Below, one piece after another: positions 1-64,000 of a DNA stretch of 64,000 bases (its first letter is position 1; each line of letters begins with the position of its first letter). The stretch lies in contig CBDBCY010000004.1 in NCBI GenBank assembly GCA_965203555.1, positions 2,976,001-3,040,000 of the forward strand, read 5' to 3'. The position numbers and the translations under genes were made by a program. This DNA comes from Acidimicrobiia bacterium. GTDB taxonomy: Bacteria; Actinomycetota; Acidimicrobiia; Spongiisociales; ZC4RG35. The notes under the pieces were generated by a model. The model was not told the origin of the DNA and did not search any database. It saw nothing but the letters and a program-made list of their open reading frames with translations.

Positions 1-3000
1 CGACGGATGGGGCTCTTCGGGAAGCTCTCTCGGACTGGAAGGCCTGACTTGACCGAGATCCTCGCGGCCCAGGTACTCGATGGCCAGCGCGCGGAATATG
101 TAGTCCACCATGGAGGAGGCCATCTTGATGTTGGGATGGTTCTGCACCATACCACGGGGCTCGAAGGTCTGGTATAGGAAGGTGTCCACGAACTCTTCCA
201 GGGGCACTCCGTACTGCAGGCCCTTGGAAACCGCGATAGCAAAGCAGGACAGAATCCCACGTAACGTGGCGCCTTCCTTGGCCAGGTCGATGAACAACTC
301 GCCGAGCGTGCCGTCCTCGTATTCACCCGTGCGGATGAAGAGTTTGTGTCCGCCCACCCGGGCTTCCCGAGTCCAGCCGCGCCGACGGGAGGAAAGAAGG
401 AACCTGGGGGGGTTCATTCCGGATGCGTATGCCTGGGCGGGTGAGGTGCCTGCTGGCAGAGAGCCGTAAGCCAGACGCTGTTCGATGCCGAGCGCCTCCT
501 CCAAGGCCGGGTCGTCCTCTCCGGAAGAGTCCTCGCTGGCCGAGGAGAGAGGCTGGGAGGCCTTGGAGCCGTCCCGGTAGAGCGCGATAGCCTTCAGCCC
601 CGACTTCCAAGAGAGATGATAGGCGGACTTGATGTCGTCGGGGTCCACCTCATTTGGCATGTTGATGGTCTTGGAGATGGCGCCGGAGATGAAAGGCTGG
701 GCGGCGGCCATCATCCGGATGTGCCCGTTGTGGTGGATGAACCGTTTGCCGCGGCGGCCGTTGCGGTTGGCGGTGTCGAACACCGGCAGATGCTCCTCTC
801 TCAAATGGGGAGCGCCTTCAATGGTCTGATGACCGCAGATGTAGTCGCTGGCGGAGTCGATCTGGGCTGGGGTGAATCCCAGGAAAGACAGCAAGTCGAA
901 GTCGAGCCGCTGGTACTGGTCAGGTTCCACACCAAGTCGGCGGAGGGTATCCTCGCCCACCGCCAGAGCGTTGAAGGCATGGCGCAGTTCGAATACCTCC
1001 GGTAACGAGGCTTCGATACGATCCAGATCAGCGTCTGTGAAACCATGGGCCCGCAGGCTTCGTCGGTTGATGTGGGGAGCGCCTTCCAGGGAAGAAGCGC
1101 CCATCACATATTCGATGATGTCCTGCTTCTCCAGCGAACCGTAGCCGAGTGAGTCGAGAGCGGGACCAACCGACTGGTTGACAATCTTGAAGTAACCGCC
1201 TCCGGCCAACTTCTTGTATTTGACCAAGGCGAAGTCGGGCTCCACACCGGTGGTGTCACAATCCATCAAGAGACCGATCGTGTTGTGTGAAACGAAACCG
1301 TTGGCCACGTAGGTGACATTGTCGGGAACCGACAGATCATAGGTCAACTGCTCCTCGTCCAAATCGGCGGTCTGAACCCGGTCGTAGAAGTAGCAGAGCA
1401 ACCAGGCCAGTTCAGCATCGCCAGTACGTTCCAGAAGTTCTCGCGCAGAACGTCGCGACACCATACCGTTTCTCGCTAGGGACGCCAACATAATTCGCCG
1501 CAAGCGGCCGTTATCTGGAACCAGCCGGTCTATCAGGGAGCGGGACACCGGGATGTGGTTATGGCGGGAGGCCTGGGCGATGCTGGTCGAGGCCAGGGCG
1601 GTCTGCTTGCGGTCGCTCATGAAACCGATCTCCTCAGCAAAACGCTTCGAGTATCCGAGGTTGAGGGTCCGAAGCACCGCTAGGGGTGAACCGCTCCAGC
1701 CGGTCCGATCCATCTTGCGAGTAGTGGGATAGCCCAGCGCCAGCAGGAGTGACTGAACATCATGGCTGAACTCGATCGAGGTGCTCGACCAGTGCGGATA
1801 ACCGCCATTGACGGTGCCATCGGCTTCGAACAGGCCCCGGACGAAGGCCCGGTAGGTTACGGGGTCGTTGGAGGCGAGGATGGCATCGGGGATATGTGGA
1901 TGCCATCCCTTGCCGGTATGGCCCTCAGCAGGAGCCAACTTGGCGAAACCACAGGCTTCCCACCATAAGGTCAACGGAACCGAGTGGAAGGCAACTTCGG
2001 AGTATCCGGTTTTCTCGGTTACGTGAGCTTGTAGGTTGAACAGTTCTTTACCTAGCATCAGGAGCCGCTCCAAGACTTCAAAATCGCCTGCGGCTACACA
2101 CAAGCGCAAACCTTTGGCGTGTAGGGAACCGTCTCCCATGAAGTAGCCGACGAACTCAGCCAAATCGGGACTCATGATCTTGGGTACCCTGGTCGTGAAA
2201 TCACCCGTCCAGTGCATCTCGCCCAAGGGCGGCAGAAGTACCCGGCGCGGAGCACCCACGAGTTGGTTCATCTGTAGGGGAACCAGATCACCGGTCGCTA
2301 TCTCACCGAACCGTCTCCAAACCCAGTCACCGGTCTGGGGATCGACCACCTTGATGCGGTGCGTAGGCGTGCCCTGGATGCGGTATCCCCGGCCGGTGGT
2401 GACCGTCACCACTGGCTCCACCCCGTTTATGTAAAAGTGGGTGGCGGTTCGGGGACCTTCATCGGTTCCGACGGAGACACCGAGGTCTTGCCACCGGGCG
2501 CCTTCAGAGTTTCCCAGGGATTCCAGCCGCACGAGCCCGCGCTCGGTGGGGATAAGAGATCCGCCCACCAGGCAGCCGGTGGGCGCCAGAACGCTCAGCT
2601 GGGCGTTTCGGTATCCATGGCGGGCACCTATCTCCAAGGCGCTGTCCCATGCTTCGCGGGCGGCCTGTGCCAGATCCGGTGGGCAATGGCGACGGCTGAT
2701 TCCGGCTACCGCCTGGGAGACTCCTTCGTAATCCGACATGGGGGAGTCGTAGGCGGCGCGCCGATGGTTGCGGATCACTCTCAGCATGGCGTCTCTATTC
2801 TCCTCGAATCGGGAGAAGGTTCCCACCACCGAGGCCATCTCCGCCGAGGTGGCGTAGCCGTGTCCGGTGAGGATGGAAGTAAGCGCCCCGGCGATGGCCC
2901 GACCTTTGGGGGAATCGTAGGGGATTCCCTTTCTCATCAGAAGCGACCCGAGGTTGGCGTAGCCCAATCCCAGGGTGCGGTAGTCGTATGAGCCTTGGGC

Positions 3001-4365
3001 GATCGCTTGGGACGGGAAGTGGGCCATGGCCACCGAGATCTCCAGAACGATCGTCCACAGCCGGACGGCATGCAGATAACTGTCTATATCGAAGGCGCCG
3101 GTGCGGTCGTCATAGAAGGCGACAAGGTTTAAGGAGGCCAGGTTGCAGGCGGTGTTGTCCAGGAACATGTACTCCGAACAGGGATTGGAGCCGCGGATGC
3201 GCCCGCCTTCGGGGCAGGTGTGCCATTCGTTGATGGTGGTGTCGAACTGCACCCCCGGGTCCGCACAGGCCCAGGCTGCGTCGGCGATGCTGTTCCACAG
3301 GCGCTCGGCGGAGACGGTTCGCATAACCTTGCCGGTGGTGCGTTCGGTGAGGGTCCAGTCGTCTCCGGCCTCCACTGCTTTGATGAAAGCGTCGGTTACT
3401 CGAACCGAGTTGTTGGAATTCTGTCCCGAGATGGTGGCGTAGGCCTCGCCGTTGAAGTCGGCCGCAAAGCCACCTTTTTCGATCAGAATCCGGGCTTTGT
3501 CCTCCTCGGCCTTCTTCCAGTTGATGAACTCCTCCACATCGGGGTGATCGATGTCCAGAATCACCATCTTGGCGGCGCGCCGGGTGGTTCCGCCCGACTT
3601 GATGGCGCCGGCCGCCCGGTCGCCGATCTTCAGAAAAGACATCACTCCCGAAGAACTTCCCCCACCCGACAGCTTTTCTCCTTCCGCCCGGATAGCCGAG
3701 AAGTTAGAGCCGGCGCCTGATCCGAACTTGAAGATGCGGGCTTCCCGGAGCCACAGGTCCATGATCCCTCCCGGGTTGACCAAGTCGTCCTCCACCTTGA
3801 GGATGAAGCAGGCATGAGGCGCTGGCCTGGAATATGAGTCGGGGGAGACGGTCATCTTCTCGGTCTGCGGATCAACATACCAAAAGCCCTGCGCCGGTCC
3901 GGTCAGTCCGTATGCCCAGTTGAGACCGGTATTGAACCATTGGGGGGAGTTGGGAGCGGCCATCTGATGGCAGAGCATGTATTTGAGCTCATCTTCAAAG
4001 GCTTGAGCATCCTGCTCGGAGGCGAAATATCCGCTCTTCTCTCCCCACCATCTCCATGTTCCGGCGAGCCGATCGAAGACCTGCCGGGCAGAGCGTTCCG
4101 AGCCCATCCGGGCCTGATGGTTCTCATCCAGCAGAGTTCCGTTCGTATCGTGGAGAGGCACCCCTGCCTTGCGAAAGTACTTGGAGACCATGATGTCGGC
4201 CGCCACCTGCGACCAGCCCACCGGGATTTCGGCGTCCTTCATCTCGAAAACCACTGAGCCGTCAGGATTTGTTATCCGGGTGTCCCGTTTGCCCCAGGCC
4301 ACGGTGTCGTAGGGATTCTCTCCGGCACGCGTGAAGCGCCGGTCCATCTTGAGTCCTTTGCTCAC
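1..4365 (-). CDS. nrdJ: Adenosylcobalamin-dependent (class II) ribonucleotide reductase, intein-containing; 3' end runs off the window
   Basis: Absent from the ORF track, probably because it is open-ended. Translated by hand from GTG 4365 after a GGAGGAGG RBS: ...MDRRFTRAGENPYDTVAW...WSQVAADIMVSKYFRKAGVP; catalytic SNPCSEYMFLDNTACNLASLNL (~3130-3190); RNAQLSVLAPTG|TIGLLMDCDTTGVEPDF; C-terminal TSCPD-like GHKLFIRTGEYEDGTLGELFID. All checkpoints fall in the same frame. Confidence 0.95.
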   Translation of the reverse strand, partial: MSKGLKMDRRFTRAGENPYDTVAWGKRDTRITNPDGSVVFEMKDAEIPVGWSQVAADIMVSKYFRKAGVPLHDTNGTLLDENHQARMGSERSARQVFDRLAGTWRWWGEKSGYFASEQDAQAFEDELKYMLCHQMAAPNSPQWFNTGLNWAYGLTGPAQGFWYVDPQTEKMTVSPDSYSRPAPHACFILKVEDDLVNPGGIMDLWLREARIFKFGSGAGSNFSAIRAEGEKLSGGGSSSGVMSFLKIGDRAAGAIKSGGTTRRAAKMVILDIDHPDVEEFINWKKAEEDKARILIEKGGFAADFNGEAYATISGQNSNNSVRVTDAFIKAVEAGDDWTLTERTTGKVMRTVSAERLWNSIADAAWACADPGVQFDTTINEWHTCPEGGRIRGSNPCSEYMFLDNTACNLASLNLVAFYDDRTGAFDIDSYLHAVRLWTIVLEISVAMAHFPSQAIAQGSYDYRTLGLGYANLGSLLMRKGIPYDSPKGRAIAGALTSILTGHGYATSAEMASVVGTFSRFEENRDAMLRVIRNHRRAAYDSPMSDYEGVSQAVAGISRRHCPPDLAQAAREAWDSALEIGARHGYRNAQLSVLAPTGCLVGGSLIPTERGLVRLESLGNSEGARWQDLGVSVGTDEGPRTATHFYINGVEPVVTVTTGRGYRIQGTPTHRIKVVDPQTGDWVWRRFGEIATGDLVPLQMNQLVGAPRRVLLPPLGEMHWTGDFTTRVPKIMSPDLAEFVGYFMGDGSLHAKGLRLCVAAGDFEVLERLLMLGKELFNLQAHVTEKTGYSEVAFHSVPLTLWWEACGFAKLAPAEGHTGKGWHPHIPDAILASNDPVTYRAFVRGLFEADGTVNGGYPHWSSTSIEFSHDVQSLLLALGYPTTRKMDRTGWSGSPLAVLRTLNLGYSKRFAEEIGFMSDRKQTALASTSIAQASRHNHIPVSRSLIDRLVPDNGRLRRIMLASLARNGMVSRRSARELLERTGDAELAWLLCYFYDRVQTADLDEEQLTYDLSVPDNVTYVANGFVSHNTIGLLMDCDTTGVEPDFALVKYKKLAGGGYFKIVNQSVGPALDSLGYGSLEKQDIIEYVMGASSLEGAPHINRRSLRAHGFTDADLDRIEASLPEVFELRHAFNALAVGEDTLRRLGVEPDQYQRLDFDLLSFLGFTPAQIDSASDYICGHQTIEGAPHLREEHLPVFDTANRNGRRGKRFIHHNGHIRMMAAAQPFISGAISKTINMPNEVDPDDIKSAYHLSWKSGLKAIALYRDGSKASQPLSSASEDSSGEDDPALEEALGIEQRLAYGSLPAGTSPAQAYASGMNPPRFLLSSRRRGWTREARVGGHKLFIRTGEYEDGTLGELFIDLAKEGATLRGILSCFAIAVSKGLQYGVPLEEFVDTFLYQTFEPRGMVQNHPNIKMASSMVDYIFRALAIEYLGREDLGQVRPSSPRELPEEPHPS
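1282..2574 (-). mobile_element. Intein (431 aa) with LAGLIDADG homing endonuclease, inside nrdJ
   Basis: In-frame insertion splitting APTG|TIG. Starts CLVGGSLIPTERGLVRLE, ends TYDLSVPDNVTYVANGFVSHN, followed by +1 Thr. Two LAGLIDADG helices: LAEFVGYFMGDGS and AFVRGLFEADGTV. Confidence 0.95.
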
Positions 4366-4444
4366 TCGCCTGCCTCCTCCTCTTTTCGTAGATTCTCGTG
4401 TCTGGTTGCCCGGAGACGAACCGGGATCGCCCTCCAGTGGGGAA

Positions 4445-4458
4445 TTACATTAATGTAA
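4445..4458. promoter_or_regulatory. Perfect 14-bp palindrome TTACATTAATGTAA upstream of nrdJ, candidate operator
   Basis: Read directly; AT-rich dyad 80 bp upstream of the nrdJ start in the divergent intergenic region. Confidence 0.4.
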
Positions 4459-4792
4459 CATCGATCCCGGCGCCGGCAAAGCCTTTCGACTGGGAGCCTA
4501 TAGCCTGGAACACCCGGATCAGATTGAATTCTGGTGGACTTCGCTCTTCGACGAGGAAGGTTGGCTGCCGGGTTTCCCAAGGGCGTACATCCTGCTCTAG
4601 CTGGTGTTTGTCGAGAGGACACCCGCCGGTCTGTTCACAATGTCATTTTTTTCACAGGGTTGGCCGTTTTTTCCCGCTTTGGAGAGAGGAACCCTGGGAA
4701 AGATTGCAAAGAGAGGATATGTGTCGGAGAAGGAGACTTGGGCGGAAGGCGCCGGAGATGTACCTCCGGCGGGGGTGTAGACTAGGAAGCTG

Positions 4793-7702
4793 ATGTTTTT
4801 CCCGGTAGGCGCCAGCCGCCAACAGCAACCACCCCGCCGACGTCGCTTTGTCTGGGTATTCGCCGGCATTGCTCTCATTTACGGTTTGTTCACTGCCCTG
4901 TCGCGGGTCTGGACCGACTATCTATGGTTCAGTTCGGTTGAACAAACCGGCGTCTGGTTGATCCGTTGGGTGTGGCTGGCCTTGCTGGGTCTGTTGGGTG
5001 CGCTGGTTGTCTTCGGCTTGATCTGGGGCAATATGAGACTGGCGCGGTTTCTGTCGGTCCGTTTAGCCTCCTTCAGCACGGCGCCCGAAGACCAATCAGT
5101 TGCTCAGATACGACAGGTGGTTGGGTCCAGGAGCAGGACGTTGGAGTGGGTGGCAGCCGTCGGCGCGGCGGTCGTGCTGGGTCTGGGAGTCTCCGCTTGG
5201 CGGGACCAGGCGCTGCTCTTCCTCAACTCCCAGCCCTTCGGTGTCACCGACCCCCAGTTCGGTCTGGATCTGTCTTTCTTCATGTTCCGGCTTCCCCTGT
5301 GGTCCACCATGGTCAGTTGGCTGACCGGGGTGGCCGTCGCCGCCCTGGTTACCGTTGCGGTCAGTTATTTCGCGCTGGGCGGAATCAGATTCCCGGTGCG
5401 CCGACTCCCCAGGTTCGACACCCAGGCCAAGGCCCATCTCTCCGCCCTGGCCGCGGTGATCGCCCTGCTCAGAGCGCTTTCCTACCGCATCGACACCTAC
5501 GAACTGCTTTATTCCAACAACAACGTCTTCGGCGCCGGATATGCCGACATCAACGCTCGTCTACCGGCCCTGAACCTGCTGATCGCAGTTTCGGTCTTCT
5601 CCGCCATCCTGTTCATCATCAATATCTGGCGAAGGGGCTGGGTGCTGGTGGCGGTCTCGGTGGCGGCCTGGCTATTTGTTTCCCTGGCCGCAGGGGTTGC
5701 GTACCCGGCCATCGTTCAGCGATTCCAGGTCCAGCCCAATGAACTGGTCCGGGAGGGCCCGTACATAGAACGCAACATCGAGGCCACCCGCGCCGCCTAC
5801 GGCTTGGACGAGGTGCAGGTGCGTCCGTTCGACGCTTCTTTCGATCTGGACGCCTCGGACATTGCTCGCAACGCTCCCACCATCGACAACGTCCGCCTTT
5901 GGGATCCTGACGTTCTCAACCGCACTTACCAGCAACTCCAGGAGATCCGGACCTATTACCGGGTGGATCACGTGGATACCGACCGATATCCCATAGAGGG
6001 AACCGACACCCAGGTGATGCTGGCGCTTCGGGAGTTGGACGAACCCAACATTCCCGCCCAGGATTGGCAGAACCAGCGGCTGGTCTACACCCACGGGTTC
6101 GGGGCGGTGCTCAGCCCGGCCAATGTGGTGGCGGTTGACGGTCAGCCTGACTTCCTGCTGCGGGACATCCCGCCCGAGACCACCGAGCCGATCTTGGATC
6201 TCACTCAACCTCGCATCTACTTCGGCGAGACCTATGAGCGTGATCGTCCGGTGATCGTTCGCTCCGGTGCTGAACCCCAGGAGATAGATTTCCCTGCCAG
6301 CGAGGAGGGCGGTTCGGCTGACAACCGCTACAACAACTACGAGGGAGAAGCCGGAGTCGAGATATCGGGTATTCTCAACCGGTTGGCGTTCGCTCTCCGT
6401 TATGGCGACCTCAACATCCTGATTTCCAGCCAGATCAACCCCGACAGCCGGGTGCTGATGCAGCGCAACGTTCAGAGTCGGGTTGAAGCGGTGGCGCCCT
6501 TCCTGGTAGCCGACGCGGACCCCTATCCGGTCGTTTTGGGCGGCGGGATTGTCTGGGTGGTCGACATGTACGCCATCAGCGGGGACTATCCCTATTCCCA
6601 GCCGATCGGCGTGGGTTTGAGGGGTTTTGACACCGCCCGTCTCTCGAGTGCTTCCCAACTCCCATTGTCGGGTTTCAACTACATCCGCAACTCGGTGAAG
6701 GCTACGGTCGACGCCTTTGACGGGACGATCACGCTTTATGTGGTGGACGAGTCCGATCCGCTGGTGGCCGCTTGGCGAGGGGTCTTTCCCGACCTGTTCA
6801 CCGACGCCGACGAGATTCCCCCCGGGTTGCACGAGCATTTCCGTTATCCCCAGGACCTGTTCAAGATCCAAAGCGAGTTGTATCTCGATTACCACATGGT
6901 GGATGTGACCCAGTTCTTCCAGCGCAACGACGCCTGGTCGATTCCTTCCGATCCTTCCACTATCCGGCGCATTGAACTTCTGCGGGGGGATCAGATCGTC
7001 GGTGCCGAAGCGGCGTTCCTCGACTACCTGGAGGAAATGCTTCCCTACTACCTGCTGATGACCCTTCCCGGCGAGGATGACACATCCTATGTCCTGCTGC
7101 AGCCCTACAACCCCTTGGAGAAGCCCAATATGTCGGCGTTCCTGATAGCCGACTCGAGTCCCGAAAGGTACGGCAGGCTGATCGACTACCGGATGCCCCA
7201 GGGGTCGTTGGTGGAGGGGACCGGCCAAGTGGGCAACCGGATCGACCAGGATGATGAAATCTCCCAGCAATTCACCCTGTGGCGCGGTCAGGGTTCCTCG
7301 GTGGTGCTTGGCGACATGCTGGTGGTGCCGGTTGACGAGTCGGTTCTGTACGTACAGCCCGTGTACCTGGAAGCCGAACAGGGAGGACTTCCCGAGTTCC
7401 GCCGGGTAGTGGTGGTGCACGGAGACGACATCGAGTGGGACGACACTTTGGACGGAGCGCTGGCCAAGATATTCGGGGCTGATGATCGGCCGGCGCCCAC
7501 CCCCGACGAAGAGGGCGTGGAAACTCCCCCGCCCGAAGAGACCACCCCCTTGCCCGGCACGGTGCAAGAGCTCCTGTCCGAGGCGTCAGATGCTTTTGAC
7601 CAGGCCGATGATGCGCTTCGCTCCGGCAACCTGGCCGAGTACCAGCGGCTGATCGAAAGAGCCGCCGAGTTGGTGCAGGAAGCCCTCAGGACTTCCGGCT
7701 GA
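4793..7702 (+). CDS. UPF0182 family membrane protein
   Basis: 969 aa with N-terminal TM helices and motifs WTDYLWF, DPQFGLDLSFFMFRLP, NVRLWDP, LVYTHGFG, NYIRNSVKATVDAFDG, HFRYPQDLFKIQ; followed by tRNA-Met as is usual in Actinobacteria. Confidence 0.93.
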   Translation: MFFPVGASRQQQPPRRRRFVWVFAGIALIYGLFTALSRVWTDYLWFSSVEQTGVWLIRWVWLALLGLLGALVVFGLIWGNMRLARFLSVRLASFSTAPEDQSVAQIRQVVGSRSRTLEWVAAVGAAVVLGLGVSAWRDQALLFLNSQPFGVTDPQFGLDLSFFMFRLPLWSTMVSWLTGVAVAALVTVAVSYFALGGIRFPVRRLPRFDTQAKAHLSALAAVIALLRALSYRIDTYELLYSNNNVFGAGYADINARLPALNLLIAVSVFSAILFIINIWRRGWVLVAVSVAAWLFVSLAAGVAYPAIVQRFQVQPNELVREGPYIERNIEATRAAYGLDEVQVRPFDASFDLDASDIARNAPTIDNVRLWDPDVLNRTYQQLQEIRTYYRVDHVDTDRYPIEGTDTQVMLALRELDEPNIPAQDWQNQRLVYTHGFGAVLSPANVVAVDGQPDFLLRDIPPETTEPILDLTQPRIYFGETYERDRPVIVRSGAEPQEIDFPASEEGGSADNRYNNYEGEAGVEISGILNRLAFALRYGDLNILISSQINPDSRVLMQRNVQSRVEAVAPFLVADADPYPVVLGGGIVWVVDMYAISGDYPYSQPIGVGLRGFDTARLSSASQLPLSGFNYIRNSVKATVDAFDGTITLYVVDESDPLVAAWRGVFPDLFTDADEIPPGLHEHFRYPQDLFKIQSELYLDYHMVDVTQFFQRNDAWSIPSDPSTIRRIELLRGDQIVGAEAAFLDYLEEMLPYYLLMTLPGEDDTSYVLLQPYNPLEKPNMSAFLIADSSPERYGRLIDYRMPQGSLVEGTGQVGNRIDQDDEISQQFTLWRGQGSSVVLGDMLVVPVDESVLYVQPVYLEAEQGGLPEFRRVVVVHGDDIEWDDTLDGALAKIFGADDRPAPTPDEEGVETPPPEETTPLPGTVQELLSEASDAFDQADDALRSGNLAEYQRLIERAAELVQEALRTSG

Positions 7703-7805
7703 CGGGAATCCGGGGTCGGCGGATACACAAGGCCGGTCTGACCAGAGGACCGGTCCTATCCCGGTTGCGACCCGTGGAATTCCTCACTATGATCAACTCT
7801 CACAC

Positions 7806-7882
<77 letters not shown>

Positions 7883-8068
7883 ATCCCTCCAGTTCAAAGG
7901 GCTGCTCCGGTCCGTCTGTCGTGTAGGCAGGCCGAAAATGACACCGGAGTCTGCCCCTCAACTGTCGGCGTAGCCCGACGCATGTCCCCGGTCGCGACCT
8001 GTGCTAATGTGGAGAAAGTGTCTGGCGGCGAGGAAGGCGCTTGAGCGGCGCATGTTCGAGGTCTGGCG

Positions 8069-8632
8069 TTGAACGCGCACGGGAGAAGTGAAGGGCCGCT
8101 GGCGAACACCTACTGGGTTGTCCCGGGCCGTTTCGCGGCGGGGGAATATCCGGGCGCGTGGAACAGGGAAGAAGCCGCCGGCAAGTTGCGTACTCTGCTC
8201 CAAAAGGGCATCAACCACTTCATTGATCTGACCGAGGCGAATGAGGGGTTGGAACCCTATGCCGGGATCGTTGCGCGGGAAGCCGACCGACTTGATACGA
8301 AAGTCGTGCATGAGCGGCATCCCATCGTCGATGTGAGCGTGCCGAACAGTCCACGGGAGACAGCGGGCATCCTCGACGCCATCGACGCAGCGTTGGCTGA
8401 CGGCAAGAACATCTACGTGCACTGCTGGGGCGGTGTCGGCAGGACCGGCACCGTGGTCGGCTGCTGGCTGGTGCGCCATGGCGTGACGGGAGATGAGGCC
8501 TTGGCCCGGGTGGCGGATTGGTGGAGGGGAGTGCCCAAGGCGTACCGCCTCCCCCACTCGCCGCAAACACATGAGCAACGCGAGTACGTCCGTAACTGGG
8601 CCGAAACGACCGGAAAGCATTCGCCTGAGTGA
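8069..8632 (+). CDS. Dual-specificity/protein-tyrosine phosphatase family protein
   Basis: P-loop VHCWGGVGRTG (HCX5R), HPIVDVSVP acid loop, C-terminal SPQTHEQREYV. Confidence 0.85.
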   Translation: MNAHGRSEGPLANTYWVVPGRFAAGEYPGAWNREEAAGKLRTLLQKGINHFIDLTEANEGLEPYAGIVAREADRLDTKVVHERHPIVDVSVPNSPRETAGILDAIDAALADGKNIYVHCWGGVGRTGTVVGCWLVRHGVTGDEALARVADWWRGVPKAYRLPHSPQTHEQREYVRNWAETTGKHSPE

Positions 8633-8794
8633 AGCCACTGCGATGATTACACGCAGTGGCTTTCCGAGTTATCGCGGCGCAAACGGAACAGGTCGCGCGC
8701 CAGGGGGTGGGGCTTGCCATCTGGTGGGGTGCGCTGTCTCGGACCGTCCTGGGATGCGTACCTTTGGAAAGGCTGGGAAATATAGATCCACTTT

Positions 8795-8980
8795 AAAAGT
8801 GCAGAAAAAAGTGCTTCCCTTAGGAAAATGCAGGATGGACTCCAGAAATATTGCTGGATAAGTTGCCGGATTTTTGTAGGATATTTAAGATATCTCCAAA
8901 ATTGTAGGATGGTTCTCAAGAATTCTGTAGAATAAATCCTCTGATTTTTGTAGAATAGATTGGTGCCTTTTGTAAAGAGA
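8795..8980. repeat. AT-rich degenerate array of eight TG(C/T)(A/T)(G/A)(G/A)-type octamer cores
   Basis: Cores at 8800, 8829, 8852, 8875, 8903, 8926, 8949, 8971 (spacings 29, 23, 23, 28, 23, 23, 22); 8825-8883 aligns with 8899-8957 at a 74-bp offset. Confidence 0.75.
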
Positions 8981-10279
8981 TCCCCTTTGAATACATATTC
9001 AAAAATATCATCTCCTCCGCCGACTTACCGTGACCGGGTTGTCGATCATGAAATTCCGGCTGTCCTCAAGGCGGCGCGGGCCGTGCTCATCGAAGGCCCC
9101 AAGGCATGTGGTAAGACTTGGACCGGACAGCGCTTCGCTCGAAGCGAGGTGTTCCTGGAGGAACGTCCCGACCTCTGGGGGATAGCGACCCAGGCTACGG
9201 GGTTGTTGTTAGAGGGCGCCACTCCTCGTCTCCTCGACGAGTGGCAAAGGGTTCCCGATCTGTGGCACTTGGTGCGCGCGGCATGCGACCGACGGGGATT
9301 GGCGGGGCAGTTCATCCTTACCGGTTCCGCGGTTCCCCCTGATGAATTCACCCGACACTCCGGGGCAGGACGCATCAGCCGGGTGCGGATGCGCCCGATG
9401 TCGCTGTACGAAATGGGACTGTCCACCGCAGTGGCGTCTGTCGGAGGGATGCTGGAGGCTCTGCAAGCGTGGGATTGCCCTGTTGTGGAAGCGGATTTGG
9501 ATGTGCCGGATCTGGTGTATGCGGTATGTCGCGGTGGCTGGCCGCAGTTCATCGATCTGTCTGTGGAGGAGGCTATGGGGCAGATCCGAAGTTATGTGGA
9601 CAATATCTGCCGCGTGGACATGTCCGCGGTGGACGGTGTCCGGAGAAGCCCCGAGAGGGTGATGCGTCTGATGCAGTCCCTGGCGCGCAATGTCGCCAAT
9701 CATGTCGGCATCGACAGGCTCGCCAAGGAGACCGAGGGCCAGATCCCACTGGACCGGAGCACGGTCAAGACCTACATGGAGACGTTGAGCCGCCTGTTCG
9801 TAGTCGAAGATCTACCCGCCTGGAATGTTCATCTTCGGTCAAGGGCTCGTCTTCTCAAGGCGCCTAAACGGCATTTCGTAGACCCGTCCCTGGCACCTGC
9901 CTCCCTGGGAGTCGGCCCGCAGAGATACCTGGACGACCTGAATGCCTTCGGGTTCCTGTTCGAATCGATGGCCGTGCGAGACCTGCGCATCTACGCCCAA
10001 GCCCACGACGCCTCCGTCTACTACTACCGCGACTACGGTGGTCTGGAGGTGGACGCAGTGGTCGAGACCAGAGACGGACGATGGTCGGCGGTGGAGGTGA
10101 AGCTGGGCGGCGCCAAGGCCATCGACCGGGCGGCCGCCACGTTGCTGAAACTCCGGGACCGGGTCACCGAGCAACGGGCTGCCAACTTAGCCCAGTTGGT
10201 GGTGATCACCGGAGGACGATACAGCTACCGGCGTCCTGACGGAGTGGCCATCGTTCCCCTGGCGGCGCTGGGGCCGTAA
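8960..10279 (+). CDS. AAA_14-type ATPase with DUF4143-type C-terminal PD-(D/E)XK-like domain
   Basis: Walker A IEGPKACGKT, Walker B LLDEWQ, FILTGS, HSGAGRI, MRPMSLYE, GGWP, KRHFVDPSL, GFLFES, YYYRD..GLEVDAVV..AVEVKLG. Start uncertain (TTG 8960 or 8987). Confidence 0.88.
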   Translation: MVPFVKRSPLNTYSKISSPPPTYRDRVVDHEIPAVLKAARAVLIEGPKACGKTWTGQRFARSEVFLEERPDLWGIATQATGLLLEGATPRLLDEWQRVPDLWHLVRAACDRRGLAGQFILTGSAVPPDEFTRHSGAGRISRVRMRPMSLYEMGLSTAVASVGGMLEALQAWDCPVVEADLDVPDLVYAVCRGGWPQFIDLSVEEAMGQIRSYVDNICRVDMSAVDGVRRSPERVMRLMQSLARNVANHVGIDRLAKETEGQIPLDRSTVKTYMETLSRLFVVEDLPAWNVHLRSRARLLKAPKRHFVDPSLAPASLGVGPQRYLDDLNAFGFLFESMAVRDLRIYAQAHDASVYYYRDYGGLEVDAVVETRDGRWSAVEVKLGGAKAIDRAAATLLKLRDRVTEQRAANLAQLVVITGGRYSYRRPDGVAIVPLAALGP

Positions 10280-10328
10280 ACGGGCCTTGACCGGATCGAT
10301 TTTTCCTTTACGATCCGACCGGTCGGGA

Positions 10329-10970
10329 TCACCACACAGGCTCGACGTCGAGTTCTTCCAGGAGGGTGCGGACCCGTTGTTCGAGGTCCTCGCGGATGGG
10401 ACGGATCTCATCCAGGGTTTTTCCAGACGGGTCATCGACTTCCCAGTCTATGTAACGCTTGCCGGGGTAGATGGGACAGGCGTCACCGCATCCCATCGTC
10501 ACCACCACGTCGGCGGCGCGTACTATCTCATCCGACCACGGTTGGGGAATCTCGCCCCGGATATTGATCCCCCTTTCCAGCATGGCCTGGGCGGCGGTTT
10601 GGTTGATGTCCTCGGCGGGCTCCGATCCGCCGGTGAATACGTCTATTTTGCCTCCCGACAGCAGGCGCATGTACCCCGCCGCCATCTGCGATCGTCCGGC
10701 ATTGTGTACGCACAGGAACAGGACACTGGGGTTCAACAGGGTGGGATTGGTCTGCAGACGCACCATCGCCCGGAGTCTTTCGCCGGCGAATCTCTCGGCC
10801 AGGAGCGCGATCCAAGTGGTGGTGGTGGCCTTTTCCATCAAACGGTCCAGAGAGTCGGTCATGAAACGCTCGATGGTTTCGGCGTTGAGCTTGCCTTTGA
10901 ACTGATCCTGCAGCCTGACCGCGGCTTGGCTTAGCAGGAGCTTTTCCTCGGTTGAGAGTTCGGCTGACAC
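10329..10970 (-). CDS. arsC: Arsenate reductase ArsC (LMW-PTP fold) with N-terminal helical extension
   Basis: FLCVHNAGRSQMAA (CX5R), TMGCGDACP, DWEVDDP. Confidence 0.85.
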   Translation of the reverse strand: MSAELSTEEKLLLSQAAVRLQDQFKGKLNAETIERFMTDSLDRLMEKATTTTWIALLAERFAGERLRAMVRLQTNPTLLNPSVLFLCVHNAGRSQMAAGYMRLLSGGKIDVFTGGSEPAEDINQTAAQAMLERGINIRGEIPQPWSDEIVRAADVVVTMGCGDACPIYPGKRYIDWEVDDPSGKTLDEIRPIREDLEQRVRTLLEELDVEPVW

Positions 10971-10983
10971 GGTGGGAGCTCCT

Positions 10984-11670
10984 TTACTGGGTTGGTCGCG
11001 GGTCGGAGGGGGTCCTGGTTGCCTGGATCAGCCGCTCCATCCGGCCGGTGATCTCTGCGAACGATCTTCGGAATGCCGACATATCGTTGTGGGAGACGGG
11101 GTCGGGCACGGACCAGTGAAGCCGGGGGGCATTGAAGCGTGCGCCGGACTCACGGGCGCGGTCGCAGACCGAGACCACCAGATCCGGGCGCCGGTCGATC
11201 TGCTGGTAACCCCGGGGGAGAGCACGGCTGAGATCGATGCCCAGCTCGGCCGCAGCTTCGATGGCCCGTGGATGCACCATCGTCGCCGGTTGCGTGCCAG
11301 CGCTGAGTTCGGGATTGCCGGTTCGCTGTTTCCACAAAGCCGCCGCGTACTGGGAGCGGGCTGAGTTATGGACGCAGACGAACAGTACCCGAGTGGCGGC
11401 CAGGGCCGGGGTGGTCATCAGGTCGATCAAGCGCCCGTGCAGAAGCGACACGTATCGCCGTCTCCCATCGCCCTCGGACATCCGGCGTTCCACCAGGCCG
11501 GCGTTCTGGAGGACCTTCAGGTGGTGGGACAGAAGGTTGCTCTCCAGGCCGGTGATCTTCTTGAGTTCTGCCACTCCCAGGTCGCCCAGCGCCAGGGCAT
11601 CCACCACCACCAGCCGGACCGGGTCGCCCAACGCGGAGTGGACGGCGGCTCTTTCTTTCAAAGGCAACAT
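10984..11670 (-). CDS. ArsR-type HTH fused to an ArsC/LMW-PTP domain
   Basis: ALGDPVRL...NLLSHHLKVLQNAGLV (ArsR HTH) followed by FVCVHNSARSQ (CX5R) and HWSVPDP. Confidence 0.85.
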   Translation of the reverse strand: MLPLKERAAVHSALGDPVRLVVVDALALGDLGVAELKKITGLESNLLSHHLKVLQNAGLVERRMSEGDGRRRYVSLLHGRLIDLMTTPALAATRVLFVCVHNSARSQYAAALWKQRTGNPELSAGTQPATMVHPRAIEAAAELGIDLSRALPRGYQQIDRRPDLVVSVCDRARESGARFNAPRLHWSVPDPVSHNDMSAFRRSFAEITGRMERLIQATRTPSDPRPTQ

Positions 11671-11698
11671 TTAATTCAAAGTTTACTGAGACAAAACA

Positions 11699-11711
11699 AT
11701 TTGATACAAAT
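11699..11711. promoter_or_regulatory. Inverted repeat ATTTG-ATA-CAAAT, possible ArsR operator
   Basis: Short dyad in the AT-rich divergent promoter region just upstream of the ArsR fusion; could be chance. Confidence 0.3.
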
Positions 11712-11848
11712 GGAAGGGAGAGTGGAGAACTGCGGTCGATCACCTGTGACAGGACATGTCATCCGGGCCGATAGAGGCACTCTCGGGTAACGCTTTGGCA
11801 TAGGAACGGCCCGCAAATATGATGAAACCTTGAAGTGAAAGGGGCCCG

Positions 11849-12739
11849 ATGCTGGAATTGAACCGGCTTTCCAAGCGTTACGGGGAGATCCAGGCTCTCG
11901 ACGAGTGCAGCTTCCGGGTGGAGCGGGGACGGATGCTCGGGTTCCTGGGTCCCAACGGAGCGGGAAAGACCACCGCCATGCGGTCGGTGTTCAATCTGGT
12001 GCGCCTGGACGGGGGCTCGGTCAGGTGGAGAGGCAATGCCGTCGGTCAGTTTGAACGACTTCGGTTCGGCTACATGCCCGAGCAGCGGGGTTTGTACCCG
12101 AAGATGAAGATCGGTCGCCAACTCGCCTACCTGGGACGCATCCACGGCATGACCGCGTCGGAGGCCGGCACCGCCGCCGGGCGATGGCTGGAAGAATTCG
12201 GCCTGTCGGACAGGATCAAGGACCCCCTGGAGAAGCTGTCCCACGGCAACCAGCAGCGAGTCCAGTTGGCGGCGGCCTTGATCCATGATCCCGAATTGCT
12301 GGTGTTGGATGAGCCGTTCAGCGGTCTCGATCCGTTCGGGGTGGAAACTATGGCCGACATCCTCCGGACCCGGGCCGCGGCCGGGGCGGCGGTGGTGTTT
12401 TCGAGCCACCAACTGGATATGGTGGAGGATCTGTGCCAGGACGTGGCGATCATCAACCGGGGCAGGGTTGTCATGGCGGGAGACGTTCGCCAACTCAAGA
12501 TGGACTCTCCGTACTGGATTATCGAAGTGGAGACTGGAACCGGAGATCCAAAACGGTTGAGTCGGCTCGATACGGTGGTCTCGGTGGATTTCGACGGTTA
12601 CCGTCACCGCATCGTGGTGAGGAAGGGCGGAGATCTGAGTGATCTGGTCTCCCGACTCGATCTGGGAGGAGATGTGCGCCACTTCACCTTTTCGGCCCCC
12701 TCGCTCTCCGAACTCTTCCGCGAGGCGGTGACCGGATGA
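11849..12739 (+). CDS. ABC-2 type transporter ATP-binding protein
   Basis: GPNGAGKTT, LSHGNQQRVQ signature variant, LVLDEPFSGLDP, SSH. Confidence 0.92.
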   Translation: MLELNRLSKRYGEIQALDECSFRVERGRMLGFLGPNGAGKTTAMRSVFNLVRLDGGSVRWRGNAVGQFERLRFGYMPEQRGLYPKMKIGRQLAYLGRIHGMTASEAGTAAGRWLEEFGLSDRIKDPLEKLSHGNQQRVQLAAALIHDPELLVLDEPFSGLDPFGVETMADILRTRAAAGAAVVFSSHQLDMVEDLCQDVAIINRGRVVMAGDVRQLKMDSPYWIIEVETGTGDPKRLSRLDTVVSVDFDGYRHRIVVRKGGDLSDLVSRLDLGGDVRHFTFSAPSLSELFREAVTG

Positions 12740-13932
12740 TGTCCTGGAAGGCGATCCGGCTGGTCATGGCCAGAGAGATCAGGGAGCGGTCCCGGTCGGG
12801 GGCATTCATCGCCTCGGTGGTGATGACTCTCCTTTTCGTGGCCGCCATCCTGTTGCTGCCGCTCATTTTCGCCGATGACGACATTCACTACGAGTTGGGA
12901 GTGGTGGGGGAGGGCAACCAGGCGATTGTCGATGCCGCCCTAACGCTGGCCAACTACGAAGGAAGGCAGGTGAGAACCACGATCGATGTGACCACCTACG
13001 CATCCCGGGAAGCCGCGGAGAGAGCGGCGGACAGCGAGGAGATGGACGGGGCATTGGTTGATGGCAGGGAGTTGGTGGTGCGAGGTGCGGGCGGGGATGC
13101 CGGCAGTGATCTCCTGGCGCTTTTGCAGAGCGGCGCCCGCTCCGTTCAGATCGAAGGCTTGGTGGCGTCCGGACAGGGTGAGGTCGTCGCCATTCTCACA
13201 TCCGCTCCCCTGGGAGTCAGGTACCTTTCGGGCGCCGATCCGGCGGAGAACACCGAGCGGTCGGTGGTTGCCTTCGGGGGGCTGTTCCTGCTGTATATTG
13301 CGGTGCTTCTGTACGGATCGTTGATTTTGACGGGCGTCACCGAGGAAAAGACCAACCGAGTGGTGGAAGTGCTACTCGCCGCCTTCGAGCCGTGGCAGCT
13401 TTTGGCCGGAAAGATCATCGGCATCGGACTTCTCGGGTTGGCTCAGTTCGTGGGGACGGTGCTGATCGCTCTGGTGGGAGTCGAATTGACCAGCGTCTTC
13501 GACTTGCCGCAGTTCCCGATCGACAGCGTGGCTGTGCTGGTGCTTTGGTTCATCCTGGGATACTCCCTATTCGCGGTGGTGTTCGGCGCCGCCGGTGCGT
13601 TGGTTTCGCGGGCCGAGGATGCACAAAGCGTGGTCGCCCCGATCTCCCTGGTGGCGGTGGCCGGTTTCTTCATTGCCATCCAAGCCGTGGAGAATCCCAC
13701 CAGCACGTTGTCGGTGGTGACGACATTCATTCCGCCGGTTGCCCCCTTCGTGGTTCCGGTCCGCTTCGCCTTCCAGGCCGTCCCACTCTGGCAGTTCGCC
13801 GTTTCGGTGGGCCTGATGGTCCTCACCATCGTCGTCATGATCCGCTTGGCGGGGCGAGTGTACCTGGGTGGATTACTGCGATTCGGAGGCAAGGTCGGCA
13901 TCCGGGAGGCGTTCCGTACGGCCGAATTGTAA
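12736..13932 (+). CDS. ABC-2 type transporter permease (NatB-like)
   Basis: REIRERSRS N-terminus, VTEEKTNRVVEVLL, LLAGKIIG, multiple TM helices; overlaps the ATPase stop. Confidence 0.9.
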   Translation: MMSWKAIRLVMAREIRERSRSGAFIASVVMTLLFVAAILLLPLIFADDDIHYELGVVGEGNQAIVDAALTLANYEGRQVRTTIDVTTYASREAAERAADSEEMDGALVDGRELVVRGAGGDAGSDLLALLQSGARSVQIEGLVASGQGEVVAILTSAPLGVRYLSGADPAENTERSVVAFGGLFLLYIAVLLYGSLILTGVTEEKTNRVVEVLLAAFEPWQLLAGKIIGIGLLGLAQFVGTVLIALVGVELTSVFDLPQFPIDSVAVLVLWFILGYSLFAVVFGAAGALVSRAEDAQSVVAPISLVAVAGFFIAIQAVENPTSTLSVVTTFIPPVAPFVVPVRFAFQAVPLWQFAVSVGLMVLTIVVMIRLAGRVYLGGLLRFGGKVGIREAFRTAEL

Positions 13933-14021
13933 AGATCCGGCGCAGCCAGAGGGTGTGTGAAAACCGGCGGCGCAACACGTCAGGGGGTGGGGCGACGGTC
14001 ACGAGGTCGGCGACGCAACTC

Positions 14022-14043
14022 TGTCACACCCCCGTATTAAGGT
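14022..14043 (+). promoter_or_regulatory. PafBC/RecA-NDp-type promoter motif TGTCAC-N10-TA-N3-T
   Basis: TGTCAC ACCCCCGTAT TA AGG T, 20 bp upstream of the presumed DUF6361 start; the same geometry recurs at 57409-57430. Confidence 0.6.
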
Positions 14044-14063
14044 TAGGTACGGATGAGGTTCGC

Positions 14064-15293
14064 CTGACCGCCTATTCGCCCGCCTCTTCGCTGGGGTGGC
14101 TCGATTTCGATGCCGCCGCGACCGAGCGAGTCGCGACTATCTTGAGCGCCCTCGAAGAGCCCACCACACTGGATGTCCTGGGACTGGGATCGGTGCGGGA
14201 CACCTTCTCCGAGATGTTGCACCCCGGTACCTCGTACGTCCACACCAAGCTGCGATACTTCATGTTCCTGCCGTGGATTTTCCAGCGTTTGGAACGTGAC
14301 CATGTTGCGCCCGGAGATTTTTTCCAGCGGCTTCGCCACGATGAGGCTTTGCTCATCGAATGTCTGCGCCATCTGGGACCCGGTAAGGGTGTTATCGGCT
14401 ACCAGGCCGGTCGAAACTTGAAACGTATGCCCAGTGACATCTATTGGGGCGGCCTTTGGGCCTGGGGTTTGCGACGCCTCCCCCTCAGCCTCGGCGAGTA
14501 TGCACAGCGGGCGGCCGCCTTGGGCCGGACCGAGTCGGTGCTGGATGACGACGGCAAGGTGACGGACAAGACTGGCTCCATGTGGGCGCGACTGCCGGAT
14601 CCTCCTGAACGCTTTCTGGAGACTCCCATCACCTTCGAGTTGAGCCGGGAAGAAGCCGAGACTCTGCTCTACAACGTTCAGCGTAAACAGCAGGGCACCC
14701 TTCTGGCCTGGCTGTTCGCCCGACCACACCTTGCCGCCCAATGTGACTATCCGTGGGAGGTGCCCAGTGACGGCATGCCCGAGGAACTCGCCGAGGTGGT
14801 TCGTCACGCTCGGTGCTTTTCCGAGTTGACCGCCGGCCCGCAGTATGTCTACAACCTCCTGGTTGCCCGACGGGCTCATCGAGAACTGGGTTGGGACACC
14901 GCCCCACTGGAGGAGAGACAACTTGATCGTCTGGGGAGGTGGGTGTCATTGATCGGATCTCGACATCAGGACCTTCTGGCTTGGGCAGACGATCTACCGT
15001 CACTCTGGAGGGTTGTAAGTGGAAGCCGCATAGGCCATGCCACGCGGACATTTGTTGCCTCCATCGTCAAACTGGTGGTCGACAATCCGGAGGGGTTTGC
15101 GGACAACCCGGTCACCCACGCCGAAATCCGCCGTCGTGAGCTACAGCTCAAAGGCAGACGAGCCCGGCTGGCGCATCGAGCCGCCCTGGAGAACTGGAGG
15201 GGCGGCGCCGCAGGTGGTCAGCTCGAATTCCGATGGTCTATCGCCCAGGGCTATTTGGGTGAGATTGCCGAAGCCTTGGGAACCGACCACTGA
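14064..15293 (+). CDS. DUF6361-like protein, gene 1 of an Azaca-like defence operon
   Basis: SSLGWLDFD...TLDVLGLGSVRDTFSEMLHPGTSYVHTKLRYFMFLPW...LKRMPSDIYWGGL...RRELQLKGRRARL...LEFRW. The ORF-track start at 13392 overlaps the permease; the likely start is CTG 14064 after GAGG (alternative GTG 13953). Confidence 0.75.
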   Translation: MTAYSPASSLGWLDFDAAATERVATILSALEEPTTLDVLGLGSVRDTFSEMLHPGTSYVHTKLRYFMFLPWIFQRLERDHVAPGDFFQRLRHDEALLIECLRHLGPGKGVIGYQAGRNLKRMPSDIYWGGLWAWGLRRLPLSLGEYAQRAAALGRTESVLDDDGKVTDKTGSMWARLPDPPERFLETPITFELSREEAETLLYNVQRKQQGTLLAWLFARPHLAAQCDYPWEVPSDGMPEELAEVVRHARCFSELTAGPQYVYNLLVARRAHRELGWDTAPLEERQLDRLGRWVSLIGSRHQDLLAWADDLPSLWRVVSGSRIGHATRTFVASIVKLVVDNPEGFADNPVTHAEIRRRELQLKGRRARLAHRAALENWRGGAAGGQLEFRWSIAQGYLGEIAEALGTDH

Positions 15294-17182
15294 TGCTGAT
15301 TCCCACCAACCGCCTGACACTGATCGACGCGATGCGCCCCCCGGCCGGATTCCAGTTGGAAGCGGCCATGGCGGTGACCTTCACCCTCAACCTGCAGGCG
15401 CTGTTGGCGGCGCCAGCCGCCTTCGCCATGGCCGGATTGAATGACGCCACGGCTGATTCTGGTGGGCACACCCCCGTGGAACTGATCCACGCCCTTCGCT
15501 CTCATGCTCACAAGCTGACGGTTTTCAGCGAGGTGGGCGGGATCAGCTTGCCGCCGGCCAGTCGAGCCTTCGCCTTTCTCGAGCGGGCGGTAGTGCCGGT
15601 TCGCGCCCCGCATGGAGGAATCGTCCATTCCAAGGTGTGGGTGCTGCGCTACCAGTCATCCGCCGATACCAACGGGGTCAGCGAAGGCGACCAACGGCTC
15701 CGAGTGCTAATCGCCAGTCGCAATCTGACCTTTGATGAGAGCTGGGACACAGTGCTGAGGCTCGACGAGACGCCGAACCCTGGCGGCGCGGTGCTTGAGG
15801 GGGTCGGGAAACTCTTCACGGGCCTGCTCAAAGCCACTGTCGGGAAGGTCGAAACAGAACATGAAGAACGGGTGCACTCGCTGGCTGAAGCTCTCCGAAC
15901 TGCACGGTTCGAGCTGCCGGCGGGCGTCGATGACCTCGGGATCCATGTGTTTGGCCTCGGAGAGGAGTCCCCGCCATTCCCAGAGAGTCCCGAACGCGCG
16001 CTGATCATCTCGCCCTTTTTGACCGACGACTTCTTCAAACGGGTGCATCCCGCTCCGGTGGACACGCTGGTCAGCCGACAGGAAGCAATCGACGGACTTC
16101 AACAGAGCACTCTCGATCCCATCCCTAATATATTTGTCTTCGACGACGGCAGCACATTCGAGTATGCAGACTCGTCAAGCGGCGGCACCCCGGTGGACGG
16201 TGGGCAAAAGCCTGGCGGAGCCGCGCCACCGACTCCGTCACGCGCCGATCCCGGCCGTCCCTTGGTTGGAGTCCATGCCAAGGTTTTCGCCTTTGAGCAA
16301 AGAGATCGCGCCCGCCTGTTCGTCGGTTCGGCCAACGCGACGGGCCCTGCGTTCGGCAGCAACGTCGAGATTCTGGCGGAACTGCGCGGGCCGGTTTCCG
16401 AGTTGGGGATCGATCGACTCTTGGACGGCGAGGGGGACGATCCCGGGCTCCGTGATCTGTTCCACTCCTACCACCGTGACCCCAATCCGGAACCACCGGA
16501 GGAACCTGATGGATCCGGCATTCTCGACCGGACGCGCCGGAAGATAGCGTGCCTTCCGATGGAGGGAACAGTGGAGCCCACCGGCGAAGGAGGTGAGGAC
16601 TGGGCCGTTACCTACCGCTGCCCCGAGTCTTTGCCTGCCGCCGCTGACGTCGAGATTCATTGCTGGCCGCTGACCACCCCCGGCAATCGGCGGTTGGTCG
16701 GCACTATCGAGCCGTTCGAGATGCGCTTCGAAACCAGCCTCGAAGCCCTCAGCGGGTTCTTGGCTTTCGAGTTGAGGCATGACAGCGGCGAGCAGACCTG
16801 GTTCGCGGTCCCCGTGCCTCTGGTTGGAGTGCCCGAGTACCGAGACCGGACCCTGCTCAAGGTGCTGATCGGCAACGCCGAGCGGTTCCTGCGATACCTG
16901 CTAGCGCTCCTATACGAGAGGTCGGATCAATTCGATCTCCGCGGAGTCACGAGGATCATCGACAGTTCAGAGTCCGATGGGAGCGGTCCGATCAGCTTCA
17001 CGGTGCTCGAACAACTGCTGCAAACCATGAGGCGCGATCCGCTGAAGCTCACCGGACTGCACCCGCTGGTCGCCGACCTTCGGGCCGACGACGCGCTGCC
17101 ACCGGGCTTCGCTGAACTCTGGGACGCCATCCACGATGTGGCGATCGAGGGCGCTCTGGAGCAGGGCGCACACCTGCCATGA
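15293..17182 (+). CDS. Phospholipase D-family nuclease, gene 2 of the Azaca-like operon
   Basis: Two HxK motifs: VHSKVWVLRY...IASRNLT and VHAKVFAFE...VGSANAT; TGATG coupling to gene 1. Confidence 0.85.
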   Translation: MLIPTNRLTLIDAMRPPAGFQLEAAMAVTFTLNLQALLAAPAAFAMAGLNDATADSGGHTPVELIHALRSHAHKLTVFSEVGGISLPPASRAFAFLERAVVPVRAPHGGIVHSKVWVLRYQSSADTNGVSEGDQRLRVLIASRNLTFDESWDTVLRLDETPNPGGAVLEGVGKLFTGLLKATVGKVETEHEERVHSLAEALRTARFELPAGVDDLGIHVFGLGEESPPFPESPERALIISPFLTDDFFKRVHPAPVDTLVSRQEAIDGLQQSTLDPIPNIFVFDDGSTFEYADSSSGGTPVDGGQKPGGAAPPTPSRADPGRPLVGVHAKVFAFEQRDRARLFVGSANATGPAFGSNVEILAELRGPVSELGIDRLLDGEGDDPGLRDLFHSYHRDPNPEPPEEPDGSGILDRTRRKIACLPMEGTVEPTGEGGEDWAVTYRCPESLPAAADVEIHCWPLTTPGNRRLVGTIEPFEMRFETSLEALSGFLAFELRHDSGEQTWFAVPVPLVGVPEYRDRTLLKVLIGNAERFLRYLLALLYERSDQFDLRGVTRIIDSSESDGSGPISFTVLEQLLQTMRRDPLKLTGLHPLVADLRADDALPPGFAELWDAIHDVAIEGALEQGAHLP

Positions 17183-20100
17183 CCGAGCCTCGCATAGATG
17201 TGGCCGCCACGTTGGCGGATCTGAAGGACTTTCAGCGACGCACGGCCGAATGGGCGTTCCATCGGATGTTCTCGGATAGCGACCCTGCGCTTCGGTTCCT
17301 GGTGGCGGACGAGGTCGGCCTCGGCAAGACGCATGTCGCCAAAGGCGTGATAGCGCAGGTCATCGACCACCTCGGACGAAGCGGTGACCCGCGCCACGAC
17401 ATCGTCTATGTGTGCTCCAATGCGGCCATCGCCCGGCAGAACCTGAAAAAGCTAACACCCGAAGGCATCGACCCGACGCCCATTCCGGTCGACCGGCTCA
17501 CCATGCTGCCCCTCATTCACCTCCAGGACGAAGAGGAGGGCAAGCCCGGCATCAATCTGCTGCCCATTACTCCGGGCACATCTTTGAACTTCGGCCTAAG
17601 CACCGGCACGTTCCGAGAGCGCGCCGTCGCCTACACCTTCCTTCGCGCCCATTGGGGCAGAGCCGTGATGGAACCGCGGCGGGCGCGCTGGATATTCTGG
17701 GCGGGCATCTCAGCCGGCGATCCCGACTGGCGGCTCCGAGATTGGGAGCGTCGTCATCGTCACGAAATCCAACGGACGTTGCCGGAGTTCGCCCGACGTC
17801 TGGAAGAGATCGACACCGAGCGACAGGCGAACGAAAAGCGGACAGTTCGAGAGTTGTTTGACGCACTGGTCGACGGACTCAGGTACAAGAGGGCCATCCG
17901 CGGCTGCATGTGGTACACGCGCAGAGAGTTCATCGCGGTAGTGCGCCGCACCATGGCAATCGTCGGGATCGATTCGCTGCGCCCCGACCTGGTGGTGCTG
18001 GACGAGTTCCAGCGATTCAAGGACCTGCTCGATCCCCATCCCGACAACCTGGCGGCGGAACTTGCCAAGAGGCTGTTCGAATACAGGGACCCCGAGACGG
18101 GGCGACCCACCCGCACTCTGCTGCTCTCCGCCACCCCCTACCGCATGTACACCACCGCCGACGACACCGATGATGATCATTACAAGGACTTCCTTGACAC
18201 CTGCCGGTTTCTCTACAGGGACTCCGGGCGCGTCAAGGGACTGCAGCGCCGGTTCGCCGATCTCCGCCATGCGCTCACCGATTTGGCGGCGTTCGAGGAC
18301 ACTGAGACGGCGTTAGAAGCCGCAGCTGACATCTGCGGGAAGATCGGCTCGGAGTTGCGACAGGTAATGGCCCGGACCGAACGGCTGGCCGCCACTCCCG
18401 ATCGGGACGGGATGCTCGGAGAACCCGACGCCCCGGCTCCGGTGGCGCCCGATGACCTGCGATCGTACCTCCGGTTCGGTGAGATCGCCCGATTGGTGGG
18501 CTACCCCGATCCCACCGAGTACTGGAAATCGGCACCTTACCTGATCAACTTCATGGAACGCTACAAGCTCAAACAAGCCGTGAAACAGGCCGCCGAGGAA
18601 GGCCGGTTCCTCGACACCGGCCTGCTCGACGGTGGTCCGGGACTTTTGAGTTGGAAAGAGGTGGAGCGCTACCGGGCCATCGACCCTCAGAACGGGCGGC
18701 TCCGGTGGCTGATGGATGACCTCCGGGGCACCCGGGCCTTCGAGCTTCTGTGGGTGCCGCCGTCGATCCGCTATTACGACACGGGATCGGTCTACGAATC
18801 CGAGGAGGCCCACAGGTTCACCAAGCGGCTGATCTTCTCGGGTTGGGTGATTGTTCCGAAAGTGGTGTCTTCCCTGGTCAGCTTCGAAGCCGAGCGTCTG
18901 GCTTACCGGGACCGCGACCACGATTACACGGACCAGTACCGGCGGCGCGGGGGCGGTCGGATGACGTTCCGCACCGCCGAGCGGACCTCGGCGGATCGCC
19001 GCTCTGGAGAAGCCGCGGGTGATCGCCGCGCCGCCTCGATGACCACTCTGTTGCTCTGTTGGCCGAGCATCACCCTCGCTCAACTTGGGGATCCTCTGCA
19101 GTTGGACATCCCAAGGCGGGACCGCTCCGAGGTGATCGCCGCCATCGCAGAGCGGATTGAGGCCGCCCTAGAGCCATTGGCTGGCTCTGCGCCTTCGGAA
19201 GGTGCGGTCGACCAACGTTGGTATTGGGCCGCCCCGATGCTGTTCGATTACCGGTGTCACCCCAAGGTGGTTCGCCGGCTGCTGTCCGATCAGTCGGCAT
19301 GGCTCGGAGAGGGCGAACGGCCCGACCGGAACTTCCGAGCGCACCTCGCCGAGGCCGGGGCGTTGCTCGACTACGGCGCCGGAGCCCTCGGTCGGCGTCC
19401 TGAGGATCTGTATGTGGTGCTCGCCGAACTGGCGCTGGGAGGGCCGGCCCAATGCGCGCTTCGCGCAATCCGCCGGGTGGTGGGTCTACGGGACGATCAC
19501 CGGGCGGTGACGGCCGGCGCGGCCCTGATCAGCGAGGCATTCCGGAGTTTCTTCAACGCCCCGGCGGTCACGGCCATAGTCGCCGGTGATCAATCGGCAG
19601 ACGCAGAATCCGGGCAATCGGCCCCGGTTGTCGCCCGGTACTGGCGCGATGTGGTGGGTCATTGCATAGACGGCAACCTGCAGGCAGTGCTCGATGAGCA
19701 TGCTCACGTTCTCCGAGATTGGCTGGGACATGTCAGACTCGGTGATGATGCACAGCGGGCCGAGGCTGCCGGAGATATTGCCGGGAGGATCGGCGAGGCC
19801 CTGCGACTGCGGACCTCGGCCCTGCGGGTGGACATTCCCGTCCGGACCGACGGTGGCCAGGCCGAGGTTCTCTCCGCCCGCCGCATGCGCACCCGATTTG
19901 CGGTGACCTTCGGCGATCAGGCTCTCGACGAGGGTGGTCAGGCCCGGGTGGGCGCCGTGTCGGTCGCCTTCAATTCGCCGTTTTGGCCGTTTGTGCTGGC
20001 CTCAACCTCGGTCGGGCAGGAGGGACTGGACTTTCACCTGTGGTGCCATGCCGTGGTGCACTGGAACCTGCCGGCCAGTCCCGTGGATCTCGAACAGCGG

Positions 20101-20541
20101 GAAGGTCGGGTCCACCGCTACAAATGCCATGCGGTTCGTAGGAACATTGCCGAAACGTTCGGATCCGAAATCCTGAGATCAGGAGACCGGGAAGGTGATC
20201 TCTGGCAGGCCCTCTTTGACCGAGCGGCATCCGAAGAGGGGTCCGACAACGGAGAAATGGCGCCTTATTGGGTGTTTCACCAGGGCCGGGCGAAGATCGA
20301 CCGTCTAGTACCTATCCTGCCCTTCAGCCGCGAGTCGGCGAGACTTCCACAACTGCGCAAGTCGCTTGCCATCTATCGCCTGGCCTTCGGCCAGCCGCGG
20401 CAAGAGGAATTGGTCGAGTTCCTGGGCGATCGGGTCAGCCAGGACCACTTGTCCCGTTGGCTCTCCCAACTCCGCATTGACCTGTCGCCCCGACCGCGTG
20501 AGTTTGTGGAAGTTGAGACCGGGGGTGCGGGGGCGGCGTAG
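17179..20541 (+). CDS. SF2 helicase, gene 3 of the Azaca-like operon
   Basis: LVADEVGLGKT, LVVLDEFQRF, LLSATPY, STSVGQEGLDFH, DLEQREGRVHRY; ATGA coupling to the PLD gene. Confidence 0.9.
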   Translation: MTEPRIDVAATLADLKDFQRRTAEWAFHRMFSDSDPALRFLVADEVGLGKTHVAKGVIAQVIDHLGRSGDPRHDIVYVCSNAAIARQNLKKLTPEGIDPTPIPVDRLTMLPLIHLQDEEEGKPGINLLPITPGTSLNFGLSTGTFRERAVAYTFLRAHWGRAVMEPRRARWIFWAGISAGDPDWRLRDWERRHRHEIQRTLPEFARRLEEIDTERQANEKRTVRELFDALVDGLRYKRAIRGCMWYTRREFIAVVRRTMAIVGIDSLRPDLVVLDEFQRFKDLLDPHPDNLAAELAKRLFEYRDPETGRPTRTLLLSATPYRMYTTADDTDDDHYKDFLDTCRFLYRDSGRVKGLQRRFADLRHALTDLAAFEDTETALEAAADICGKIGSELRQVMARTERLAATPDRDGMLGEPDAPAPVAPDDLRSYLRFGEIARLVGYPDPTEYWKSAPYLINFMERYKLKQAVKQAAEEGRFLDTGLLDGGPGLLSWKEVERYRAIDPQNGRLRWLMDDLRGTRAFELLWVPPSIRYYDTGSVYESEEAHRFTKRLIFSGWVIVPKVVSSLVSFEAERLAYRDRDHDYTDQYRRRGGGRMTFRTAERTSADRRSGEAAGDRRAASMTTLLLCWPSITLAQLGDPLQLDIPRRDRSEVIAAIAERIEAALEPLAGSAPSEGAVDQRWYWAAPMLFDYRCHPKVVRRLLSDQSAWLGEGERPDRNFRAHLAEAGALLDYGAGALGRRPEDLYVVLAELALGGPAQCALRAIRRVVGLRDDHRAVTAGAALISEAFRSFFNAPAVTAIVAGDQSADAESGQSAPVVARYWRDVVGHCIDGNLQAVLDEHAHVLRDWLGHVRLGDDAQRAEAAGDIAGRIGEALRLRTSALRVDIPVRTDGGQAEVLSARRMRTRFAVTFGDQALDEGGQARVGAVSVAFNSPFWPFVLASTSVGQEGLDFHLWCHAVVHWNLPASPVDLEQREGRVHRYKCHAVRRNIAETFGSEILRSGDREGDLWQALFDRAASEEGSDNGEMAPYWVFHQGRAKIDRLVPILPFSRESARLPQLRKSLAIYRLAFGQPRQEELVEFLGDRVSQDHLSRWLSQLRIDLSPRPREFVEVETGGAGAA

Positions 20542-20688
20542 TTATACGTGCGATGGAGCGATTCCGGCCCACGACTCGGCGCAACGCGCGTACAGACATG
20601 AGTACATGAACGCCCCCCCCCCCCCGATGGGGTCGGGGGCGCCGCTATACTTCAGGCACGCCTCAGAGCGTCATCGACTTCATGGATC

Positions 20689-20871
20689 TTGACAGTGAGC
20701 AACAATCTGGTCTGCTCAGACGGTAGAACGCCCGAAGAGGAGTGGCAGTACAGAGTGGATAACTGCCTTTCCATGCGCGACACTCCGCCCACCGAGGACG
20801 AGCGGCTCCAATCAATTCACCGTATCTTGGAGGAGGATAGAGACCTCCTCCAGATGTTGGCTGACGCTTAG
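20689..20871 (+). CDS. Small putative antitoxin of the Doc module
   Basis: 60 aa directly upstream of doc; C-terminus IHRILEEDRDLLQMLADA resembles Doc-neutralising tails. Confidence 0.5.
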   Translation: MTVSNNLVCSDGRTPEEEWQYRVDNCLSMRDTPPTEDERLQSIHRILEEDRDLLQMLADA

Positions 20872-20894
20872 CGCCGGGAGGGGAGGGATCGACT

Positions 20895-21300
20895 GTGCGG
20901 ACCAGGAGGGAACCGAACTGGGTTCCCTCCGAAGATGTGGTGATCTTTCACGATCTGGCGATAGTGAACCATGGGGTAGGCGCGGCTTGCGCAGCCAGGG
21001 ATTACTCGAGCAGGCGGTGAGCAGGCCCCAGAGGCGATGGTTTACGAAAGGACGGAGAATCTTGCTCGGCTGGCGGCTTGCTACACGGCCAGCATCGTGT
21101 TCATCCACCCGTTCGTTGATGGCAACAAGCGAGCCGGGTGGGGAACGGCGCGGCACTTCGCCTCGCTGAACGGAGCGGAACTTGTATGTCGCCCCGAGGA
21201 TGCATACCGGGCCGTTCTGGGGTTTGCCGCAAGTTCGAAAGACGAGTGCCAAGAGGAACTCCTGGCCGAGTTCCTCTACGAGCACCTGTTCCCCCTTTAG
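20895..21300 (+). pseudogene. doc: Doc/Fic family toxin split by two frameshifts
   Basis: Three consecutive frames: MRTRREPNWVPSEDVVIFHDLAIVNHG / RRGLRSQGLLEQAVSRPQ / AMVYE...HPFVDGNKRAG. Shifts at ~20973-20976 (GGGG) and ~21031. Confidence 0.8.
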
Positions 21301-21487
21301 TTGCACTTCTCTCGCCTGCTCCGAAGAGGGAGTGCCATGACCCCCAGCATCAGCTTTGCTACCGCGAGATCACATCGATCACCTCGGTAACGGATTTGGC
21401 TAATCCCTCGGTGTATTTTGGGTCAGTGGCGGGATTTGCCGGGCTGACCAAGGGCCTGCCCTCCGTTAAGCCGACCGCAAGGAGCAG

Positions 21488-22636
21488 ATGATGCCGTTTT
21501 CCGAAGAGCACCAGATGTTCCGTCATGTGGTTCGCCGGTTCGTGGAGGAGGAGATCAATCCCCGGGTGGACGAGTGGGAGGAAGCGGGAGAGATGCCGTT
21601 GCACGAGGTGTTCGCGCAGATGGCCGAACTTGGGTTGCTGGGCCTGGAGTACGATCCCGCCTACGGTGGGCAGGGGGCCGACCATCTGTTCACGGTGGTG
21701 CTGGCCGAGGAATTCGGTCGGGCCGACCATGGATCGATCGGGATGGCGCTGGGGGTTCAGGTGGACATGGCCACACCCTCGCTTCACCAGCACGGGTCGG
21801 AGAATCTCAAACGCCGCTACCTGGCGCCTGCTCTTCGCGGGGAGATGGTTACCTCCATCGCGGTCACCGAACCCGACGCCGGTTCGGATGTGGCGGCCAT
21901 CAAGACGCGGGCAACCCGAGACGGCGACCAGTGGATCATCAACGGGTCGAAGATGTACATTACCAACGGATTGCAGGCCGACTGGCTGTGCCTGCTGGCC
22001 CGGACTTCCGACGAGGGGGGATATGCGGGGATGAGCCAGATCGTGGTCCCCACCGATCTGGCAGGCTTCGAGGTATCCCGCAAGCTCGACAAACTGGGAA
22101 TGCGGGCGTCGGACACCGGTCTGCTCACCTTTACCGATATGGCGGTCCCGGTGTCGAACACCATCGGCGAGGTGGGGAAGGGATTCCAGCAGCAGATGAG
22201 CCAGTTCGTGGTGGAGCGGATGTGGGCCGCCTACTCGACGGTGGGATCGTGCGAGCGGGCATTGGAGCGTACCGCGCAGTACCTGCGAGAGCGGAAGGTC
22301 TTCGGCAAGCCTTTGCTGGGCCACCAGTACGTCAGTTACCGGCTGGCCGAGCTGGCCGCCGAGCTGGACATGCTGCGCCACTACAACTACGCTACCGCCG
22401 AGGCGTACATGCGAGGGGAGGACCCCACCAGGTACGCAACCATCGCCAAGCTCAAGTCGGGGCGGTTGGCCAGAGAGACCGCCGATTGGGTCATGCAATT
22501 CCATGGAGGCATCGGGTACATGGAGGAGACCTGGACGGCCCGGTTTTTCCGGGACAACCGCTTGGGCTCGATCGGCGGAGGATCGGATGAGACGATGCTC
22601 GGGGTGCTTGCCAGGATGGACGGCTATCACGCTTAG
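21488..22636 (+). CDS. Acyl-CoA dehydrogenase
   Basis: AVTEPDAGSD, INGSKMYITNG, LDKLGMRASDT, RKVFGKPL, QFHGGIGY, IGGGSDE. Confidence 0.93.
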   Translation: MMPFSEEHQMFRHVVRRFVEEEINPRVDEWEEAGEMPLHEVFAQMAELGLLGLEYDPAYGGQGADHLFTVVLAEEFGRADHGSIGMALGVQVDMATPSLHQHGSENLKRRYLAPALRGEMVTSIAVTEPDAGSDVAAIKTRATRDGDQWIINGSKMYITNGLQADWLCLLARTSDEGGYAGMSQIVVPTDLAGFEVSRKLDKLGMRASDTGLLTFTDMAVPVSNTIGEVGKGFQQQMSQFVVERMWAAYSTVGSCERALERTAQYLRERKVFGKPLLGHQYVSYRLAELAAELDMLRHYNYATAEAYMRGEDPTRYATIAKLKSGRLARETADWVMQFHGGIGYMEETWTARFFRDNRLGSIGGGSDETMLGVLARMDGYHA

Positions 22637-22668
22637 GGCTCCAGCCCTGTTCCGCCCGGTGACAGTGT

Positions 22669-22686
22669 ATGTTATCTACATAACAT
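22669..22686. promoter_or_regulatory. Inverted repeat ATGTTAT-CTAC-ATAACAT, candidate operator
   Basis: Perfect 7-4-7 dyad 25 bp upstream of the VOC gene start. Confidence 0.55.
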
Positions 22687-22711
22687 TCCCGCCGCGCCAA
22701 GGAGGTCTGGA

Positions 22712-23161
22712 GTGGGAGAGATAATCGGTCATCACCACACAGGGATACAGGTAACCGATCTGGACAAGTCCCTGGAGTTCTATCGCGATCAACTGGGTCT
22801 GGAGTTGGTGCTCCGCTGGAACCGCACCGCTCCCTACATCGAGCAGTTCTCCGGATATCCCGGGGTTGACATGCACGGCGCCATACTGCGTATGCCCAAC
22901 ACCGACAGCATCTTGGAGGTCTTGGAGTATCGCAACGTGGAGCGGACCGTGATCGATCCCGCCACCGCCAATCCCGGCACCGCCCACCTCGCCTTCCGGG
23001 TGGACGACTGCGACGCGTTGTATGACCGGTTGACCTCACAGGGTGTGGATTCGGTGTCCCGGCCGGTCACCCCCACCATCGGGCCGAACAAGGGAGGCCG
23101 GACCGTGATGATGCTCGATCCGGACGGCTTTCGGATCGAACTCCTGCAGCCTCCCCGATGA
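22712..23161 (+). CDS. VOC/glyoxalase family protein
   Basis: HHTGIQVTDLDKSLEFY, AHLAFRVDD, DPDGFRIEL; GGAGG RBS. Confidence 0.88.
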   Translation: MGEIIGHHHTGIQVTDLDKSLEFYRDQLGLELVLRWNRTAPYIEQFSGYPGVDMHGAILRMPNTDSILEVLEYRNVERTVIDPATANPGTAHLAFRVDDCDALYDRLTSQGVDSVSRPVTPTIGPNKGGRTVMMLDPDGFRIELLQPPR

Positions 23162-23448
23162 CCGGCAGCAAGACCCTTCTCACCGAAGAGGAGATCGCCG
23201 GACTGCTGGCTGCTCATCCGGACTGGAAGCGGGACGGTAGCCTGCTGCGGCGGTCCTATCAGTTCTCCAACTTCCGGGCGGCATTCGCGTTCATGTCCCA
23301 TGTGGCGTTGATTTCAGAGCGCCTCTTCCATCATCCGGAGTGGTCCAACGTGTATAACCGGGTGGAGTTGGCGATCACCAGCCACGATGTTGGAGGCTTG
23401 ACCGCCAGAGACCGTCGATTCGTAGAGTTGGTGGACGCCATCGGCTGA
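23158..23448 (+). CDS. Pterin-4a-carbinolamine dehydratase
   Basis: HHPEWSNVYNRV...SHDVGGLTARD. Confidence 0.92.
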   Translation: MTGSKTLLTEEEIAGLLAAHPDWKRDGSLLRRSYQFSNFRAAFAFMSHVALISERLFHHPEWSNVYNRVELAITSHDVGGLTARDRRFVELVDAIG

Positions 23449-23512
23449 ATCCGGCCGGTGCCGGAAATGCATTCCGCCCGGTGGTACGCTGACCTTGGTT
23501 AAGCGAGGACGG

Positions 23513-25261
23513 ATGACCATAAAGTACGACCTCCAAAACCTCCGGGGAGATGTTCTGGGTGGGATCACCTCGGCCGTGGTGCTGTTGCCGATGGCCCTGG
23601 CCTACGGTGTGGTGTCCGGCCTGGGAGTCATCCCCGGACTGTACGGAGCGGTGGCGGTGGGACTCTTTGCTTCGCTGTTCTGGGGCACTCAGGCGCTGAT
23701 CTCGGGGCCGACCGGCCCGATGGCGGTGGCCATGGCGGTGGTGGTGGGGAGTTATGCCGAGACTCTCACCGAGGCGTTCACCATCGTGATCATGGCCGGG
23801 GTTATCCAGATCATTCTGGGAGTGATCAAGATGGGCCGCTACGTGGCATACACCCCCTATTCGGTTATATCGGGGTTCACCTCGGGGGTGGGTGTCATCA
23901 TCGTCCTGCTGCAGGTATTGCCGTTCCTGGGGGCGTCCTCCCCCGGCGGCGGGACGGTGGGAGCGATCCGCGCCATGCCCGCGGCTGTGGGGGAAGTCAA
24001 CGTCGATGCTCTGCTAATCGCCCTGGCCACTCTGCTGGTGGCCATCTTCTGGCCGAAGAGGTTCAGGAGGGCCCTGCCACCCACCCTGGCGGCGCTGATA
24101 GCGGGAACCCTGCTCGGGGTGATGTGGCTTAGAGGCGCGCCGCTCATCGGTGAAGTACCCGCCGGCCTGCCGGACCTGATCGATACCCACACCGTCCTCC
24201 AACACATGGTTTCCTCCTTCCAACCGGCGTTGGTGCTGGCGTTGCTCGCTTCCATAAACACCCTGCTCATGTCCTTGATTGCCGATTCGATGACCCGCAC
24301 CACCCATCAGCCGAACCGGGAGTTGGTGGGCCAGGGGGTGGGGAACATCTTCTCGGGGCTGTTCGGAGGGATGCCGGGAGCGGGAAACATCCCCGCCACG
24401 GTGGTGAACGCCCGGATCGGGGGGAGGTCACCGCTGTCGGGAGTGCTGTGCTCTCTGGTCCTGCTGACCCTCCTGCTGGGAGTGGGCCGGTATGTGGCGG
24501 AGATTCCCCACGCGGTCCTGGCCGGGATCCTGATGAAAGTCGGATGGGATATCATCGACTGGAAGTTCATCGCCCGTATCCATCGAGTACAGCGGGAACA
24601 CCTGGTGGTGATGGCCATCACCCTGGGTCTTACGGTCTTCGCCGACCTGCTAACCGCCATCATGCTGGGTCTGATCGTGGCTGCGCTGGTCAGCGCCAGG
24701 CAGGTCGAGTACCTGGAACTGGACAGCGTGATCTCCGTCCCGCTGCTCGACATCAGTTTTCTGGCGGACGAGGAAGAGGAAGATGAGACGGCGGATCTGG
24801 ACAGCATGCTGAGTCTCTTGGGCGGCGACGAAGAGGATGAGGAAGATGAGAGTGAGGCTGACGCTCTGGATGGCTTGCTGAGCCTGCTGGGCGATGACGA
24901 TGACGAGGATGAGTTCGATCCCTTCTCCGCCCGTTGCGGCCTGGTCTCCTTCCGGGGGCATTTCACGGTGGCGTCCTCCAACCGCATGTTCAGCACCATT
25001 AGCGTGGACATTCAGGATCACGAGGTGGTGATCCTCGACTTCTCCCAGACCAATTACATGGACGACAGCGCCGCCTTCGTGGTGGAGCGGTTGATCGATG
25101 TGGCCATCGCCGAGGACACCGAGTGCATCGTCATGGGTCTGCAAGGTCCGGTGGGAAAGAGCCTGCGGAAACTTCACATCCTCCGAAAGATCTCCGAGGA
25201 TCGTTACGTGGAGAATATGGACGAGGCGAAGGAACTGGCCAAGCAGATACTCGGGATCTGA
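23513..25261 (+). CDS. SulP family anion transporter with STAS domain and an acidic insertion
   Basis: LPMALAYGVVSG, GLYGA, ISGPTGPM, NRELVGQG, VILDFS..YMDDSA; ATG 23513 after GAGGA (ORF track starts at 23495). Confidence 0.92.
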   Translation: MTIKYDLQNLRGDVLGGITSAVVLLPMALAYGVVSGLGVIPGLYGAVAVGLFASLFWGTQALISGPTGPMAVAMAVVVGSYAETLTEAFTIVIMAGVIQIILGVIKMGRYVAYTPYSVISGFTSGVGVIIVLLQVLPFLGASSPGGGTVGAIRAMPAAVGEVNVDALLIALATLLVAIFWPKRFRRALPPTLAALIAGTLLGVMWLRGAPLIGEVPAGLPDLIDTHTVLQHMVSSFQPALVLALLASINTLLMSLIADSMTRTTHQPNRELVGQGVGNIFSGLFGGMPGAGNIPATVVNARIGGRSPLSGVLCSLVLLTLLLGVGRYVAEIPHAVLAGILMKVGWDIIDWKFIARIHRVQREHLVVMAITLGLTVFADLLTAIMLGLIVAALVSARQVEYLELDSVISVPLLDISFLADEEEEDETADLDSMLSLLGGDEEDEEDESEADALDGLLSLLGDDDDEDEFDPFSARCGLVSFRGHFTVASSNRMFSTISVDIQDHEVVILDFSQTNYMDDSAAFVVERLIDVAIAEDTECIVMGLQGPVGKSLRKLHILRKISEDRYVENMDEAKELAKQILGI

Positions 25262-25468
25262 AGCCGATACGCGGGTTGGGGAACGGTTCCTTCCTCACCC
25301 GCCTCAACTGGACCGGTGCCGCCTTCGGTCACCAGAGGACAGCCGAAGCCGGAGTGTCGATTTCGGCGGGGCGCCCGGCGATTTCCTACCGGAGTGGCGC
25401 CGCAGACAGCCTGAAGCTTCGTAAGGATTATATTTCGCCCTGCATGGGAAACTCCAGGGAGATGCCTG

Positions 25469-27082
25469 ATGAGATATGACCTGGAGGCGTTCAGAGGAGA
25501 CCTGTTCGGGGGGATCACCTCTGCCGTGGTTTCCCTCCCGATGGCCCTGGCATTTGGCGTGGTCTCCGGATTGGGAGCTCTGGCCGGCCTGTACGGAGCG
25601 ATCGCGGTGGGTTTTTTCGCGGCCCTCTTCGGGGGGACGCGGTCCCTGATTTCGGGTCCCACCGGCCCGATGTCGGTGGTAATGGCCGTCATTGTCACCA
25701 GCTATGTCGACAGTCTCACCGAGGCGTTCACCATAGTGATGATGGCAGGGATCATTCAGATCCTCTTGGGTCTGTTGAGAATCGGACGCTTCATTGCCTA
25801 CACGCCGTACTCGGTGATATCGGGCTTCATGTCGGGTATCGGAGTGATCATCATCTTGTTGCAGACCATGCCCTTCCTGGGAGCGCCGGGCGCCGAGGGC
25901 GGTCCCATCGGAACTATCCGCGCTCTGCCGCAGGCAATAGTCGACATCAACGTAAATGCCTTTGTGATTGCGGCGGTGACTCTTGCGGTAGCTGTGCTGT
26001 GGCCGAAGGGTCTCCGTAGGATCCTGCCTCCGTTCCTCGCTGCCCTCATTGCTGGAACCTTGTTTGGTCTGTGGCTTGCCGATACGCCCCTCATCGGCAG
26101 TGTGCCCACGGGTCTGCCTGAGGTGTGGTTGCCGGGTCTCACTGTCGAGGTATTGACGGGGGCGGTGCAACCGGCTTTGACGCTGGCCCTTCTGGGCGCC
26201 ATCGACAGCCTGCTCACTGCGCTGATTGCTGATTCGATCACCCGGACCCGACACAGACCCGATCAAGAGTTGGTGGGTCAGGGCATCGGCAATGCCATCG
26301 CCGGTTTCTTGGGGGGCCTACCGGGGGCTGGGAACACCCTGGGGACGGTGGTGAACGCCCGGGCCGGGGGGCTGACGAGAGTGTCCGGGATGACGTGCGC
26401 GGTGATTCTTTTTGCACTGGTCATGGGCCTGGGGAGATTCGTGGAAAGTATTCCTCTTGCAGTCCTGGCCGGCATTCTGACGAAAGTCGGCTGGGACATC
26501 ATCGACTGGAAGTTTCTGGTCCGCGTCCGTTATATCAAGCGGGAGCAACTGGTGGTGATGGTTACAACCTTGGGGCTGACTGTCTTCCTTGATCTGGTAA
26601 CGGCAGTGGTGGTGGGTCTGGTGGTGGCCGGGATGGTGAGCGCCCTGAAGTTGGAGAGCCTGGAATTGGACAACGTGGTTTCCGTGCCATTGCTGGACAA
26701 CACTTTCCTGGAGGACGCAGAGGGCTCGGGCGAGGTGGACCCTTTCTCGGCGCGGGTGGGTCTGGTGGCGTTCAGGGGGATCTACACGGTTGCTTCTTCC
26801 AACAAGATGGTCGCCGCGTTGAGCGTGGACATCCAGGAACATGAGGTGGTGATCCTTGACTTCTCGGAAACCGACTACATGGACGACAGCGCGGCCTTGG
26901 TGGTCGGACAGTTGATCGATGTGGCGATTGCCGAGGACACCGAATGCGTCGTAATGGGCTTTGAAGGTCCGGTCACCGACAGTCTCCATGCGCTGGACGT
27001 CTTGCGAAGAGTGCCCCCCGATCGCTTCGTTTCCGACATGGACGAAGCGCGGGCTGTCTCCTTGAAAATCTTGGGGACTTAG
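25469..27082 (+). CDS. SulP family anion transporter, tandem paralogue
   Basis: Same motifs and collinear with the upstream SulP but without the acidic insertion. Confidence 0.92.
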   Translation: MRYDLEAFRGDLFGGITSAVVSLPMALAFGVVSGLGALAGLYGAIAVGFFAALFGGTRSLISGPTGPMSVVMAVIVTSYVDSLTEAFTIVMMAGIIQILLGLLRIGRFIAYTPYSVISGFMSGIGVIIILLQTMPFLGAPGAEGGPIGTIRALPQAIVDINVNAFVIAAVTLAVAVLWPKGLRRILPPFLAALIAGTLFGLWLADTPLIGSVPTGLPEVWLPGLTVEVLTGAVQPALTLALLGAIDSLLTALIADSITRTRHRPDQELVGQGIGNAIAGFLGGLPGAGNTLGTVVNARAGGLTRVSGMTCAVILFALVMGLGRFVESIPLAVLAGILTKVGWDIIDWKFLVRVRYIKREQLVVMVTTLGLTVFLDLVTAVVVGLVVAGMVSALKLESLELDNVVSVPLLDNTFLEDAEGSGEVDPFSARVGLVAFRGIYTVASSNKMVAALSVDIQEHEVVILDFSETDYMDDSAALVVGQLIDVAIAEDTECVVMGFEGPVTDSLHALDVLRRVPPDRFVSDMDEARAVSLKILGT

Positions 27083-27107
27083 GGTCGTCACTTGGGGGCA
27101 GGGTTTC

Positions 27108-28046
27108 TCAAGGCAAAAGCGAGTAGCGGACTCCGGTGAGTTGTACGGAGGCTTTCCAAAGATTCTCCGCGGCTGTGGCATTGCGGGAAGCGGCGGTGGA
27201 GGACACAACTCCCGGGAACCCCCGCTGACCGGCAAATCCCCGCGGGCCGTAGTATTGACCGCCTCTGGCCTTCGGATCCACCGCGGCGCGGAGAGTCGGC
27301 AGGGCGCCCATGGCGGCGCTCTGGACAATGCCTGAAGTGAGCATTCCCGAGAACCGGAACGTCCGGTGGCCGTGAAGATGGTTTCCGATGTTGGTTGTAG
27401 CCATCCCGGGATGGCAGGCTATCGCCAGCGCCTCCGCCCCGGCATTCGTGAAACGCCGCTGGAGTTCGAAGGTGAACAGTAGGTTGGCGAGTTTCGACCG
27501 GCAATAGGCCCGGAACGGAGAGTACCCACCGTTTTCGAACAGAAGGTTGCCGAAGTCCATACGCCCCAGCCGATGAGCGGTGCTGCTCACATTCACCACC
27601 CGCGCTCCCGGGGTGCTCAGCAGCATCTCCAGCAGCCTGCCGGTCAGGGCGAAGTGGCCGAGATGGTTGATGCCCATCTGGCTCTCGAAGCCGTCCTCGG
27701 TGTGCGAATAGGGGACGGCCATGATCCCGGCGTTGTTGACCAGCACATCGAGCCGCGAGTGGGTCTGTGTGAAATCTCGGGCGAATCGCTTTATGGAGGA
27801 GAGGCCGGCCAGGTCGAGCGCCATCAGTTGGAGCTTGGCGTCGGGCAGATGCTCCTTCAGGTCTTCGACGGACCGCTCCCCGCGTTCTGCAGAGCGGCAG
27901 GCGAGGATGGTGTGGGCGCCCTTGCGGGCCAGTTCTCTGGCGGTCTCCAACCCGATTCCGCTGTTGGCGCCCGTGACCACGGCGATCTTGCCGGCCAAGT
28001 CGGGGATGTCCTCGGCGGTCCACCGATGGGAGTCACTGTGGGACAT
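27108..28046 (-). CDS. Short-chain dehydrogenase/reductase
   Basis: VTGANSGIG, NNAGIM, INHLGHFAL, YCRSKLAN (YxxxK); start at MSHSDSHRW. Confidence 0.9.
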   Translation of the reverse strand: MSHSDSHRWTAEDIPDLAGKIAVVTGANSGIGLETARELARKGAHTILACRSAERGERSVEDLKEHLPDAKLQLMALDLAGLSSIKRFARDFTQTHSRLDVLVNNAGIMAVPYSHTEDGFESQMGINHLGHFALTGRLLEMLLSTPGARVVNVSSTAHRLGRMDFGNLLFENGGYSPFRAYCRSKLANLLFTFELQRRFTNAGAEALAIACHPGMATTNIGNHLHGHRTFRFSGMLTSGIVQSAAMGALPTLRAAVDPKARGGQYYGPRGFAGQRGFPGVVSSTAASRNATAAENLWKASVQLTGVRYSLLP

Positions 28047-28062
28047 GGTCTGCTTAACTCGA

Positions 28063-29151
28063 CTACCGGGCGGGAGGTGGGTAGAGAAGTCCTCCATCAG
28101 AGTAGAGGGCGTTGAATCCGCGTTCGAGGCCCAGGGGGGTGAGGTGCCGGTCGTAAACCTCGGCATAGTTGCCGACCTGCTTGATCACTTGATAGAAGGC
28201 GTCGGCCGAAAGGCCCATCTTGGTCTGCAATTCGTCCTCCGTGGCGCCGAACAGGCGGCTTGCCTCTCCGTCCACGTTCAGCATGTCATCGATGTTTGAG
28301 GAGTTGATGCCCTTCTCCTCGGCGATCAGCATGGCGAACACGGTCCATGTGACCACATCGCCGAATCGGGACTGGTTCTGGATCCAGCCGGGACCGAGCG
28401 GTTCCTTGGAGATGGGGACCGGCGGGAAGATCACCCAGTCTTCGGCTCCCGGGCCCTTGCCGGCTTTCCGGGACACCAAAGCCGACTCGTCGCCGGTGAC
28501 CACATCGCAGGCGCCGGATTGGAAGTTCTCCAGCACCAGGTTGGCATCCTCGAAGGTGTTCAAAGTGATCTCGACTCCCAGCGCCGCAGCGGTCTCGCTG
28601 ATGTTCTTCTCGGTTGTGGTGCCGGCGTTGGCGCACACCACCGCGCCTTCTATCTCCTCCAGGGTGGACGTGGAGTTGAATCCGGCGGCGCCCTTGGCCA
28701 TCAATTTCTGGCCGTCGTAGTAGGTGGTCGGTCCGAAGTCGAGACCCAGGTCGGTGTCGCGGCCCTGGGTATAGGTGGTGTTTCGACTCAGGAGGTCGAT
28801 CAAGCCCGAGGCCACCGCCTCGAAACGGGTGGCGGAGATGAGCGGTTGGTATCTGACTGCTTGGGCATCGCCGAGAATCGCAGCCGCCACCGCCCGACAC
28901 AGATCCACGTCGAAGCCCACAAAAGCGCCCGAGGAGTCCCTGTATCCGAACCCGGGAAGAATCTCGTTTATACCGCAACTCAGTTCACCGCGGGCCAGCA
29001 CCACATCAAGAAGGTCCTGCTCGACAGGAGCAAGGCCCGGCGCCCGGGTGGTGACGGGAGCTTCCGTGGTTGTGGCGTCCCCGGCGCCGTCGTCGCCACA
29101 GCCGGCAACCACCGGCATCAGGATCAAAAGCGCGACTGCCGCTCTTTTCAC
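28063..29151 (-). CDS. Amino-acid ABC transporter substrate-binding lipoprotein (AapJ/BztA-like), no adjacent permease
   Basis: Lipobox VAGC; GFDVDLCRAVAAA, RNTTYTQGRD, YYDGQ, ISKEPLGP, VGNYAEVYDR. Confidence 0.88.
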   Translation of the reverse strand: MKRAAVALLILMPVVAGCGDDGAGDATTTEAPVTTRAPGLAPVEQDLLDVVLARGELSCGINEILPGFGYRDSSGAFVGFDVDLCRAVAAAILGDAQAVRYQPLISATRFEAVASGLIDLLSRNTTYTQGRDTDLGLDFGPTTYYDGQKLMAKGAAGFNSTSTLEEIEGAVVCANAGTTTEKNISETAAALGVEITLNTFEDANLVLENFQSGACDVVTGDESALVSRKAGKGPGAEDWVIFPPVPISKEPLGPGWIQNQSRFGDVVTWTVFAMLIAEEKGINSSNIDDMLNVDGEASRLFGATEDELQTKMGLSADAFYQVIKQVGNYAEVYDRHLTPLGLERGFNALYSDGGLLYPPPAR

Positions 29152-29274
29152 CGTATGTCCATTCGAATCGGTATAAGGCCCGGGTGCGGATCCCCAAACC
29201 CTATCTTATAGTCGGAGACAGGCAGGAGACCGTGGACTCTCGGTGGCAGCGATGCCGATCGGTCAACCTCCCCG

Positions 29275-30084
29275 TCATATCCAGGTGGTTTCCCCCTGGG
29301 AGGCAGAGGCAGAAAGGTCGATCCAGAGTTCTGCTTCGGGGATCTCCGTCACAATCGTGGCGGGCCAGGAGGGGTCATAGGCTGTTGCGGCAGTGATCCA
29401 CTCCACCGTGCGGCGTTTCTCCGGGCCGAGGCACACCATAACGGCCGAGCGGCTCTGGTCGGCAATGGTTCCGACCCCCACCGTGACTCCGTGCTCGGGA
29501 ACTTCGTCCAGCGAATTGAAGTCGGGGAAAGTAACCATGTTGTCGGTGCGAGTCTCGGCGGCGAGTTCCACGATGCGGGTGCTGGAGTCTCGAGGGCTTC
29601 CCGCAGGGTTGAAGGCGACGTGACCGTCGGAGGCGCCGCTGGCCAGGAGGAACAGGTCTATTCCTCCCGCCCGGGCGATGAGACGGTCATACCGGGACGG
29701 ATCGGCCGGGTCGGGCATCCAGATCCGGTCTCTCCCCGGGGCGCCGGGCAGGTCCGCCAGCGGCTTGGCGATCTCTTGGACGGCGAATCGCCGGCAGGAG
29801 TAGTGGGCGTCGAACGATACATGTTCGAAACCGTCGTCTGTGGGTCTGAGGTAGTCGTCCATCATCACGATCACCAACGGCGAGAGGTCGACTGATTGCT
29901 CGGCGGCGTGCCGGTTCAACATCCGGTAGGTGGTGAGAAGGCTCCTTCCGCCCGGGCATCCCAGCAGATACGGGCGCCCGGCGCCTGTTGCTGCCGAGAC
30001 TTCTCTGATGATCCGCCGGGCCAGCGCCGACCCAAGGGCTCTGCCATCGTCGAAGACCCGTGGAGCAAGGGGCACAGGCAGCAT
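29275..30084 (-). CDS. Glucosamine-6-phosphate deaminase/6-phosphogluconolactonase fold protein
   Basis: GGIDLFLLASGASDGHVAFN, VMMDDY, GVTVGVGTI; TGATG coupling with the upstream gene. Confidence 0.75.
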   Translation of the reverse strand: MLPVPLAPRVFDDGRALGSALARRIIREVSAATGAGRPYLLGCPGGRSLLTTYRMLNRHAAEQSVDLSPLVIVMMDDYLRPTDDGFEHVSFDAHYSCRRFAVQEIAKPLADLPGAPGRDRIWMPDPADPSRYDRLIARAGGIDLFLLASGASDGHVAFNPAGSPRDSSTRIVELAAETRTDNMVTFPDFNSLDEVPEHGVTVGVGTIADQSRSAVMVCLGPEKRRTVEWITAATAYDPSWPATIVTEIPEAELWIDLSASASQGETTWI

Positions 30085-30995
30085 CAGAGTCGGGGGGACA
30101 ATGTTTGTTCCACCAGGCGGATCCACTCCAGATTGGCGGCTTGTACCGCGATCACGGTGTCCAGTTGCTCGCCCGAGAGTACGGGAGCGCGGTCCTGCTC
30201 GACCACCACCCAGCCTTCATAGCGGGCTTCTGACAGGCGAGCGAGGAACTCCTCGAGCCTCAGGTCCCCCTGACCCAGGGGAGTGGACACCTCCGCCCAC
30301 CAGACATCGAAGTCCCGCCGACCCTCCGTCCTGGCCTGTTCCATGACATCGTGACGCACATCCTTGAGATGGACGTGGTTGATCCGGTCCCGCCAGGCGT
30401 CCCAGCATTCCAGCAGGTTCCCTCCTCCCAGCGAAATGTGGCCGGTGTCGAAGGTCAGGTCGATGTCGGTGGCGTGGAGGAGCCTCTCGATTTCGCCAGG
30501 GCTCTCCACATAGGTGCTGACATGGGGATGGAAGGAGGGCGTCAGTCCCTGCCGGCGAATGGTGGCCGCCAACCGGTCGACCGCCTCGGTGAGTTCGCCG
30601 AACGCCCCGGCACTGAGGGCATGAGTGGGGTCGTTACCCCGGCCGGGGTTGTGGAGCAGTGCTTCGCTGCCCTCATCGGCGAGGATGGCCAGACGAGGAC
30701 CGGCGCGGGTCGCCTGCAGTTCGGACAGGGCCTCTTCCATGCGGGCTTCATCCGCCGCCCGCCGGGCGGGGTCGGCAAAATGGATGGGGATGTAGATTCC
30801 CACCGGTGACAAACCGTGCAATTCGAACAGCCGGGCGGCTGCTCCGGGAGGGCCGGCATACCCGGCGGGCGGGAACTCGGCGCCCTGGTATCCGCAGGCC
30901 GCCATGGCCGCTGCCAGTTGGTCGGCCGAGACGCCCGCGCCGTCCTCCGGGGGACCGTAAACGCCGAAACTGACCGGCGCCGTTCCGAATTTCAC
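30084..30995 (-). CDS. Sugar-phosphate isomerase/epimerase TIM barrel (IolE-like)
   Basis: APVSFGV, FHPHVSTYVE, FDTGH, HVHLKD, WVVVEQD. Confidence 0.8.
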   Translation of the reverse strand: MKFGTAPVSFGVYGPPEDGAGVSADQLAAAMAACGYQGAEFPPAGYAGPPGAAARLFELHGLSPVGIYIPIHFADPARRAADEARMEEALSELQATRAGPRLAILADEGSEALLHNPGRGNDPTHALSAGAFGELTEAVDRLAATIRRQGLTPSFHPHVSTYVESPGEIERLLHATDIDLTFDTGHISLGGGNLLECWDAWRDRINHVHLKDVRHDVMEQARTEGRRDFDVWWAEVSTPLGQGDLRLEEFLARLSEARYEGWVVVEQDRAPVLSGEQLDTVIAVQAANLEWIRLVEQTLSPRL

Positions 30996-32122
30996 AGACG
31001 ACTTCCCGCCTCGCCGCCGGCCGTCAGCCCTTGACCGGCCGCCATGACCGCCACCATGTCCTGTAACCAGGCTATATCCTCCCGGGCGCCCAGGGCGTCC
31101 TCGGGATGCCTGCCGGTGGTGACGGCCTCATGAAAGTGCCGCAGTTCCCTGACGAAGGCCGACTCCGTTCCCCCAGGGTGACGAGCGACGGTCTCTTCAC
31201 TGTTAATGGTCAAAGTAGCTGCTCTTTTTTGCAAATAGGGGTTGGGAAACCGCAGTTCCATTGATCCCTTGGTTCCGTGCGCCTGGAATGACTCACGGTA
31301 GGCGGGGTAGGAGGGAAGCCAGAGCCAGGTCATCTCCACTCTGCTGTGATCCGGGTAGACACCGTGGGCCAGGAAGCAGGGCGGTTCGGTTGCGGACCGA
31401 AGCGGCGAGGGGGGCCACAGGTCGGCGGAGGTGAGTCGGGGAAGTTTCCCCAGCACCCCCCGGAGGAAGGAGACGCAGTGGATGAAGGAGGCCGCCAGCA
31501 CCTCCCGGTAGAGGCGACCCCACTCGGCCGGCAGGTCTCCCAGGGCCTCGATGGTGCGGGTCTGCTCGAAGGCGGCCGCCTCGGTCAGGACGCGGTGGTC
31601 GATGTCGTCGAAGCGCAACGTAGTGGCCGGACCGAGGCAGACTGCATCGTCGGGGTGGTGGACGGTGTGACGGAAGAGCCGCGGCTCCCCGATCTTCTCC
31701 AGTCCGCCTGCCATTTCGGGGAGCACCTGTTCGTGAAGCTTCATGTATCCGATCTGCAGGGTCAGTCTTCGGCTCGAAGCCAGGTTGTGGAGCCGTTCGG
31801 CGCCCTCCACCGTCAGGCACAGGGGTTTCTCCGAGAACACGTGCCTTCCGGCTAGCAGCGCTCCCTCGGTTACCTGCTCGTGGGCACCGGAGGTGAGGAT
31901 CAACACCGCTTCCACCTGCGGATGGGAGCAGATCTCCCGCCAGTTGGTGGAGGTGAATACCGCTCCGGGTAGCCGGTCGGCGATCGCCTGGTTGAGTTTG
32001 GGCGAGATGTCTCCCACCGCCACCACCCTGAACAGCGACTGCAAGCGAGCGAGGTTGGGCAGGTGTTGGATCTGGGCGATGCTCCCCAGGCCGATGATTC
32101 CCAGACGGATGGGTCGGTTCAC
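30992..32122 (-). CDS. Gfo/Idh/MocA family oxidoreductase
   Basis: GIIGLGSIAQIQH, HVFSEKP, QIGYMK. Confidence 0.88.
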   Translation of the reverse strand: MNRPIRLGIIGLGSIAQIQHLPNLARLQSLFRVVAVGDISPKLNQAIADRLPGAVFTSTNWREICSHPQVEAVLILTSGAHEQVTEGALLAGRHVFSEKPLCLTVEGAERLHNLASSRRLTLQIGYMKLHEQVLPEMAGGLEKIGEPRLFRHTVHHPDDAVCLGPATTLRFDDIDHRVLTEAAAFEQTRTIEALGDLPAEWGRLYREVLAASFIHCVSFLRGVLGKLPRLTSADLWPPSPLRSATEPPCFLAHGVYPDHSRVEMTWLWLPSYPAYRESFQAHGTKGSMELRFPNPYLQKRAATLTINSEETVARHPGGTESAFVRELRHFHEAVTTGRHPEDALGAREDIAWLQDMVAVMAAGQGLTAGGEAGSRL

Positions 32123-32142
32123 TTCATGCCTCCTCGATCACC

Positions 32143-33366
32143 TTAACGCTCTGCTCTGGCCGCAGTCCCGGACTCGCCACCGGTGATTACCCCATCCCGG
32201 CGGGCCAGGGTGGCGAGCATCTGTTGGAGCCAGGCAAGATCGGCGGCGGCCCCGGCCGCGTCGGGTGGATGGTTTCCGGTGGTGATGGCGGCATGGAAGG
32301 CCCGCAGTTCTCTTACGAAGGCGGACTCAGGGCCACCCTTCAAACGAACTGGTCTCTGCCGATGCCGGATGGTGAGATCGGCGGTCCGGTGACGCAGGTA
32401 GGGTTGGGGAAAGGATAGTTCCACAGAACCCTTAGATCCGTGAACCTCCAGCGTCTCTTGGTAAGCGGGGTAGGAGGGAAGCCACAGCCAACTCAGCTCC
32501 ACCCGGGTGTGATCGGCCAATTCTCCTCTGACGTGCAGGCTGGGAGGCTGGTCCGGAGACCGGGGGGGAGAGGTCGGCCACATTTCGGCATGGGTGATGC
32601 GGGGGAGCTCTCCCCAAGCAGTTCTCAGGATGGAGACGGTGTGGATCACGGACCCGACCAGGAACTTGCGATACAGGCTGCCCCACTGATCAGGGAGGTC
32701 TCCGATCGCTTCAGCGGTGCGTTCCAACTCGTAATCGGCGGCGGCGTCCAGGGTCGATTGGTCGACATCATCAAAGCGAAGCAGATCAAGGTGGGCGAAC
32801 TGCGACTGGTGGCTGGGATGATAGACCGTGTGGCGGATCAGCCGATGCAGACCGATCAATTCCAATCCCGCCCCGAGGTCCGAGAAGACTTGTTCATACA
32901 GCTTCATATAGCCGACCTGAAGGACCCGACCGGTCTGTCGGGCAAGGGTGGCAAGAAGGTTGGCACCGGCCACGGTGAGCGAGAGGGGCTTTTCCGAAAA
33001 AACGTGTTTTCCTGCCAGGAGGGCCTCTTCGGTCATTATCCGGTGGGCGCCGGGAGTAAGCAGGAGCACTGCTTCCACCTCCGGATGGGCGCAGATCTCT
33101 CGCCAGTCCGTCGAGGCGAAGACCGGTGCCGGAAGCCGCCCGGCGATGGTTGCAGTGAGTCTTGCCGAAAGATCGGCCACCGCCACCACCCGGAAAAGAT
33201 CATTCAGCAGTGCCAGGTTGAACAAATGCTGGGTCTGGGCAATGGCGCCCAGCCCTACCACCCCCACCGAAACGGGTTTCACGGGAGCGGCCTCGCCGGT
33301 CTCATCGCTCGGGTGGCGGGGAGTGGACGGAGCAGGTGCCGAGTTGACTGGTCCCGGCTCGGCCAC
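32143..33366 (-). CDS. Gfo/Idh/MocA family oxidoreductase, tandem paralogue
   Basis: GVVGLGAIAQTQH, HVFSEKP, QVGYMK, WLWLPSYPAY shared with the neighbour; start may be GTG 33282. Confidence 0.88.
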   Translation of the reverse strand: MAEPGPVNSAPAPSTPRHPSDETGEAAPVKPVSVGVVGLGAIAQTQHLFNLALLNDLFRVVAVADLSARLTATIAGRLPAPVFASTDWREICAHPEVEAVLLLTPGAHRIMTEEALLAGKHVFSEKPLSLTVAGANLLATLARQTGRVLQVGYMKLYEQVFSDLGAGLELIGLHRLIRHTVYHPSHQSQFAHLDLLRFDDVDQSTLDAAADYELERTAEAIGDLPDQWGSLYRKFLVGSVIHTVSILRTAWGELPRITHAEMWPTSPPRSPDQPPSLHVRGELADHTRVELSWLWLPSYPAYQETLEVHGSKGSVELSFPQPYLRHRTADLTIRHRQRPVRLKGGPESAFVRELRAFHAAITTGNHPPDAAGAAADLAWLQQMLATLARRDGVITGGESGTAARAER

Positions 33367-33637
33367 ACAACCAAAACTTGCGAAATTCCCCCTTCGGGCC
33401 CACCCCCGCCGCCACCGCCGTTGGTCGGGCCTGCTTTCGCCCAGCCCTGGACCAAGGCTCGTTTCCGAACAGATATGATCCCTCGAGTTGGTCCGAACGG
33501 CGCCGGAACGGACCTTCCTGGTGTTTGGCTACCTACCAATATGAACCCTTTGTGTGACAAAGGCAAGCTTGGCGCACCACTCTTTTTCCCAGATGGTCGT
33601 CGAACCGGCAGAGGGGCCGGGCAGATACCGCCACCGG

Positions 33638-35605
33638 TCACCGGGCCAGTTCGGGACGGTCTCGGAAGTAGGCAAGGGATTCGGGATTGGCCAGGGCCTC
33701 GGTGTTCTCGACCTTGCCGCTGTTGACCACGGCGGTCACCGCCAGTTCGGTGATCTTTCCCGAGCGAGTGCGGGGAATGTCGGCCGTCTGCAGCACCAGG
33801 GCCGGGACATGTCGAGGCGAGCAGTTGCGGCGCAGGCGACCCTTGATCTCCGCAACCAAGTTCTCAGTTAACTCCCGGCCGTCCTCCAGGCGCACGAACA
33901 GCACCATCCGGGTGTCTCTCTCCCACTTCTGGGCCACGCAGATCGCCTCCACCACCCCGTCCACCTCCTCGGCTTGCCGGTAGATCTCCGCCGTTCCGAT
34001 TCGCACCCCAGCCACATTGAGGGTGGCGTCGGATCGCCCGTGGATCACCATCCCGCCGCGGGGGGTCCAGTTGGCGTAGTCGCCATGGGTCCATACCCCG
34101 GGAAACTTGTCGAAGTAGGCCGAGTGGAACTTAGATCCGTCCGGGTCGTTCCAAAAGTACAGGGGGATTGACGGGAATGGCTCCCGGCAGACCAGTTCTC
34201 CAGTGGGACCGTTCAGTGGCAGGCCATCGGGATCGTATACCTCCACCGCCATGCCCAGGGTTGCTCCCTGGATTTCACCGGTCCACACCGGCAGGGTGGG
34301 GTCGCCCCCCACGAAACATCCGCACAGATCGGTGCCGCCTGAGATGGAGGCAAGGTGCACGTCTTCTTTGACATCCTGGTACACCCACTCGAAGCCCTCG
34401 GGAGAAAGCGGGGATCCGGTGGAGCAGATGGTGCGCAGCGAAGCCAGGTTGTGTGAATGCCGCGGTCGGATGCCGGTCTGGCGGGCGGCGTCGATGAACT
34501 TGGCCGAGACTCCCAGCAGGGTGATCTGATCCTGGTCGATGAGGTCGAACAGGTGGTCGGGAGAGGGATGAAACGGATTGCCGTCGTAGAGGACGATGCT
34601 CGCCCCCGACGCCAGCGCCGTGACCAGCCAGTTCCACATCATCCATCCGCAGGTTGTGAAGTAAAACACCCGATCTCCGGTCCTGATGTCCAGTTGGGTC
34701 TGATGTTCCTGCATGAGTTTGAGCATCACCCCCGCCGCCCGGTGCACCATGCACTTGGGAGGTCCGGTGGTGCCCGAGGAATAAAGAATGAACAGGGGGT
34801 GGTCGAAGGGGAAGGTCTCGGTGGAAAGGTCGGCGTCCTCGCCGGCGGACAGGAAGTCGTCCCAGGAGATGGAGTCGGGAACGGAAGTGAGATCCGGGTC
34901 GGGATCGAGATTGGCGACCACCACCACCCGCCGGACCGAAGGAAGCGCTTGGCGGATCTCTCGGAGAGCCGCCAGCCGGTCGAAGGGTTTTCCGCTGTAG
35001 GGATAGCCGTCGGCGGCCAACAGCAGCACCGGGTCTATCTGGCCGAAGCGGTCCACGACCCCGGCCACCCCGAAGTCGGCCGAGGTGGAACTGAACATGG
35101 CGCCGATGCTGGCGGCGGCGATCATCAACACCACCGTCTCGGGTCGATTGGGCATCCAGGCCGCCACCCGGTCTCCGGGCTGCACCCCGTAGGCGCGCAG
35201 AGCCCCGGCGGCGGCTGCTACCTGGGACCGCAGTTGACTCCAGGTCAGGTCCCGGGTGTGGCCGTCCTCCCGCCGGTACAGGACCGCCGCCGAATCGGGG
35301 TCGACCCCTCGGCCATCCAGCAGGTTGCGGGCCACGTTGAGACGAGCCTCCGGAAAGAACCGGGCAGTGGTCATCGAATCGCCGGGCACGAACACCCGGT
35401 GGCCTTTGTCTCCAAGTACCCCGACCTGGTCCCAGATGGTGTCCCAGAACCGGGCGATGTTCTCCACGCTCCAACGCTGCAGATCCACTGAATCGGGGAG
35501 ATCGAGTCCGTAGCGCCGGTTGACTTCCCGGCGGAGGGAGGTCATCGCCGAGGCTTCAATTCCCTCTTCGGAAGGGGTCCACAAGGGTTGATCGTTCATA
35601 GGCAC
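33638..35605 (-). CDS. Acetoacetate--CoA ligase
   Basis: LYSSGTTGPPKC, FYFTTCGWMMWNWL, ISGGTDLCGCF, GRSDATLN, TRSGKITELAV. Confidence 0.93.
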   Translation of the reverse strand: MPMNDQPLWTPSEEGIEASAMTSLRREVNRRYGLDLPDSVDLQRWSVENIARFWDTIWDQVGVLGDKGHRVFVPGDSMTTARFFPEARLNVARNLLDGRGVDPDSAAVLYRREDGHTRDLTWSQLRSQVAAAAGALRAYGVQPGDRVAAWMPNRPETVVLMIAAASIGAMFSSTSADFGVAGVVDRFGQIDPVLLLAADGYPYSGKPFDRLAALREIRQALPSVRRVVVVANLDPDPDLTSVPDSISWDDFLSAGEDADLSTETFPFDHPLFILYSSGTTGPPKCMVHRAAGVMLKLMQEHQTQLDIRTGDRVFYFTTCGWMMWNWLVTALASGASIVLYDGNPFHPSPDHLFDLIDQDQITLLGVSAKFIDAARQTGIRPRHSHNLASLRTICSTGSPLSPEGFEWVYQDVKEDVHLASISGGTDLCGCFVGGDPTLPVWTGEIQGATLGMAVEVYDPDGLPLNGPTGELVCREPFPSIPLYFWNDPDGSKFHSAYFDKFPGVWTHGDYANWTPRGGMVIHGRSDATLNVAGVRIGTAEIYRQAEEVDGVVEAICVAQKWERDTRMVLFVRLEDGRELTENLVAEIKGRLRRNCSPRHVPALVLQTADIPRTRSGKITELAVTAVVNSGKVENTEALANPESLAYFRDRPELAR

Positions 35606-35644
35606 TAGAGGGTATCGCCGGCTTGGGCGAGTCGGAGTCTCGGA

Positions 35645-36493
35645 TCAGGACGACAACTTGGCTTCCACGCCCAGCCGGCCCTCCGGCGAGAAGGCGCCCA
35701 CAGTCCATATACCGTCCCCGGCCCGGGGATCGGGTCCCCCGCGCAGATGAAGGGTGTCGCCGCAAAAGAAAGGAGAACGTGCCCGGAAGGAGAAACTCGA
35801 GGTTCCGGTCACGCCGTTGCGCCGGGCGAGATCCGCCAGCAGCATGGCGGTCAGCGGACCCTGCATCACCAGTCCGGGATATCCCTCCTCGCCGGTCGCG
35901 TATGAATGGTCATAGTGGATACGGTGGGAATTGTTGGTGAGGGCCGAGAACCGGAACAGGAGTACCGGGTCGGTGGCAATTTCCCAAGCCCACGGTCGGG
36001 ACGGAGGGCCGGGTCTGCCGGGAGGCTCTTTAGGCATAGAAGGCGGGGAATCGGTGTAGATCAGGTTCTGGGTTTCGGTGAGCGCCGGTCCCTTCTCTCC
36101 CCAGATCCGGTACTCGACCGTTACCAGCACCAAGAGGCCGCTTCTGCCCTCTTTGCGAACGACACTCTTCACAGTTGCTTGCTGCCGGGCGTCTTCTCCC
36201 ACCAGCAAGGGACGATGGAACACGGTGGTCCCCCCGGCGAACATCCTTCTTTGCTGCGGCACAGGGGGAAGGAATCCTCCTCGAAGAGGATGCCCGTCCG
36301 GTCCGGTCTCCGATCGCCGGGCGGCAGGCAGGAAGTAGAGCCAGTGCCACATGGGCGGCAGGGGGTCTCCCTCTTCCGCAGCCGGGGCCGACTGATCGAA
36401 CAGAGCCGACAGAGCGGCAACCGGCCAGGGGTCGATACGCTGGCGGTTACTCTCGGTGTTTCCCACCCAGTCCGTCAACTTCGCAGAGTTCAT
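35645..36493 (-). CDS. MaoC/hot-dog acyl-CoA hydratase (mesaconyl-C4/itaconyl-CoA hydratase-like)
   Basis: WHWLYF, DGHPLRGGFLPP, RRMFAGG, LFRFSALTNNSHRIHYD, GYPGLVMQGPL. Confidence 0.85.
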   Translation of the reverse strand: MNSAKLTDWVGNTESNRQRIDPWPVAALSALFDQSAPAAEEGDPLPPMWHWLYFLPAARRSETGPDGHPLRGGFLPPVPQQRRMFAGGTTVFHRPLLVGEDARQQATVKSVVRKEGRSGLLVLVTVEYRIWGEKGPALTETQNLIYTDSPPSMPKEPPGRPGPPSRPWAWEIATDPVLLFRFSALTNNSHRIHYDHSYATGEEGYPGLVMQGPLTAMLLADLARRNGVTGTSSFSFRARSPFFCGDTLHLRGGPDPRAGDGIWTVGAFSPEGRLGVEAKLSS

Positions 36494-37305
36494 GTAGGGG
36501 TTCTTGGTCGGCGGGCTTGCAGTTGCAGTCGAACGAAGGGTACGACATGGCGGTCGGTTCCCGTTTTGGTTAGGTCCGCCACCTGCTCTCCCACGGTGGC
36601 GACCAGGGCCTCGAAGAGCTCGGGAGGCAGGAGGGGCCGGTAGCCGGTGAGGGTCTGGGTGCGGAGCCAGCCGATGAGCCGGGTATGGGTGAAAGGACGA
36701 GGCTGGATCTCGATCCGCAGTTCTTCGGCGTCGCCGAAGGGTGAGCGGGCCACGATCTCCCGGTAGCGGCCCAGGGACGGCCAGGGGTGGTGAGGGAGAC
36801 GCCTTTGGACATACTGGTCAAAGGGTGACCGAACCGCTGCCGAGAAGATGATCTTTCGGATATCGGCGATGTTCTCCCTGGCGGCGAAACTGGCGATCAG
36901 CCTCCCGCCGGGTGTCAGGGCGCGGAAGACCCTCTCCAGCGCCAAGGGGTGTCCGTCAATCGGTATCCAGTGCAGGCAGGCGATGGAGACCGCCGCTGCG
37001 AAGCGCTCTTCCCACCGCAGATCCTGGACCCGGCACACCTGGAAGCGGACCCGGGGGTGACCGCGCCGGCGGGCCTGTTCGATCTGGCTGGGTGAAGCGT
37101 CTACTCCGACCATCTCTGCTCGGGGATAGTGGTCGGCCAGGGTCACGGTCAGATCCCCGGCGCCGCACCCCACATCCAGAAGGGCGTCGCCGGATCCCAG
37201 GTCGAGGTCCCAAAGCGCCGGCGGATCGAACGCCCGGTGATGAGCAGTGTTCTCCCGGTACTCGGCGCCGCTCCAAGAGTCGGGGATTAGGTCTTGTTCA
37301 TTCAT
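36490..37305 (-). CDS. Class I SAM-dependent methyltransferase
   Basis: LLDVGCGAG, GVDAS, ACLHWI, ALTPGG; GGAG RBS before ATG 37305. Confidence 0.85.
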   Translation of the reverse strand: MNEQDLIPDSWSGAEYRENTAHHRAFDPPALWDLDLGSGDALLDVGCGAGDLTVTLADHYPRAEMVGVDASPSQIEQARRRGHPRVRFQVCRVQDLRWEERFAAAVSIACLHWIPIDGHPLALERVFRALTPGGRLIASFAARENIADIRKIIFSAAVRSPFDQYVQRRLPHHPWPSLGRYREIVARSPFGDAEELRIEIQPRPFTHTRLIGWLRTQTLTGYRPLLPPELFEALVATVGEQVADLTKTGTDRHVVPFVRLQLQARRPRTPT

Positions 37306-37454
37306 GTACTCCGTCCAATAAGATACATATCCTTCCTGCGCAGGTGGGATGGTTTGGTGTCCGGCTCGCTTCCCGGTCAACTCTCACAATGAAGCCGGTG
37401 CAGTTGTTTATGATCAGACGAACACGACGTGCCGCACTCAGACGAGGCATAAGC

Positions 37455-37760
37455 ATGACCACCGTGAACACCAAAGAGGAAACGCTGGCGTTGTTGCGAG
37501 CGCACAAGGCAACCCTGGCGGGGCGTTTCGATGTTGCTTCCATGGCTTTGTTCGGATCCATTGCCCGAGGCGAAGCGTTGCCGGACAGCGATGTGGACAT
37601 TCTCGTTTCATTTGGTGGCCCCCGCAGTCCCGGGTTGAGCTTTTTCGATTTGCAGTTCTATCTGGAGGACTTGCTGGGCCGGTCTGTCGACCTGGTCACC
37701 GACAAAGCTCTGCGTGCAGAACTGCGGCCTTACGTCGAGGCAGAGGCCGTCTCTGTCTGA
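37455..37760 (+). CDS. Minimal nucleotidyltransferase (MNT) antitoxin
   Basis: LFGSIARGE..DSDVDILV, LEDLLGRSVDLVT. Confidence 0.9.
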   Translation: MTTVNTKEETLALLRAHKATLAGRFDVASMALFGSIARGEALPDSDVDILVSFGGPRSPGLSFFDLQFYLEDLLGRSVDLVTDKALRAELRPYVEAEAVSV

Positions 37761-38112
37761 CAAAGGTCGGCCTCGGCGCCAGTGGCGCATGTACGTGGGA
37801 GACATGATTGAATTCGCCCAGAATGTGCTGGATTTCACTGCCGGACTCGATCAACGCACGTTTGTTGCCGAGCAACGCACTTATTACGCGACATTGCACA
37901 ATCTGGCATAAATAGGCGAAGCGGCGACGAACATACCTGTTCATGTCAAAATGGAGCACGCTGAAATCCCGTGGCGTTCGATCATAGCTATGCGCAATCG
38001 GAACATTCATGCCTACTTGGGGTTGGACAACGATATCGTTTGGGTCGTAATCCAAGACGACCTCCCCGCACTGCTGCCGCAGTTGCATACCTTGATGAAA
38101 GCCGCTGACTGA
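37753..38112 (+). pseudogene. HepT/DUF86 HEPN RNase toxin with an in-frame stop
   Basis: ATLHNLA*(TAA 37909-37911)IGEAATNI...EIPWRSIIAMRNRNIHAYLGLDNDIVW; the RX4H motif lies downstream of the stop. Confidence 0.88.
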
Positions 38113-39631
38113 ATCCGTCGACAACCAGAACGGTTTTTCTTCTCCCCAAGGCCTGTGGACCTCTCGGTTTGGCGGCCAGCAGCCCTCTCCCCCGTTCCCA
38201 GCGGAGGAAGTCGTTTACCAGGTGAAAGGGCGGTCCACTCCGGCCAGCTTTGACGCCGGTGAGAGCCGAGGAGTCGAGCGACAGGGCCCGCAGGTCCTCC
38301 ATCTCCAGGTTGTGAACGCTTGACTTCCCGCATGCCTTGGCCAGCATGGTGATCTCCATGGTCATGGCGGTCAGATAACGGGCCACCCGGTCGGCGGCGG
38401 CGTCCACATGCAGGCGGGTCTCCAGGAAGGGGTCCTGGGTGGTGATTCCCACCGGGCAACGGCCGGTGTGGCAATGGTGACACTTTCCCGGCGAGGTGCC
38501 GATCTTCTGGTAGTCCTCCAGATAACGGGGCGAGTTGCATCCCAGCGCCATCAGGGCGGCCGTGCCGATCATCACCGCATCGGCGCCCAGCGCCAGCGCC
38601 TTGGCGGCGTCCGTGCCGTTGCGGATCCCCCCGGCAGCCACCAGCTTCACCTCCCCGGACATGCCGCTTTCCTCCAAGGCCTCGCGGGCGGCGGGGATGG
38701 CGGTCATGGTGGGGATGCCGGTGTGGTCCAGCAGCAGTTCCGGTGAGGCGCCCGTGCCTCCCTCGGCGCCGTCCAGCACGATCACATCGGCCACCTTGGC
38801 GGCCATGGCCACGTCGAACCGGGGGCGGGTGGCGCCCAGCTTCACGAAGATGGGGATCCGGTAGTCGGTGGCCTCGCGCAATTCTTCGATCTTGATCAGC
38901 AGGTCGTCGGCGCCCAGGAAGTCGGGATGGCGCACGGTGGACCGCTGGTCGACCCCGATCGGCAGCGAACGCATGCGCGCCACCCGGTCGGAGATCTTCA
39001 TGCCCAACAGCAACCCGCCGGTGCCCGGCTTGGCGCCCTGGCCGATCACGATCTCGATCCCGTCGGCCTGCCGCAGGTGATCCAGGTCCAAACCGTAGCG
39101 GGACGGAGTCATCTGGTAGACCATGGTCTTGGACGCCTCCCGCTCCTCGGGGAGCATGCCCCCCTCGCCGCTGCAGGTCATGGTGCCCACCTTGGAGGCC
39201 CCCCGTCCCAGGGCAGCCTTGGCGGAAGCCGAAAGAGCCCCGAAGGACATGGATGCGATGTAGATGGGGATGTCCAGTTCGATCGGCTTGGAGACCAGAC
39301 CCGGCCGGTCGCCCAGCACGGTCTTGGTCTCGCAACTCTCCCGGTAGCCCTCCAGTGGAAGCCGGGTGGCGGTGGCGGGGACGAACACCAGGTCGTTCCA
39401 GTTGGCCATTCTGCGGTTGGCGGTGGTGAAGCCCCTGATCTGGTAGCGGCCCAGCCTGGACATGGCGTGGATGTCGGCGATGTCCTTGGGTGTCCACCGG
39501 ATGCTTTCCCCGTGGTCGTAGGAGGTGGGGATGCCCGCCGGTCGACCGGCGATAGCGCCGTCTCGCAGCGCCACCAGGTCTTCGTGGGAAAGTCCGTTCG
39601 GAGAGTCGTTGTTGCTCAGATCATCAGCCAT
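37988..39631 (-). CDS. mgsC: FMN-binding glutamate-synthase family protein (N-methylglutamate synthase subunit C); native stop probably at 38215
   Basis: SMSFGALS, SGEGGM, GQGAKPGTGG, RHPDF, DGAEGGTGA, CHHCHTGRCPVGITTQD; operon with the GXGXG and GATase genes. An extra A at 38259-38261 turns VKLAGVDRPFTW* into a read-through tail. Confidence 0.8.
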   Translation of the reverse strand: MADDLSNNDSPNGLSHEDLVALRDGAIAGRPAGIPTSYDHGESIRWTPKDIADIHAMSRLGRYQIRGFTTANRRMANWNDLVFVPATATRLPLEGYRESCETKTVLGDRPGLVSKPIELDIPIYIASMSFGALSASAKAALGRGASKVGTMTCSGEGGMLPEEREASKTMVYQMTPSRYGLDLDHLRQADGIEIVIGQGAKPGTGGLLLGMKISDRVARMRSLPIGVDQRSTVRHPDFLGADDLLIKIEELREATDYRIPIFVKLGATRPRFDVAMAAKVADVIVLDGAEGGTGASPELLLDHTGIPTMTAIPAAREALEESGMSGEVKLVAAGGIRNGTDAAKALALGADAVMIGTAALMALGCNSPRYLEDYQKIGTSPGKCHHCHTGRCPVGITTQDPFLETRLHVDAAADRVARYLTAMTMEITMLAKACGKSSVHNLEMEDLRALSLDSSALTGVKAGRSGPPFHLVNDFLRWERGRGLLAAKPRGPQALGRRKTVLVVDGFSQRLSSRYATAAAVRGGRLGLRPKRYRCPTPSRHECSDCA

Positions 39632-40308
39632 GCGGAGGAATCCCTACTTTCGAAATACCACAGCCGCTGTCCCGACACGACCTTCTTCCAGTCCCGCGTG
39701 GAGTCGGCCAGACCCAGCCCGTCCAGCAGTTCCTCCACTTCTGCCACCTCCTCGGCGGGTGGCTCCACCGGGTGGCTGTCCACCCCCAGCGACTTGATTT
39801 CTCCCGCCACCCACACCGCGCCCTCCCAAAGGGAATCGCCCGTGGCGTCCCCGGCGTCTCCCAGGGTGATGATCCGGCCGGTGTGCGCCATGAAACCGCT
39901 GAGATAGCCGATATTGCCCTCCACCACGATGTCCCCACCTTTTTGCGCCACCCCGCAGCGCGGTCCGGCGCTGCCCTTGATGTGGATCAGACCGCCCCGC
40001 ATCGAGGCGCCCGCGCTCATCCCCGCGTAGCCGTCGATGGTGATCTCTCCCCTGGCCATCGCCTCCCCAACTCCCCATCCGCAATCTCCCTCCACGTGGA
40101 TAACTCCGCCGCTGTTGAGGCCGCCGCAGTAGTAGCCGACGTTGCCGAGGATGCGCACCGGGGTGTCCTCGGTGAGCGCCACGGCCAGGTTGTGCCGGGA
40201 AAGGGGATCGGTGACCACGATCTCCGAGGCGGTGGACGCCAGGGCCCGGATGTCGCGATTGATGTCCCGGAGAGGGCGGTCCCCGGCTTCAACCGTGACG
40301 ACGCTCAT
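39616..40308 (-). CDS. mgsB: GXGXG-domain protein (N-methylglutamate synthase subunit B)
   Basis: HNLAVA, GNVGYYCGG, GDCGWGVGE, GSAGPRCG repeats; ATG 40308 overlaps the upstream stop. Confidence 0.8.
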   Translation of the reverse strand: MSVVTVEAGDRPLRDINRDIRALASTASEIVVTDPLSRHNLAVALTEDTPVRILGNVGYYCGGLNSGGVIHVEGDCGWGVGEAMARGEITIDGYAGMSAGASMRGGLIHIKGSAGPRCGVAQKGGDIVVEGNIGYLSGFMAHTGRIITLGDAGDATGDSLWEGAVWVAGEIKSLGVDSHPVEPPAEEVAEVEELLDGLGLADSTRDWKKVVSGQRLWYFESRDSSAWLMI

Positions 40309-41252
40309 GCGGCGATGGCCTCGGCCGGCCGGCATGCCCAAGTCGTGTATTCGGCGGGCCCGTCGTAATTGATGACCGGATGATGCCGCCGGTAGACCTT
40401 GCGGACCGCCTGCTCCTCGGTGGCCGTGGCCATGTTCCCGTTCTCGGAGATCTCGGCCAGCGGCTTGATCGCCCACCTGTCCTTGGCCATCCCCATCTCG
40501 TAGGGGGTGGTGGCCAGGTACGTGAACACTCCGTCCATCTCGGTGAGAGACAGCTTGAGGGCGTCCTCCAGGGTGAGTCCGCGGCTCATCTGATCGGAGA
40601 TCCACACCGCGATCATCTCCGAATCGTTGTCGGTGTAGAACCGGTATCCCTGCCGGGTTAGTCGGTAACGGGTCAGCCAGTAGTTGGTCAACTGGCCATT
40701 GTGGACTATGGCGATGTCAGGGAAGGGGCGCGCCCAGAAGGGGTGGGAAGCGGTGGGGTACACCTTGGATTCGGTGGCCATGCGGGCGTTGGCAATCCCG
40801 TGGGTTCCGATGAAGCTCCCCAAGTTGTGTTTTTCCATCACGGTTTCGGCGTTGCCCACGTCCTTGATGATCTCAAGGGTCTTTCCCACCGACTGGATCT
40901 CGAATCCACCGATGGCGTCGGCCTCTTCCAACCATTCCGCAAACTCGGAGGTGGGCTCGGCCATGGTCATCCTCACCGAGACATGCCGCTGCTTCAACCC
41001 GTCCCAGGTCGGGTCGGAGAGGAAATCGGATCCGTGGTCTTTCAGAATCGAATGGAACGTCTCGAGATCCTGGTCGAGTCGGCGCCGGTTCATGCTCACC
41101 ACCCGCACCACGAAACCCTCCGGTAGGGTGGGGCCGTACATCGCAAACCCGGTGGAGTCGCTTCCCCGATGGGCCATCGCCTGCATCATGGCCACCAGGT
41201 CGGCCCCGACCGGGCCCGGTTCACGGAGGATTCTTCCTGCTATTCCGCACAT
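40305..41252 (-). CDS. mgsA: Class II glutamine amidotransferase (N-methylglutamate synthase subunit A)
   Basis: MCGIAG N-terminal nucleophile, HRGSDSTG, RMATES, HPF, HNGQLTN, TDNDSE. Confidence 0.82.
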   Translation of the reverse strand: MCGIAGRILREPGPVGADLVAMMQAMAHRGSDSTGFAMYGPTLPEGFVVRVVSMNRRRLDQDLETFHSILKDHGSDFLSDPTWDGLKQRHVSVRMTMAEPTSEFAEWLEEADAIGGFEIQSVGKTLEIIKDVGNAETVMEKHNLGSFIGTHGIANARMATESKVYPTASHPFWARPFPDIAIVHNGQLTNYWLTRYRLTRQGYRFYTDNDSEMIAVWISDQMSRGLTLEDALKLSLTEMDGVFTYLATTPYEMGMAKDRWAIKPLAEISENGNMATATEEQAVRKVYRRHHPVINYDGPAEYTTWACRPAEAIAA

Positions 41253-41316
41253 TGGTCGGGCTCCTTAGATTCTGGTTGATTCGGTTGAAATCCCATTTGA
41301 ACTTCCAATGCCAATT

Positions 41317-41865
41317 TTACCCATGGCAGATATCGGTCAGTTGCAGCAGTAACTGCAGTTGCGCATCGGCCTCGTCCTGGCGGATCGGCACCGTGTAGGG
41401 AGGCATGGGCGGGATGAAGATGGCGGTTATGGTGCCCGGCAGCGGGACGATCTCCACCCGCTGCCCGTTGGGGCCGACCAGCAGGCGGACGTGTTTCAGT
41501 TCTCCCTTGGGAATCAGGCTCCGCACCCGAGAGTCGCGGTTGGCCCGGCCGGCGACGGCCTGGGCGAATCCCTCCTGCGAGCGGGTGGCGAAACGGTCGT
41601 GTTTGAAGTGGTAGGAGATCCGCTCCGGCTTCAGGCCCGGGTCTCCCCGCACGGTCACCCAGAGGGTGTCCAGCAGCGCTCCGAAGATGCGGACCCGTCC
41701 GGTGAAGCCCACCGCCATGCGTACGTCGTCGTCCAACCGGGCTCTGACCTGGCGGTGCCCCTCGGCCACATCGTAGTCGATGCCGAACTTCTCCAACGCC
41801 GCCCGGGGCTCTTCCAGAATGCGCCTCCGGCGGGTCTCGTAAAGCCCCGACATGCGCCGGCGCAT
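41317..41865 (-). CDS. Hypothetical protein between the APC permease and mgsA
   Basis: Codon-biased ORF co-oriented with the cluster; start uncertain (41853, 41865 or 41991). Confidence 0.55.
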   Translation of the reverse strand: MRRRMSGLYETRRRRILEEPRAALEKFGIDYDVAEGHRQVRARLDDDVRMAVGFTGRVRIFGALLDTLWVTVRGDPGLKPERISYHFKHDRFATRSQEGFAQAVAGRANRDSRVRSLIPKGELKHVRLLVGPNGQRVEIVPLPGTITAIFIPPMPPYTVPIRQDEADAQLQLLLQLTDICHG

Positions 41866-42051
41866 GTTGAATACAGAAGGCTGCTTAGGCCGGGAATCAC
41901 TCACATCGAAACCATTCGATTCGCAATTCAATTGTACCGGTGGAGCCCGACGGGGACTCATCCTGCCAGGAAAGCGAGAAGGCCCACGCACCGGGCGTGA
42001 GCCTTCTCTCAGAAAGGGTAGAAACGAAAGTCAGTTGCCGTGCAACTCCTT

Positions 42052-43467
42052 TCAGCCTCCCATTCGGGCGGTGCCCTTCAAGGCGTAGGAGATCACCGCC
42101 GCGGCTAGCGATCCCACCAGGATCCAGATAGCCATGGGGAGGAAGATCTCGTGAGCCCCGGCGAAAGCCTGGTAGATGCCGTAGATGGTGGCCAGTGCCC
42201 CGATGATGGGCACTACCAGCGGCAACCGGAAGGGACGCTCCGCTCCCGGGTCGTTCATCCGGCTGATGATCACCAGCAGGTGGTACGCCACATAGAGGAT
42301 CAGCCAGACGTAGGCGCCGGCGAAGATCAGGTCGACTACCGAACTGGCATAGTTACCGACCAGCACGTAGATGACGGCGGTCACGATGATGGCCGTCCAC
42401 GGAGTGCGGTACCGGGGATGCAGGTACGAGAAGATCCGGGAGAGCGGCCCGAAGAAGTGGCCGTTGCGGGAGATCCCGTACAGGATTCGCGGCATGCCGG
42501 CATAGACGATGGTCATCGAGGCGAAGGTGGCGAGCACGCTGGCCACCGCCATCAAGAGGCGGCCGCCGTCGCCCCAGAATTCGCGTCCCACGAACAACTG
42601 GGTGCAGTTGCCTGCACATCCAGAGGCCTCCAGTCCACCCTGCCAGGTGCTGGTGGCGTCGGTGCCGAGCACGCCGAAGCCCATGAACAGCGAGGTGGCC
42701 AGGATGGCGACCAGACCCCAAACGATGCCCTTGGGGATCATGCGGCCCGGGTCCTTGGTCTCTTCGGCGAGGGGACCGACGAACTCGATCCCGATGAACG
42801 ACCATATGGCGATGATGAGCCCGGCGGCGATCACCCCCTCGGAGCCGAACCAGTTCCACATACTGAGCCCCGCGTCCCAGTTGCCGGCGCTCCAGCCTCC
42901 CGTGTTGCCGGCGCCGAAGTACCCGAACAGGCCGAAGATCCAGCGGATGGCGAGCATCACCACCACCACCAGCAACTCCACCCTGGCGAGAATCTGGATT
43001 CCCAGCAGGTTGGGTATGACTGCCAGGACGGTCATGCCGATAATCCACGGCAGCAGACTTTCCTCCATGATGCTCAGGTCGTCGGAGACGAACAGAGCCC
43101 GCAGTCCGAATGCGCCCGCGTTGGTCTCCAGCGCGCCGACGAAACCGAACATCGCATAGAAGGAGAACCCGAGGAAGATTCCGGTTATGGCTGCCTTGGC
43201 CCCCTTCCCCCCGAAAGCGGCGGCTCCGTAGTCGTAGAGCGCGCCGGCTTTGGGATAGGTCACCGCCAACTCGGCGGCGGAAAGGCCCAGGAGCAGGTTG
43301 ATTACAAAGGCCATAATCAAGGCCATGGCAAAGGCGGTGCCGATGCCGATCCACCCCTCGAAGTCCGAAACCAGGGTGGAACTGGCTACCACCAGACCGA
43401 CCCCGGCCATGAAGACGTCCCGGGTGGAGAGTGCCTTGATGAGGCCCTGGTCTGTACTAGAAGTCAA
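42052..43467 (-). CDS. APC family amino-acid/amine permease
   Basis: About 12 TM helices, AELAVTYPKAGALY, WSFIGIEFVGPLAEETKDP, HPRYRTPW; AAGGAGG RBS before TTG 43467. Confidence 0.9.
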   Translation of the reverse strand: MTSSTDQGLIKALSTRDVFMAGVGLVVASSTLVSDFEGWIGIGTAFAMALIMAFVINLLLGLSAAELAVTYPKAGALYDYGAAAFGGKGAKAAITGIFLGFSFYAMFGFVGALETNAGAFGLRALFVSDDLSIMEESLLPWIIGMTVLAVIPNLLGIQILARVELLVVVVMLAIRWIFGLFGYFGAGNTGGWSAGNWDAGLSMWNWFGSEGVIAAGLIIAIWSFIGIEFVGPLAEETKDPGRMIPKGIVWGLVAILATSLFMGFGVLGTDATSTWQGGLEASGCAGNCTQLFVGREFWGDGGRLLMAVASVLATFASMTIVYAGMPRILYGISRNGHFFGPLSRIFSYLHPRYRTPWTAIIVTAVIYVLVGNYASSVVDLIFAGAYVWLILYVAYHLLVIISRMNDPGAERPFRLPLVVPIIGALATIYGIYQAFAGAHEIFLPMAIWILVGSLAAAVISYALKGTARMGG

Positions 43468-43593
43468 TGGGGTCCTCCTTACCGTAGCTGTTACTGCGCG
43501 GCGAACCACCCGGGCTCGCCTCACTAGTTATCCCGACTCACTATACCTCCCGGCCCCGGCGCCCTTTGGCAAACTCTCGACATTCCTCGTTCC

Positions 43594-43998
43594 TCAGGAC
43601 TCCAACTCGTCGACCAGCACGGCGTCGACTTCGATCTCGACCATCATGCCTTCCACCGTCAAGCCGGCCTCCACGCCGGTCAGCACCGGTTCAATCCCCC
43701 GGAAACGCTCGCCGTGGGCCCGGATGAATCCCCCTGCGGCTGCACCCATGTCGGAGAGAAACGCCCGGGTTCTGACCACGTCGGAGAGGCATGAGCCGAC
43801 TTCGCCCAGGGCCTTGTCGATGCGGTCGAGAATGTAGTGGGTCTGGGCGTAGGCGTCCCCGGGCGCATGCAGTTTCCCGCTCGGCTCCACGGCGGTGGTG
43901 CCTGCCACGAACACGAACGGCCCCACCCGGCGCGCCCGGACATACGACCCCACCTCCTCGAATCTTCCCCCTCCCCGGGCGGTGCGTATCACAACCAT
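43594..43998 (-). CDS. RidA/Rid family protein
   Basis: FEEVGSYVRARRVGPFVFVAGTT, DVVRTR, VEIEVDA. Confidence 0.85.
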   Translation of the reverse strand: MVVIRTARGGGRFEEVGSYVRARRVGPFVFVAGTTAVEPSGKLHAPGDAYAQTHYILDRIDKALGEVGSCLSDVVRTRAFLSDMGAAAGGFIRAHGERFRGIEPVLTGVEAGLTVEGMMVEIEVDAVLVDELES

Positions 43999-44122
43999 CT
44001 GCGGTGCTTTCGGGCCGACATGGGTGCTGTACAGGGTAACGGATGCTATGAAGGGCGGGGAAGGGAGCGCTCGTCGTGAAGGCGCGCTCCGCGCGCTGGT
44101 GCTTCCACGCAGCGCGCCGGGG

Positions 44123-45205
44123 TCACGGACTCCAGGCGCGGGCGCGGCGGAGAAACACCTCTGGGTCGGCGCGCCATTCGGGGTAGCCGATCGCCCGGTG
44201 GTCGGTGAGATAGTCGAGCTTGTCGTTGAGGCAGGCGAGGAGGGCCTGCTCGGCGACCGGCAGCGTCCAGCCTCCGAGTTCCATCTCCGGATCGAAGGCG
44301 GTGACCGCGAACACGCCATCGTCTGCATGGCGGTAGACGGCTTCCCGGTTACCGGTGTCCCCGCTGGCGAACGCGTCGATCGAACCGTCGCGCAGGGCGT
44401 CGAGCAGTTCCATCTCGCCTATGTCCTCTCCCAGGTAGACCACCACGGGCATATCGGGGGAGGGGGGTTCCAGGAGCATGCGCGTTTGCAGATTCGGTGA
44501 TGACCCGGCGGCGGTGATCACGAAGCCATCGGTACCGTCGGCGATCGATGTTCCCGACTCCGTGACCACCCGCGTTCCGGCGGCCAGCACTCCCCGGGAG
44601 TCCGCCAAGCCGGTCAACTGGAGCAGGCGGGCCTCCCCGGTGGTACCCGCCAGCACCCCCACCCGGGAGTCGTCGGTCAGATGGTCGTGGGTGGGATAGC
44701 GGTTCTCCTCCCCGGCTCGCACCAGAAGCGACTGGCGGAAGGCGATGTGTCCCGATGTGAAGTCCACCACCCGGTTCCCCTCAGCGTCGCGGGTGCGGGA
44801 CTCGAGGATGGTGATGCCACCTCCGGCGATGTCGAACTCGTCTCCGGCGGGCAGCAGCCAGATATCCGGCCACTCGGCGACCGGTGTGCGACTGAAACGC
44901 AGCCCCGCGCCCTCCATCGCCTCCAGGGCGGCGAGCAAATCCGACTCATAGCCCAGGTGCTCGCCGAACCCTGCGGAGTCGGGATCGGGATCGGCGCTGT
45001 GGCTGACCGGGTCGAAGAAGGCGTAGAAGGCGAAGCGGAGCGTCCGCCCCTCGGCGCATGCCCCATAAGGGTCGCTCGCCGGAGCGGAGTCTCCGGTTAC
45101 ACAGGCCGATCCCAGGCCCAGCACCAACCCCACCGCCAGCACGGCCAAGCGGCGGGAGGGCGGTCCAACGAGCATCGCGGTCGGAGGGTAGTTGGATGTT
45201 GCCAC
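44123..45205 (-). CDS. Solute-binding protein (family 3-like) lipoprotein, no adjacent permease
   Basis: Lipobox LGSAC, GYESDLL, DIAGGGITILESR, VDFT, GVLAGTTGE. Confidence 0.75.
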   Translation of the reverse strand: MATSNYPPTAMLVGPPSRRLAVLAVGLVLGLGSACVTGDSAPASDPYGACAEGRTLRFAFYAFFDPVSHSADPDPDSAGFGEHLGYESDLLAALEAMEGAGLRFSRTPVAEWPDIWLLPAGDEFDIAGGGITILESRTRDAEGNRVVDFTSGHIAFRQSLLVRAGEENRYPTHDHLTDDSRVGVLAGTTGEARLLQLTGLADSRGVLAAGTRVVTESGTSIADGTDGFVITAAGSSPNLQTRMLLEPPSPDMPVVVYLGEDIGEMELLDALRDGSIDAFASGDTGNREAVYRHADDGVFAVTAFDPEMELGGWTLPVAEQALLACLNDKLDYLTDHRAIGYPEWRADPEVFLRRARAWSP

Positions 45206-45254
45206 TTCTGAGGGTCAACCTCCGCATGGCGATGTGTTCGGTTCGCTATTCTGA

Positions 45255-45644
45255 TTGGGAACTGTGAACGGAAGAGAGTCCTGCTTTACCGGAGAACCGG
45301 GTGTTTGTGACCTGACGGGTGAGGTGATCCTCTCCCCCGAAGAGATGGCTGTAGATTTGGAACTGGCTCACAATCCACCTGACCCGAGCAAGTGGTCGGG
45401 GCGCCGATCAACACCCGAGGAATTAGAGGAACTGTCGAAAGGCGCTGATGCCCTATTCGCCCAGATGACCACGGACCAGCAGGTCTATTATCTGATCGCG
45501 GTGACGGCGTCGGAGGCGGCTGAGAAGTTCGCTCGGATTGAGCCCGGTTTGAGAGAGCGCCTGTGGGAGGCAATTCCTGATGATCGGAGGGAGGCCATAA
45601 CTTCACACTGGAGAGGTGGGAACAGGGTAACGCTATCGGCCTGA
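45255..45644 (+). CDS. Hypothetical acidic helical protein, possible antitoxin
   Basis: Atypical codon usage; its stop overlaps the CTG of the downstream toxin-like ORF; start uncertain. Confidence 0.5.
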   Translation: MGTVNGRESCFTGEPGVCDLTGEVILSPEEMAVDLELAHNPPDPSKWSGRRSTPEELEELSKGADALFAQMTTDQQVYYLIAVTASEAAEKFARIEPGLRERLWEAIPDDRREAITSHWRGGNRVTLSA

Positions 45645-45883
45645 GCATCCTGCGGTCGGCGTACAAGCACGGTTACACGAGAGCGGACATCACCAGGGGG
45701 TTGAGTGTGTTGCTGGGGGAGGCCTATGACTACCCGCGAAGCGGCGTACGCACGGTGATCGGGTTGGACTCCAACGACAATCCGATCATTGTGATGGTCA
45801 ACATGGAGCGAGGGGTGGTGTTCCATGTTTCCCGGTTTGAGAAGAAATACGAATGGATGCTGTGGAGACAGCCATGTACGTGA
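45641..45883 (+). CDS. Small toxin-like protein (SAxKHG type, RelE/BrnT-like fold suspected)
   Basis: Extending ORF 45701 upstream in frame gives LSILRSAYKHGYTRADITRG...RTVIGLDSNDNPIIVMV...VVFHVSRFEKKY. Confidence 0.55.
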   Translation: MSILRSAYKHGYTRADITRGLSVLLGEAYDYPRSGVRTVIGLDSNDNPIIVMVNMERGVVFHVSRFEKKYEWMLWRQPCT

Positions 45884-45958
45884 GTGGTCGGGGGGACAGA
45901 CAGGGCTTCGGGGTGGGTAAAGTGGTTGGGAGAAACCCCGCCGGTCACCCCTTTGCCG

Positions 45959-47590
45959 ATGATTGAGAACCAGCCAGAGACCACCTCCGGGGTCCCGCTC
46001 AAACTGCTGTACGGGCCGGAGGATGTCCCACCCGGGATCAGGGAGGCGCTCGACGCTCCCCCGGGTCGGGCGCCCTATCTGCGGGGGGCCTATCCGCGGA
46101 TGTACCGCGACCGGGCGTGGAGAATCTTTCAACTTTCTGGATACGGCAACCCCGAGGACATGAACGAGCGGCTCAAGTTTCTCCTGTTCGAAGCGGGTGA
46201 GACCGGGATCATCATCAAGCACGACCGGATGACCGACGATCATCTCTACGACGTCGACCACCCCGAGATCGTGGAGAGGCGAGAGGACGTGGGCCTGACC
46301 GGCACGGTCACGGTCGGCCTGCGGGACTACGAGACCATCCTCTCGGGCCTGCCCCTCGAGTCCATCTACGCCAAGCCGGGAGGAGGGGTCCCCCAATCGG
46401 CGGTGTACACGCTTCCCTCCTACTGGTCGGTGGCCAGCCGCCGGGGGATACCGCTCGAGAAGCTGGCGGGGACCGGACAGAGCGACTTCTTCCTCACCTA
46501 CCTGGGGTGTCCCACCAAGGAGCAGATCCCGCCCGAGGCGGCCATCCGCTTCAACCTGGATCTGATCGAATGGTGCTCCGAGCGCATGCCCCGCTGGGTG
46601 CCGGTCTCGGTCGCCGGCTACAACGCGGCGGACAGCGGGCTGTCGGCCCACCAGGAGTTGGGGGCGGTGATGGCCAACGCCGTCCAGTACCTGGACATGA
46701 TCGCCGCCCGGGGGAAGGTGGATGTGGAGCGGCTGGCTCACCGGATCGGAGGGGTCAATTTCCGGGTCTCCATGGAGGTGTTCGAGGACGCCGCCAAGCT
46801 CCGGGCGGCCCGCAAGATGTGGTCGGACCTGCTCGAACAGCGTTACGGGATCACCGACGAGAAGGCCCGGCAGATGAGGATCCACGTGGTGACCGCCGGC
46901 AGCGCCATGACCTACCAGGAGCCCTTCAACAACATCGTGCGGGGCACCCTGATGGCGCTGTTCTCGGTGCTGGGGGGGACCCAGTCTCTGGGAGTGTCCG
47001 GATACGACGAGGCCATGTCGATTCCCTCCGACCATGCCCACCTGATGTCCATCCGCATCCAGCAGATACTCCAGAACGAGATAAACCTGCGGGAGGTGGC
47101 CGATCCGCTGGGCGGGAGCTTCTACATAGAGTCGCTGACCGGAGAACTGGAACAGCGGGGCTGGGAGTTCTTCGAGCAGATCCAGTCCCGGGGAGGGTTT
47201 CTGGCGGTGCTCGACGACGGGTTTCTGCTGGAGTGTGCCGAGGAGAACAACCAGCGGATCGCGGTGGGGATGGAGACCGGCGAGCGGGCCGTCGTCGGCG
47301 TCAACACCCACACCATCGACGATCCCATCATGGACGTGCAGGCCTTCGAGGGTCGGTCGGGGGCCCAAACCTGGGAGATGGCCATGGATCGTCTCTCCGA
47401 GTTGCGCCGCACCCGCCACCGGCGCGGGGCGATGGAGGCGCTCCACCATCTTGAAACCGTGTGCCGCAACGACTCGGTGAACGCCATACCGGCGTTTATG
47501 GAAGCGGTGAGCGCCGATGCCTCCATCGGGGAGATAGGGGACGTGTTGAGGGAGACTTTCGGAGACTGGCAGGCGCCGATCAGTGTCTGA
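45959..47590 (+). CDS. B12-dependent acyl-CoA mutase, large subunit with atypical active site
   Basis: TTSGVPLKLLYGP, PYLRGAYPRMY, AKLRAARKMW, QEPFNNIVR, VLGGTQSL, ADPLGGSFYIESLT, VVGVN. Confidence 0.92.
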   Translation: MIENQPETTSGVPLKLLYGPEDVPPGIREALDAPPGRAPYLRGAYPRMYRDRAWRIFQLSGYGNPEDMNERLKFLLFEAGETGIIIKHDRMTDDHLYDVDHPEIVERREDVGLTGTVTVGLRDYETILSGLPLESIYAKPGGGVPQSAVYTLPSYWSVASRRGIPLEKLAGTGQSDFFLTYLGCPTKEQIPPEAAIRFNLDLIEWCSERMPRWVPVSVAGYNAADSGLSAHQELGAVMANAVQYLDMIAARGKVDVERLAHRIGGVNFRVSMEVFEDAAKLRAARKMWSDLLEQRYGITDEKARQMRIHVVTAGSAMTYQEPFNNIVRGTLMALFSVLGGTQSLGVSGYDEAMSIPSDHAHLMSIRIQQILQNEINLREVADPLGGSFYIESLTGELEQRGWEFFEQIQSRGGFLAVLDDGFLLECAEENNQRIAVGMETGERAVVGVNTHTIDDPIMDVQAFEGRSGAQTWEMAMDRLSELRRTRHRRGAMEALHHLETVCRNDSVNAIPAFMEAVSADASIGEIGDVLRETFGDWQAPISV

Positions 47591-48002
47591 CTATTCGCAG
47601 CCCCCTGCCCGGGTTCTGGTTGCTAAGAGCAGCCTGGACGGCCATTGGCGGGGTGTGGCGGTGGTCTCCCGGGCCCTTCGGGAAGCGGGCTTCGAGGTGA
47701 TCCTGGGCGGGATGCTCCGCCCCAGCGAGATCGCCGGCGTTGCGGCGGCCGAGGACGTCGACCTGGTGGGGATAAATGTGGGCGGCCGGGTGGAGGTGGT
47801 GGAGAGGGCATTGGACGAGATGGAATCGGCGGGAGTGGGGGACATCCCGGTGTTCGTGGGGGGAACGGTTCCTCCCCAGGCCATCCCCCGCCTGACCGAC
47901 CGGGGAGTGGAGGTTTTTCCGCCCGGAAGTTCACTGGGCGTCATCGTTGACTCGGCCCGCCGTCTCACAGGACGAAACATTCCTCCTGGCGGACTTTCGT
48001 AG
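47583..48002 (+). CDS. Cobalamin-binding small subunit of the mutase
   Basis: LDGHWRG (DxHxxG), LREAGFEVI, VFVGG, VFPPG; overlaps the large-subunit stop. Confidence 0.92.
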   Translation: MSDYSQPPARVLVAKSSLDGHWRGVAVVSRALREAGFEVILGGMLRPSEIAGVAAAEDVDLVGINVGGRVEVVERALDEMESAGVGDIPVFVGGTVPPQAIPRLTDRGVEVFPPGSSLGVIVDSARRLTGRNIPPGGLS

Positions 48003-48056
48003 CGCCTATCCTGGTATTTTAACGGCTAAATCCCCGCTAGAGCAGGAGAAACTCCA

Positions 48057-49787
48057 ATGGTGATGACCCCGAGCGAAGCCTTGGTCGAGACTCTTCGGAC
48101 CGAGGGCGTGACTGACGTGCCGGGAATTGTCGGATCGGCTTTCATGGACGCGCTCGATCTCTTTCCCGCGGCCGGTATCCGATTCTTATCGGTTCGCCAC
48201 GAGCAGAACGCAGCTCATATGGCCGACACCTACGCCCGGGCCACCGGACGCCCCTCGGTATGCACCGCTCAGAACGGCCCCGGCATCACCAACATGGTCA
48301 CCGGTATCGCCGCAGCCTATCACGCCCACTCTCCGGTGGTGATCATCACCCCCTCGGCCACCTCCGGCTCGGTGGGGCTGGATGGCTTCCAAGAGGTGGA
48401 GCAACTGTCCATCTTCCGCAGCATCACCAAATTCCAGTTGCAGGTTCCCCGTCCCGACCGGATGGCCGAGTCCATGAGGACCGCCTTCCGGATGGCGATG
48501 GCCCATCTGGGTCCCGTACAAGTCGACGTTCCCCGGGACTTTTTCTACGGCGAGTCCCGCGAGCAGGTCCTTTCTCCCAACCAGTATCGCTCCGAGGATC
48601 GGGGCGCCGGGGATCCGGCCCTGCTGGACCGGGCCGCCGCCATCCTCTCGGAAGCCCGCAACCCGGTGATCGTGGCCGGATACGGGGTAGTGCTGTCGGG
48701 CGCCTACGGGGAGACCGCCCGGTTGGCCGAGCAGCTCAGTGCCCCGGTGGCCACTTCCTATCTGCACAACGACGCCTTTCCCTACACCCACCCCCTGTCG
48801 GTGGGGCCCCTGGGTTACATGGGCTCCAAGGCCGCCATGGAACTTCTTTCCGAAGCCGATGTGGTCCTGATGCTGGGTTGCCGGATAAACGTATTCGGCA
48901 CCGTGCCCCAGTACGGGCTGGACTTCTATCCCCGTTCGGCCAAGGTGGTGCAGATCGATATCGACCCCGAGCAGTTGGGCCGCTCCAAGCCCATCGAGCT
49001 GGGAATCATCGCCGATGCCCGCCAGGCAGCCCGTGCCATTTCGGCCCGGTTGGCCGCTGCCGGGGACCGTCCGGTCGACCAGGCGCGGCTGCACCATGTC
49101 GCTGACGCCAAGGCCCGCTGGGAGAAGGAACTGTCTGCCCGCTCGGCCTCCGATTCCACTCCCATCAGTCCCCGCCGGGCGCTCGGTGAGCTGTCGGCCC
49201 AGCTCACCGACGACACGTTCGTCACCACCGACATCGGCAACATCTGCTCGGTCTCCAACGGCTACCTTCGCTTCACCAAACCGCGCCGGTTCATGGCCGC
49301 CATGGGATTCGGGAACTGCGGGTTCGCCTATCCGGGCGCGCTCGGGGCCAAGCTTGCCTCGCCCGGGTCCCCGGTGGTGGCCATCGTCGGGGACGGAGCG
49401 TGGGGGATGAGTCTCAACGAGGTGATGACCGCGGTGGAGGAAGACCTGCCGGTGACGGCGGTGGTCTTCAACAACCAGCAGTGGGGAGCGGAGAAGCGCA
49501 ACCAGATCGACTTCTACGACGATCGCTTCGTGGGCACCAACATCGGACACCGGTTGGGAGGGTTCCACTTCGCCGACATCGCTACCGCCATGGGTGGGCG
49601 GGGAATCAGGGTAACCGACCCCGCCGATCTCAAGGACGCCTTCGGGGATGCGATCGATCCCGAGGTGGCTACCGTGGTGGAGGTGATGGTCGACCCCGAG
49701 GAGTTGGCCGAGCCCTTCCGCCGGGACGCTCTGCAGCAGCCGGTGCGGCACTTGGAGCGCTACCGGCATCTGGCCGCCAAGATTTAG
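48057..49787 (+). CDS. xsc: Sulfoacetaldehyde acetyltransferase
   Basis: MTPSEALVETL, GIVGSAFMDALDLFPAAGIRF, QNGPGITN, TDIGNICS, GDGAWGMS, WGAEKRNQIDFY, EPFRRDAL. Confidence 0.92.
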   Translation: MVMTPSEALVETLRTEGVTDVPGIVGSAFMDALDLFPAAGIRFLSVRHEQNAAHMADTYARATGRPSVCTAQNGPGITNMVTGIAAAYHAHSPVVIITPSATSGSVGLDGFQEVEQLSIFRSITKFQLQVPRPDRMAESMRTAFRMAMAHLGPVQVDVPRDFFYGESREQVLSPNQYRSEDRGAGDPALLDRAAAILSEARNPVIVAGYGVVLSGAYGETARLAEQLSAPVATSYLHNDAFPYTHPLSVGPLGYMGSKAAMELLSEADVVLMLGCRINVFGTVPQYGLDFYPRSAKVVQIDIDPEQLGRSKPIELGIIADARQAARAISARLAAAGDRPVDQARLHHVADAKARWEKELSARSASDSTPISPRRALGELSAQLTDDTFVTTDIGNICSVSNGYLRFTKPRRFMAAMGFGNCGFAYPGALGAKLASPGSPVVAIVGDGAWGMSLNEVMTAVEEDLPVTAVVFNNQQWGAEKRNQIDFYDDRFVGTNIGHRLGGFHFADIATAMGGRGIRVTDPADLKDAFGDAIDPEVATVVEVMVDPEELAEPFRRDALQQPVRHLERYRHLAAKI

Positions 49788-49804
49788 ATGAGGAGAATGT
49801 TCAC

Positions 49805-51145
49805 ATGACCACCACTGTCACGACCAACGCCTTGGCACACACGGCCCTGCACTTCACTCCGGGAGCGCTGTGGCGAAGCGGAGGCGCCCCGACCTGGGTC
49901 AGAGGAGAGGGAATCCGTATCTGGGACCAGGACGGGAACTCCTACATCGACGGTCTGGCCGGTTTGTTCTCCGTCCAGATCGGCCACGGCCGGGCGGACA
50001 TCGCCGCCGCCGCCGGCGAGCAGATGAAGACCCTTGCCTACATGCCTTCCTGGTCGGCCACCACCCCGGTCACCATCGAGGCGTCCAACATGATCGCTTC
50101 TCTGGCGCCGGGCGACCTGGATGTTGTGTTCCTGGTCTCTTCCGGCTCCGAGGCGGTGGAGTCAGCCATCAAATTCTCCCGCCAGTACCACTCTGCTCGC
50201 AACGAACCCCGCCGTGTGAAGGTGATCAGCCGCCACCTGTCCTATCACGGGACCACCATGGGCGCCCTGTCGGCCACCGGCCTGCCGGGCATCCGGGAGG
50301 CCTACGGTCCGCTGCTGTACGGATTTCGAAAGGTCCCCAACACCTTGGGCTTCGACGACGGGGTGGAGGCGGCGTCCCGGGTGGAGCAGGCCATTGTCGA
50401 GGAGGGCCCCGAGACGGTGGCGATGGTGCTGGCCGAGCCGGTTCAGAACGGGGGCGGCGCCATCGTTCCTCCCGCCGGATACTGGCAGGAACTGCGACGC
50501 ATCTGCGACAAGTACGGGGTGCTGCTGTGCGCCGACGAGGTGATCAACGGATTCGGCCGTCTGGGAGAGTGGTTCGGTGCGGGGCTGATGGGCGTGGTGC
50601 CCGATCTGATCACCTTCGCCAAGGGCGCCACCTCTTCCTACGCGCCGATCGGAGGACTCCTGATCCGCCGGTCCGTCTTCGAGGAACTGATGGATTCCCA
50701 TATCGGCACCTTCAACCACGGCGCCACCTGGGGTGGCCATGCGGTGGTGGCCGCCACCGCGGTCGCCAACCTGACCGCCCTCCGCGACGAGGATGTGGTG
50801 GGCAACGTTCGGAACCTGGGCGGATACTTCCGGGAACAGTTGGAGCGGATGGCCGCCGGGCACCGGATGGTAAGCGATATACGGGGGACCGGGTTCTTCT
50901 ATGCGGTGGAGTTGACCGCCGACCGGGAGACGGGACGGCGATTGACCTCCGAACAGGCGGACGTTCTGTTGAAGCAGACCCTGCCTCCCATCATGATGGA
51001 TGCCGGTCTCTACACCCGAGCCGATGACCGGGGAGAACCCAAAATCCTCCTCTGCCCGCCTCTGATCTCCACCCGTTCGGACATCGACGACATGGTGTCG
51101 ATGGTCGACCGGACCCTGGAGAAGGTCGGCGGCATGGACTGGTGA
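49805..51145 (+). CDS. Class III aminotransferase, probably taurine:pyruvate aminotransferase-like
   Basis: SGSEAVE, SYHGTT, DEVINGFGRLG, ITFAKG (PLP lysine), HGATWGGH; directly after xsc. Confidence 0.85.
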   Translation: MTTTVTTNALAHTALHFTPGALWRSGGAPTWVRGEGIRIWDQDGNSYIDGLAGLFSVQIGHGRADIAAAAGEQMKTLAYMPSWSATTPVTIEASNMIASLAPGDLDVVFLVSSGSEAVESAIKFSRQYHSARNEPRRVKVISRHLSYHGTTMGALSATGLPGIREAYGPLLYGFRKVPNTLGFDDGVEAASRVEQAIVEEGPETVAMVLAEPVQNGGGAIVPPAGYWQELRRICDKYGVLLCADEVINGFGRLGEWFGAGLMGVVPDLITFAKGATSSYAPIGGLLIRRSVFEELMDSHIGTFNHGATWGGHAVVAATAVANLTALRDEDVVGNVRNLGGYFREQLERMAAGHRMVSDIRGTGFFYAVELTADRETGRRLTSEQADVLLKQTLPPIMMDAGLYTRADDRGEPKILLCPPLISTRSDIDDMVSMVDRTLEKVGGMDW

Positions 51146-51225
51146 CCGCACTCCCGATACGATTCGTAATACACGTTTAGATACGATTTGTTGAATAGGT
51201 TGAATAGTCAGGGGGAGCCGTCTTC

Positions 51226-52776
51226 ATGAGCATCACCAACATCGCCGGTGTCGCCCGGCATCATGCCGCCGTACAACCGGACAAGACCGCCCTGGTCTAT
51301 GGATCGGAAGAAATCACCTTCGCAGAACTGGACGCTCGTTCTAGCCGCGCCGCCAACGCCATGGCCGCGGCCGGGGTGGGCCACGGAGACCATGTGGGTT
51401 TCCTGGACAAGAACTGCATGGAGTTCTTCGACTTCTTGTTCGGGGCGGCGAAGCTGGGAGCGGTCCACGCCGGCATCAACTGGCGGCTTGCTCCCCGGGA
51501 GATCACCGGGGTGGTCAACGATGCCGAGATCAAACTGTTGATCGTCGGTGAGGAGTACGTTCCCGTTCTGGACGAGATCGTCGGCGACCTCCAGACGGTC
51601 GAGAAGATACTGGTGGTGGGTGACCACGATACCCACCAGTCCTTCGAGGAGTGGCGGGACAGCCATCCCTCCGACGATCCCGGAGGAGGCGCCGAGGGAG
51701 ACGACACCGTGTTCCTGCTGTACTCCTCGGGCACCACCGGGTTTCCCAAGGGGGTGATGATCCCCAACGACGCCTTCATGGAGTTGAAGCGGGCCTGCTC
51801 GCCGATGTGGGGCTTCGACGGCGACTCGGTGAACCTGGTCAACCTTCCCATGTTTCACATCGGAGGGGTGGGATGGTCGTGTCTGGGGTTGTACAACGGC
51901 AACACCTCGATCGTCGCCCGGGACAACATCCCGCAACTCCTGGTGGATCTCACCGTGAGCCACCGGGTCACCAACGCCTTCCTGGTCCCGGTGCTGCTCC
52001 AGTTCATGCTGACGGTGCCGGGTGTGGATGACGCGGATTTCTCGGCGCTGAAAACCATCGTCTACGGCGGGTCTCCCATTTCTGAAGAGGTGCTCAACAA
52101 GTCGATCGAGGTGCTGGGATGCGAATTCGCCGGCGCCTACGGTCTCACCGAGTCCTGCAACGGGGTCACCACACTGTTCCCGGACGAGCATGACCCGGGC
52201 GGTCCCTACGCCTACCGGATGCTGTCGGTGGGCCGCCCTCATCCCAACGTGGAACTCATGATCGTCGACCCGGTCTCGACCGAACCGCTGGGAGTCGACG
52301 AGGTGGGCGAGATCTGGCTGCGATCTGCGCAGTTGATGAGCGGTTACTGGAAGAATCCTGAGGCCACCGCCGAAACCGTCAATGCCGAGGGGTGGATGCG
52401 CACCGGTGACGCAGGGTCGGTCGACGCCGACGGGTACGTCTACATCCGGGACCGCATCAAGGACATGATCATCTCCGGTGGTGAGAACATCTATCCGGCC
52501 GAAGTGGAGAACGCTCTGATGGAACATCCCGGGATAGCGGATGTGGCGGTGATCGGGGTCCCGAGCGCCAAGTGGGGCGAGACGCCCCGGGCGGTCATCG
52601 TCGCCACCGGGGACGAGGCGCCGACCGAAGCCGAGATCATCGAGTTCTGCCGCAGCAGGATCGCCCACTACAAGTGCCCGAGTTCGGTGGGGACCATCGA
52701 CGCGATTCCCCGCAACCCGTCCGGGAAGATCCTCAAGGGCGATCTGCGGGACATGTACCTGGCCGAACAGGCCTAG
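51226..52776 (+). CDS. Long-chain acyl-CoA ligase (AMP-binding)
   Basis: YSSGTTGFPKG, YGLTE, RTGD, DRIKDMIISGGENIYPAEVE, NPSGKILK. Confidence 0.92.
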   Translation: MSITNIAGVARHHAAVQPDKTALVYGSEEITFAELDARSSRAANAMAAAGVGHGDHVGFLDKNCMEFFDFLFGAAKLGAVHAGINWRLAPREITGVVNDAEIKLLIVGEEYVPVLDEIVGDLQTVEKILVVGDHDTHQSFEEWRDSHPSDDPGGGAEGDDTVFLLYSSGTTGFPKGVMIPNDAFMELKRACSPMWGFDGDSVNLVNLPMFHIGGVGWSCLGLYNGNTSIVARDNIPQLLVDLTVSHRVTNAFLVPVLLQFMLTVPGVDDADFSALKTIVYGGSPISEEVLNKSIEVLGCEFAGAYGLTESCNGVTTLFPDEHDPGGPYAYRMLSVGRPHPNVELMIVDPVSTEPLGVDEVGEIWLRSAQLMSGYWKNPEATAETVNAEGWMRTGDAGSVDADGYVYIRDRIKDMIISGGENIYPAEVENALMEHPGIADVAVIGVPSAKWGETPRAVIVATGDEAPTEAEIIEFCRSRIAHYKCPSSVGTIDAIPRNPSGKILKGDLRDMYLAEQA

Positions 52777-52788
52777 GGGAGCGGCGTT

Positions 52789-53706
52789 ATGCATCTGGGA
52801 GTGGTTTTCCCCCAGGTGGAGGTTGAGGCCGACCCGACCTTCGTGCGGGATTGGACGGAGACCGCCGAAGGCCTGGGCTACGACTCGATCCTCGCCTACG
52901 AGCATGTGTTGGGCGCCGACCCGTCCCGTCATACCCTGGTCGGTCCCTACACCCACGAAGACCCCTTTCACGAGCCTTTCGTGTTGTTCGGGTTCATGGC
53001 CGGGATCACCACCAGTATCGAGTTGTGGATGGGAGTGCTGGTGCTGCCGCAGCGGCAGACCGCCCTGGTGGCCAAGCAGGCGGCGACCCTGGACATCCTT
53101 TCGGGGGAGCGTTTCACCCTGGGGGTTGGTGTGGGTTGGAACCAGGTGGAATACCAGGTGCTGGGCCAGGATTTCAGCACACGGGGCCGACGGTTCGAAG
53201 AGCAGATCATGCTCCTGCGAGACCTTTGGGAGAACGATTTGGTCACCTTCGACGGTGAGTTCGATGAGGTAATGGCGGCCGGGATCAACCATCGCCCAAA
53301 CCGGCGTATCCCGCTGTGGATAGGGGGGTGGGCCGACCCGGTACTGAGGCGGATCGGTTACTGGGCGGACGGTTGGCTGGCCTCGGCCGGTTCTCCCAAG
53401 ACCGCTCACCTTCCCGATCGGACGGGCAACCCGGTGGGCTTGCGCAACCGGATGAGATTGGTGGAGACCGCCGCCCGGGAAAAGGACCGGGATCCCGCCG
53501 AGATCGGGGTGGGGATGCTCATCGGCGACGTGGGTTTCGAGGGGCTGGTCTCCTGGGATCCCGCCGAGTTCGCCCATCGCACCAGGGTGTGGACAGACGC
53601 CGGGGTGACCCATGCTTTCTTGGGAACGATCGGCCTGGACTTCACCCCCGGCCGGCACATCGCCGCCATGGAGGAATTCATGACGGAATACCGCAACGGC
53701 GGGTGA
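52789..53706 (+). CDS. LLM-class F420-dependent oxidoreductase
   Basis: AEGLGYDSILAYEHV, HEPFVLFG, VLVLPQRQTALVAKQAA, GVGVGWN. Confidence 0.88.
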   Translation: MHLGVVFPQVEVEADPTFVRDWTETAEGLGYDSILAYEHVLGADPSRHTLVGPYTHEDPFHEPFVLFGFMAGITTSIELWMGVLVLPQRQTALVAKQAATLDILSGERFTLGVGVGWNQVEYQVLGQDFSTRGRRFEEQIMLLRDLWENDLVTFDGEFDEVMAAGINHRPNRRIPLWIGGWADPVLRRIGYWADGWLASAGSPKTAHLPDRTGNPVGLRNRMRLVETAAREKDRDPAEIGVGMLIGDVGFEGLVSWDPAEFAHRTRVWTDAGVTHAFLGTIGLDFTPGRHIAAMEEFMTEYRNGG

Positions 53707-53744
53707 TTGGTGGCCGCCGGCGCGGCGGATTACGGACCGGCCGG

Positions 53745-54732
53745 TCAGAAGTTCGGGGACAGTCCCGCCTCGCCCCGGTCGTCCATCGCCCGCTCCGAAC
53801 TGTGAATGCCTGTGTAGAGGTCGCGGTACTCCAGTGAGTCCTCGATAGCCTCGACCCGTCTGCGGATCTGACCGACGACGGCCGGCCCAGGCTGGAACTG
53901 TGCGGCGGTGTAATCAGCCACTGAGCAAGCTGCCGTGGTGATGGCTCTGAATTGCTCACCAGTGACCGTCGCGACGCGTTCGTAGCGGGCTTGCTGCTGC
54001 CAGTTGGCGAACTGCTCAAGCCCTACCGCCGCGATTCGCGTTTCTATCTGCGCCTTGTGGGATGCGGTGAGCTGGGAGACGAGCTTGCCAATGTCATGGC
54101 CCCCATGGTCGAGCGGTTGGCGCCCAAGCAAGACGAATCAGAGATTTCACGGCGGTCTCGACAGTGAGTTGCCCCGCGGCGCAGCCTAAAACGAGCCGAT
54201 GTTCAAACTCGGCGAAGGCGAGCATCGCGTCCCCCTCCTCCTCCAACTGCCGCTGGTAGAAAGAGGGCGTGAAGCTGGTTGCCAAGGTTCCGAGGGCACG
54301 TCCCATGTGGGACAATCGTTCCACCGATTCTTCGTAGTCGCTTCTGGGCATCACCATCTCTTTTTCCCAGTCGACTTTTGCCGGTTGGTTTTCTACGAGT
54401 ACCACCCCTTGCCTTTTTACGCGGCTCTCAAAGGAAGTCCGCACCTTCTCTGTCCGCATCTTCCATTCCGGCCAGTCCGTGACATGGATGTCCACGGCGC
54501 ATTCAACAGTAGAACTCGCAAGGCGGGCCAATCGTGCTGTGATCTCGTGTCGCCGGTAGTAATCGAGGTCGTCGTAGATAACCATCAGGTCGAGGTCGCT
54601 GTACCGATGAGCGTCGCCTCGCGCAACCGACCCGAACAATAAGATGCAACCGGCGCCAGTGTCGGCTAAGGCCTGGGCAGCCCGCTCAGCATCCGCCACA
54701 GTCGGAACGATCATCGGGTCAACGGTAACCAT
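53745..54732 (-). pseudogene. Nucleotidyltransferase-HEPN-like fusion interrupted by a +1 frameshift
   Basis: LLFGSVARG...SDLDL N-domain; ...VETAVKSLI...RPWG then HDIGKL...ARYE in the next frame; extra base in the C5 run at 54100-54104. Confidence 0.7.
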
Positions 54733-54904
54733 CAAACCCCCTCCTTCAGAACGGTTGCATCCGCCAGGCCCGAATTCTACCCAGCGCCCGCCCCGGTGGT
54801 AGGCCAGATCCGCATCCTCGGTCGACACCGGTGCGCCCTGTGTCTGAGCACCGCAACTCCCCCAGCATGACGAAGTCGATCTTTTGAGCTAGATTGAAGA
54901 GCAC

Positions 54905-55336
54905 ATGAAACAGATCCCGGTACTGGAAGGCGCATTCGTCTCCGATCCTGAGCCCGCCTTGGTGGGAAGCCGCTGCCGGTCCTGCGATACGGTGGCCTTC
55001 CCGGCCAGCTTTACCTGTCCCAATCCCCGCTGCATGCAAAAGGAGGTGGCGCCCGCCCCTCTTTCCCGCACCGGGCGGCTGGCCAGCTGGACTACCGTCC
55101 ACTTTCCGCCTCCGCCGCCCTTCGTTGCGCCCGATCCCTTCGTCCCGATCACAGTGGTGGAAGTGGAATTCGCCTCAGAGGGTATCCAGGTGGTGGGCCC
55201 TCTGGCCGGGGCCTCGGCCGATCAACTGGAGATGGGCATGCCGATGGAGACGGTGGTGGACTCCTACTACGCCGACAGCGATGGAGAAGTGATCGGCTGG
55301 AAGTTCCGGCCCATGGAGGCGAGCAACGATGACTGA
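54905..55336 (+). CDS. Zn-ribbon/OB-fold (DUF35-like) thiolase partner
   Basis: CRSC...CPNPRC, GRLASWT, GMPME; precedes the thiolase. Confidence 0.88.
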   Translation: MKQIPVLEGAFVSDPEPALVGSRCRSCDTVAFPASFTCPNPRCMQKEVAPAPLSRTGRLASWTTVHFPPPPPFVAPDPFVPITVVEVEFASEGIQVVGPLAGASADQLEMGMPMETVVDSYYADSDGEVIGWKFRPMEASNDD

Positions 55337-56525
55337 TGTGATAGTGGCCGGAGTGGGTCTTCACCCCTGGGGGAAGTTCCCCTACAAGAGTTGGGTGGAG
55401 ATGGGCGCCGAGGTGGCGCTTGAGGCGGTGAAGGATGCCGGTGTCGAATGGACTGATGTGCAAGCCATGGTCTCGGGCGCCATGCAGTGGGGAGGATCGA
55501 CCGGCATGAGGTCGGGGAACACCATCTCGGCGGCGTTGGGAGAAACAGGGGTCCCCATCGCCAACATCAACAACGCCTGTGCCTCGGGTGGGTCTTTGAT
55601 GAGGGCCGCCTATGCGATGATCACCTCGGGGATGCACGAGTCGGTACTGGTGATCGGGACGGACAAGTCCCCCAAGGGGTATTTTCCCAGTGTCCCGGTG
55701 CTGGCCGACGAGCCCCAGCCGCCGGTGGACATGGTGCGCTGGCAGGTGGGAGTCCCCAATCCCGCCTATTGGGCGTTGGAGATGCGCAAGCGAATGGAGG
55801 CTTACGGTTCCACCGAGGAGCACCTCGCCAAGGTGAAGGTGAAGAACTCCAAGCACGGCGCCCTCAATCCCTTTGCCCGGTATCGCAAGGAGTTCAGCAT
55901 CGAGCAGGTGCTGGCCTCGCCCATGGTGTGCGACCCACTTCGCCTGCTGGAGATCTGCGCCACTTCCGACGGGGCGGCGGCCGTCCTGTTGGTGAGCGAC
56001 GCCAAGGCCCGCCAGTTGAGCGTCAACCCTATGGTGAAGGTGGCGGCCTGCTCCCTTGCCAGCGGCGAATTCGGCGATCCCACCATCCGCATTCCCCTGC
56101 TGTCGGCCGCCTCCGACGAAGCCGCCACCGCGCCGCTGCTCTCTGAGAGTCGCTTGGCGGCCCAGATGGCCTACGAGCAGGCCGGACTGGGACCCGAGGA
56201 CATGGATTTCGTGGAACTGCCCGACAACTCCTCCTGGCACGAACTCCAATACCTGGAGACCATGGGGTTTTGCGATGAGGGTGAGGCCGAGCAACTCCTG
56301 GACAAAGGCGCCACCACTCTCGGCGGAGAACTGCCCGTCTGTCCCAGCGGAGGATTTTCATCCTTCGGTGAGGCGACCATGGCCCAGGGAATCCTCCAGA
56401 TAGTCGAAGTGACCTGGCAGTTGCGCGGCACCGCGGGTGCCCGCCAAGTGGAAGGAGCCCGCAAAGCCATCACCGAGGTCTACGGCGCCCAGGCCAACAA
56501 CTCCGCCTGCATCCTGACCACCTAA
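55329..56525 (+). CDS. SCP2-type thiolase family protein
   Basis: NNACASG, NSKHGALNPFA, ICATSDGAAA, YEQAGLGPED, PSGG, QLRG.AG.RQV. Confidence 0.9.
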   Translation: MTDVIVAGVGLHPWGKFPYKSWVEMGAEVALEAVKDAGVEWTDVQAMVSGAMQWGGSTGMRSGNTISAALGETGVPIANINNACASGGSLMRAAYAMITSGMHESVLVIGTDKSPKGYFPSVPVLADEPQPPVDMVRWQVGVPNPAYWALEMRKRMEAYGSTEEHLAKVKVKNSKHGALNPFARYRKEFSIEQVLASPMVCDPLRLLEICATSDGAAAVLLVSDAKARQLSVNPMVKVAACSLASGEFGDPTIRIPLLSAASDEAATAPLLSESRLAAQMAYEQAGLGPEDMDFVELPDNSSWHELQYLETMGFCDEGEAEQLLDKGATTLGGELPVCPSGGFSSFGEATMAQGILQIVEVTWQLRGTAGARQVEGARKAITEVYGAQANNSACILTT

Positions 56526-56574
56526 GTCGAGCCGGCACCCACGAATGAGGATGGCGGATCCCTGAAACTCCACG

Positions 56575-56760
56575 ACCGAGATCCTTGTCTCGCCATACGA
56601 GTTGGGGATCAAGATCAGGATTGTGTGGCTGGTAGGCGACTGGGAATTGGACTCCGGTCCTCATCTGCCAGCACTTCCTGGTACTCGGCGGTGGAGTGTG
56701 AATTCGCGACGCATCGTCGTGGGTGAGGGTCGCTACAAGCTTCGGTTTGCGCTTTGCCAC
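56575..56760 (-). pseudogene. 5' remnant of a site-specific DNA methyltransferase (type III Mod-like)
   Basis: MAKRKPKLVATLTHDDASR..(shift)PTAEYQEVLADEDRSPI..(shift)VAY..NPDLDPQLVWRDKD, after which similarity stops; family recognised from memory. Confidence 0.6.
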
Positions 56761-56763
56761 GTA

Positions 56764-56979
56764 TCACCTTGCCTTGGTGGTTCGTAGCGGTAACGAGTTG
56801 GTTTCCAATGTCGAGAGGTCCAAACGCGCCGCGGCATGATTGATGTCGAATCCAACCACTTGGCCGCTCGCGTCGAGATCGACGTTGAGTCCGTCTGCGA
56901 CCTCAAGGGTTTCTGCGCTCGGTGTTGCCTTGAACTCAACGTAGAGGCTGTCGGTCTCGGGATAGTAACGAAGTTTCAT
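56764..56979 (-). CDS. DUF2283 family putative antitoxin
   Basis: MKLRYYPETDSLYVEF...EVADGLNVDLDASGQVVGFDI. Confidence 0.85.
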   Translation of the reverse strand: MKLRYYPETDSLYVEFKATPSAETLEVADGLNVDLDASGQVVGFDINHAAARLDLSTLETNSLPLRTTKAR

Positions 56980-57235
56980 GAGTCGTCCTTTCGGTAACGT
57001 CGGTCGAAGACGGCATTGTGGATAGTCTCTCCGTCAGCCAAAGTGATCACTGGTAGAAAACCGGGGGGCGGTCCTGTCAGAGTACATAACCTCATCCCAG
57101 AACGAATGGGCCCGTCTGGCTGCTCGTCTCGCCAGGCGCCGATTCGACAATCGTAACCTCTGGCGGAAATCATCTAAGAGCCTTTTCTTTACAAGGGCCG
57201 CGACTGCTCGCTTACCGATATCGAGGCCGCCTCAT
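56976..57235 (-). pseudogene. Degenerate toxin partner of DUF2283
   Basis: Fragments EQPDGPIR / FWDEV...PRF / VITLADGETIHNAVFDRRY spread over several frames; ATGA overlap with DUF2283; 5' limit approximate. Confidence 0.55.
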
Positions 57236-57408
57236 CCTGCCATCCGGATTCAAGGCTCGGCCACTTCCCACGGGTAGGCAGAGAATGCCCGTAGGTCCTT
57301 CGGTGGCTCTGGCGCACATCACCAGCGTCAAACGATTTGGAGGCAATTCAACTTCTGGAACTCCCGGGCCCGGGCCGAATGCCTTCTCCTTCTCCATTCC
57401 TGTGGTGC

Positions 57409-57430
57409 TGTCACAGTCTGGTCCTATCGT
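57409..57430 (+). promoter_or_regulatory. PafBC/RecA-NDp-type promoter motif TGTCAC-N10-TA-N3-T
   Basis: TGTCAC AGTCTGGTCC TA TCG T, 27 bp upstream of the ATPase start. Confidence 0.6.
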
Positions 57431-57457
57431 GTTGGGAGAGCAACAAGGGCGGATAAT

Positions 57458-59857
57458 TTGCTTCAGCAAGAGGTATTGAAGGAACTGGAGAGACTGGAGG
57501 CCAATGGTCGAACGGTCGATTTGGTGCTGGCCGCGATGGAAGGGGAGGAGGGCGTGGAGAGGGTGCTCACAGGGGGAACACCGACTGGCGCCGCGCCTGG
57601 GGACACCGTTGGCGACGATGGGTTGCCCGGTGTCTACCTGGAGAGTGTCACCGTGTGCGGGTTTCGGGGGATCGGGCCGGAGACGACCCTGGAGATACCG
57701 CCCGGCCCCGGTTTGACAATCGTGACAGGACGCAACGGTTCCGGCAAGTCCAGTTTTGCCGAGGCGCTGGAGGTGCTGCTGACCGGTGACACCCTTCGTT
57801 GGTCCGAAAAGAGAGGACCCTGGAAGGAAGGTTGGAAGAACCTCCATCACACCTCTCCTCCCAGGATCGCCGCCCGCTTCCAGGTGGAGGGCAAGAGAGG
57901 ACTGACCACTGCCGCAGCAACCTGGCCCGAGGGCGCCGATTACGGAGGGGTTCGCCGGACAGCCCAACACCATGGAGAGCGGCGCACCGACCTCGCAGGT
58001 GTCGGTTGGGAGGTTCCTCTGGATCTCTACCGGCCGCTGCTGTCCTACAACGAACTTGGGGTCATCGGCGCCGGACCTACCGCTCTCTTTGACGCTCTCA
58101 CCGCGGCCCTGGGTCTGGAATCTCTCCGCGGGGCTCGCAAACCCCTGTCCCAGGCCCGTCTGGCGCGGACCAGGCTCGACAAAGAGGTGACGAGGGAGCG
58201 GTTGGATCGCCTGCTGCCGGCGCTCAAGGCCATGGAGGACCCCCGGGCCGAAGCGGCCGTGGCGGCGCTCAACAAGAGAAGACGCGATCTCGATGAACTG
58301 GCCAGACTCGGTTCCGAGCCCGGTCCAGAGCAGGGTTCCCTGCGAAGACTGGCAAAACTGAAACCACCGGACCAGGAGGAGGTTCTGCGGATCGGCGCCG
58401 AACTGGAAGAGTCCCACTCGCTGGTTTCGGGGCTTCGGGGCGGTGAAGCGGAGCAGGCCGAGAGCCTGGCCAGCTTGCTCGAACAGGCGCTTGAACATCA
58501 TCGGCGACACGGCGATGAACCGTGTCCGGTCTGCGGAGTCGGAACCCTCGACCCCGATTGGCGGCGGTCCACCCAAGAGCAGGCGAAAATGTTGAATCAG
58601 CAGGCGGCCCGGTACCGGAGGGCTGCGAAGAGACGCGATCGGGCTTTGCAGGCTGCCCGGGGTCTGGTCGCCGTTCCTTCCATCCCCTCCGCAGACGCCA
58701 TCGACACTTCCCCTCTCCACGCTGCCTGGAGGCGCTGGGGGTCGCTGCCGGCCGACGCCGCCGAGGTCCCCGAGCATCTGCTGGCGGGTTACGAAGAGGT
58801 GGCGCGGGAGGCGGCCGCGGTGGCCGAACAGGCCGCTCCGTTGCATTCGGAACGGGAGGAGAAGTGGGCGCAAGTGTCGCCCGACCTGATGGCCTGGGTG
58901 GCCAAGGCCCGCCGGGCGGAGGAGTCGATGGAGGCGGTGGGCGCCATCCAGGATGCCGAAAAGGCCTTGAAGGAGGTGACGGAGGCGTTGCGCAATGCTC
59001 GGTGGGCGCCGATCGAGTCCGAAGCGCTTGGCCTCTGGAAAGACCTTCGTCTGCAGAGCAATGTCGATCTGCGCTCGGTGAAACTGGCCGGATCCGGAAC
59101 CTGGCGCCGGGTGGAACTCACCGTGGAGGTTGACGGAACGGAAGCGCCGGCGCTGGCGGTGGTCAGCCAGGGAGAACTCAGTTGTCTCGCCCTGTCGCTG
59201 TTCTTCCCCCGCGCCACCCTGGCGGACAGTCCCTTCCGGTTCCTGGTGATCGATGACCCGGTGCAGGCCATGGATCCCGCCCGGGTGGACGGATTGGCCG
59301 CGGTCTTCGACCGAATTGCCCAGGAGCGCCAACTGGTGGTGTTCACCCATGATGATCGCCTGCCCGAGTCGCTCCGGCGCATGAAGATCGCCCACACCTG
59401 CAAGAAGGTGACCCGCCGTCCCGGATCTGTCATAGAGGTGGCGGACAGCCGGGATCCTGTGAAGCAGTACTTTAGCGACGCCCGCAGCCTGATCAGCGAT
59501 GACGCCCTCCCCGACAATCTGGCCAGACGGGTGATACCGGGAATCTGCCGCAACGGATTGGAAGCCGCCTGCATCGAAGCGGTGCGACGGCGGCGGTTGG
59601 GGCAGGGCGAGGATCACGCCGCGGTTGAAGGTGCATTGGAAAGAGCCCACAAACTGACTCACAAGGCGGCCCTGGTCCTGTTTGACGACATGAAGGAAAG
59701 CGGCAATGTGTCAGACCGTATCAGACACCAGTGGGGAGCCAGTTTCGAGAACGCATTCTGGGGGGCCAACAAAGGGGCACACCGGTCGTACGGAGGCAAC
59801 CTTTCTCAACTCATTGGCGACTGCCGCGAACTGGCAGAGCAGCTTCGTCGCCTATGA
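57458..59857 (+). CDS. SMC/Rad50-type ABC ATPase with zinc hook and HEPN-like C-terminus (RloC-like architecture)
   Basis: GFRGIG, Walker A GRNGSGKSS, coiled coil with CPVCG, signature VSQGE, Walker B VIDDPVQAMD, VFTHD, then about 150 further residues with CRNGLE...NKGAH. Confidence 0.85.
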   Translation: MLQQEVLKELERLEANGRTVDLVLAAMEGEEGVERVLTGGTPTGAAPGDTVGDDGLPGVYLESVTVCGFRGIGPETTLEIPPGPGLTIVTGRNGSGKSSFAEALEVLLTGDTLRWSEKRGPWKEGWKNLHHTSPPRIAARFQVEGKRGLTTAAATWPEGADYGGVRRTAQHHGERRTDLAGVGWEVPLDLYRPLLSYNELGVIGAGPTALFDALTAALGLESLRGARKPLSQARLARTRLDKEVTRERLDRLLPALKAMEDPRAEAAVAALNKRRRDLDELARLGSEPGPEQGSLRRLAKLKPPDQEEVLRIGAELEESHSLVSGLRGGEAEQAESLASLLEQALEHHRRHGDEPCPVCGVGTLDPDWRRSTQEQAKMLNQQAARYRRAAKRRDRALQAARGLVAVPSIPSADAIDTSPLHAAWRRWGSLPADAAEVPEHLLAGYEEVAREAAAVAEQAAPLHSEREEKWAQVSPDLMAWVAKARRAEESMEAVGAIQDAEKALKEVTEALRNARWAPIESEALGLWKDLRLQSNVDLRSVKLAGSGTWRRVELTVEVDGTEAPALAVVSQGELSCLALSLFFPRATLADSPFRFLVIDDPVQAMDPARVDGLAAVFDRIAQERQLVVFTHDDRLPESLRRMKIAHTCKKVTRRPGSVIEVADSRDPVKQYFSDARSLISDDALPDNLARRVIPGICRNGLEAACIEAVRRRRLGQGEDHAAVEGALERAHKLTHKAALVLFDDMKESGNVSDRIRHQWGASFENAFWGANKGAHRSYGGNLSQLIGDCRELAEQLRRL

Positions 59858-60237
59858 GCAGGGACTTGATCGACCATGCTCATCGACTGATCAGGGCCAC
59901 AGAGACCTATGAAGTGGTGTGGCCCCGGGCAGTCGCCCTGCTCACCCGTCAGGCCTTGGAGGAAGCACTGGCCGATCTTTGGAGGTACCCCTACCCGGGT
60001 ATGGAGGATGCCAGTTGGTCGACTCAACTGGCCTGCTTGGACGAGGTGCTGGACGACGACACCCTGGTTGGCGAAATCCGAATGGCATGGGTCTGGCTGA
60101 GCCGGGCCTGTCACCATCACCACTACGAGTTGGATCCCACCGCCGCGGAACTGGATCGGTGGATACGGCAGACTGAGCGACTGGTGACAGTGGTTGCCGG
60201 TGGGACTGCTGAGTCTCGTCGGGACCTCCCCGGCTAG
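59854..60237 (+). CDS. Small helical protein with RX4H motif (HEPN-like)
   Basis: ATGA coupling to the ATPase; RAVALLTRQALEE...WLSRACHHHHYEL. Confidence 0.7.
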   Translation: MSRDLIDHAHRLIRATETYEVVWPRAVALLTRQALEEALADLWRYPYPGMEDASWSTQLACLDEVLDDDTLVGEIRMAWVWLSRACHHHHYELDPTAAELDRWIRQTERLVTVVAGGTAESRRDLPG

Positions 60238-60249
60238 CATCCCATCTGT

Positions 60250-60555
60250 ATGAGCCGTATAGCTGTGGTCGCCAAGCTGGTGGCTGCCGAGGGTAAACGA
60301 GAGGAACTGCGGGAGCGGTTGACCGAGCACTTTTCCAGGGTGGAGGATGAAGAGGGGACGCTGGTTTTCTCCTGGCAGGTCGACTTTCGCAACCCCGACG
60401 CGTTCTGGGCTTACGAGGTGTATGCCAGCCGGGAAGCCTTGGCGGCCCATGCCGAATGGGCGGCCGGAGCGGTGGAGGAGATGGCCGGACTGCTGGCTTC
60501 GCCGCCGGAGGTCTCCTTTTGCAGGCCGCTGATGGCCAAGGGCCTTCCCGAGTGA
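60250..60555 (+). CDS. Antibiotic biosynthesis monooxygenase (ABM) family protein
   Basis: VVAKLVAAEGKRE, EEGTLVF, YEVYASREALAAH. Confidence 0.85.
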   Translation: MSRIAVVAKLVAAEGKREELRERLTEHFSRVEDEEGTLVFSWQVDFRNPDAFWAYEVYASREALAAHAEWAAGAVEEMAGLLASPPEVSFCRPLMAKGLPE

Positions 60556-60600
60556 CACCGTCTTCCTAACTCACCTCTGCCCTATTGGGACGGAATGCAG

Positions 60601-61252
60601 TCAGTTCCCTGAGTTCTCCTTGAGTTCGACGGCTCGCCACATAATCGCGCGCATCTGCGCCAGGGTGGGGCTGGTGTGGGGGCAGAACATCTCTGGGATG
60701 TTGGTCCTACACCCCTCCGCTACGCCGGAAGCCACCAGCGCATTGATGTCGTCCGCGTGCCCACTGGCGTCGATATCTGTGAAGGGACCCGAGTCGGCTT
60801 TCTCGAGGTTGAAGGCACGGACCAGAAAGGAGGCCATCTGGGCGCGGGTGACGCGATCCGCCGGGCAGTAGCGGGCCGGGTTCACGCCGCAGCCCTTGGT
60901 GATGCCCAGTTCGAATAGACGTTCCACGTAAGGAACCCAATGCTCGTCACCCCTCACATCCACGAATTTCGGGGAGGGCACCTCCGGTGGGGGCGTCCCG
61001 TCGACAATCCGGACCAACCACACCGCCCATCGCCCACCGCGGGAAGGGATGGTTGTCACAGGGGTTGTGGCCACAATCGTAGTAGTAGACCAACCACCCG
61101 TCTTCGTCCTTGGCGCTGGCCGGGCTCGAAGCGACCAGCAACGCCGCGGCAAGCACTGTCAGCATCATCAGCACTCCCCATCCCAGGGCATTCCGATTGG
61201 GCGCTGGCATCGTACCACCGGTCTTCGGGTTCCACCACACAGTCGGCCTCAT
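60601..61252 (-). pseudogene. Secreted S-layer homology (SLH) domain protein with a +1 frameshift (possibly an assembly error)
   Basis: Signal peptide frame (LTVLAAALLVASSPASA) joins the SLH frame (FVDV...LFELGITKGC...YCPADRVTRAQMASFLVRA) if one base of CCC 61026-61028 is removed, giving RWAMAVWLVR. Confidence 0.75.
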
Positions 61253-61268
61253 GACTTGCAGACCGCCT

Positions 61269-61772
61269 TCAGGTGGCCGACCAGGCGCGGATCGTCTCGA
61301 CTCTGACCTCTATAACCGGTCCCGGTGGAGGTTGGCCGCCATAGGGTTGGTACTTGCTGGTGAGAAGAGCGATTCCTTCCCGGAAGGCCGGGCCGGAGTC
61401 GATCACACGGGCCTCTCCGTCGATCCTTATCCACCACAGCCGGGTCCAGTCGTCTTCGTAGCGATCCAACAGCACCGAGACATTGGGATTGGCTTCGATG
61501 TTGCGTAGCCGTTTGAGCCTCCGGGTGGACTTGGGCTTTTGATCCACGGCGGTGTAGAGGCGCCCTTCTCGGTAGGCGAACACGATCGGGACCAGGTGGG
61601 GCTGGCCCGTCTCTTCGACGGTTCCCAGAGTGGCCGACCGAACTATCATCAGCCGCCGTGTGATCTCTTCGGGGTCGATCGGAGGCCTCCTTGTCTCGAT
61701 CCGGTGGAGGTGAGGTCTGGCAACACTCCTATTCTGCTCCCTCGAAGCGGAGAAGATGCCCCCGATAGCCAC
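61269..61772 (-). CDS. PPOX-class F420-dependent oxidoreductase
   Basis: ATLGT...PHLVPIVFA, TAVDQKPKST, RLRNIEANP, YEDDWTRLWWIRIDG; true start probably downstream of 61772. Confidence 0.85.
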   Translation of the reverse strand: MAIGGIFSASREQNRSVARPHLHRIETRRPPIDPEEITRRLMIVRSATLGTVEETGQPHLVPIVFAYREGRLYTAVDQKPKSTRRLKRLRNIEANPNVSVLLDRYEDDWTRLWWIRIDGEARVIDSGPAFREGIALLTSKYQPYGGQPPPGPVIEVRVETIRAWSAT

Positions 61773-61891
61773 GTTATCTTCATTCCGCCGTCTCGGTATC
61801 TACAATCACCAGCGACTTTCAAAACCGATTTGAAGGGCCAACCGACTATCAGCCAATACGCAACGGACCTCCCCAGGAAGGAGAACTAACA

Positions 61892-63013
61892 GTGGATTTC
61901 GCATTGGCCTCGGCTGATGATCCCAGGCGTCTCCGGGTCCGCGACTGGCTCTCCGAGCATCCCGATCCCAGCCCGGAACAGTTGGCAAGGGCCGGCTATG
62001 TGAAGCCCCGATTCCCCGAACCGTGGGGCCAGGGGGCCGACGTCCTGGAGGAGTTGATCATCGACGAGGAACTGGCCTCGGCGGGGGTGAAGGTTCCCGA
62101 CAACGCTATAGCCCTGGGTTGGGCCGCTCCGACCCTCCTCAACTTCGGCAACACTGCCCAGCAGAAGCGGCACCTGTGGCCGATTCTCACCGGGGAAGAG
62201 CAGTGGTGCCAGCTGTTTTCCGAACCCAACTCCGGTTCAGACCTGGCTTCCCTCCAGACCCGCGCCGTACGGGATGGAGACGAGTGGGTGATAAACGGCC
62301 AGAAAATCTGGACCAGCGGGGCCGAACTCTCCAAGTACGGGATGCTTCTGGCCCGTACCGACCCCGAAGCTCCCAAGCACCGGGGGATCACCTGGTTCAT
62401 CTGCCCGATGGAACAGCCCGGGATCGAGATACGCCCGATAATCGAGATGACCGGGAACCGGCACTTCAACGAGGTGTTCTTCACCGATCTACGAATCCCG
62501 GCCGAGAACGTGGTAGGAGAGCTCCACGGCGGCTGGAGGGCGGCCCGCTACACCCTGGCCAACGAGCGGGTGGCGCTTTCGGGAGGAGGGGCGATCTGGG
62601 GGATGGGACCCAGCGTCCACGATCTGGTGGACCGGGCTCGCGCCGGAGGAGTCAGCAGGAAAGCCCACCGCCAGGAGCTTGCCCGGCTCTACACCGAGGA
62701 CAGGATCATCCACCTGATCGGCCTGCGGATTCTCACCGACCTGGTGGCCGGGCGGGAGCCGGGGGCGATAGCCGAGGTCAAAAAGCTTATGGCGGACCGG
62801 GCCGGGCAGCGGATCATGAATCTGGCCAAGGATCTGGCCGGCGCCGACGGGATGAGAACCGACCGGGGCCCGTTCGGAGAGGAGAGCGACGTGTGGAATT
62901 GGGGCTTTCTGTTTTCCCCGGCGCTCACCATCGGGGGAGGGACCTCCCAGATTCTTCTCAATGTGATAGCGGAGCGGATGTTGGGACTTCCCCGGGAGCC
63001 GCTGGTCAAGTAG
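61892..63013 (+). CDS. Acyl-CoA dehydrogenase
   Basis: WCQLFSEPNSGSDLASL, NGQKIWTS, HFNEVFF, TIGGGTSQI. Confidence 0.93.
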   Translation: MDFALASADDPRRLRVRDWLSEHPDPSPEQLARAGYVKPRFPEPWGQGADVLEELIIDEELASAGVKVPDNAIALGWAAPTLLNFGNTAQQKRHLWPILTGEEQWCQLFSEPNSGSDLASLQTRAVRDGDEWVINGQKIWTSGAELSKYGMLLARTDPEAPKHRGITWFICPMEQPGIEIRPIIEMTGNRHFNEVFFTDLRIPAENVVGELHGGWRAARYTLANERVALSGGGAIWGMGPSVHDLVDRARAGGVSRKAHRQELARLYTEDRIIHLIGLRILTDLVAGREPGAIAEVKKLMADRAGQRIMNLAKDLAGADGMRTDRGPFGEESDVWNWGFLFSPALTIGGGTSQILLNVIAERMLGLPREPLVK

Positions 63014-63047
63014 AAATCCGTGCTGGGAGCCCGTAGGGTTGGGGCCG

Positions 63048-64000
63048 ATGCGCATTCTGGTGGTCAACTGCGGCAGTTCCTCCATCAAATACAAGCTGTA
63101 CGGGATGGGGGCGGGCGAACCGCAGGCGGCGGGAATGATCGAGGGCCTCGGAACCGGCGAGGCCCGGCACGTCCACCGGGCCGGGCGATACCGCAGAGAA
63201 ACCGTCATGGCGGTTCCCGACTACCGATCGGGGGTGGCGCAGGTGGTCGAGGCGCTGACGCAATGGGGGTCGCCCCCGCCGGTACAGGATCCGGAGGAGA
63301 TCGTCGGGGTCGGCCATCGGGTGGTCCATGGCGGGGAGGAGTTGACCGAATCGGTGGTGATCGACTCCTCGGTGATGGAGGCCATCGGCGCACTCGACTC
63401 CCTGGCGCCCCTGCACAACCCGGCGAACCGGGCGGGCATCGAGGCCATCGCCGAACTGTTGCCCCACAGCACCGGGGTGGCGGTCTTCGACACCGCCTTC
63501 TTTGCCACCCTCCCGCCCCACTCCTATCGGTACGCCGTGCCGACTCGCTGGTGGCGGGACTTCGGGGTGCGGCGCTACGGGTTCCACGGCATAAGCCACC
63601 GCTACCTGGTGGAGCGGGCCTCCCGACTCCTGGACCGACCCCGCCCCAACCTGGTGACCTTCCACCTGGGAAACGGCGCCTCGGCCTGCGCGGTCCGGGA
63701 GGGCAGGGCCGTGGACACCTCGATGGGGATGACGCCCCTTGAAGGTCTGGTGATGGGTACCCGAAGCGGCGACATCGACCCGGCGGTCGTATTCCACCTG
63801 CTGGAGGCCGGGCTGTCGGTGTCAGAGATCCGCCGGGGTCTGGAAAGGGAAGGGGGCCTTCAGGGCTTGAGCGGGATATCCTCCGACTTCCGCCGACTGT
63901 GCGAGGCCGCCGACGCGGGACAGGCATCCGCCGCCCTGGCGTTGCAGGTGTTCGCCCACCGGGTCCGTCGCTATCTCGGTGCCTTCCTGGTCCAGGTGGG
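63048..64000 (+). CDS. ackA: Acetate kinase (partial, runs off the window)
   Basis: Hand translation: MRILVVNCGSSSIKY, GHRVVHGG, LAPLHNP, VFDTAF, RRYGFHGISH, HLGNGAS, DTSMGMTPLEGLVMGTRSGD. Confidence 0.95.
   Translation, partial: MRILVVNCGSSSIKYKLYGMGAGEPQAAGMIEGLGTGEARHVHRAGRYRRETVMAVPDYRSGVAQVVEALTQWGSPPPVQDPEEIVGVGHRVVHGGEELTESVVIDSSVMEAIGALDSLAPLHNPANRAGIEAIAELLPHSTGVAVFDTAFFATLPPHSYRYAVPTRWWRDFGVRRYGFHGISHRYLVERASRLLDRPRPNLVTFHLGNGASACAVREGRAVDTSMGMTPLEGLVMGTRSGDIDPAVVFHLLEAGLSVSEIRRGLEREGGLQGLSGISSDFRRLCEAADAGQASAALALQVFAHRVRRYLGAFLVQV

Follow-up and report, generated by a model that had tools for sequence, protein, structure and literature searches.

A zinc-hook ABC ATPase with a HEPN-like C-terminal domain and a paralogous partner gene: a candidate two-gene ABC-HEPN conflict module resembling RloC

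To our knowledge, RloC is one of few known devices in which the sensing of DNA breaks is coupled to the shutdown of translation. HEPN RNases act as pairs of domains with a composite site, as in Cas13, Csm6 and RnlA. According to PMC2610378, RloC joins an ABC ATPase, which bears a coiled coil with a zinc hook, to a nuclease at the C-terminus with Arg-X3-Glu-X36-52-His, often with a Ser before the His; in G. kaustophilus RloC, every residue of the triad R692/E696/H737 was found to be essential (PMC2610378). The nuclease is switched by the zinc hook and the DNA-dependent ATPase and is activated by inducers of double-strand breaks, according to PMC3458546 and PMC3874168, and its silencer is internal whereas that of PrrC is external (PMC3458546).

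The locus described here lies in a window of 64,000 nt, that is, the whole stretch of DNA that was analysed. The features of the gene pair were assigned as follows.

57409..57430, + strand: RecA-NDp/PafBC-like motif TGTCACAG-N8-TATCGT, a putative promoter element, ending 28 nt before the ATPase start codon
57458..59857, + strand: gene for an ABC ATPase of the SMC/Rad50 type, with a zinc hook and, at the C-terminus, a HEPN-like domain; 799 aa, TTG start
57458..57631, + strand: N-terminal region of about 58 residues before the ABC head, conserved in the family; Pfam matches begin at residue 60
57728..57754, + strand: Walker A GRNGSGKSS, residues 91-99; G91, G94, G96, K97 and S98 each in 121/121
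58523..58534, + strand: CPVC zinc hook, residues 356-359; C356, P357 and C359 each in 121/121
59165..59176, + strand: ABC signature SQGE, residues 570-573, from the motif alignment of 121 family members
59240..59275, + strand: Walker B and D-loop FLVIDDPVQAMD, residues 595-606; D599, D600, P601 and D606 each in 121/121
59342..59353, + strand: H-loop FTHD, residues 629-632; H631 in 120/121
59441..59854, + strand: predicted C-terminal HEPN-like domain, residues ~662-799, from the alignment, AF2 model, Foldseek and hhalign to the partner
59854..60237, + strand: partner gene, 127 aa; the product is, by profile comparison, a separate protein paralogous to the ATPase tail
59947-59961, + strand: partner R32-x3-E36, conserved motif on helix 2
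60100-60114, + strand: partner S83-x3-H87, conserved motif at the end of helix 3

An earlier note on this DNA had proposed a 799-aa Rad50-type ATPase with complete ABC motifs and a CPVC hook. This was borne out, as the open reading frame was found and its motifs are invariant or nearly so in 121 members. The start given in that note, 57409, is where the upstream motif TGTCACAGTCTGGTCCTATCGT begins; the ATPase gene itself starts at 57458. The ATGA coupling to a 127-aa partner containing TRQALEE and SRACHHHH could be read directly in the sequence, the partner start overlapping the ATPase stop codon by 4 nt at 59854-57. Both genes are real: of the 8000 candidates that were scored, 1713 are homologues at E<=1e-3, and one homologue is 97% identical. 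The ATPase head motifs described for RloC and PrrC (Walker A, signature, Walker B/D-loop and switch His) were all found and are kept in 120-121 of the 121 members. Likewise, the CXXC zinc hook described for RloC in PMC2610378 was found as CPVC in 121/121, mid-way in a long helical insert that separates the two halves of the ABC head. In the Walker B of this protein (DDP), an Asp stands where the catalytic Glu is usual. The N-terminal region of about 58 residues gave no family match.

The major data for the relationship between the two proteins were the profile alignments. With hhalign, the ATPase tail and the partner aligned at a probability of 92.8% (E 4.1e-7), with CRNGLEAA paired to TRQALEEA and NKGAH paired to SRACH, and by this comparison the partner and the C-terminal domain of the ATPase are paralogues. 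In the tail, the long helix 2 carries R698-x3-E702, and N771-x-G-x-H775 is located where helix 3 ends. The CRNGLE...NKGAH noticed previously in this extension was found as CRNGLEA (697-703) and NKGAH (771-775), and the triad is conserved (R698 in 120/121, E702 in 119/121 and H775 in 118/121 with three gaps). The triad of the partner is likewise near-invariant among 150 sequences, with R32 in 149 and both E36 and H87 in all 150. Leaving the spacing to the His aside, R-x3-E...H is the arrangement published for the anticodon nucleases RloC and PrrC. The R-X4-H (R84...H89) formerly taken as the conserved motif of the partner did not hold up, since R84 was present in only 75/150 sequences and H89 in 118/150. 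R84 lies 3 residues before H87. An RX4-6H active site was found in neither protein; conservation falls instead on R-x3-E in helix 2 and on [S/N]-x3-H as helix 3 ends. A conserved Arg 4-6 residues before the His, which is the HEPN motif in the survey PMC3710099, was absent from both the tail and the partner. The positions given in that survey for the catalytic His and for a conserved acidic residue on helix 2, near the His, correspond to H87/H775 and, as regards its place on the helix, to the helix-2 Glu. Hardly any variation occurs at E36 and E702, both of which lie on helix 2 of the AF2 models.

The HEPN fold suspected for both candidates was supported by modelling, less strongly for the ATPase tail. 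The partner model (pLDDT 92.4) comprises helices 2-16, 24-43, 69-86 and 97-123 with an insert at 55-65, while the tail model (pLDDT 93.9) has the same helix order plus a three-helix insert; the four-helix up-down HEPN core was present in both, helices 2 and 3 being separated by an insert as is common in HEPN. For the partner, Foldseek ranks 1-8 in the PDB were the HEPN chains 1wol, 3o10, 1o3u, 1ufb and 4nqf (twice) together with 2q00 (twice), at probability 0.97-1.00 and TM up to 0.65-0.69, and the first unrelated match appeared at rank 9 with probability 0.30. Some of these chains are named HEPN in their descriptions and others we take to be HEPN. For the tail, HEPN matches were obtained at probability 0.85-0.91. 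Helical bundles match easily and the Foldseek E-values were all at least 0.076, and therefore the HEPN assignment is one of fold ranking, not statistics. No sequence link of either domain to a HEPN family or to the PrrC/RloC nuclease was found in Pfam, PADLOC or NCBIfam, and profile searches of both against PDB sequences gave chance-level matches only. Pfam scans of 39 tail and 40 partner sequences revealed no consistent family, and PADLOC scans yielded stray single-member matches at most, with no LmuA/LmuC among the tail members and LmuA for 1/40 partner members (E 0.0055). A search by language model brought the tail close to short clusters, 13-27% of whose members carry AAA_13 (scores 0.87-0.88), which is taken as a lead only.

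The earlier supposition that the two genes belong together was confirmed by their conservation. A partner homologue was found directly downstream of the ATPase at 78 of 80 related genome loci from about seven phyla (53 Actinomycetota, 8 Acidobacteriota, 6 Chloroflexota, 5 Dormibacterota and others), with the 4-nt overlap in most. At the other two loci, the contigs (2.5 and 1.5 kb) stop short of the place where the partner would lie. The gene pair is obligate. Apart from synteny within Nocardia, no third conserved gene was observed at the related loci. Clustered at 50% identity, the partners of the family form at least 1369 clusters. A clean natural fusion joining the ATPase to the partner was not found; the five longer proteins have junk-like linkers, rich in Arg/Pro, of a kind typical of frameshifts.

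An RloC-like architecture had been proposed for the ATPase and was supported, the protein having an ABC head, a predicted coiled coil that carries the zinc hook and, at the C-terminus, a domain of nuclease type. The likeness to RloC extends to a single chain of about 800 aa with ABC head motifs and a CXXC zinc hook but no SbcD/Mre11 partner, to a tail with Arg-X3-Glu...His (R698/E702/H775 here compared to R692/E696/H737 in RloC) and to an occasional linkage to R-M genes. The family differs from RloC in having a second gene that is a free paralogue of the tail, in its extra conserved N-terminal region of about 58 residues and in its occurrence mainly in Actinomycetota and soil phyla. In addition, the Glu-His spacing of the ATPase is 72 rather than the published 36-52, and Asn, not Ser, stands four residues before the His. 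The partner triad, R32-x3-E36-x50-H87, falls inside the published RloC range of 36-52, with S83 four residues before the His. When compared to the Pfam profile AAA_13 (PF13166, PrrC/RloC), the window ATPase scored 13.9 bits against a cutoff of 36, and among 11 relatives scanned 2 passed the cutoff, the matches ending at profile position ~570-577 of 713. A whole-protein match to AAA_13 was thus not obtained, as the score is below the cutoff and the tail is never covered.

Among the other described systems, PrrC, an anticodon nuclease of E. coli whose gene lies within the EcoprrI type Ic R-M locus, shares an ABC-type NTPase followed by a HEPN-type nuclease with Arg-Glu-His, control by a second protein and linkage to restriction (PMC2610378 and PMC3710099). 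It differs in the lack of a coiled coil or zinc hook and in that E. coli PrrC is silenced by the EcoprrI type Ic R-M enzyme, not by a paralogue of the nuclease domain. The ERFG_01251-type ABC-HEPN proteins are likewise ABC ATPases fused to HEPN in defence contexts; compared by their description in PMC3710099, they carry the classical Rx4-6H near the MNT-associated type, whereas the Arg is missing here. HepT-type toxins and small archaeal and bacterial HEPN proteins are among the best structural matches of the partner, but in contrast to HepT/MntA the module has no MNT partner and its motif differs. In the paired-HEPN nucleases Cas13, Csm6 and RnlA the arrangement is also different, since the pairing proposed here would join a domain fused to an SMC-like ATPase with a free paralogue. 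Lamassu LmuB and Rad50/SbcC are coiled-coil ABC ATPases too, the zinc hook being shared with Rad50/SbcC; no LmuA/LmuC or SbcD/Mre11 gene is present here, and the HEPN-like tail is extra. No match to a named system was found in PADLOC v2, Pfam or NCBIfam, in agreement with the earlier note, in which none had been recognized.

From these comparisons, the interpretation that we favour, at about even confidence, is that the pair may be a conserved two-gene ABC-HEPN conflict module of the anti-phage or abortive-infection type with a mechanism modelled on that of RloC. In this mechanism the coiled-coil/zinc-hook ATPase would sense a DNA cue such as ends, breaks or failed restriction, and ATP binding or hydrolysis would then turn on a metal-independent RNase. 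The RNase would be a cis/trans hetero-pair to which each protein contributes its HEPN-like domain, and once activated would cut tRNA or other RNA and halt translation. The hetero-pair is plausible because the partner is a paralogue of the ATPase tail. Since residues of catalytic type are conserved in the ATPase as well as in the partner, each is likely to be an active part. In our reading, the pair would be a new two-subunit variant of RloC-type ABC-HEPN systems. A more detailed proposal is put forward tentatively and is distinctly less probable than the module itself: a third, undescribed ABC-HEPN class, in which an obligately bipartite RNase would be shared between the tail of a Rad50-like DNA sensor with a zinc hook and the free paralogue of that tail, activity would depend on a cis/trans hetero-pair assembled or opened by the ATPase cycle, and both domains carry a non-canonical R-x3-E/[S,N]-x3-H. 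Such a class would be common in Actinomycetota and soil phyla, recurrently beside R-M genes, and wired to PafBC in some lineages.

At about one-third of the loci, as a raw share, the surroundings are of defence type, an immediate neighbour being a gene for restriction, toxin-antitoxin, CRISPR or another defence function. Ordinary metabolic genes adjoin about two-thirds, the window locus among them. When PADLOC was applied to the 110 immediate neighbours at 64 loci, 24 matched at E<=1e-10, and 18 of these, in 17 loci, were judged informative. They comprise GmrSD (two), type I methyltransferase (two), a type IV restriction enzyme, SngC/BrxH, BrxH/DrmD, ThsA-SIR2, Cas7+WYL, RmrA, MkoA and others; three PIN toxins and one GmrSD_C were additional to the PADLOC set. 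A homologous N6-methyltransferase of ~730 aa lies upstream at five loci (L021, L058, L059, L064 and L065), and on two Streptomyces plasmids the pair is located between NB-ARC/TPR genes and an 1185-aa helicase/ATPase. Upstream of the pair in the window, the following features were assigned.

56473..56760, - strand: short ORF, likely a methyltransferase-gene remnant, from the match of its first 61 residues to a DNA methyltransferase N-terminus
56767..57173, - strand: DUF2283 gene and overlapping upstream 65-aa ORF, which form a toxin-antitoxin-like pair flanked by the methylase remnant on one side and the module on the other
56767-56979, - strand: the DUF2283 gene (Pfam 2.2e-14)
56979-57173, - strand: the 65-aa ORF, with no match

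The earlier note had placed the module beside toxin-antitoxin and methylase remnants. The former part stood, as the DUF2283 gene and an MNT nucleotidyltransferase gene at 54097-54828 are toxin-antitoxin-like, but the methylase match was weak (45.9% identity to an annotated plasmid DNA methyltransferase, E 1e-4), and the ORF at 56473-56760 had no Pfam or NCBIfam match.

The best surviving alternative, which we consider unlikely, assigns a regulatory role to the small paralogue. It would be a silencer or antitoxin-like decoy that caps the tail, keeps the two tails of an ATPase dimer from homodimerising productively and is displaced on a trigger, or conversely the small protein would be a toxin held by the tail. 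As a tail paralogue it could occupy the same dimer interface, the tight translational coupling is as found in toxin-antitoxin pairs, and an external silencer is needed by PrrC, that of RloC being internal (PMC3458546). A pure decoy, however, needs no R/E/H triad, and the partner keeps it in nearly every sequence.

Still less probable is a housekeeping or stress-related role in repairing DNA or handling chromosomes, in which the ATPase would be a Rad50/SbcC-like tether with the tail and partner as non-catalytic adaptors or nucleic-acid-binding domains. The closest sequence matches of the ATPase among solved structures were SMC and Rad50 heads, and non-catalytic HEPN domains do exist (PMC3710099), but the Arg/Glu/His triad is near-invariant in both domains. 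In addition, the earlier observation that a Mre11/SbcD partner is absent was upheld, the window neighbours being DUF2283, ABM and others, and no metallophosphatase of the Mre11/SbcD type was found among the immediate neighbours at the 64 related loci (0/110). The module lies on chromosomes, has conserved synteny in Nocardia, is almost lacking from plasmids (4/72,556 records) and was not seen in phages (0/50,697 records). Its inheritance thus seems more vertical than is typical for defence genes that are mobile, a point for this role and against the favoured reading. Against this, its spread is patchy, with relatives confirmed in at least 296 of 185,579 species genomes, and restriction, toxin-antitoxin and CRISPR neighbours are frequent. 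A RefSeq GO term, 'double-strand break repair', is also in line with repair; it is an electronic assignment and may be misleading for this ATPase.

The promoter motif of DNA-damage type counts in favour of the same alternative. Both strands of the window were scanned with the loose pattern TGTCR-N11-TAnnnT, which we take to represent the RecA-NDp/PafBC consensus, and 2 matches were found, compared to 9 in 1.71 Mb of related loci. The PafBC-type motif noticed previously is present and its pattern is rare, but no more than 2/64 relatives have it ahead of the ATPase gene (L001 and L042, with 0.09 expected). From the sequence pattern, PafBC control of the module would be confined, at most, to a few lineages. 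An SOS box was not found ahead of the ATPase at any of the 64 loci, which argues against the repair role.

A divergent Lamassu, with the ATPase as LmuB and the tail and partner replacing LmuA and LmuC, is considered very improbable. The best PADLOC match of the ATPase was indeed the LmuB model PDLC03859 (E 6.8e-21), but this spans only part of the protein (residues 238-640), and the same model matched an SbcC-like neighbour at locus L020 more strongly (3.4e-32). Since an unrelated SbcC-like protein scores higher, PDLC03859 was deduced to behave as a generic coiled-coil ABC model. Furthermore, the LmuA match to the partner was stray and no third conserved gene is present. Least probable of all, and already disfavoured, is an ordinary single-chain RloC orthologue followed by a functionally unrelated gene: the domain order and triad position resemble those of G. 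kaustophilus RloC (PMC2610378) and the AAA_13 cutoff was passed by two relatives, but the window ATPase scores below it, and the gene that follows, a homologue of the tail, is almost always present, usually with the 4-nt overlap.

If the nuclease of this candidate conflict module is indeed divided between a sensor and a paralogous subunit, the pair would offer a genetically separable system for studying the RloC-type switch, that is, the control of a nuclease by a Rad50-like arm. The known defence genes of Actinomycetota, Acidobacteriota, Chloroflexota and Dormibacterota, phyla that present defence catalogues cover poorly, would then be enlarged by a sizeable family. For annotators, the analysis gives a concrete rule for the pair. 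The current RefSeq labels for the two are "AAA family ATPase" and "hypothetical protein".

The gene pair was located by ORF listing and translation as two overlapping reading frames on the same strand:

57458-59857, plus strand: ATPase gene, 799 aa, TTG start
59854-60237, plus strand: partner gene, 127 aa, whose ATG overlaps the ATPase TGA (...CTATGAGC...)

The earlier note had started the gene at 57409; that base opens an upstream motif, and the ATPase gene itself starts at 57458. A longer antisense ORF of 816 aa (57212-59662, minus strand) faces the ATPase gene along nearly all of its length; since one homologue of the ATPase is 97% identical and its full-length relatives number in the hundreds, the ATPase gene was deduced to be real and the antisense ORF to be a shadow. 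A second 816-aa shadow ORF (51208-53658, minus strand) was seen on the strand facing the AMP-binding and luciferase-like genes. As high-GC artefacts, the two would mislead a gene caller favoring the longest ORF. An ABM-domain (antibiotic biosynthesis monooxygenase) gene at 60250-60555 on the plus strand starts 13 nt past the partner stop and may be co-transcribed with the module; its position next to the module was not conserved at other loci.

The conserved patches of the partner, obtained from an alignment of 40 sequences (A2), were R32-x-A-x-E36 and S83-x-A-x-H87, and those of the C-terminal tail of the ATPase, from 39 sequences (A3), were C-R698-x-x-x-E702-A-A and N771-x-G-x-H775. The profile-profile comparison of A3 with A2 gave a probability of 92.8% (E 4.1e-7) over 111 columns, with the Arg/Glu patches in register and the His patches likewise. 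Judged from this comparison, the partner is a paralogous copy of the ATPase tail, which is the key result of the analysis. R32 was retained in 149 of 150 partner sequences and E36 and H87 in all 150, with position 83 being Ser in 138 and Thr in 9 more. The corresponding residues in 121 ATPases were similarly retained, with R698 present in 120, E702 in 119, and H775 in 118 (3 gaps). It had earlier been supposed that an R-X4-H (R84...H89) was the conserved feature of the partner; this was discarded because R84 is conserved in only 75 of the 150 sequences.

AlphaFold2 run on the alignments produced confident models, with pLDDT values of 92.4 (partner) and 93.9 (tail). The partner is predicted to be a helical bundle with helices at residues 2-16, 24-43, 69-86, and 97-123 and a short insert at 55-65, and the tail is modeled with the same helix order plus a three-helix insert. 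In both models helix 2 carries the Arg/Glu patch, and the His is found where helix 3 ends. A survey of HEPN domains describes a catalytic motif at the end of helix 3, a conserved acidic residue on helix 2, and inserts between helices 2 and 3 (PMC3710099). Foldseek matches of the partner in the PDB were, at ranks 1 to 8, the HEPN-named 1wol, 3o10 (sacsin HEPN), 1o3u, 1ufb, and 4nqf (twice) plus 2q00 (twice), with probabilities of 0.97-1.00 and TM scores up to 0.65-0.69, all at E ≥0.076. Rank 9 was a ribosome-biogenesis chain (probability 0.30), and more HEPN-named matches were found lower, e.g., 2hsb (rank 10), with HepT-type toxins below. The HEPN matches of the tail were weaker (2q00, 0.85-0.91; 4nqf, 0.57), and its remaining matches of any kind had probabilities of ≤0.23.

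Searches of Pfam, PADLOC, NCBIfam, and PDB sequences, with single sequences or with all alignment members, returned scattered single-member matches alone for the tail and partner, with no family for either, and none of these sequence methods tied them to a HEPN family. The language-model neighbors, which serve as leads only, were RnlA/LsoA-type HEPN clusters for the partner (score 0.80) and short clusters with AAA_13 in 13-27% of members for the tail (0.87-0.88). Predicted complexes of the tail (A3) and the partner (A2) scored 0.12 and 0.22, below the mark of 0.32, and were used neither for nor against binding.

For the ATPase, the Pfam matches were SMC_N/AAA_23 (residues 60-127) and AAA_21 (residues 558-634), with none in residues 1-58 or 650-799, and no NCBIfam model came near its cutoff. 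The best PDB sequence matches were solved SMC and Rad50 heads (E 2e-8 to 1e-5). The following motifs were assigned from an alignment of 121 sequences (the window protein and 120 relatives from the databases), and each was conserved in 120 or 121 of them:

residues 91-99: Walker A, GRNGSGKSS
residues 356-359: CPVC
residues 570-573: SQGE
residues 595-606: FLVIDDPVQAMD
residues 629-632: FTHD

ATPase variants of 909-927 aa were considered as partner fusions and rejected, as the extra length is a coiled-coil arm insertion unrelated to the partner. These variants form a subgroup of the ATPase family (P0053, P0057, P0061-P0063, and P0066), and the insertion is ~130 residues long and located in the first coiled-coil arm (residues ~271-410 of P0063).

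The triad of Geobacillus kaustophilus RloC is reported to be R692/E696/H737, each residue being essential, and mutations of the RloC zinc hook are reported to hyperactivate the nuclease (PMC2610378). The RloC nuclease is further described as being switched by the zinc hook and the DNA-dependent ATPase and as being activated by inducers of double-strand breaks (PMC3458546, PMC3874168). Set against these published descriptions, the window ATPase matches RloC in layout, with R698/E702 at almost the same residue positions, but its His lies 72 residues past the Glu. The Glu-His spacing of the partner (50 residues) is within the published range, and the Ser is present. AAA_13, the Pfam model of the PrrC/RloC family, scored 13.9 bits against the window ATPase (cutoff, 36), and in 11 relatives its alignment never extended past profile position ~577 of 713, from which it was deduced that the model covers only the ABC part. 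The module is therefore described as working like RloC rather than filed as a member of that family.

When 185,579 species were scanned, each represented by one genome, at least 296 relatives were confirmed, of which the best 80 loci were kept. These 80 were from Actinomycetota (53), Acidobacteriota (8), Chloroflexota (6), Dormibacterota (5), Proteobacteria, Myxococcota, and "Deltaproteobacteria" together (4), Gemmatimonadota (1), and Spirochaetia (1), with 2 unclassified. The coupling of the two genes noted earlier was borne out by a same-strand partner homologue directly 3' of the ATPase in 78 of the 80 loci (phmmer, all ORFs), with the partner start overlapping the ATPase stop by 4 nt in most of them; at the two loci with no visible partner, L018 (2.5 kb) and L068 (1.5 kb), the contigs end too early. 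All-against-all clustering of the flanking ORFs yielded no third conserved gene, the partner alone being found beyond one genus, and the other clusters (14-17 loci) represented synteny within Nocardia. A search of 1.84 billion cluster representatives with the profile built from 40 partners matched 1369 proteins at E ≤1e-3, of which 1013 reached E ≤1e-10, and nearly all of the best 150 were 107-175 aa long. Relatives were present in 4 of 72,556 plasmid records and 0 of 50,697 phage records, and this scarcity on plasmids and absence from phage records count against a mobile lifestyle. Six longer proteins, P0251 (485 aa) and P0273-P0277, were considered as tail-partner fusions; they were rejected as Rosetta-stone evidence because the Arg/Pro-rich junk joining the two parts looks like the product of frameshifts.

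The wider context of the pair in the window consists of lipid-catabolism-type genes (AMP-binding, luciferase-like, ChsH2-like, thiolase, ABM, PNPOx, and acyl-CoA dehydrogenase). Closer to the module were the following:

56767-57173, minus strand: DUF2283 gene and an upstream 65-aa ORF overlapping it by 4 nt, immediately upstream of the module
54097-54828, minus strand: MNT-type nucleotidyltransferase (Pfam NTP_transf_2/Polbeta), 2.6 kb from the module

The first pair looks like a toxin-antitoxin pair by its arrangement, and the 65-aa ORF had no match in Pfam, NCBIfam, or plasmids. The nucleotidyltransferase scored 45 bits with the MntA-like NCBIfam model, under the cutoff of 60, and is overlapped by a downstream 128-aa ORF with no family match (53748-54131, minus strand); the two may be an MNT-HEPN-type toxin-antitoxin pair. 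A short ORF immediately upstream of the module resembles a DNA methyltransferase N terminus (E 1e-4). A dip in GC content, to 0.565 at 56.5-57.5 kb from about 0.61-0.67 on either side, coincides exactly with the stretch that holds this methylase remnant, the small TA-like genes, and the promoter region, which suggests an old insertion boundary.

For the relatives, the nearest upstream and downstream ORFs were called by a GC3 heuristic (110 proteins, 64 loci), with 16 of the 18 Nocardia loci left out as syntenic duplicates. PADLOC gave 24 matches at E ≤1e-10; six (L003, L004, L058, L066, L067, and L071) were discounted as generic or self-fragments, leaving 18 in 17 loci. The informative matches were GmrSD (two), type I methyltransferase (two), a type IV restriction enzyme, SngC/BrxH, BrxH/DrmD, ThsA-SIR2, Cas7 plus WYL, RmrA, MkoA, HNH, an LmuB-like SbcC, and PDC-S09, S11, S14, and S41; Pfam added three PIN toxins and one GmrSD_C. 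A conflict-type immediate neighbor was thus present in ~21 of 64 loci, the others having metabolic or unknown genes, and defense-gene enrichment around the module is an informed judgment rather than a test against a matched background.

A homologous N6-adenine methyltransferase of ~730 aa (PADLOC MTase_I PDLC03037; 37-48% identity between genera) was found just upstream on the opposite strand at L021, L058, L059, L064, and L065, representing Micromonospora, Streptomyces, and Nocardia (Nocardia wallacei). It brings to mind the "restriction-linked" origin of rlo genes and may reflect a linkage to R-M such as prrC and the rlo genes have; no homology was found between it and the methylase remnant of the window. 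On two Streptomyces plasmids, L081 (pM92, 647-14348) and L082 (3918-15386), the module lies within a shared island in the order DUF6119, TPR (with an NB-ARC gene too on pM92), module, and ~1185-aa helicase/ATPase. A helicase/ATPase of ~1150-1185 aa is located 3' of the module on both plasmids and at chromosomal L065 (8682-12137), with 62-67% identity. In an Actinomycetota MAG (L024), a Tpt1/KptA RNA 2'-phosphotransferase gene (8793-9350, minus strand) lies directly 3' of the module; an RNA-repair-type enzyme adjoining a putative RNase is suggestive but a single case. Two Lentzea loci (L051, 9559-12186; L062, 9102-12203) carry an AAA_27-type ATPase of 876-1034 aa 3' of the module; these are 78-80% identical, and their N terminus weakly resembles the region around Walker A in the window ATPase (E 4e-7).

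We hypothesized an RloC-like logic, to which we attach an even chance, in which the zinc-hook ATPase would sense a DNA cue and would then license an RNase built from both paralogous HEPN-like domains, the tail and the partner. In favor of a joint active unit, the strongest points are the presence of the full triad in both domains family-wide and the translational coupling of the genes. The main rival inverts the roles and makes the partner a silencer of the nuclease, which we regard as unlikely. A noncatalytic role in repair or as a tether would suit the chromosomal, partly syntenic distribution, but the invariant triad and the neighbors speak against it, and it is considered distinctly improbable. 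The best PADLOC matches of the ATPase were partial: LmuB (6.8e-21, residues 238-640), mad3, and PDC-S06. The LmuB match, which would point to membership in Lamassu, was deduced to be a generic coiled-coil ABC match because the same model scores the unrelated SbcC-like neighbor at L020 more strongly, and such membership is highly improbable. Plain RloC orthology is barely credible given the AAA_13 score and the partner in nearly every locus. A small remainder of the probability was assigned to none of these readings.

The tail and the partner are covered by no model of Pfam (2025 copy), NCBIfam (June 2026), or PADLOC v2 (2023), and RefSeq gives the ATPase as "AAA family ATPase" and its partner as "hypothetical protein." Full-text literature searches turned up no account of an ATPase of the RloC type paired with a paralogous HEPN protein; the 2020 classification of ABC ATPases by Krishnan et al. 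may already name the clade of the window ATPase. The module may be an ABC-HEPN, RloC-like variant for which no description of the pair was found, and an earlier naming is possible.

RecA-independent (PafBC) promoters have the pattern TGTCR..G-N8-TAnnnT, and what we take to be this consensus is fitted by a motif upstream of the ATPase:

57409-57430: TGTCACAG-TCTGGTCC-TATCGT (written TGTCACAG-N8-TATCGT)

The loose pattern is rare: the window has 2 matches, and 1.71 Mb of DNA from relatives has 9. Matches at the equivalent place 5' of the ATPase were found at L001 and L042 (2 of 64 loci versus 0.09 expected), L001 being the closest genome relative, with a motif identical in its first 8 bases. The PafBC-type motif of the earlier note is thus present in the window and recurs in two relatives, but it is not a family property. 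Since no SOS/LexA-type box was found upstream in any of the 64 loci either, DNA-damage control is plausible, on these promoter sequences, in a few lineages and not family-wide. The other window match to the loose RecA-NDp-like pattern was at 14022-14043 on the plus strand (TGTCACACCCCCGTATTAAGGT).
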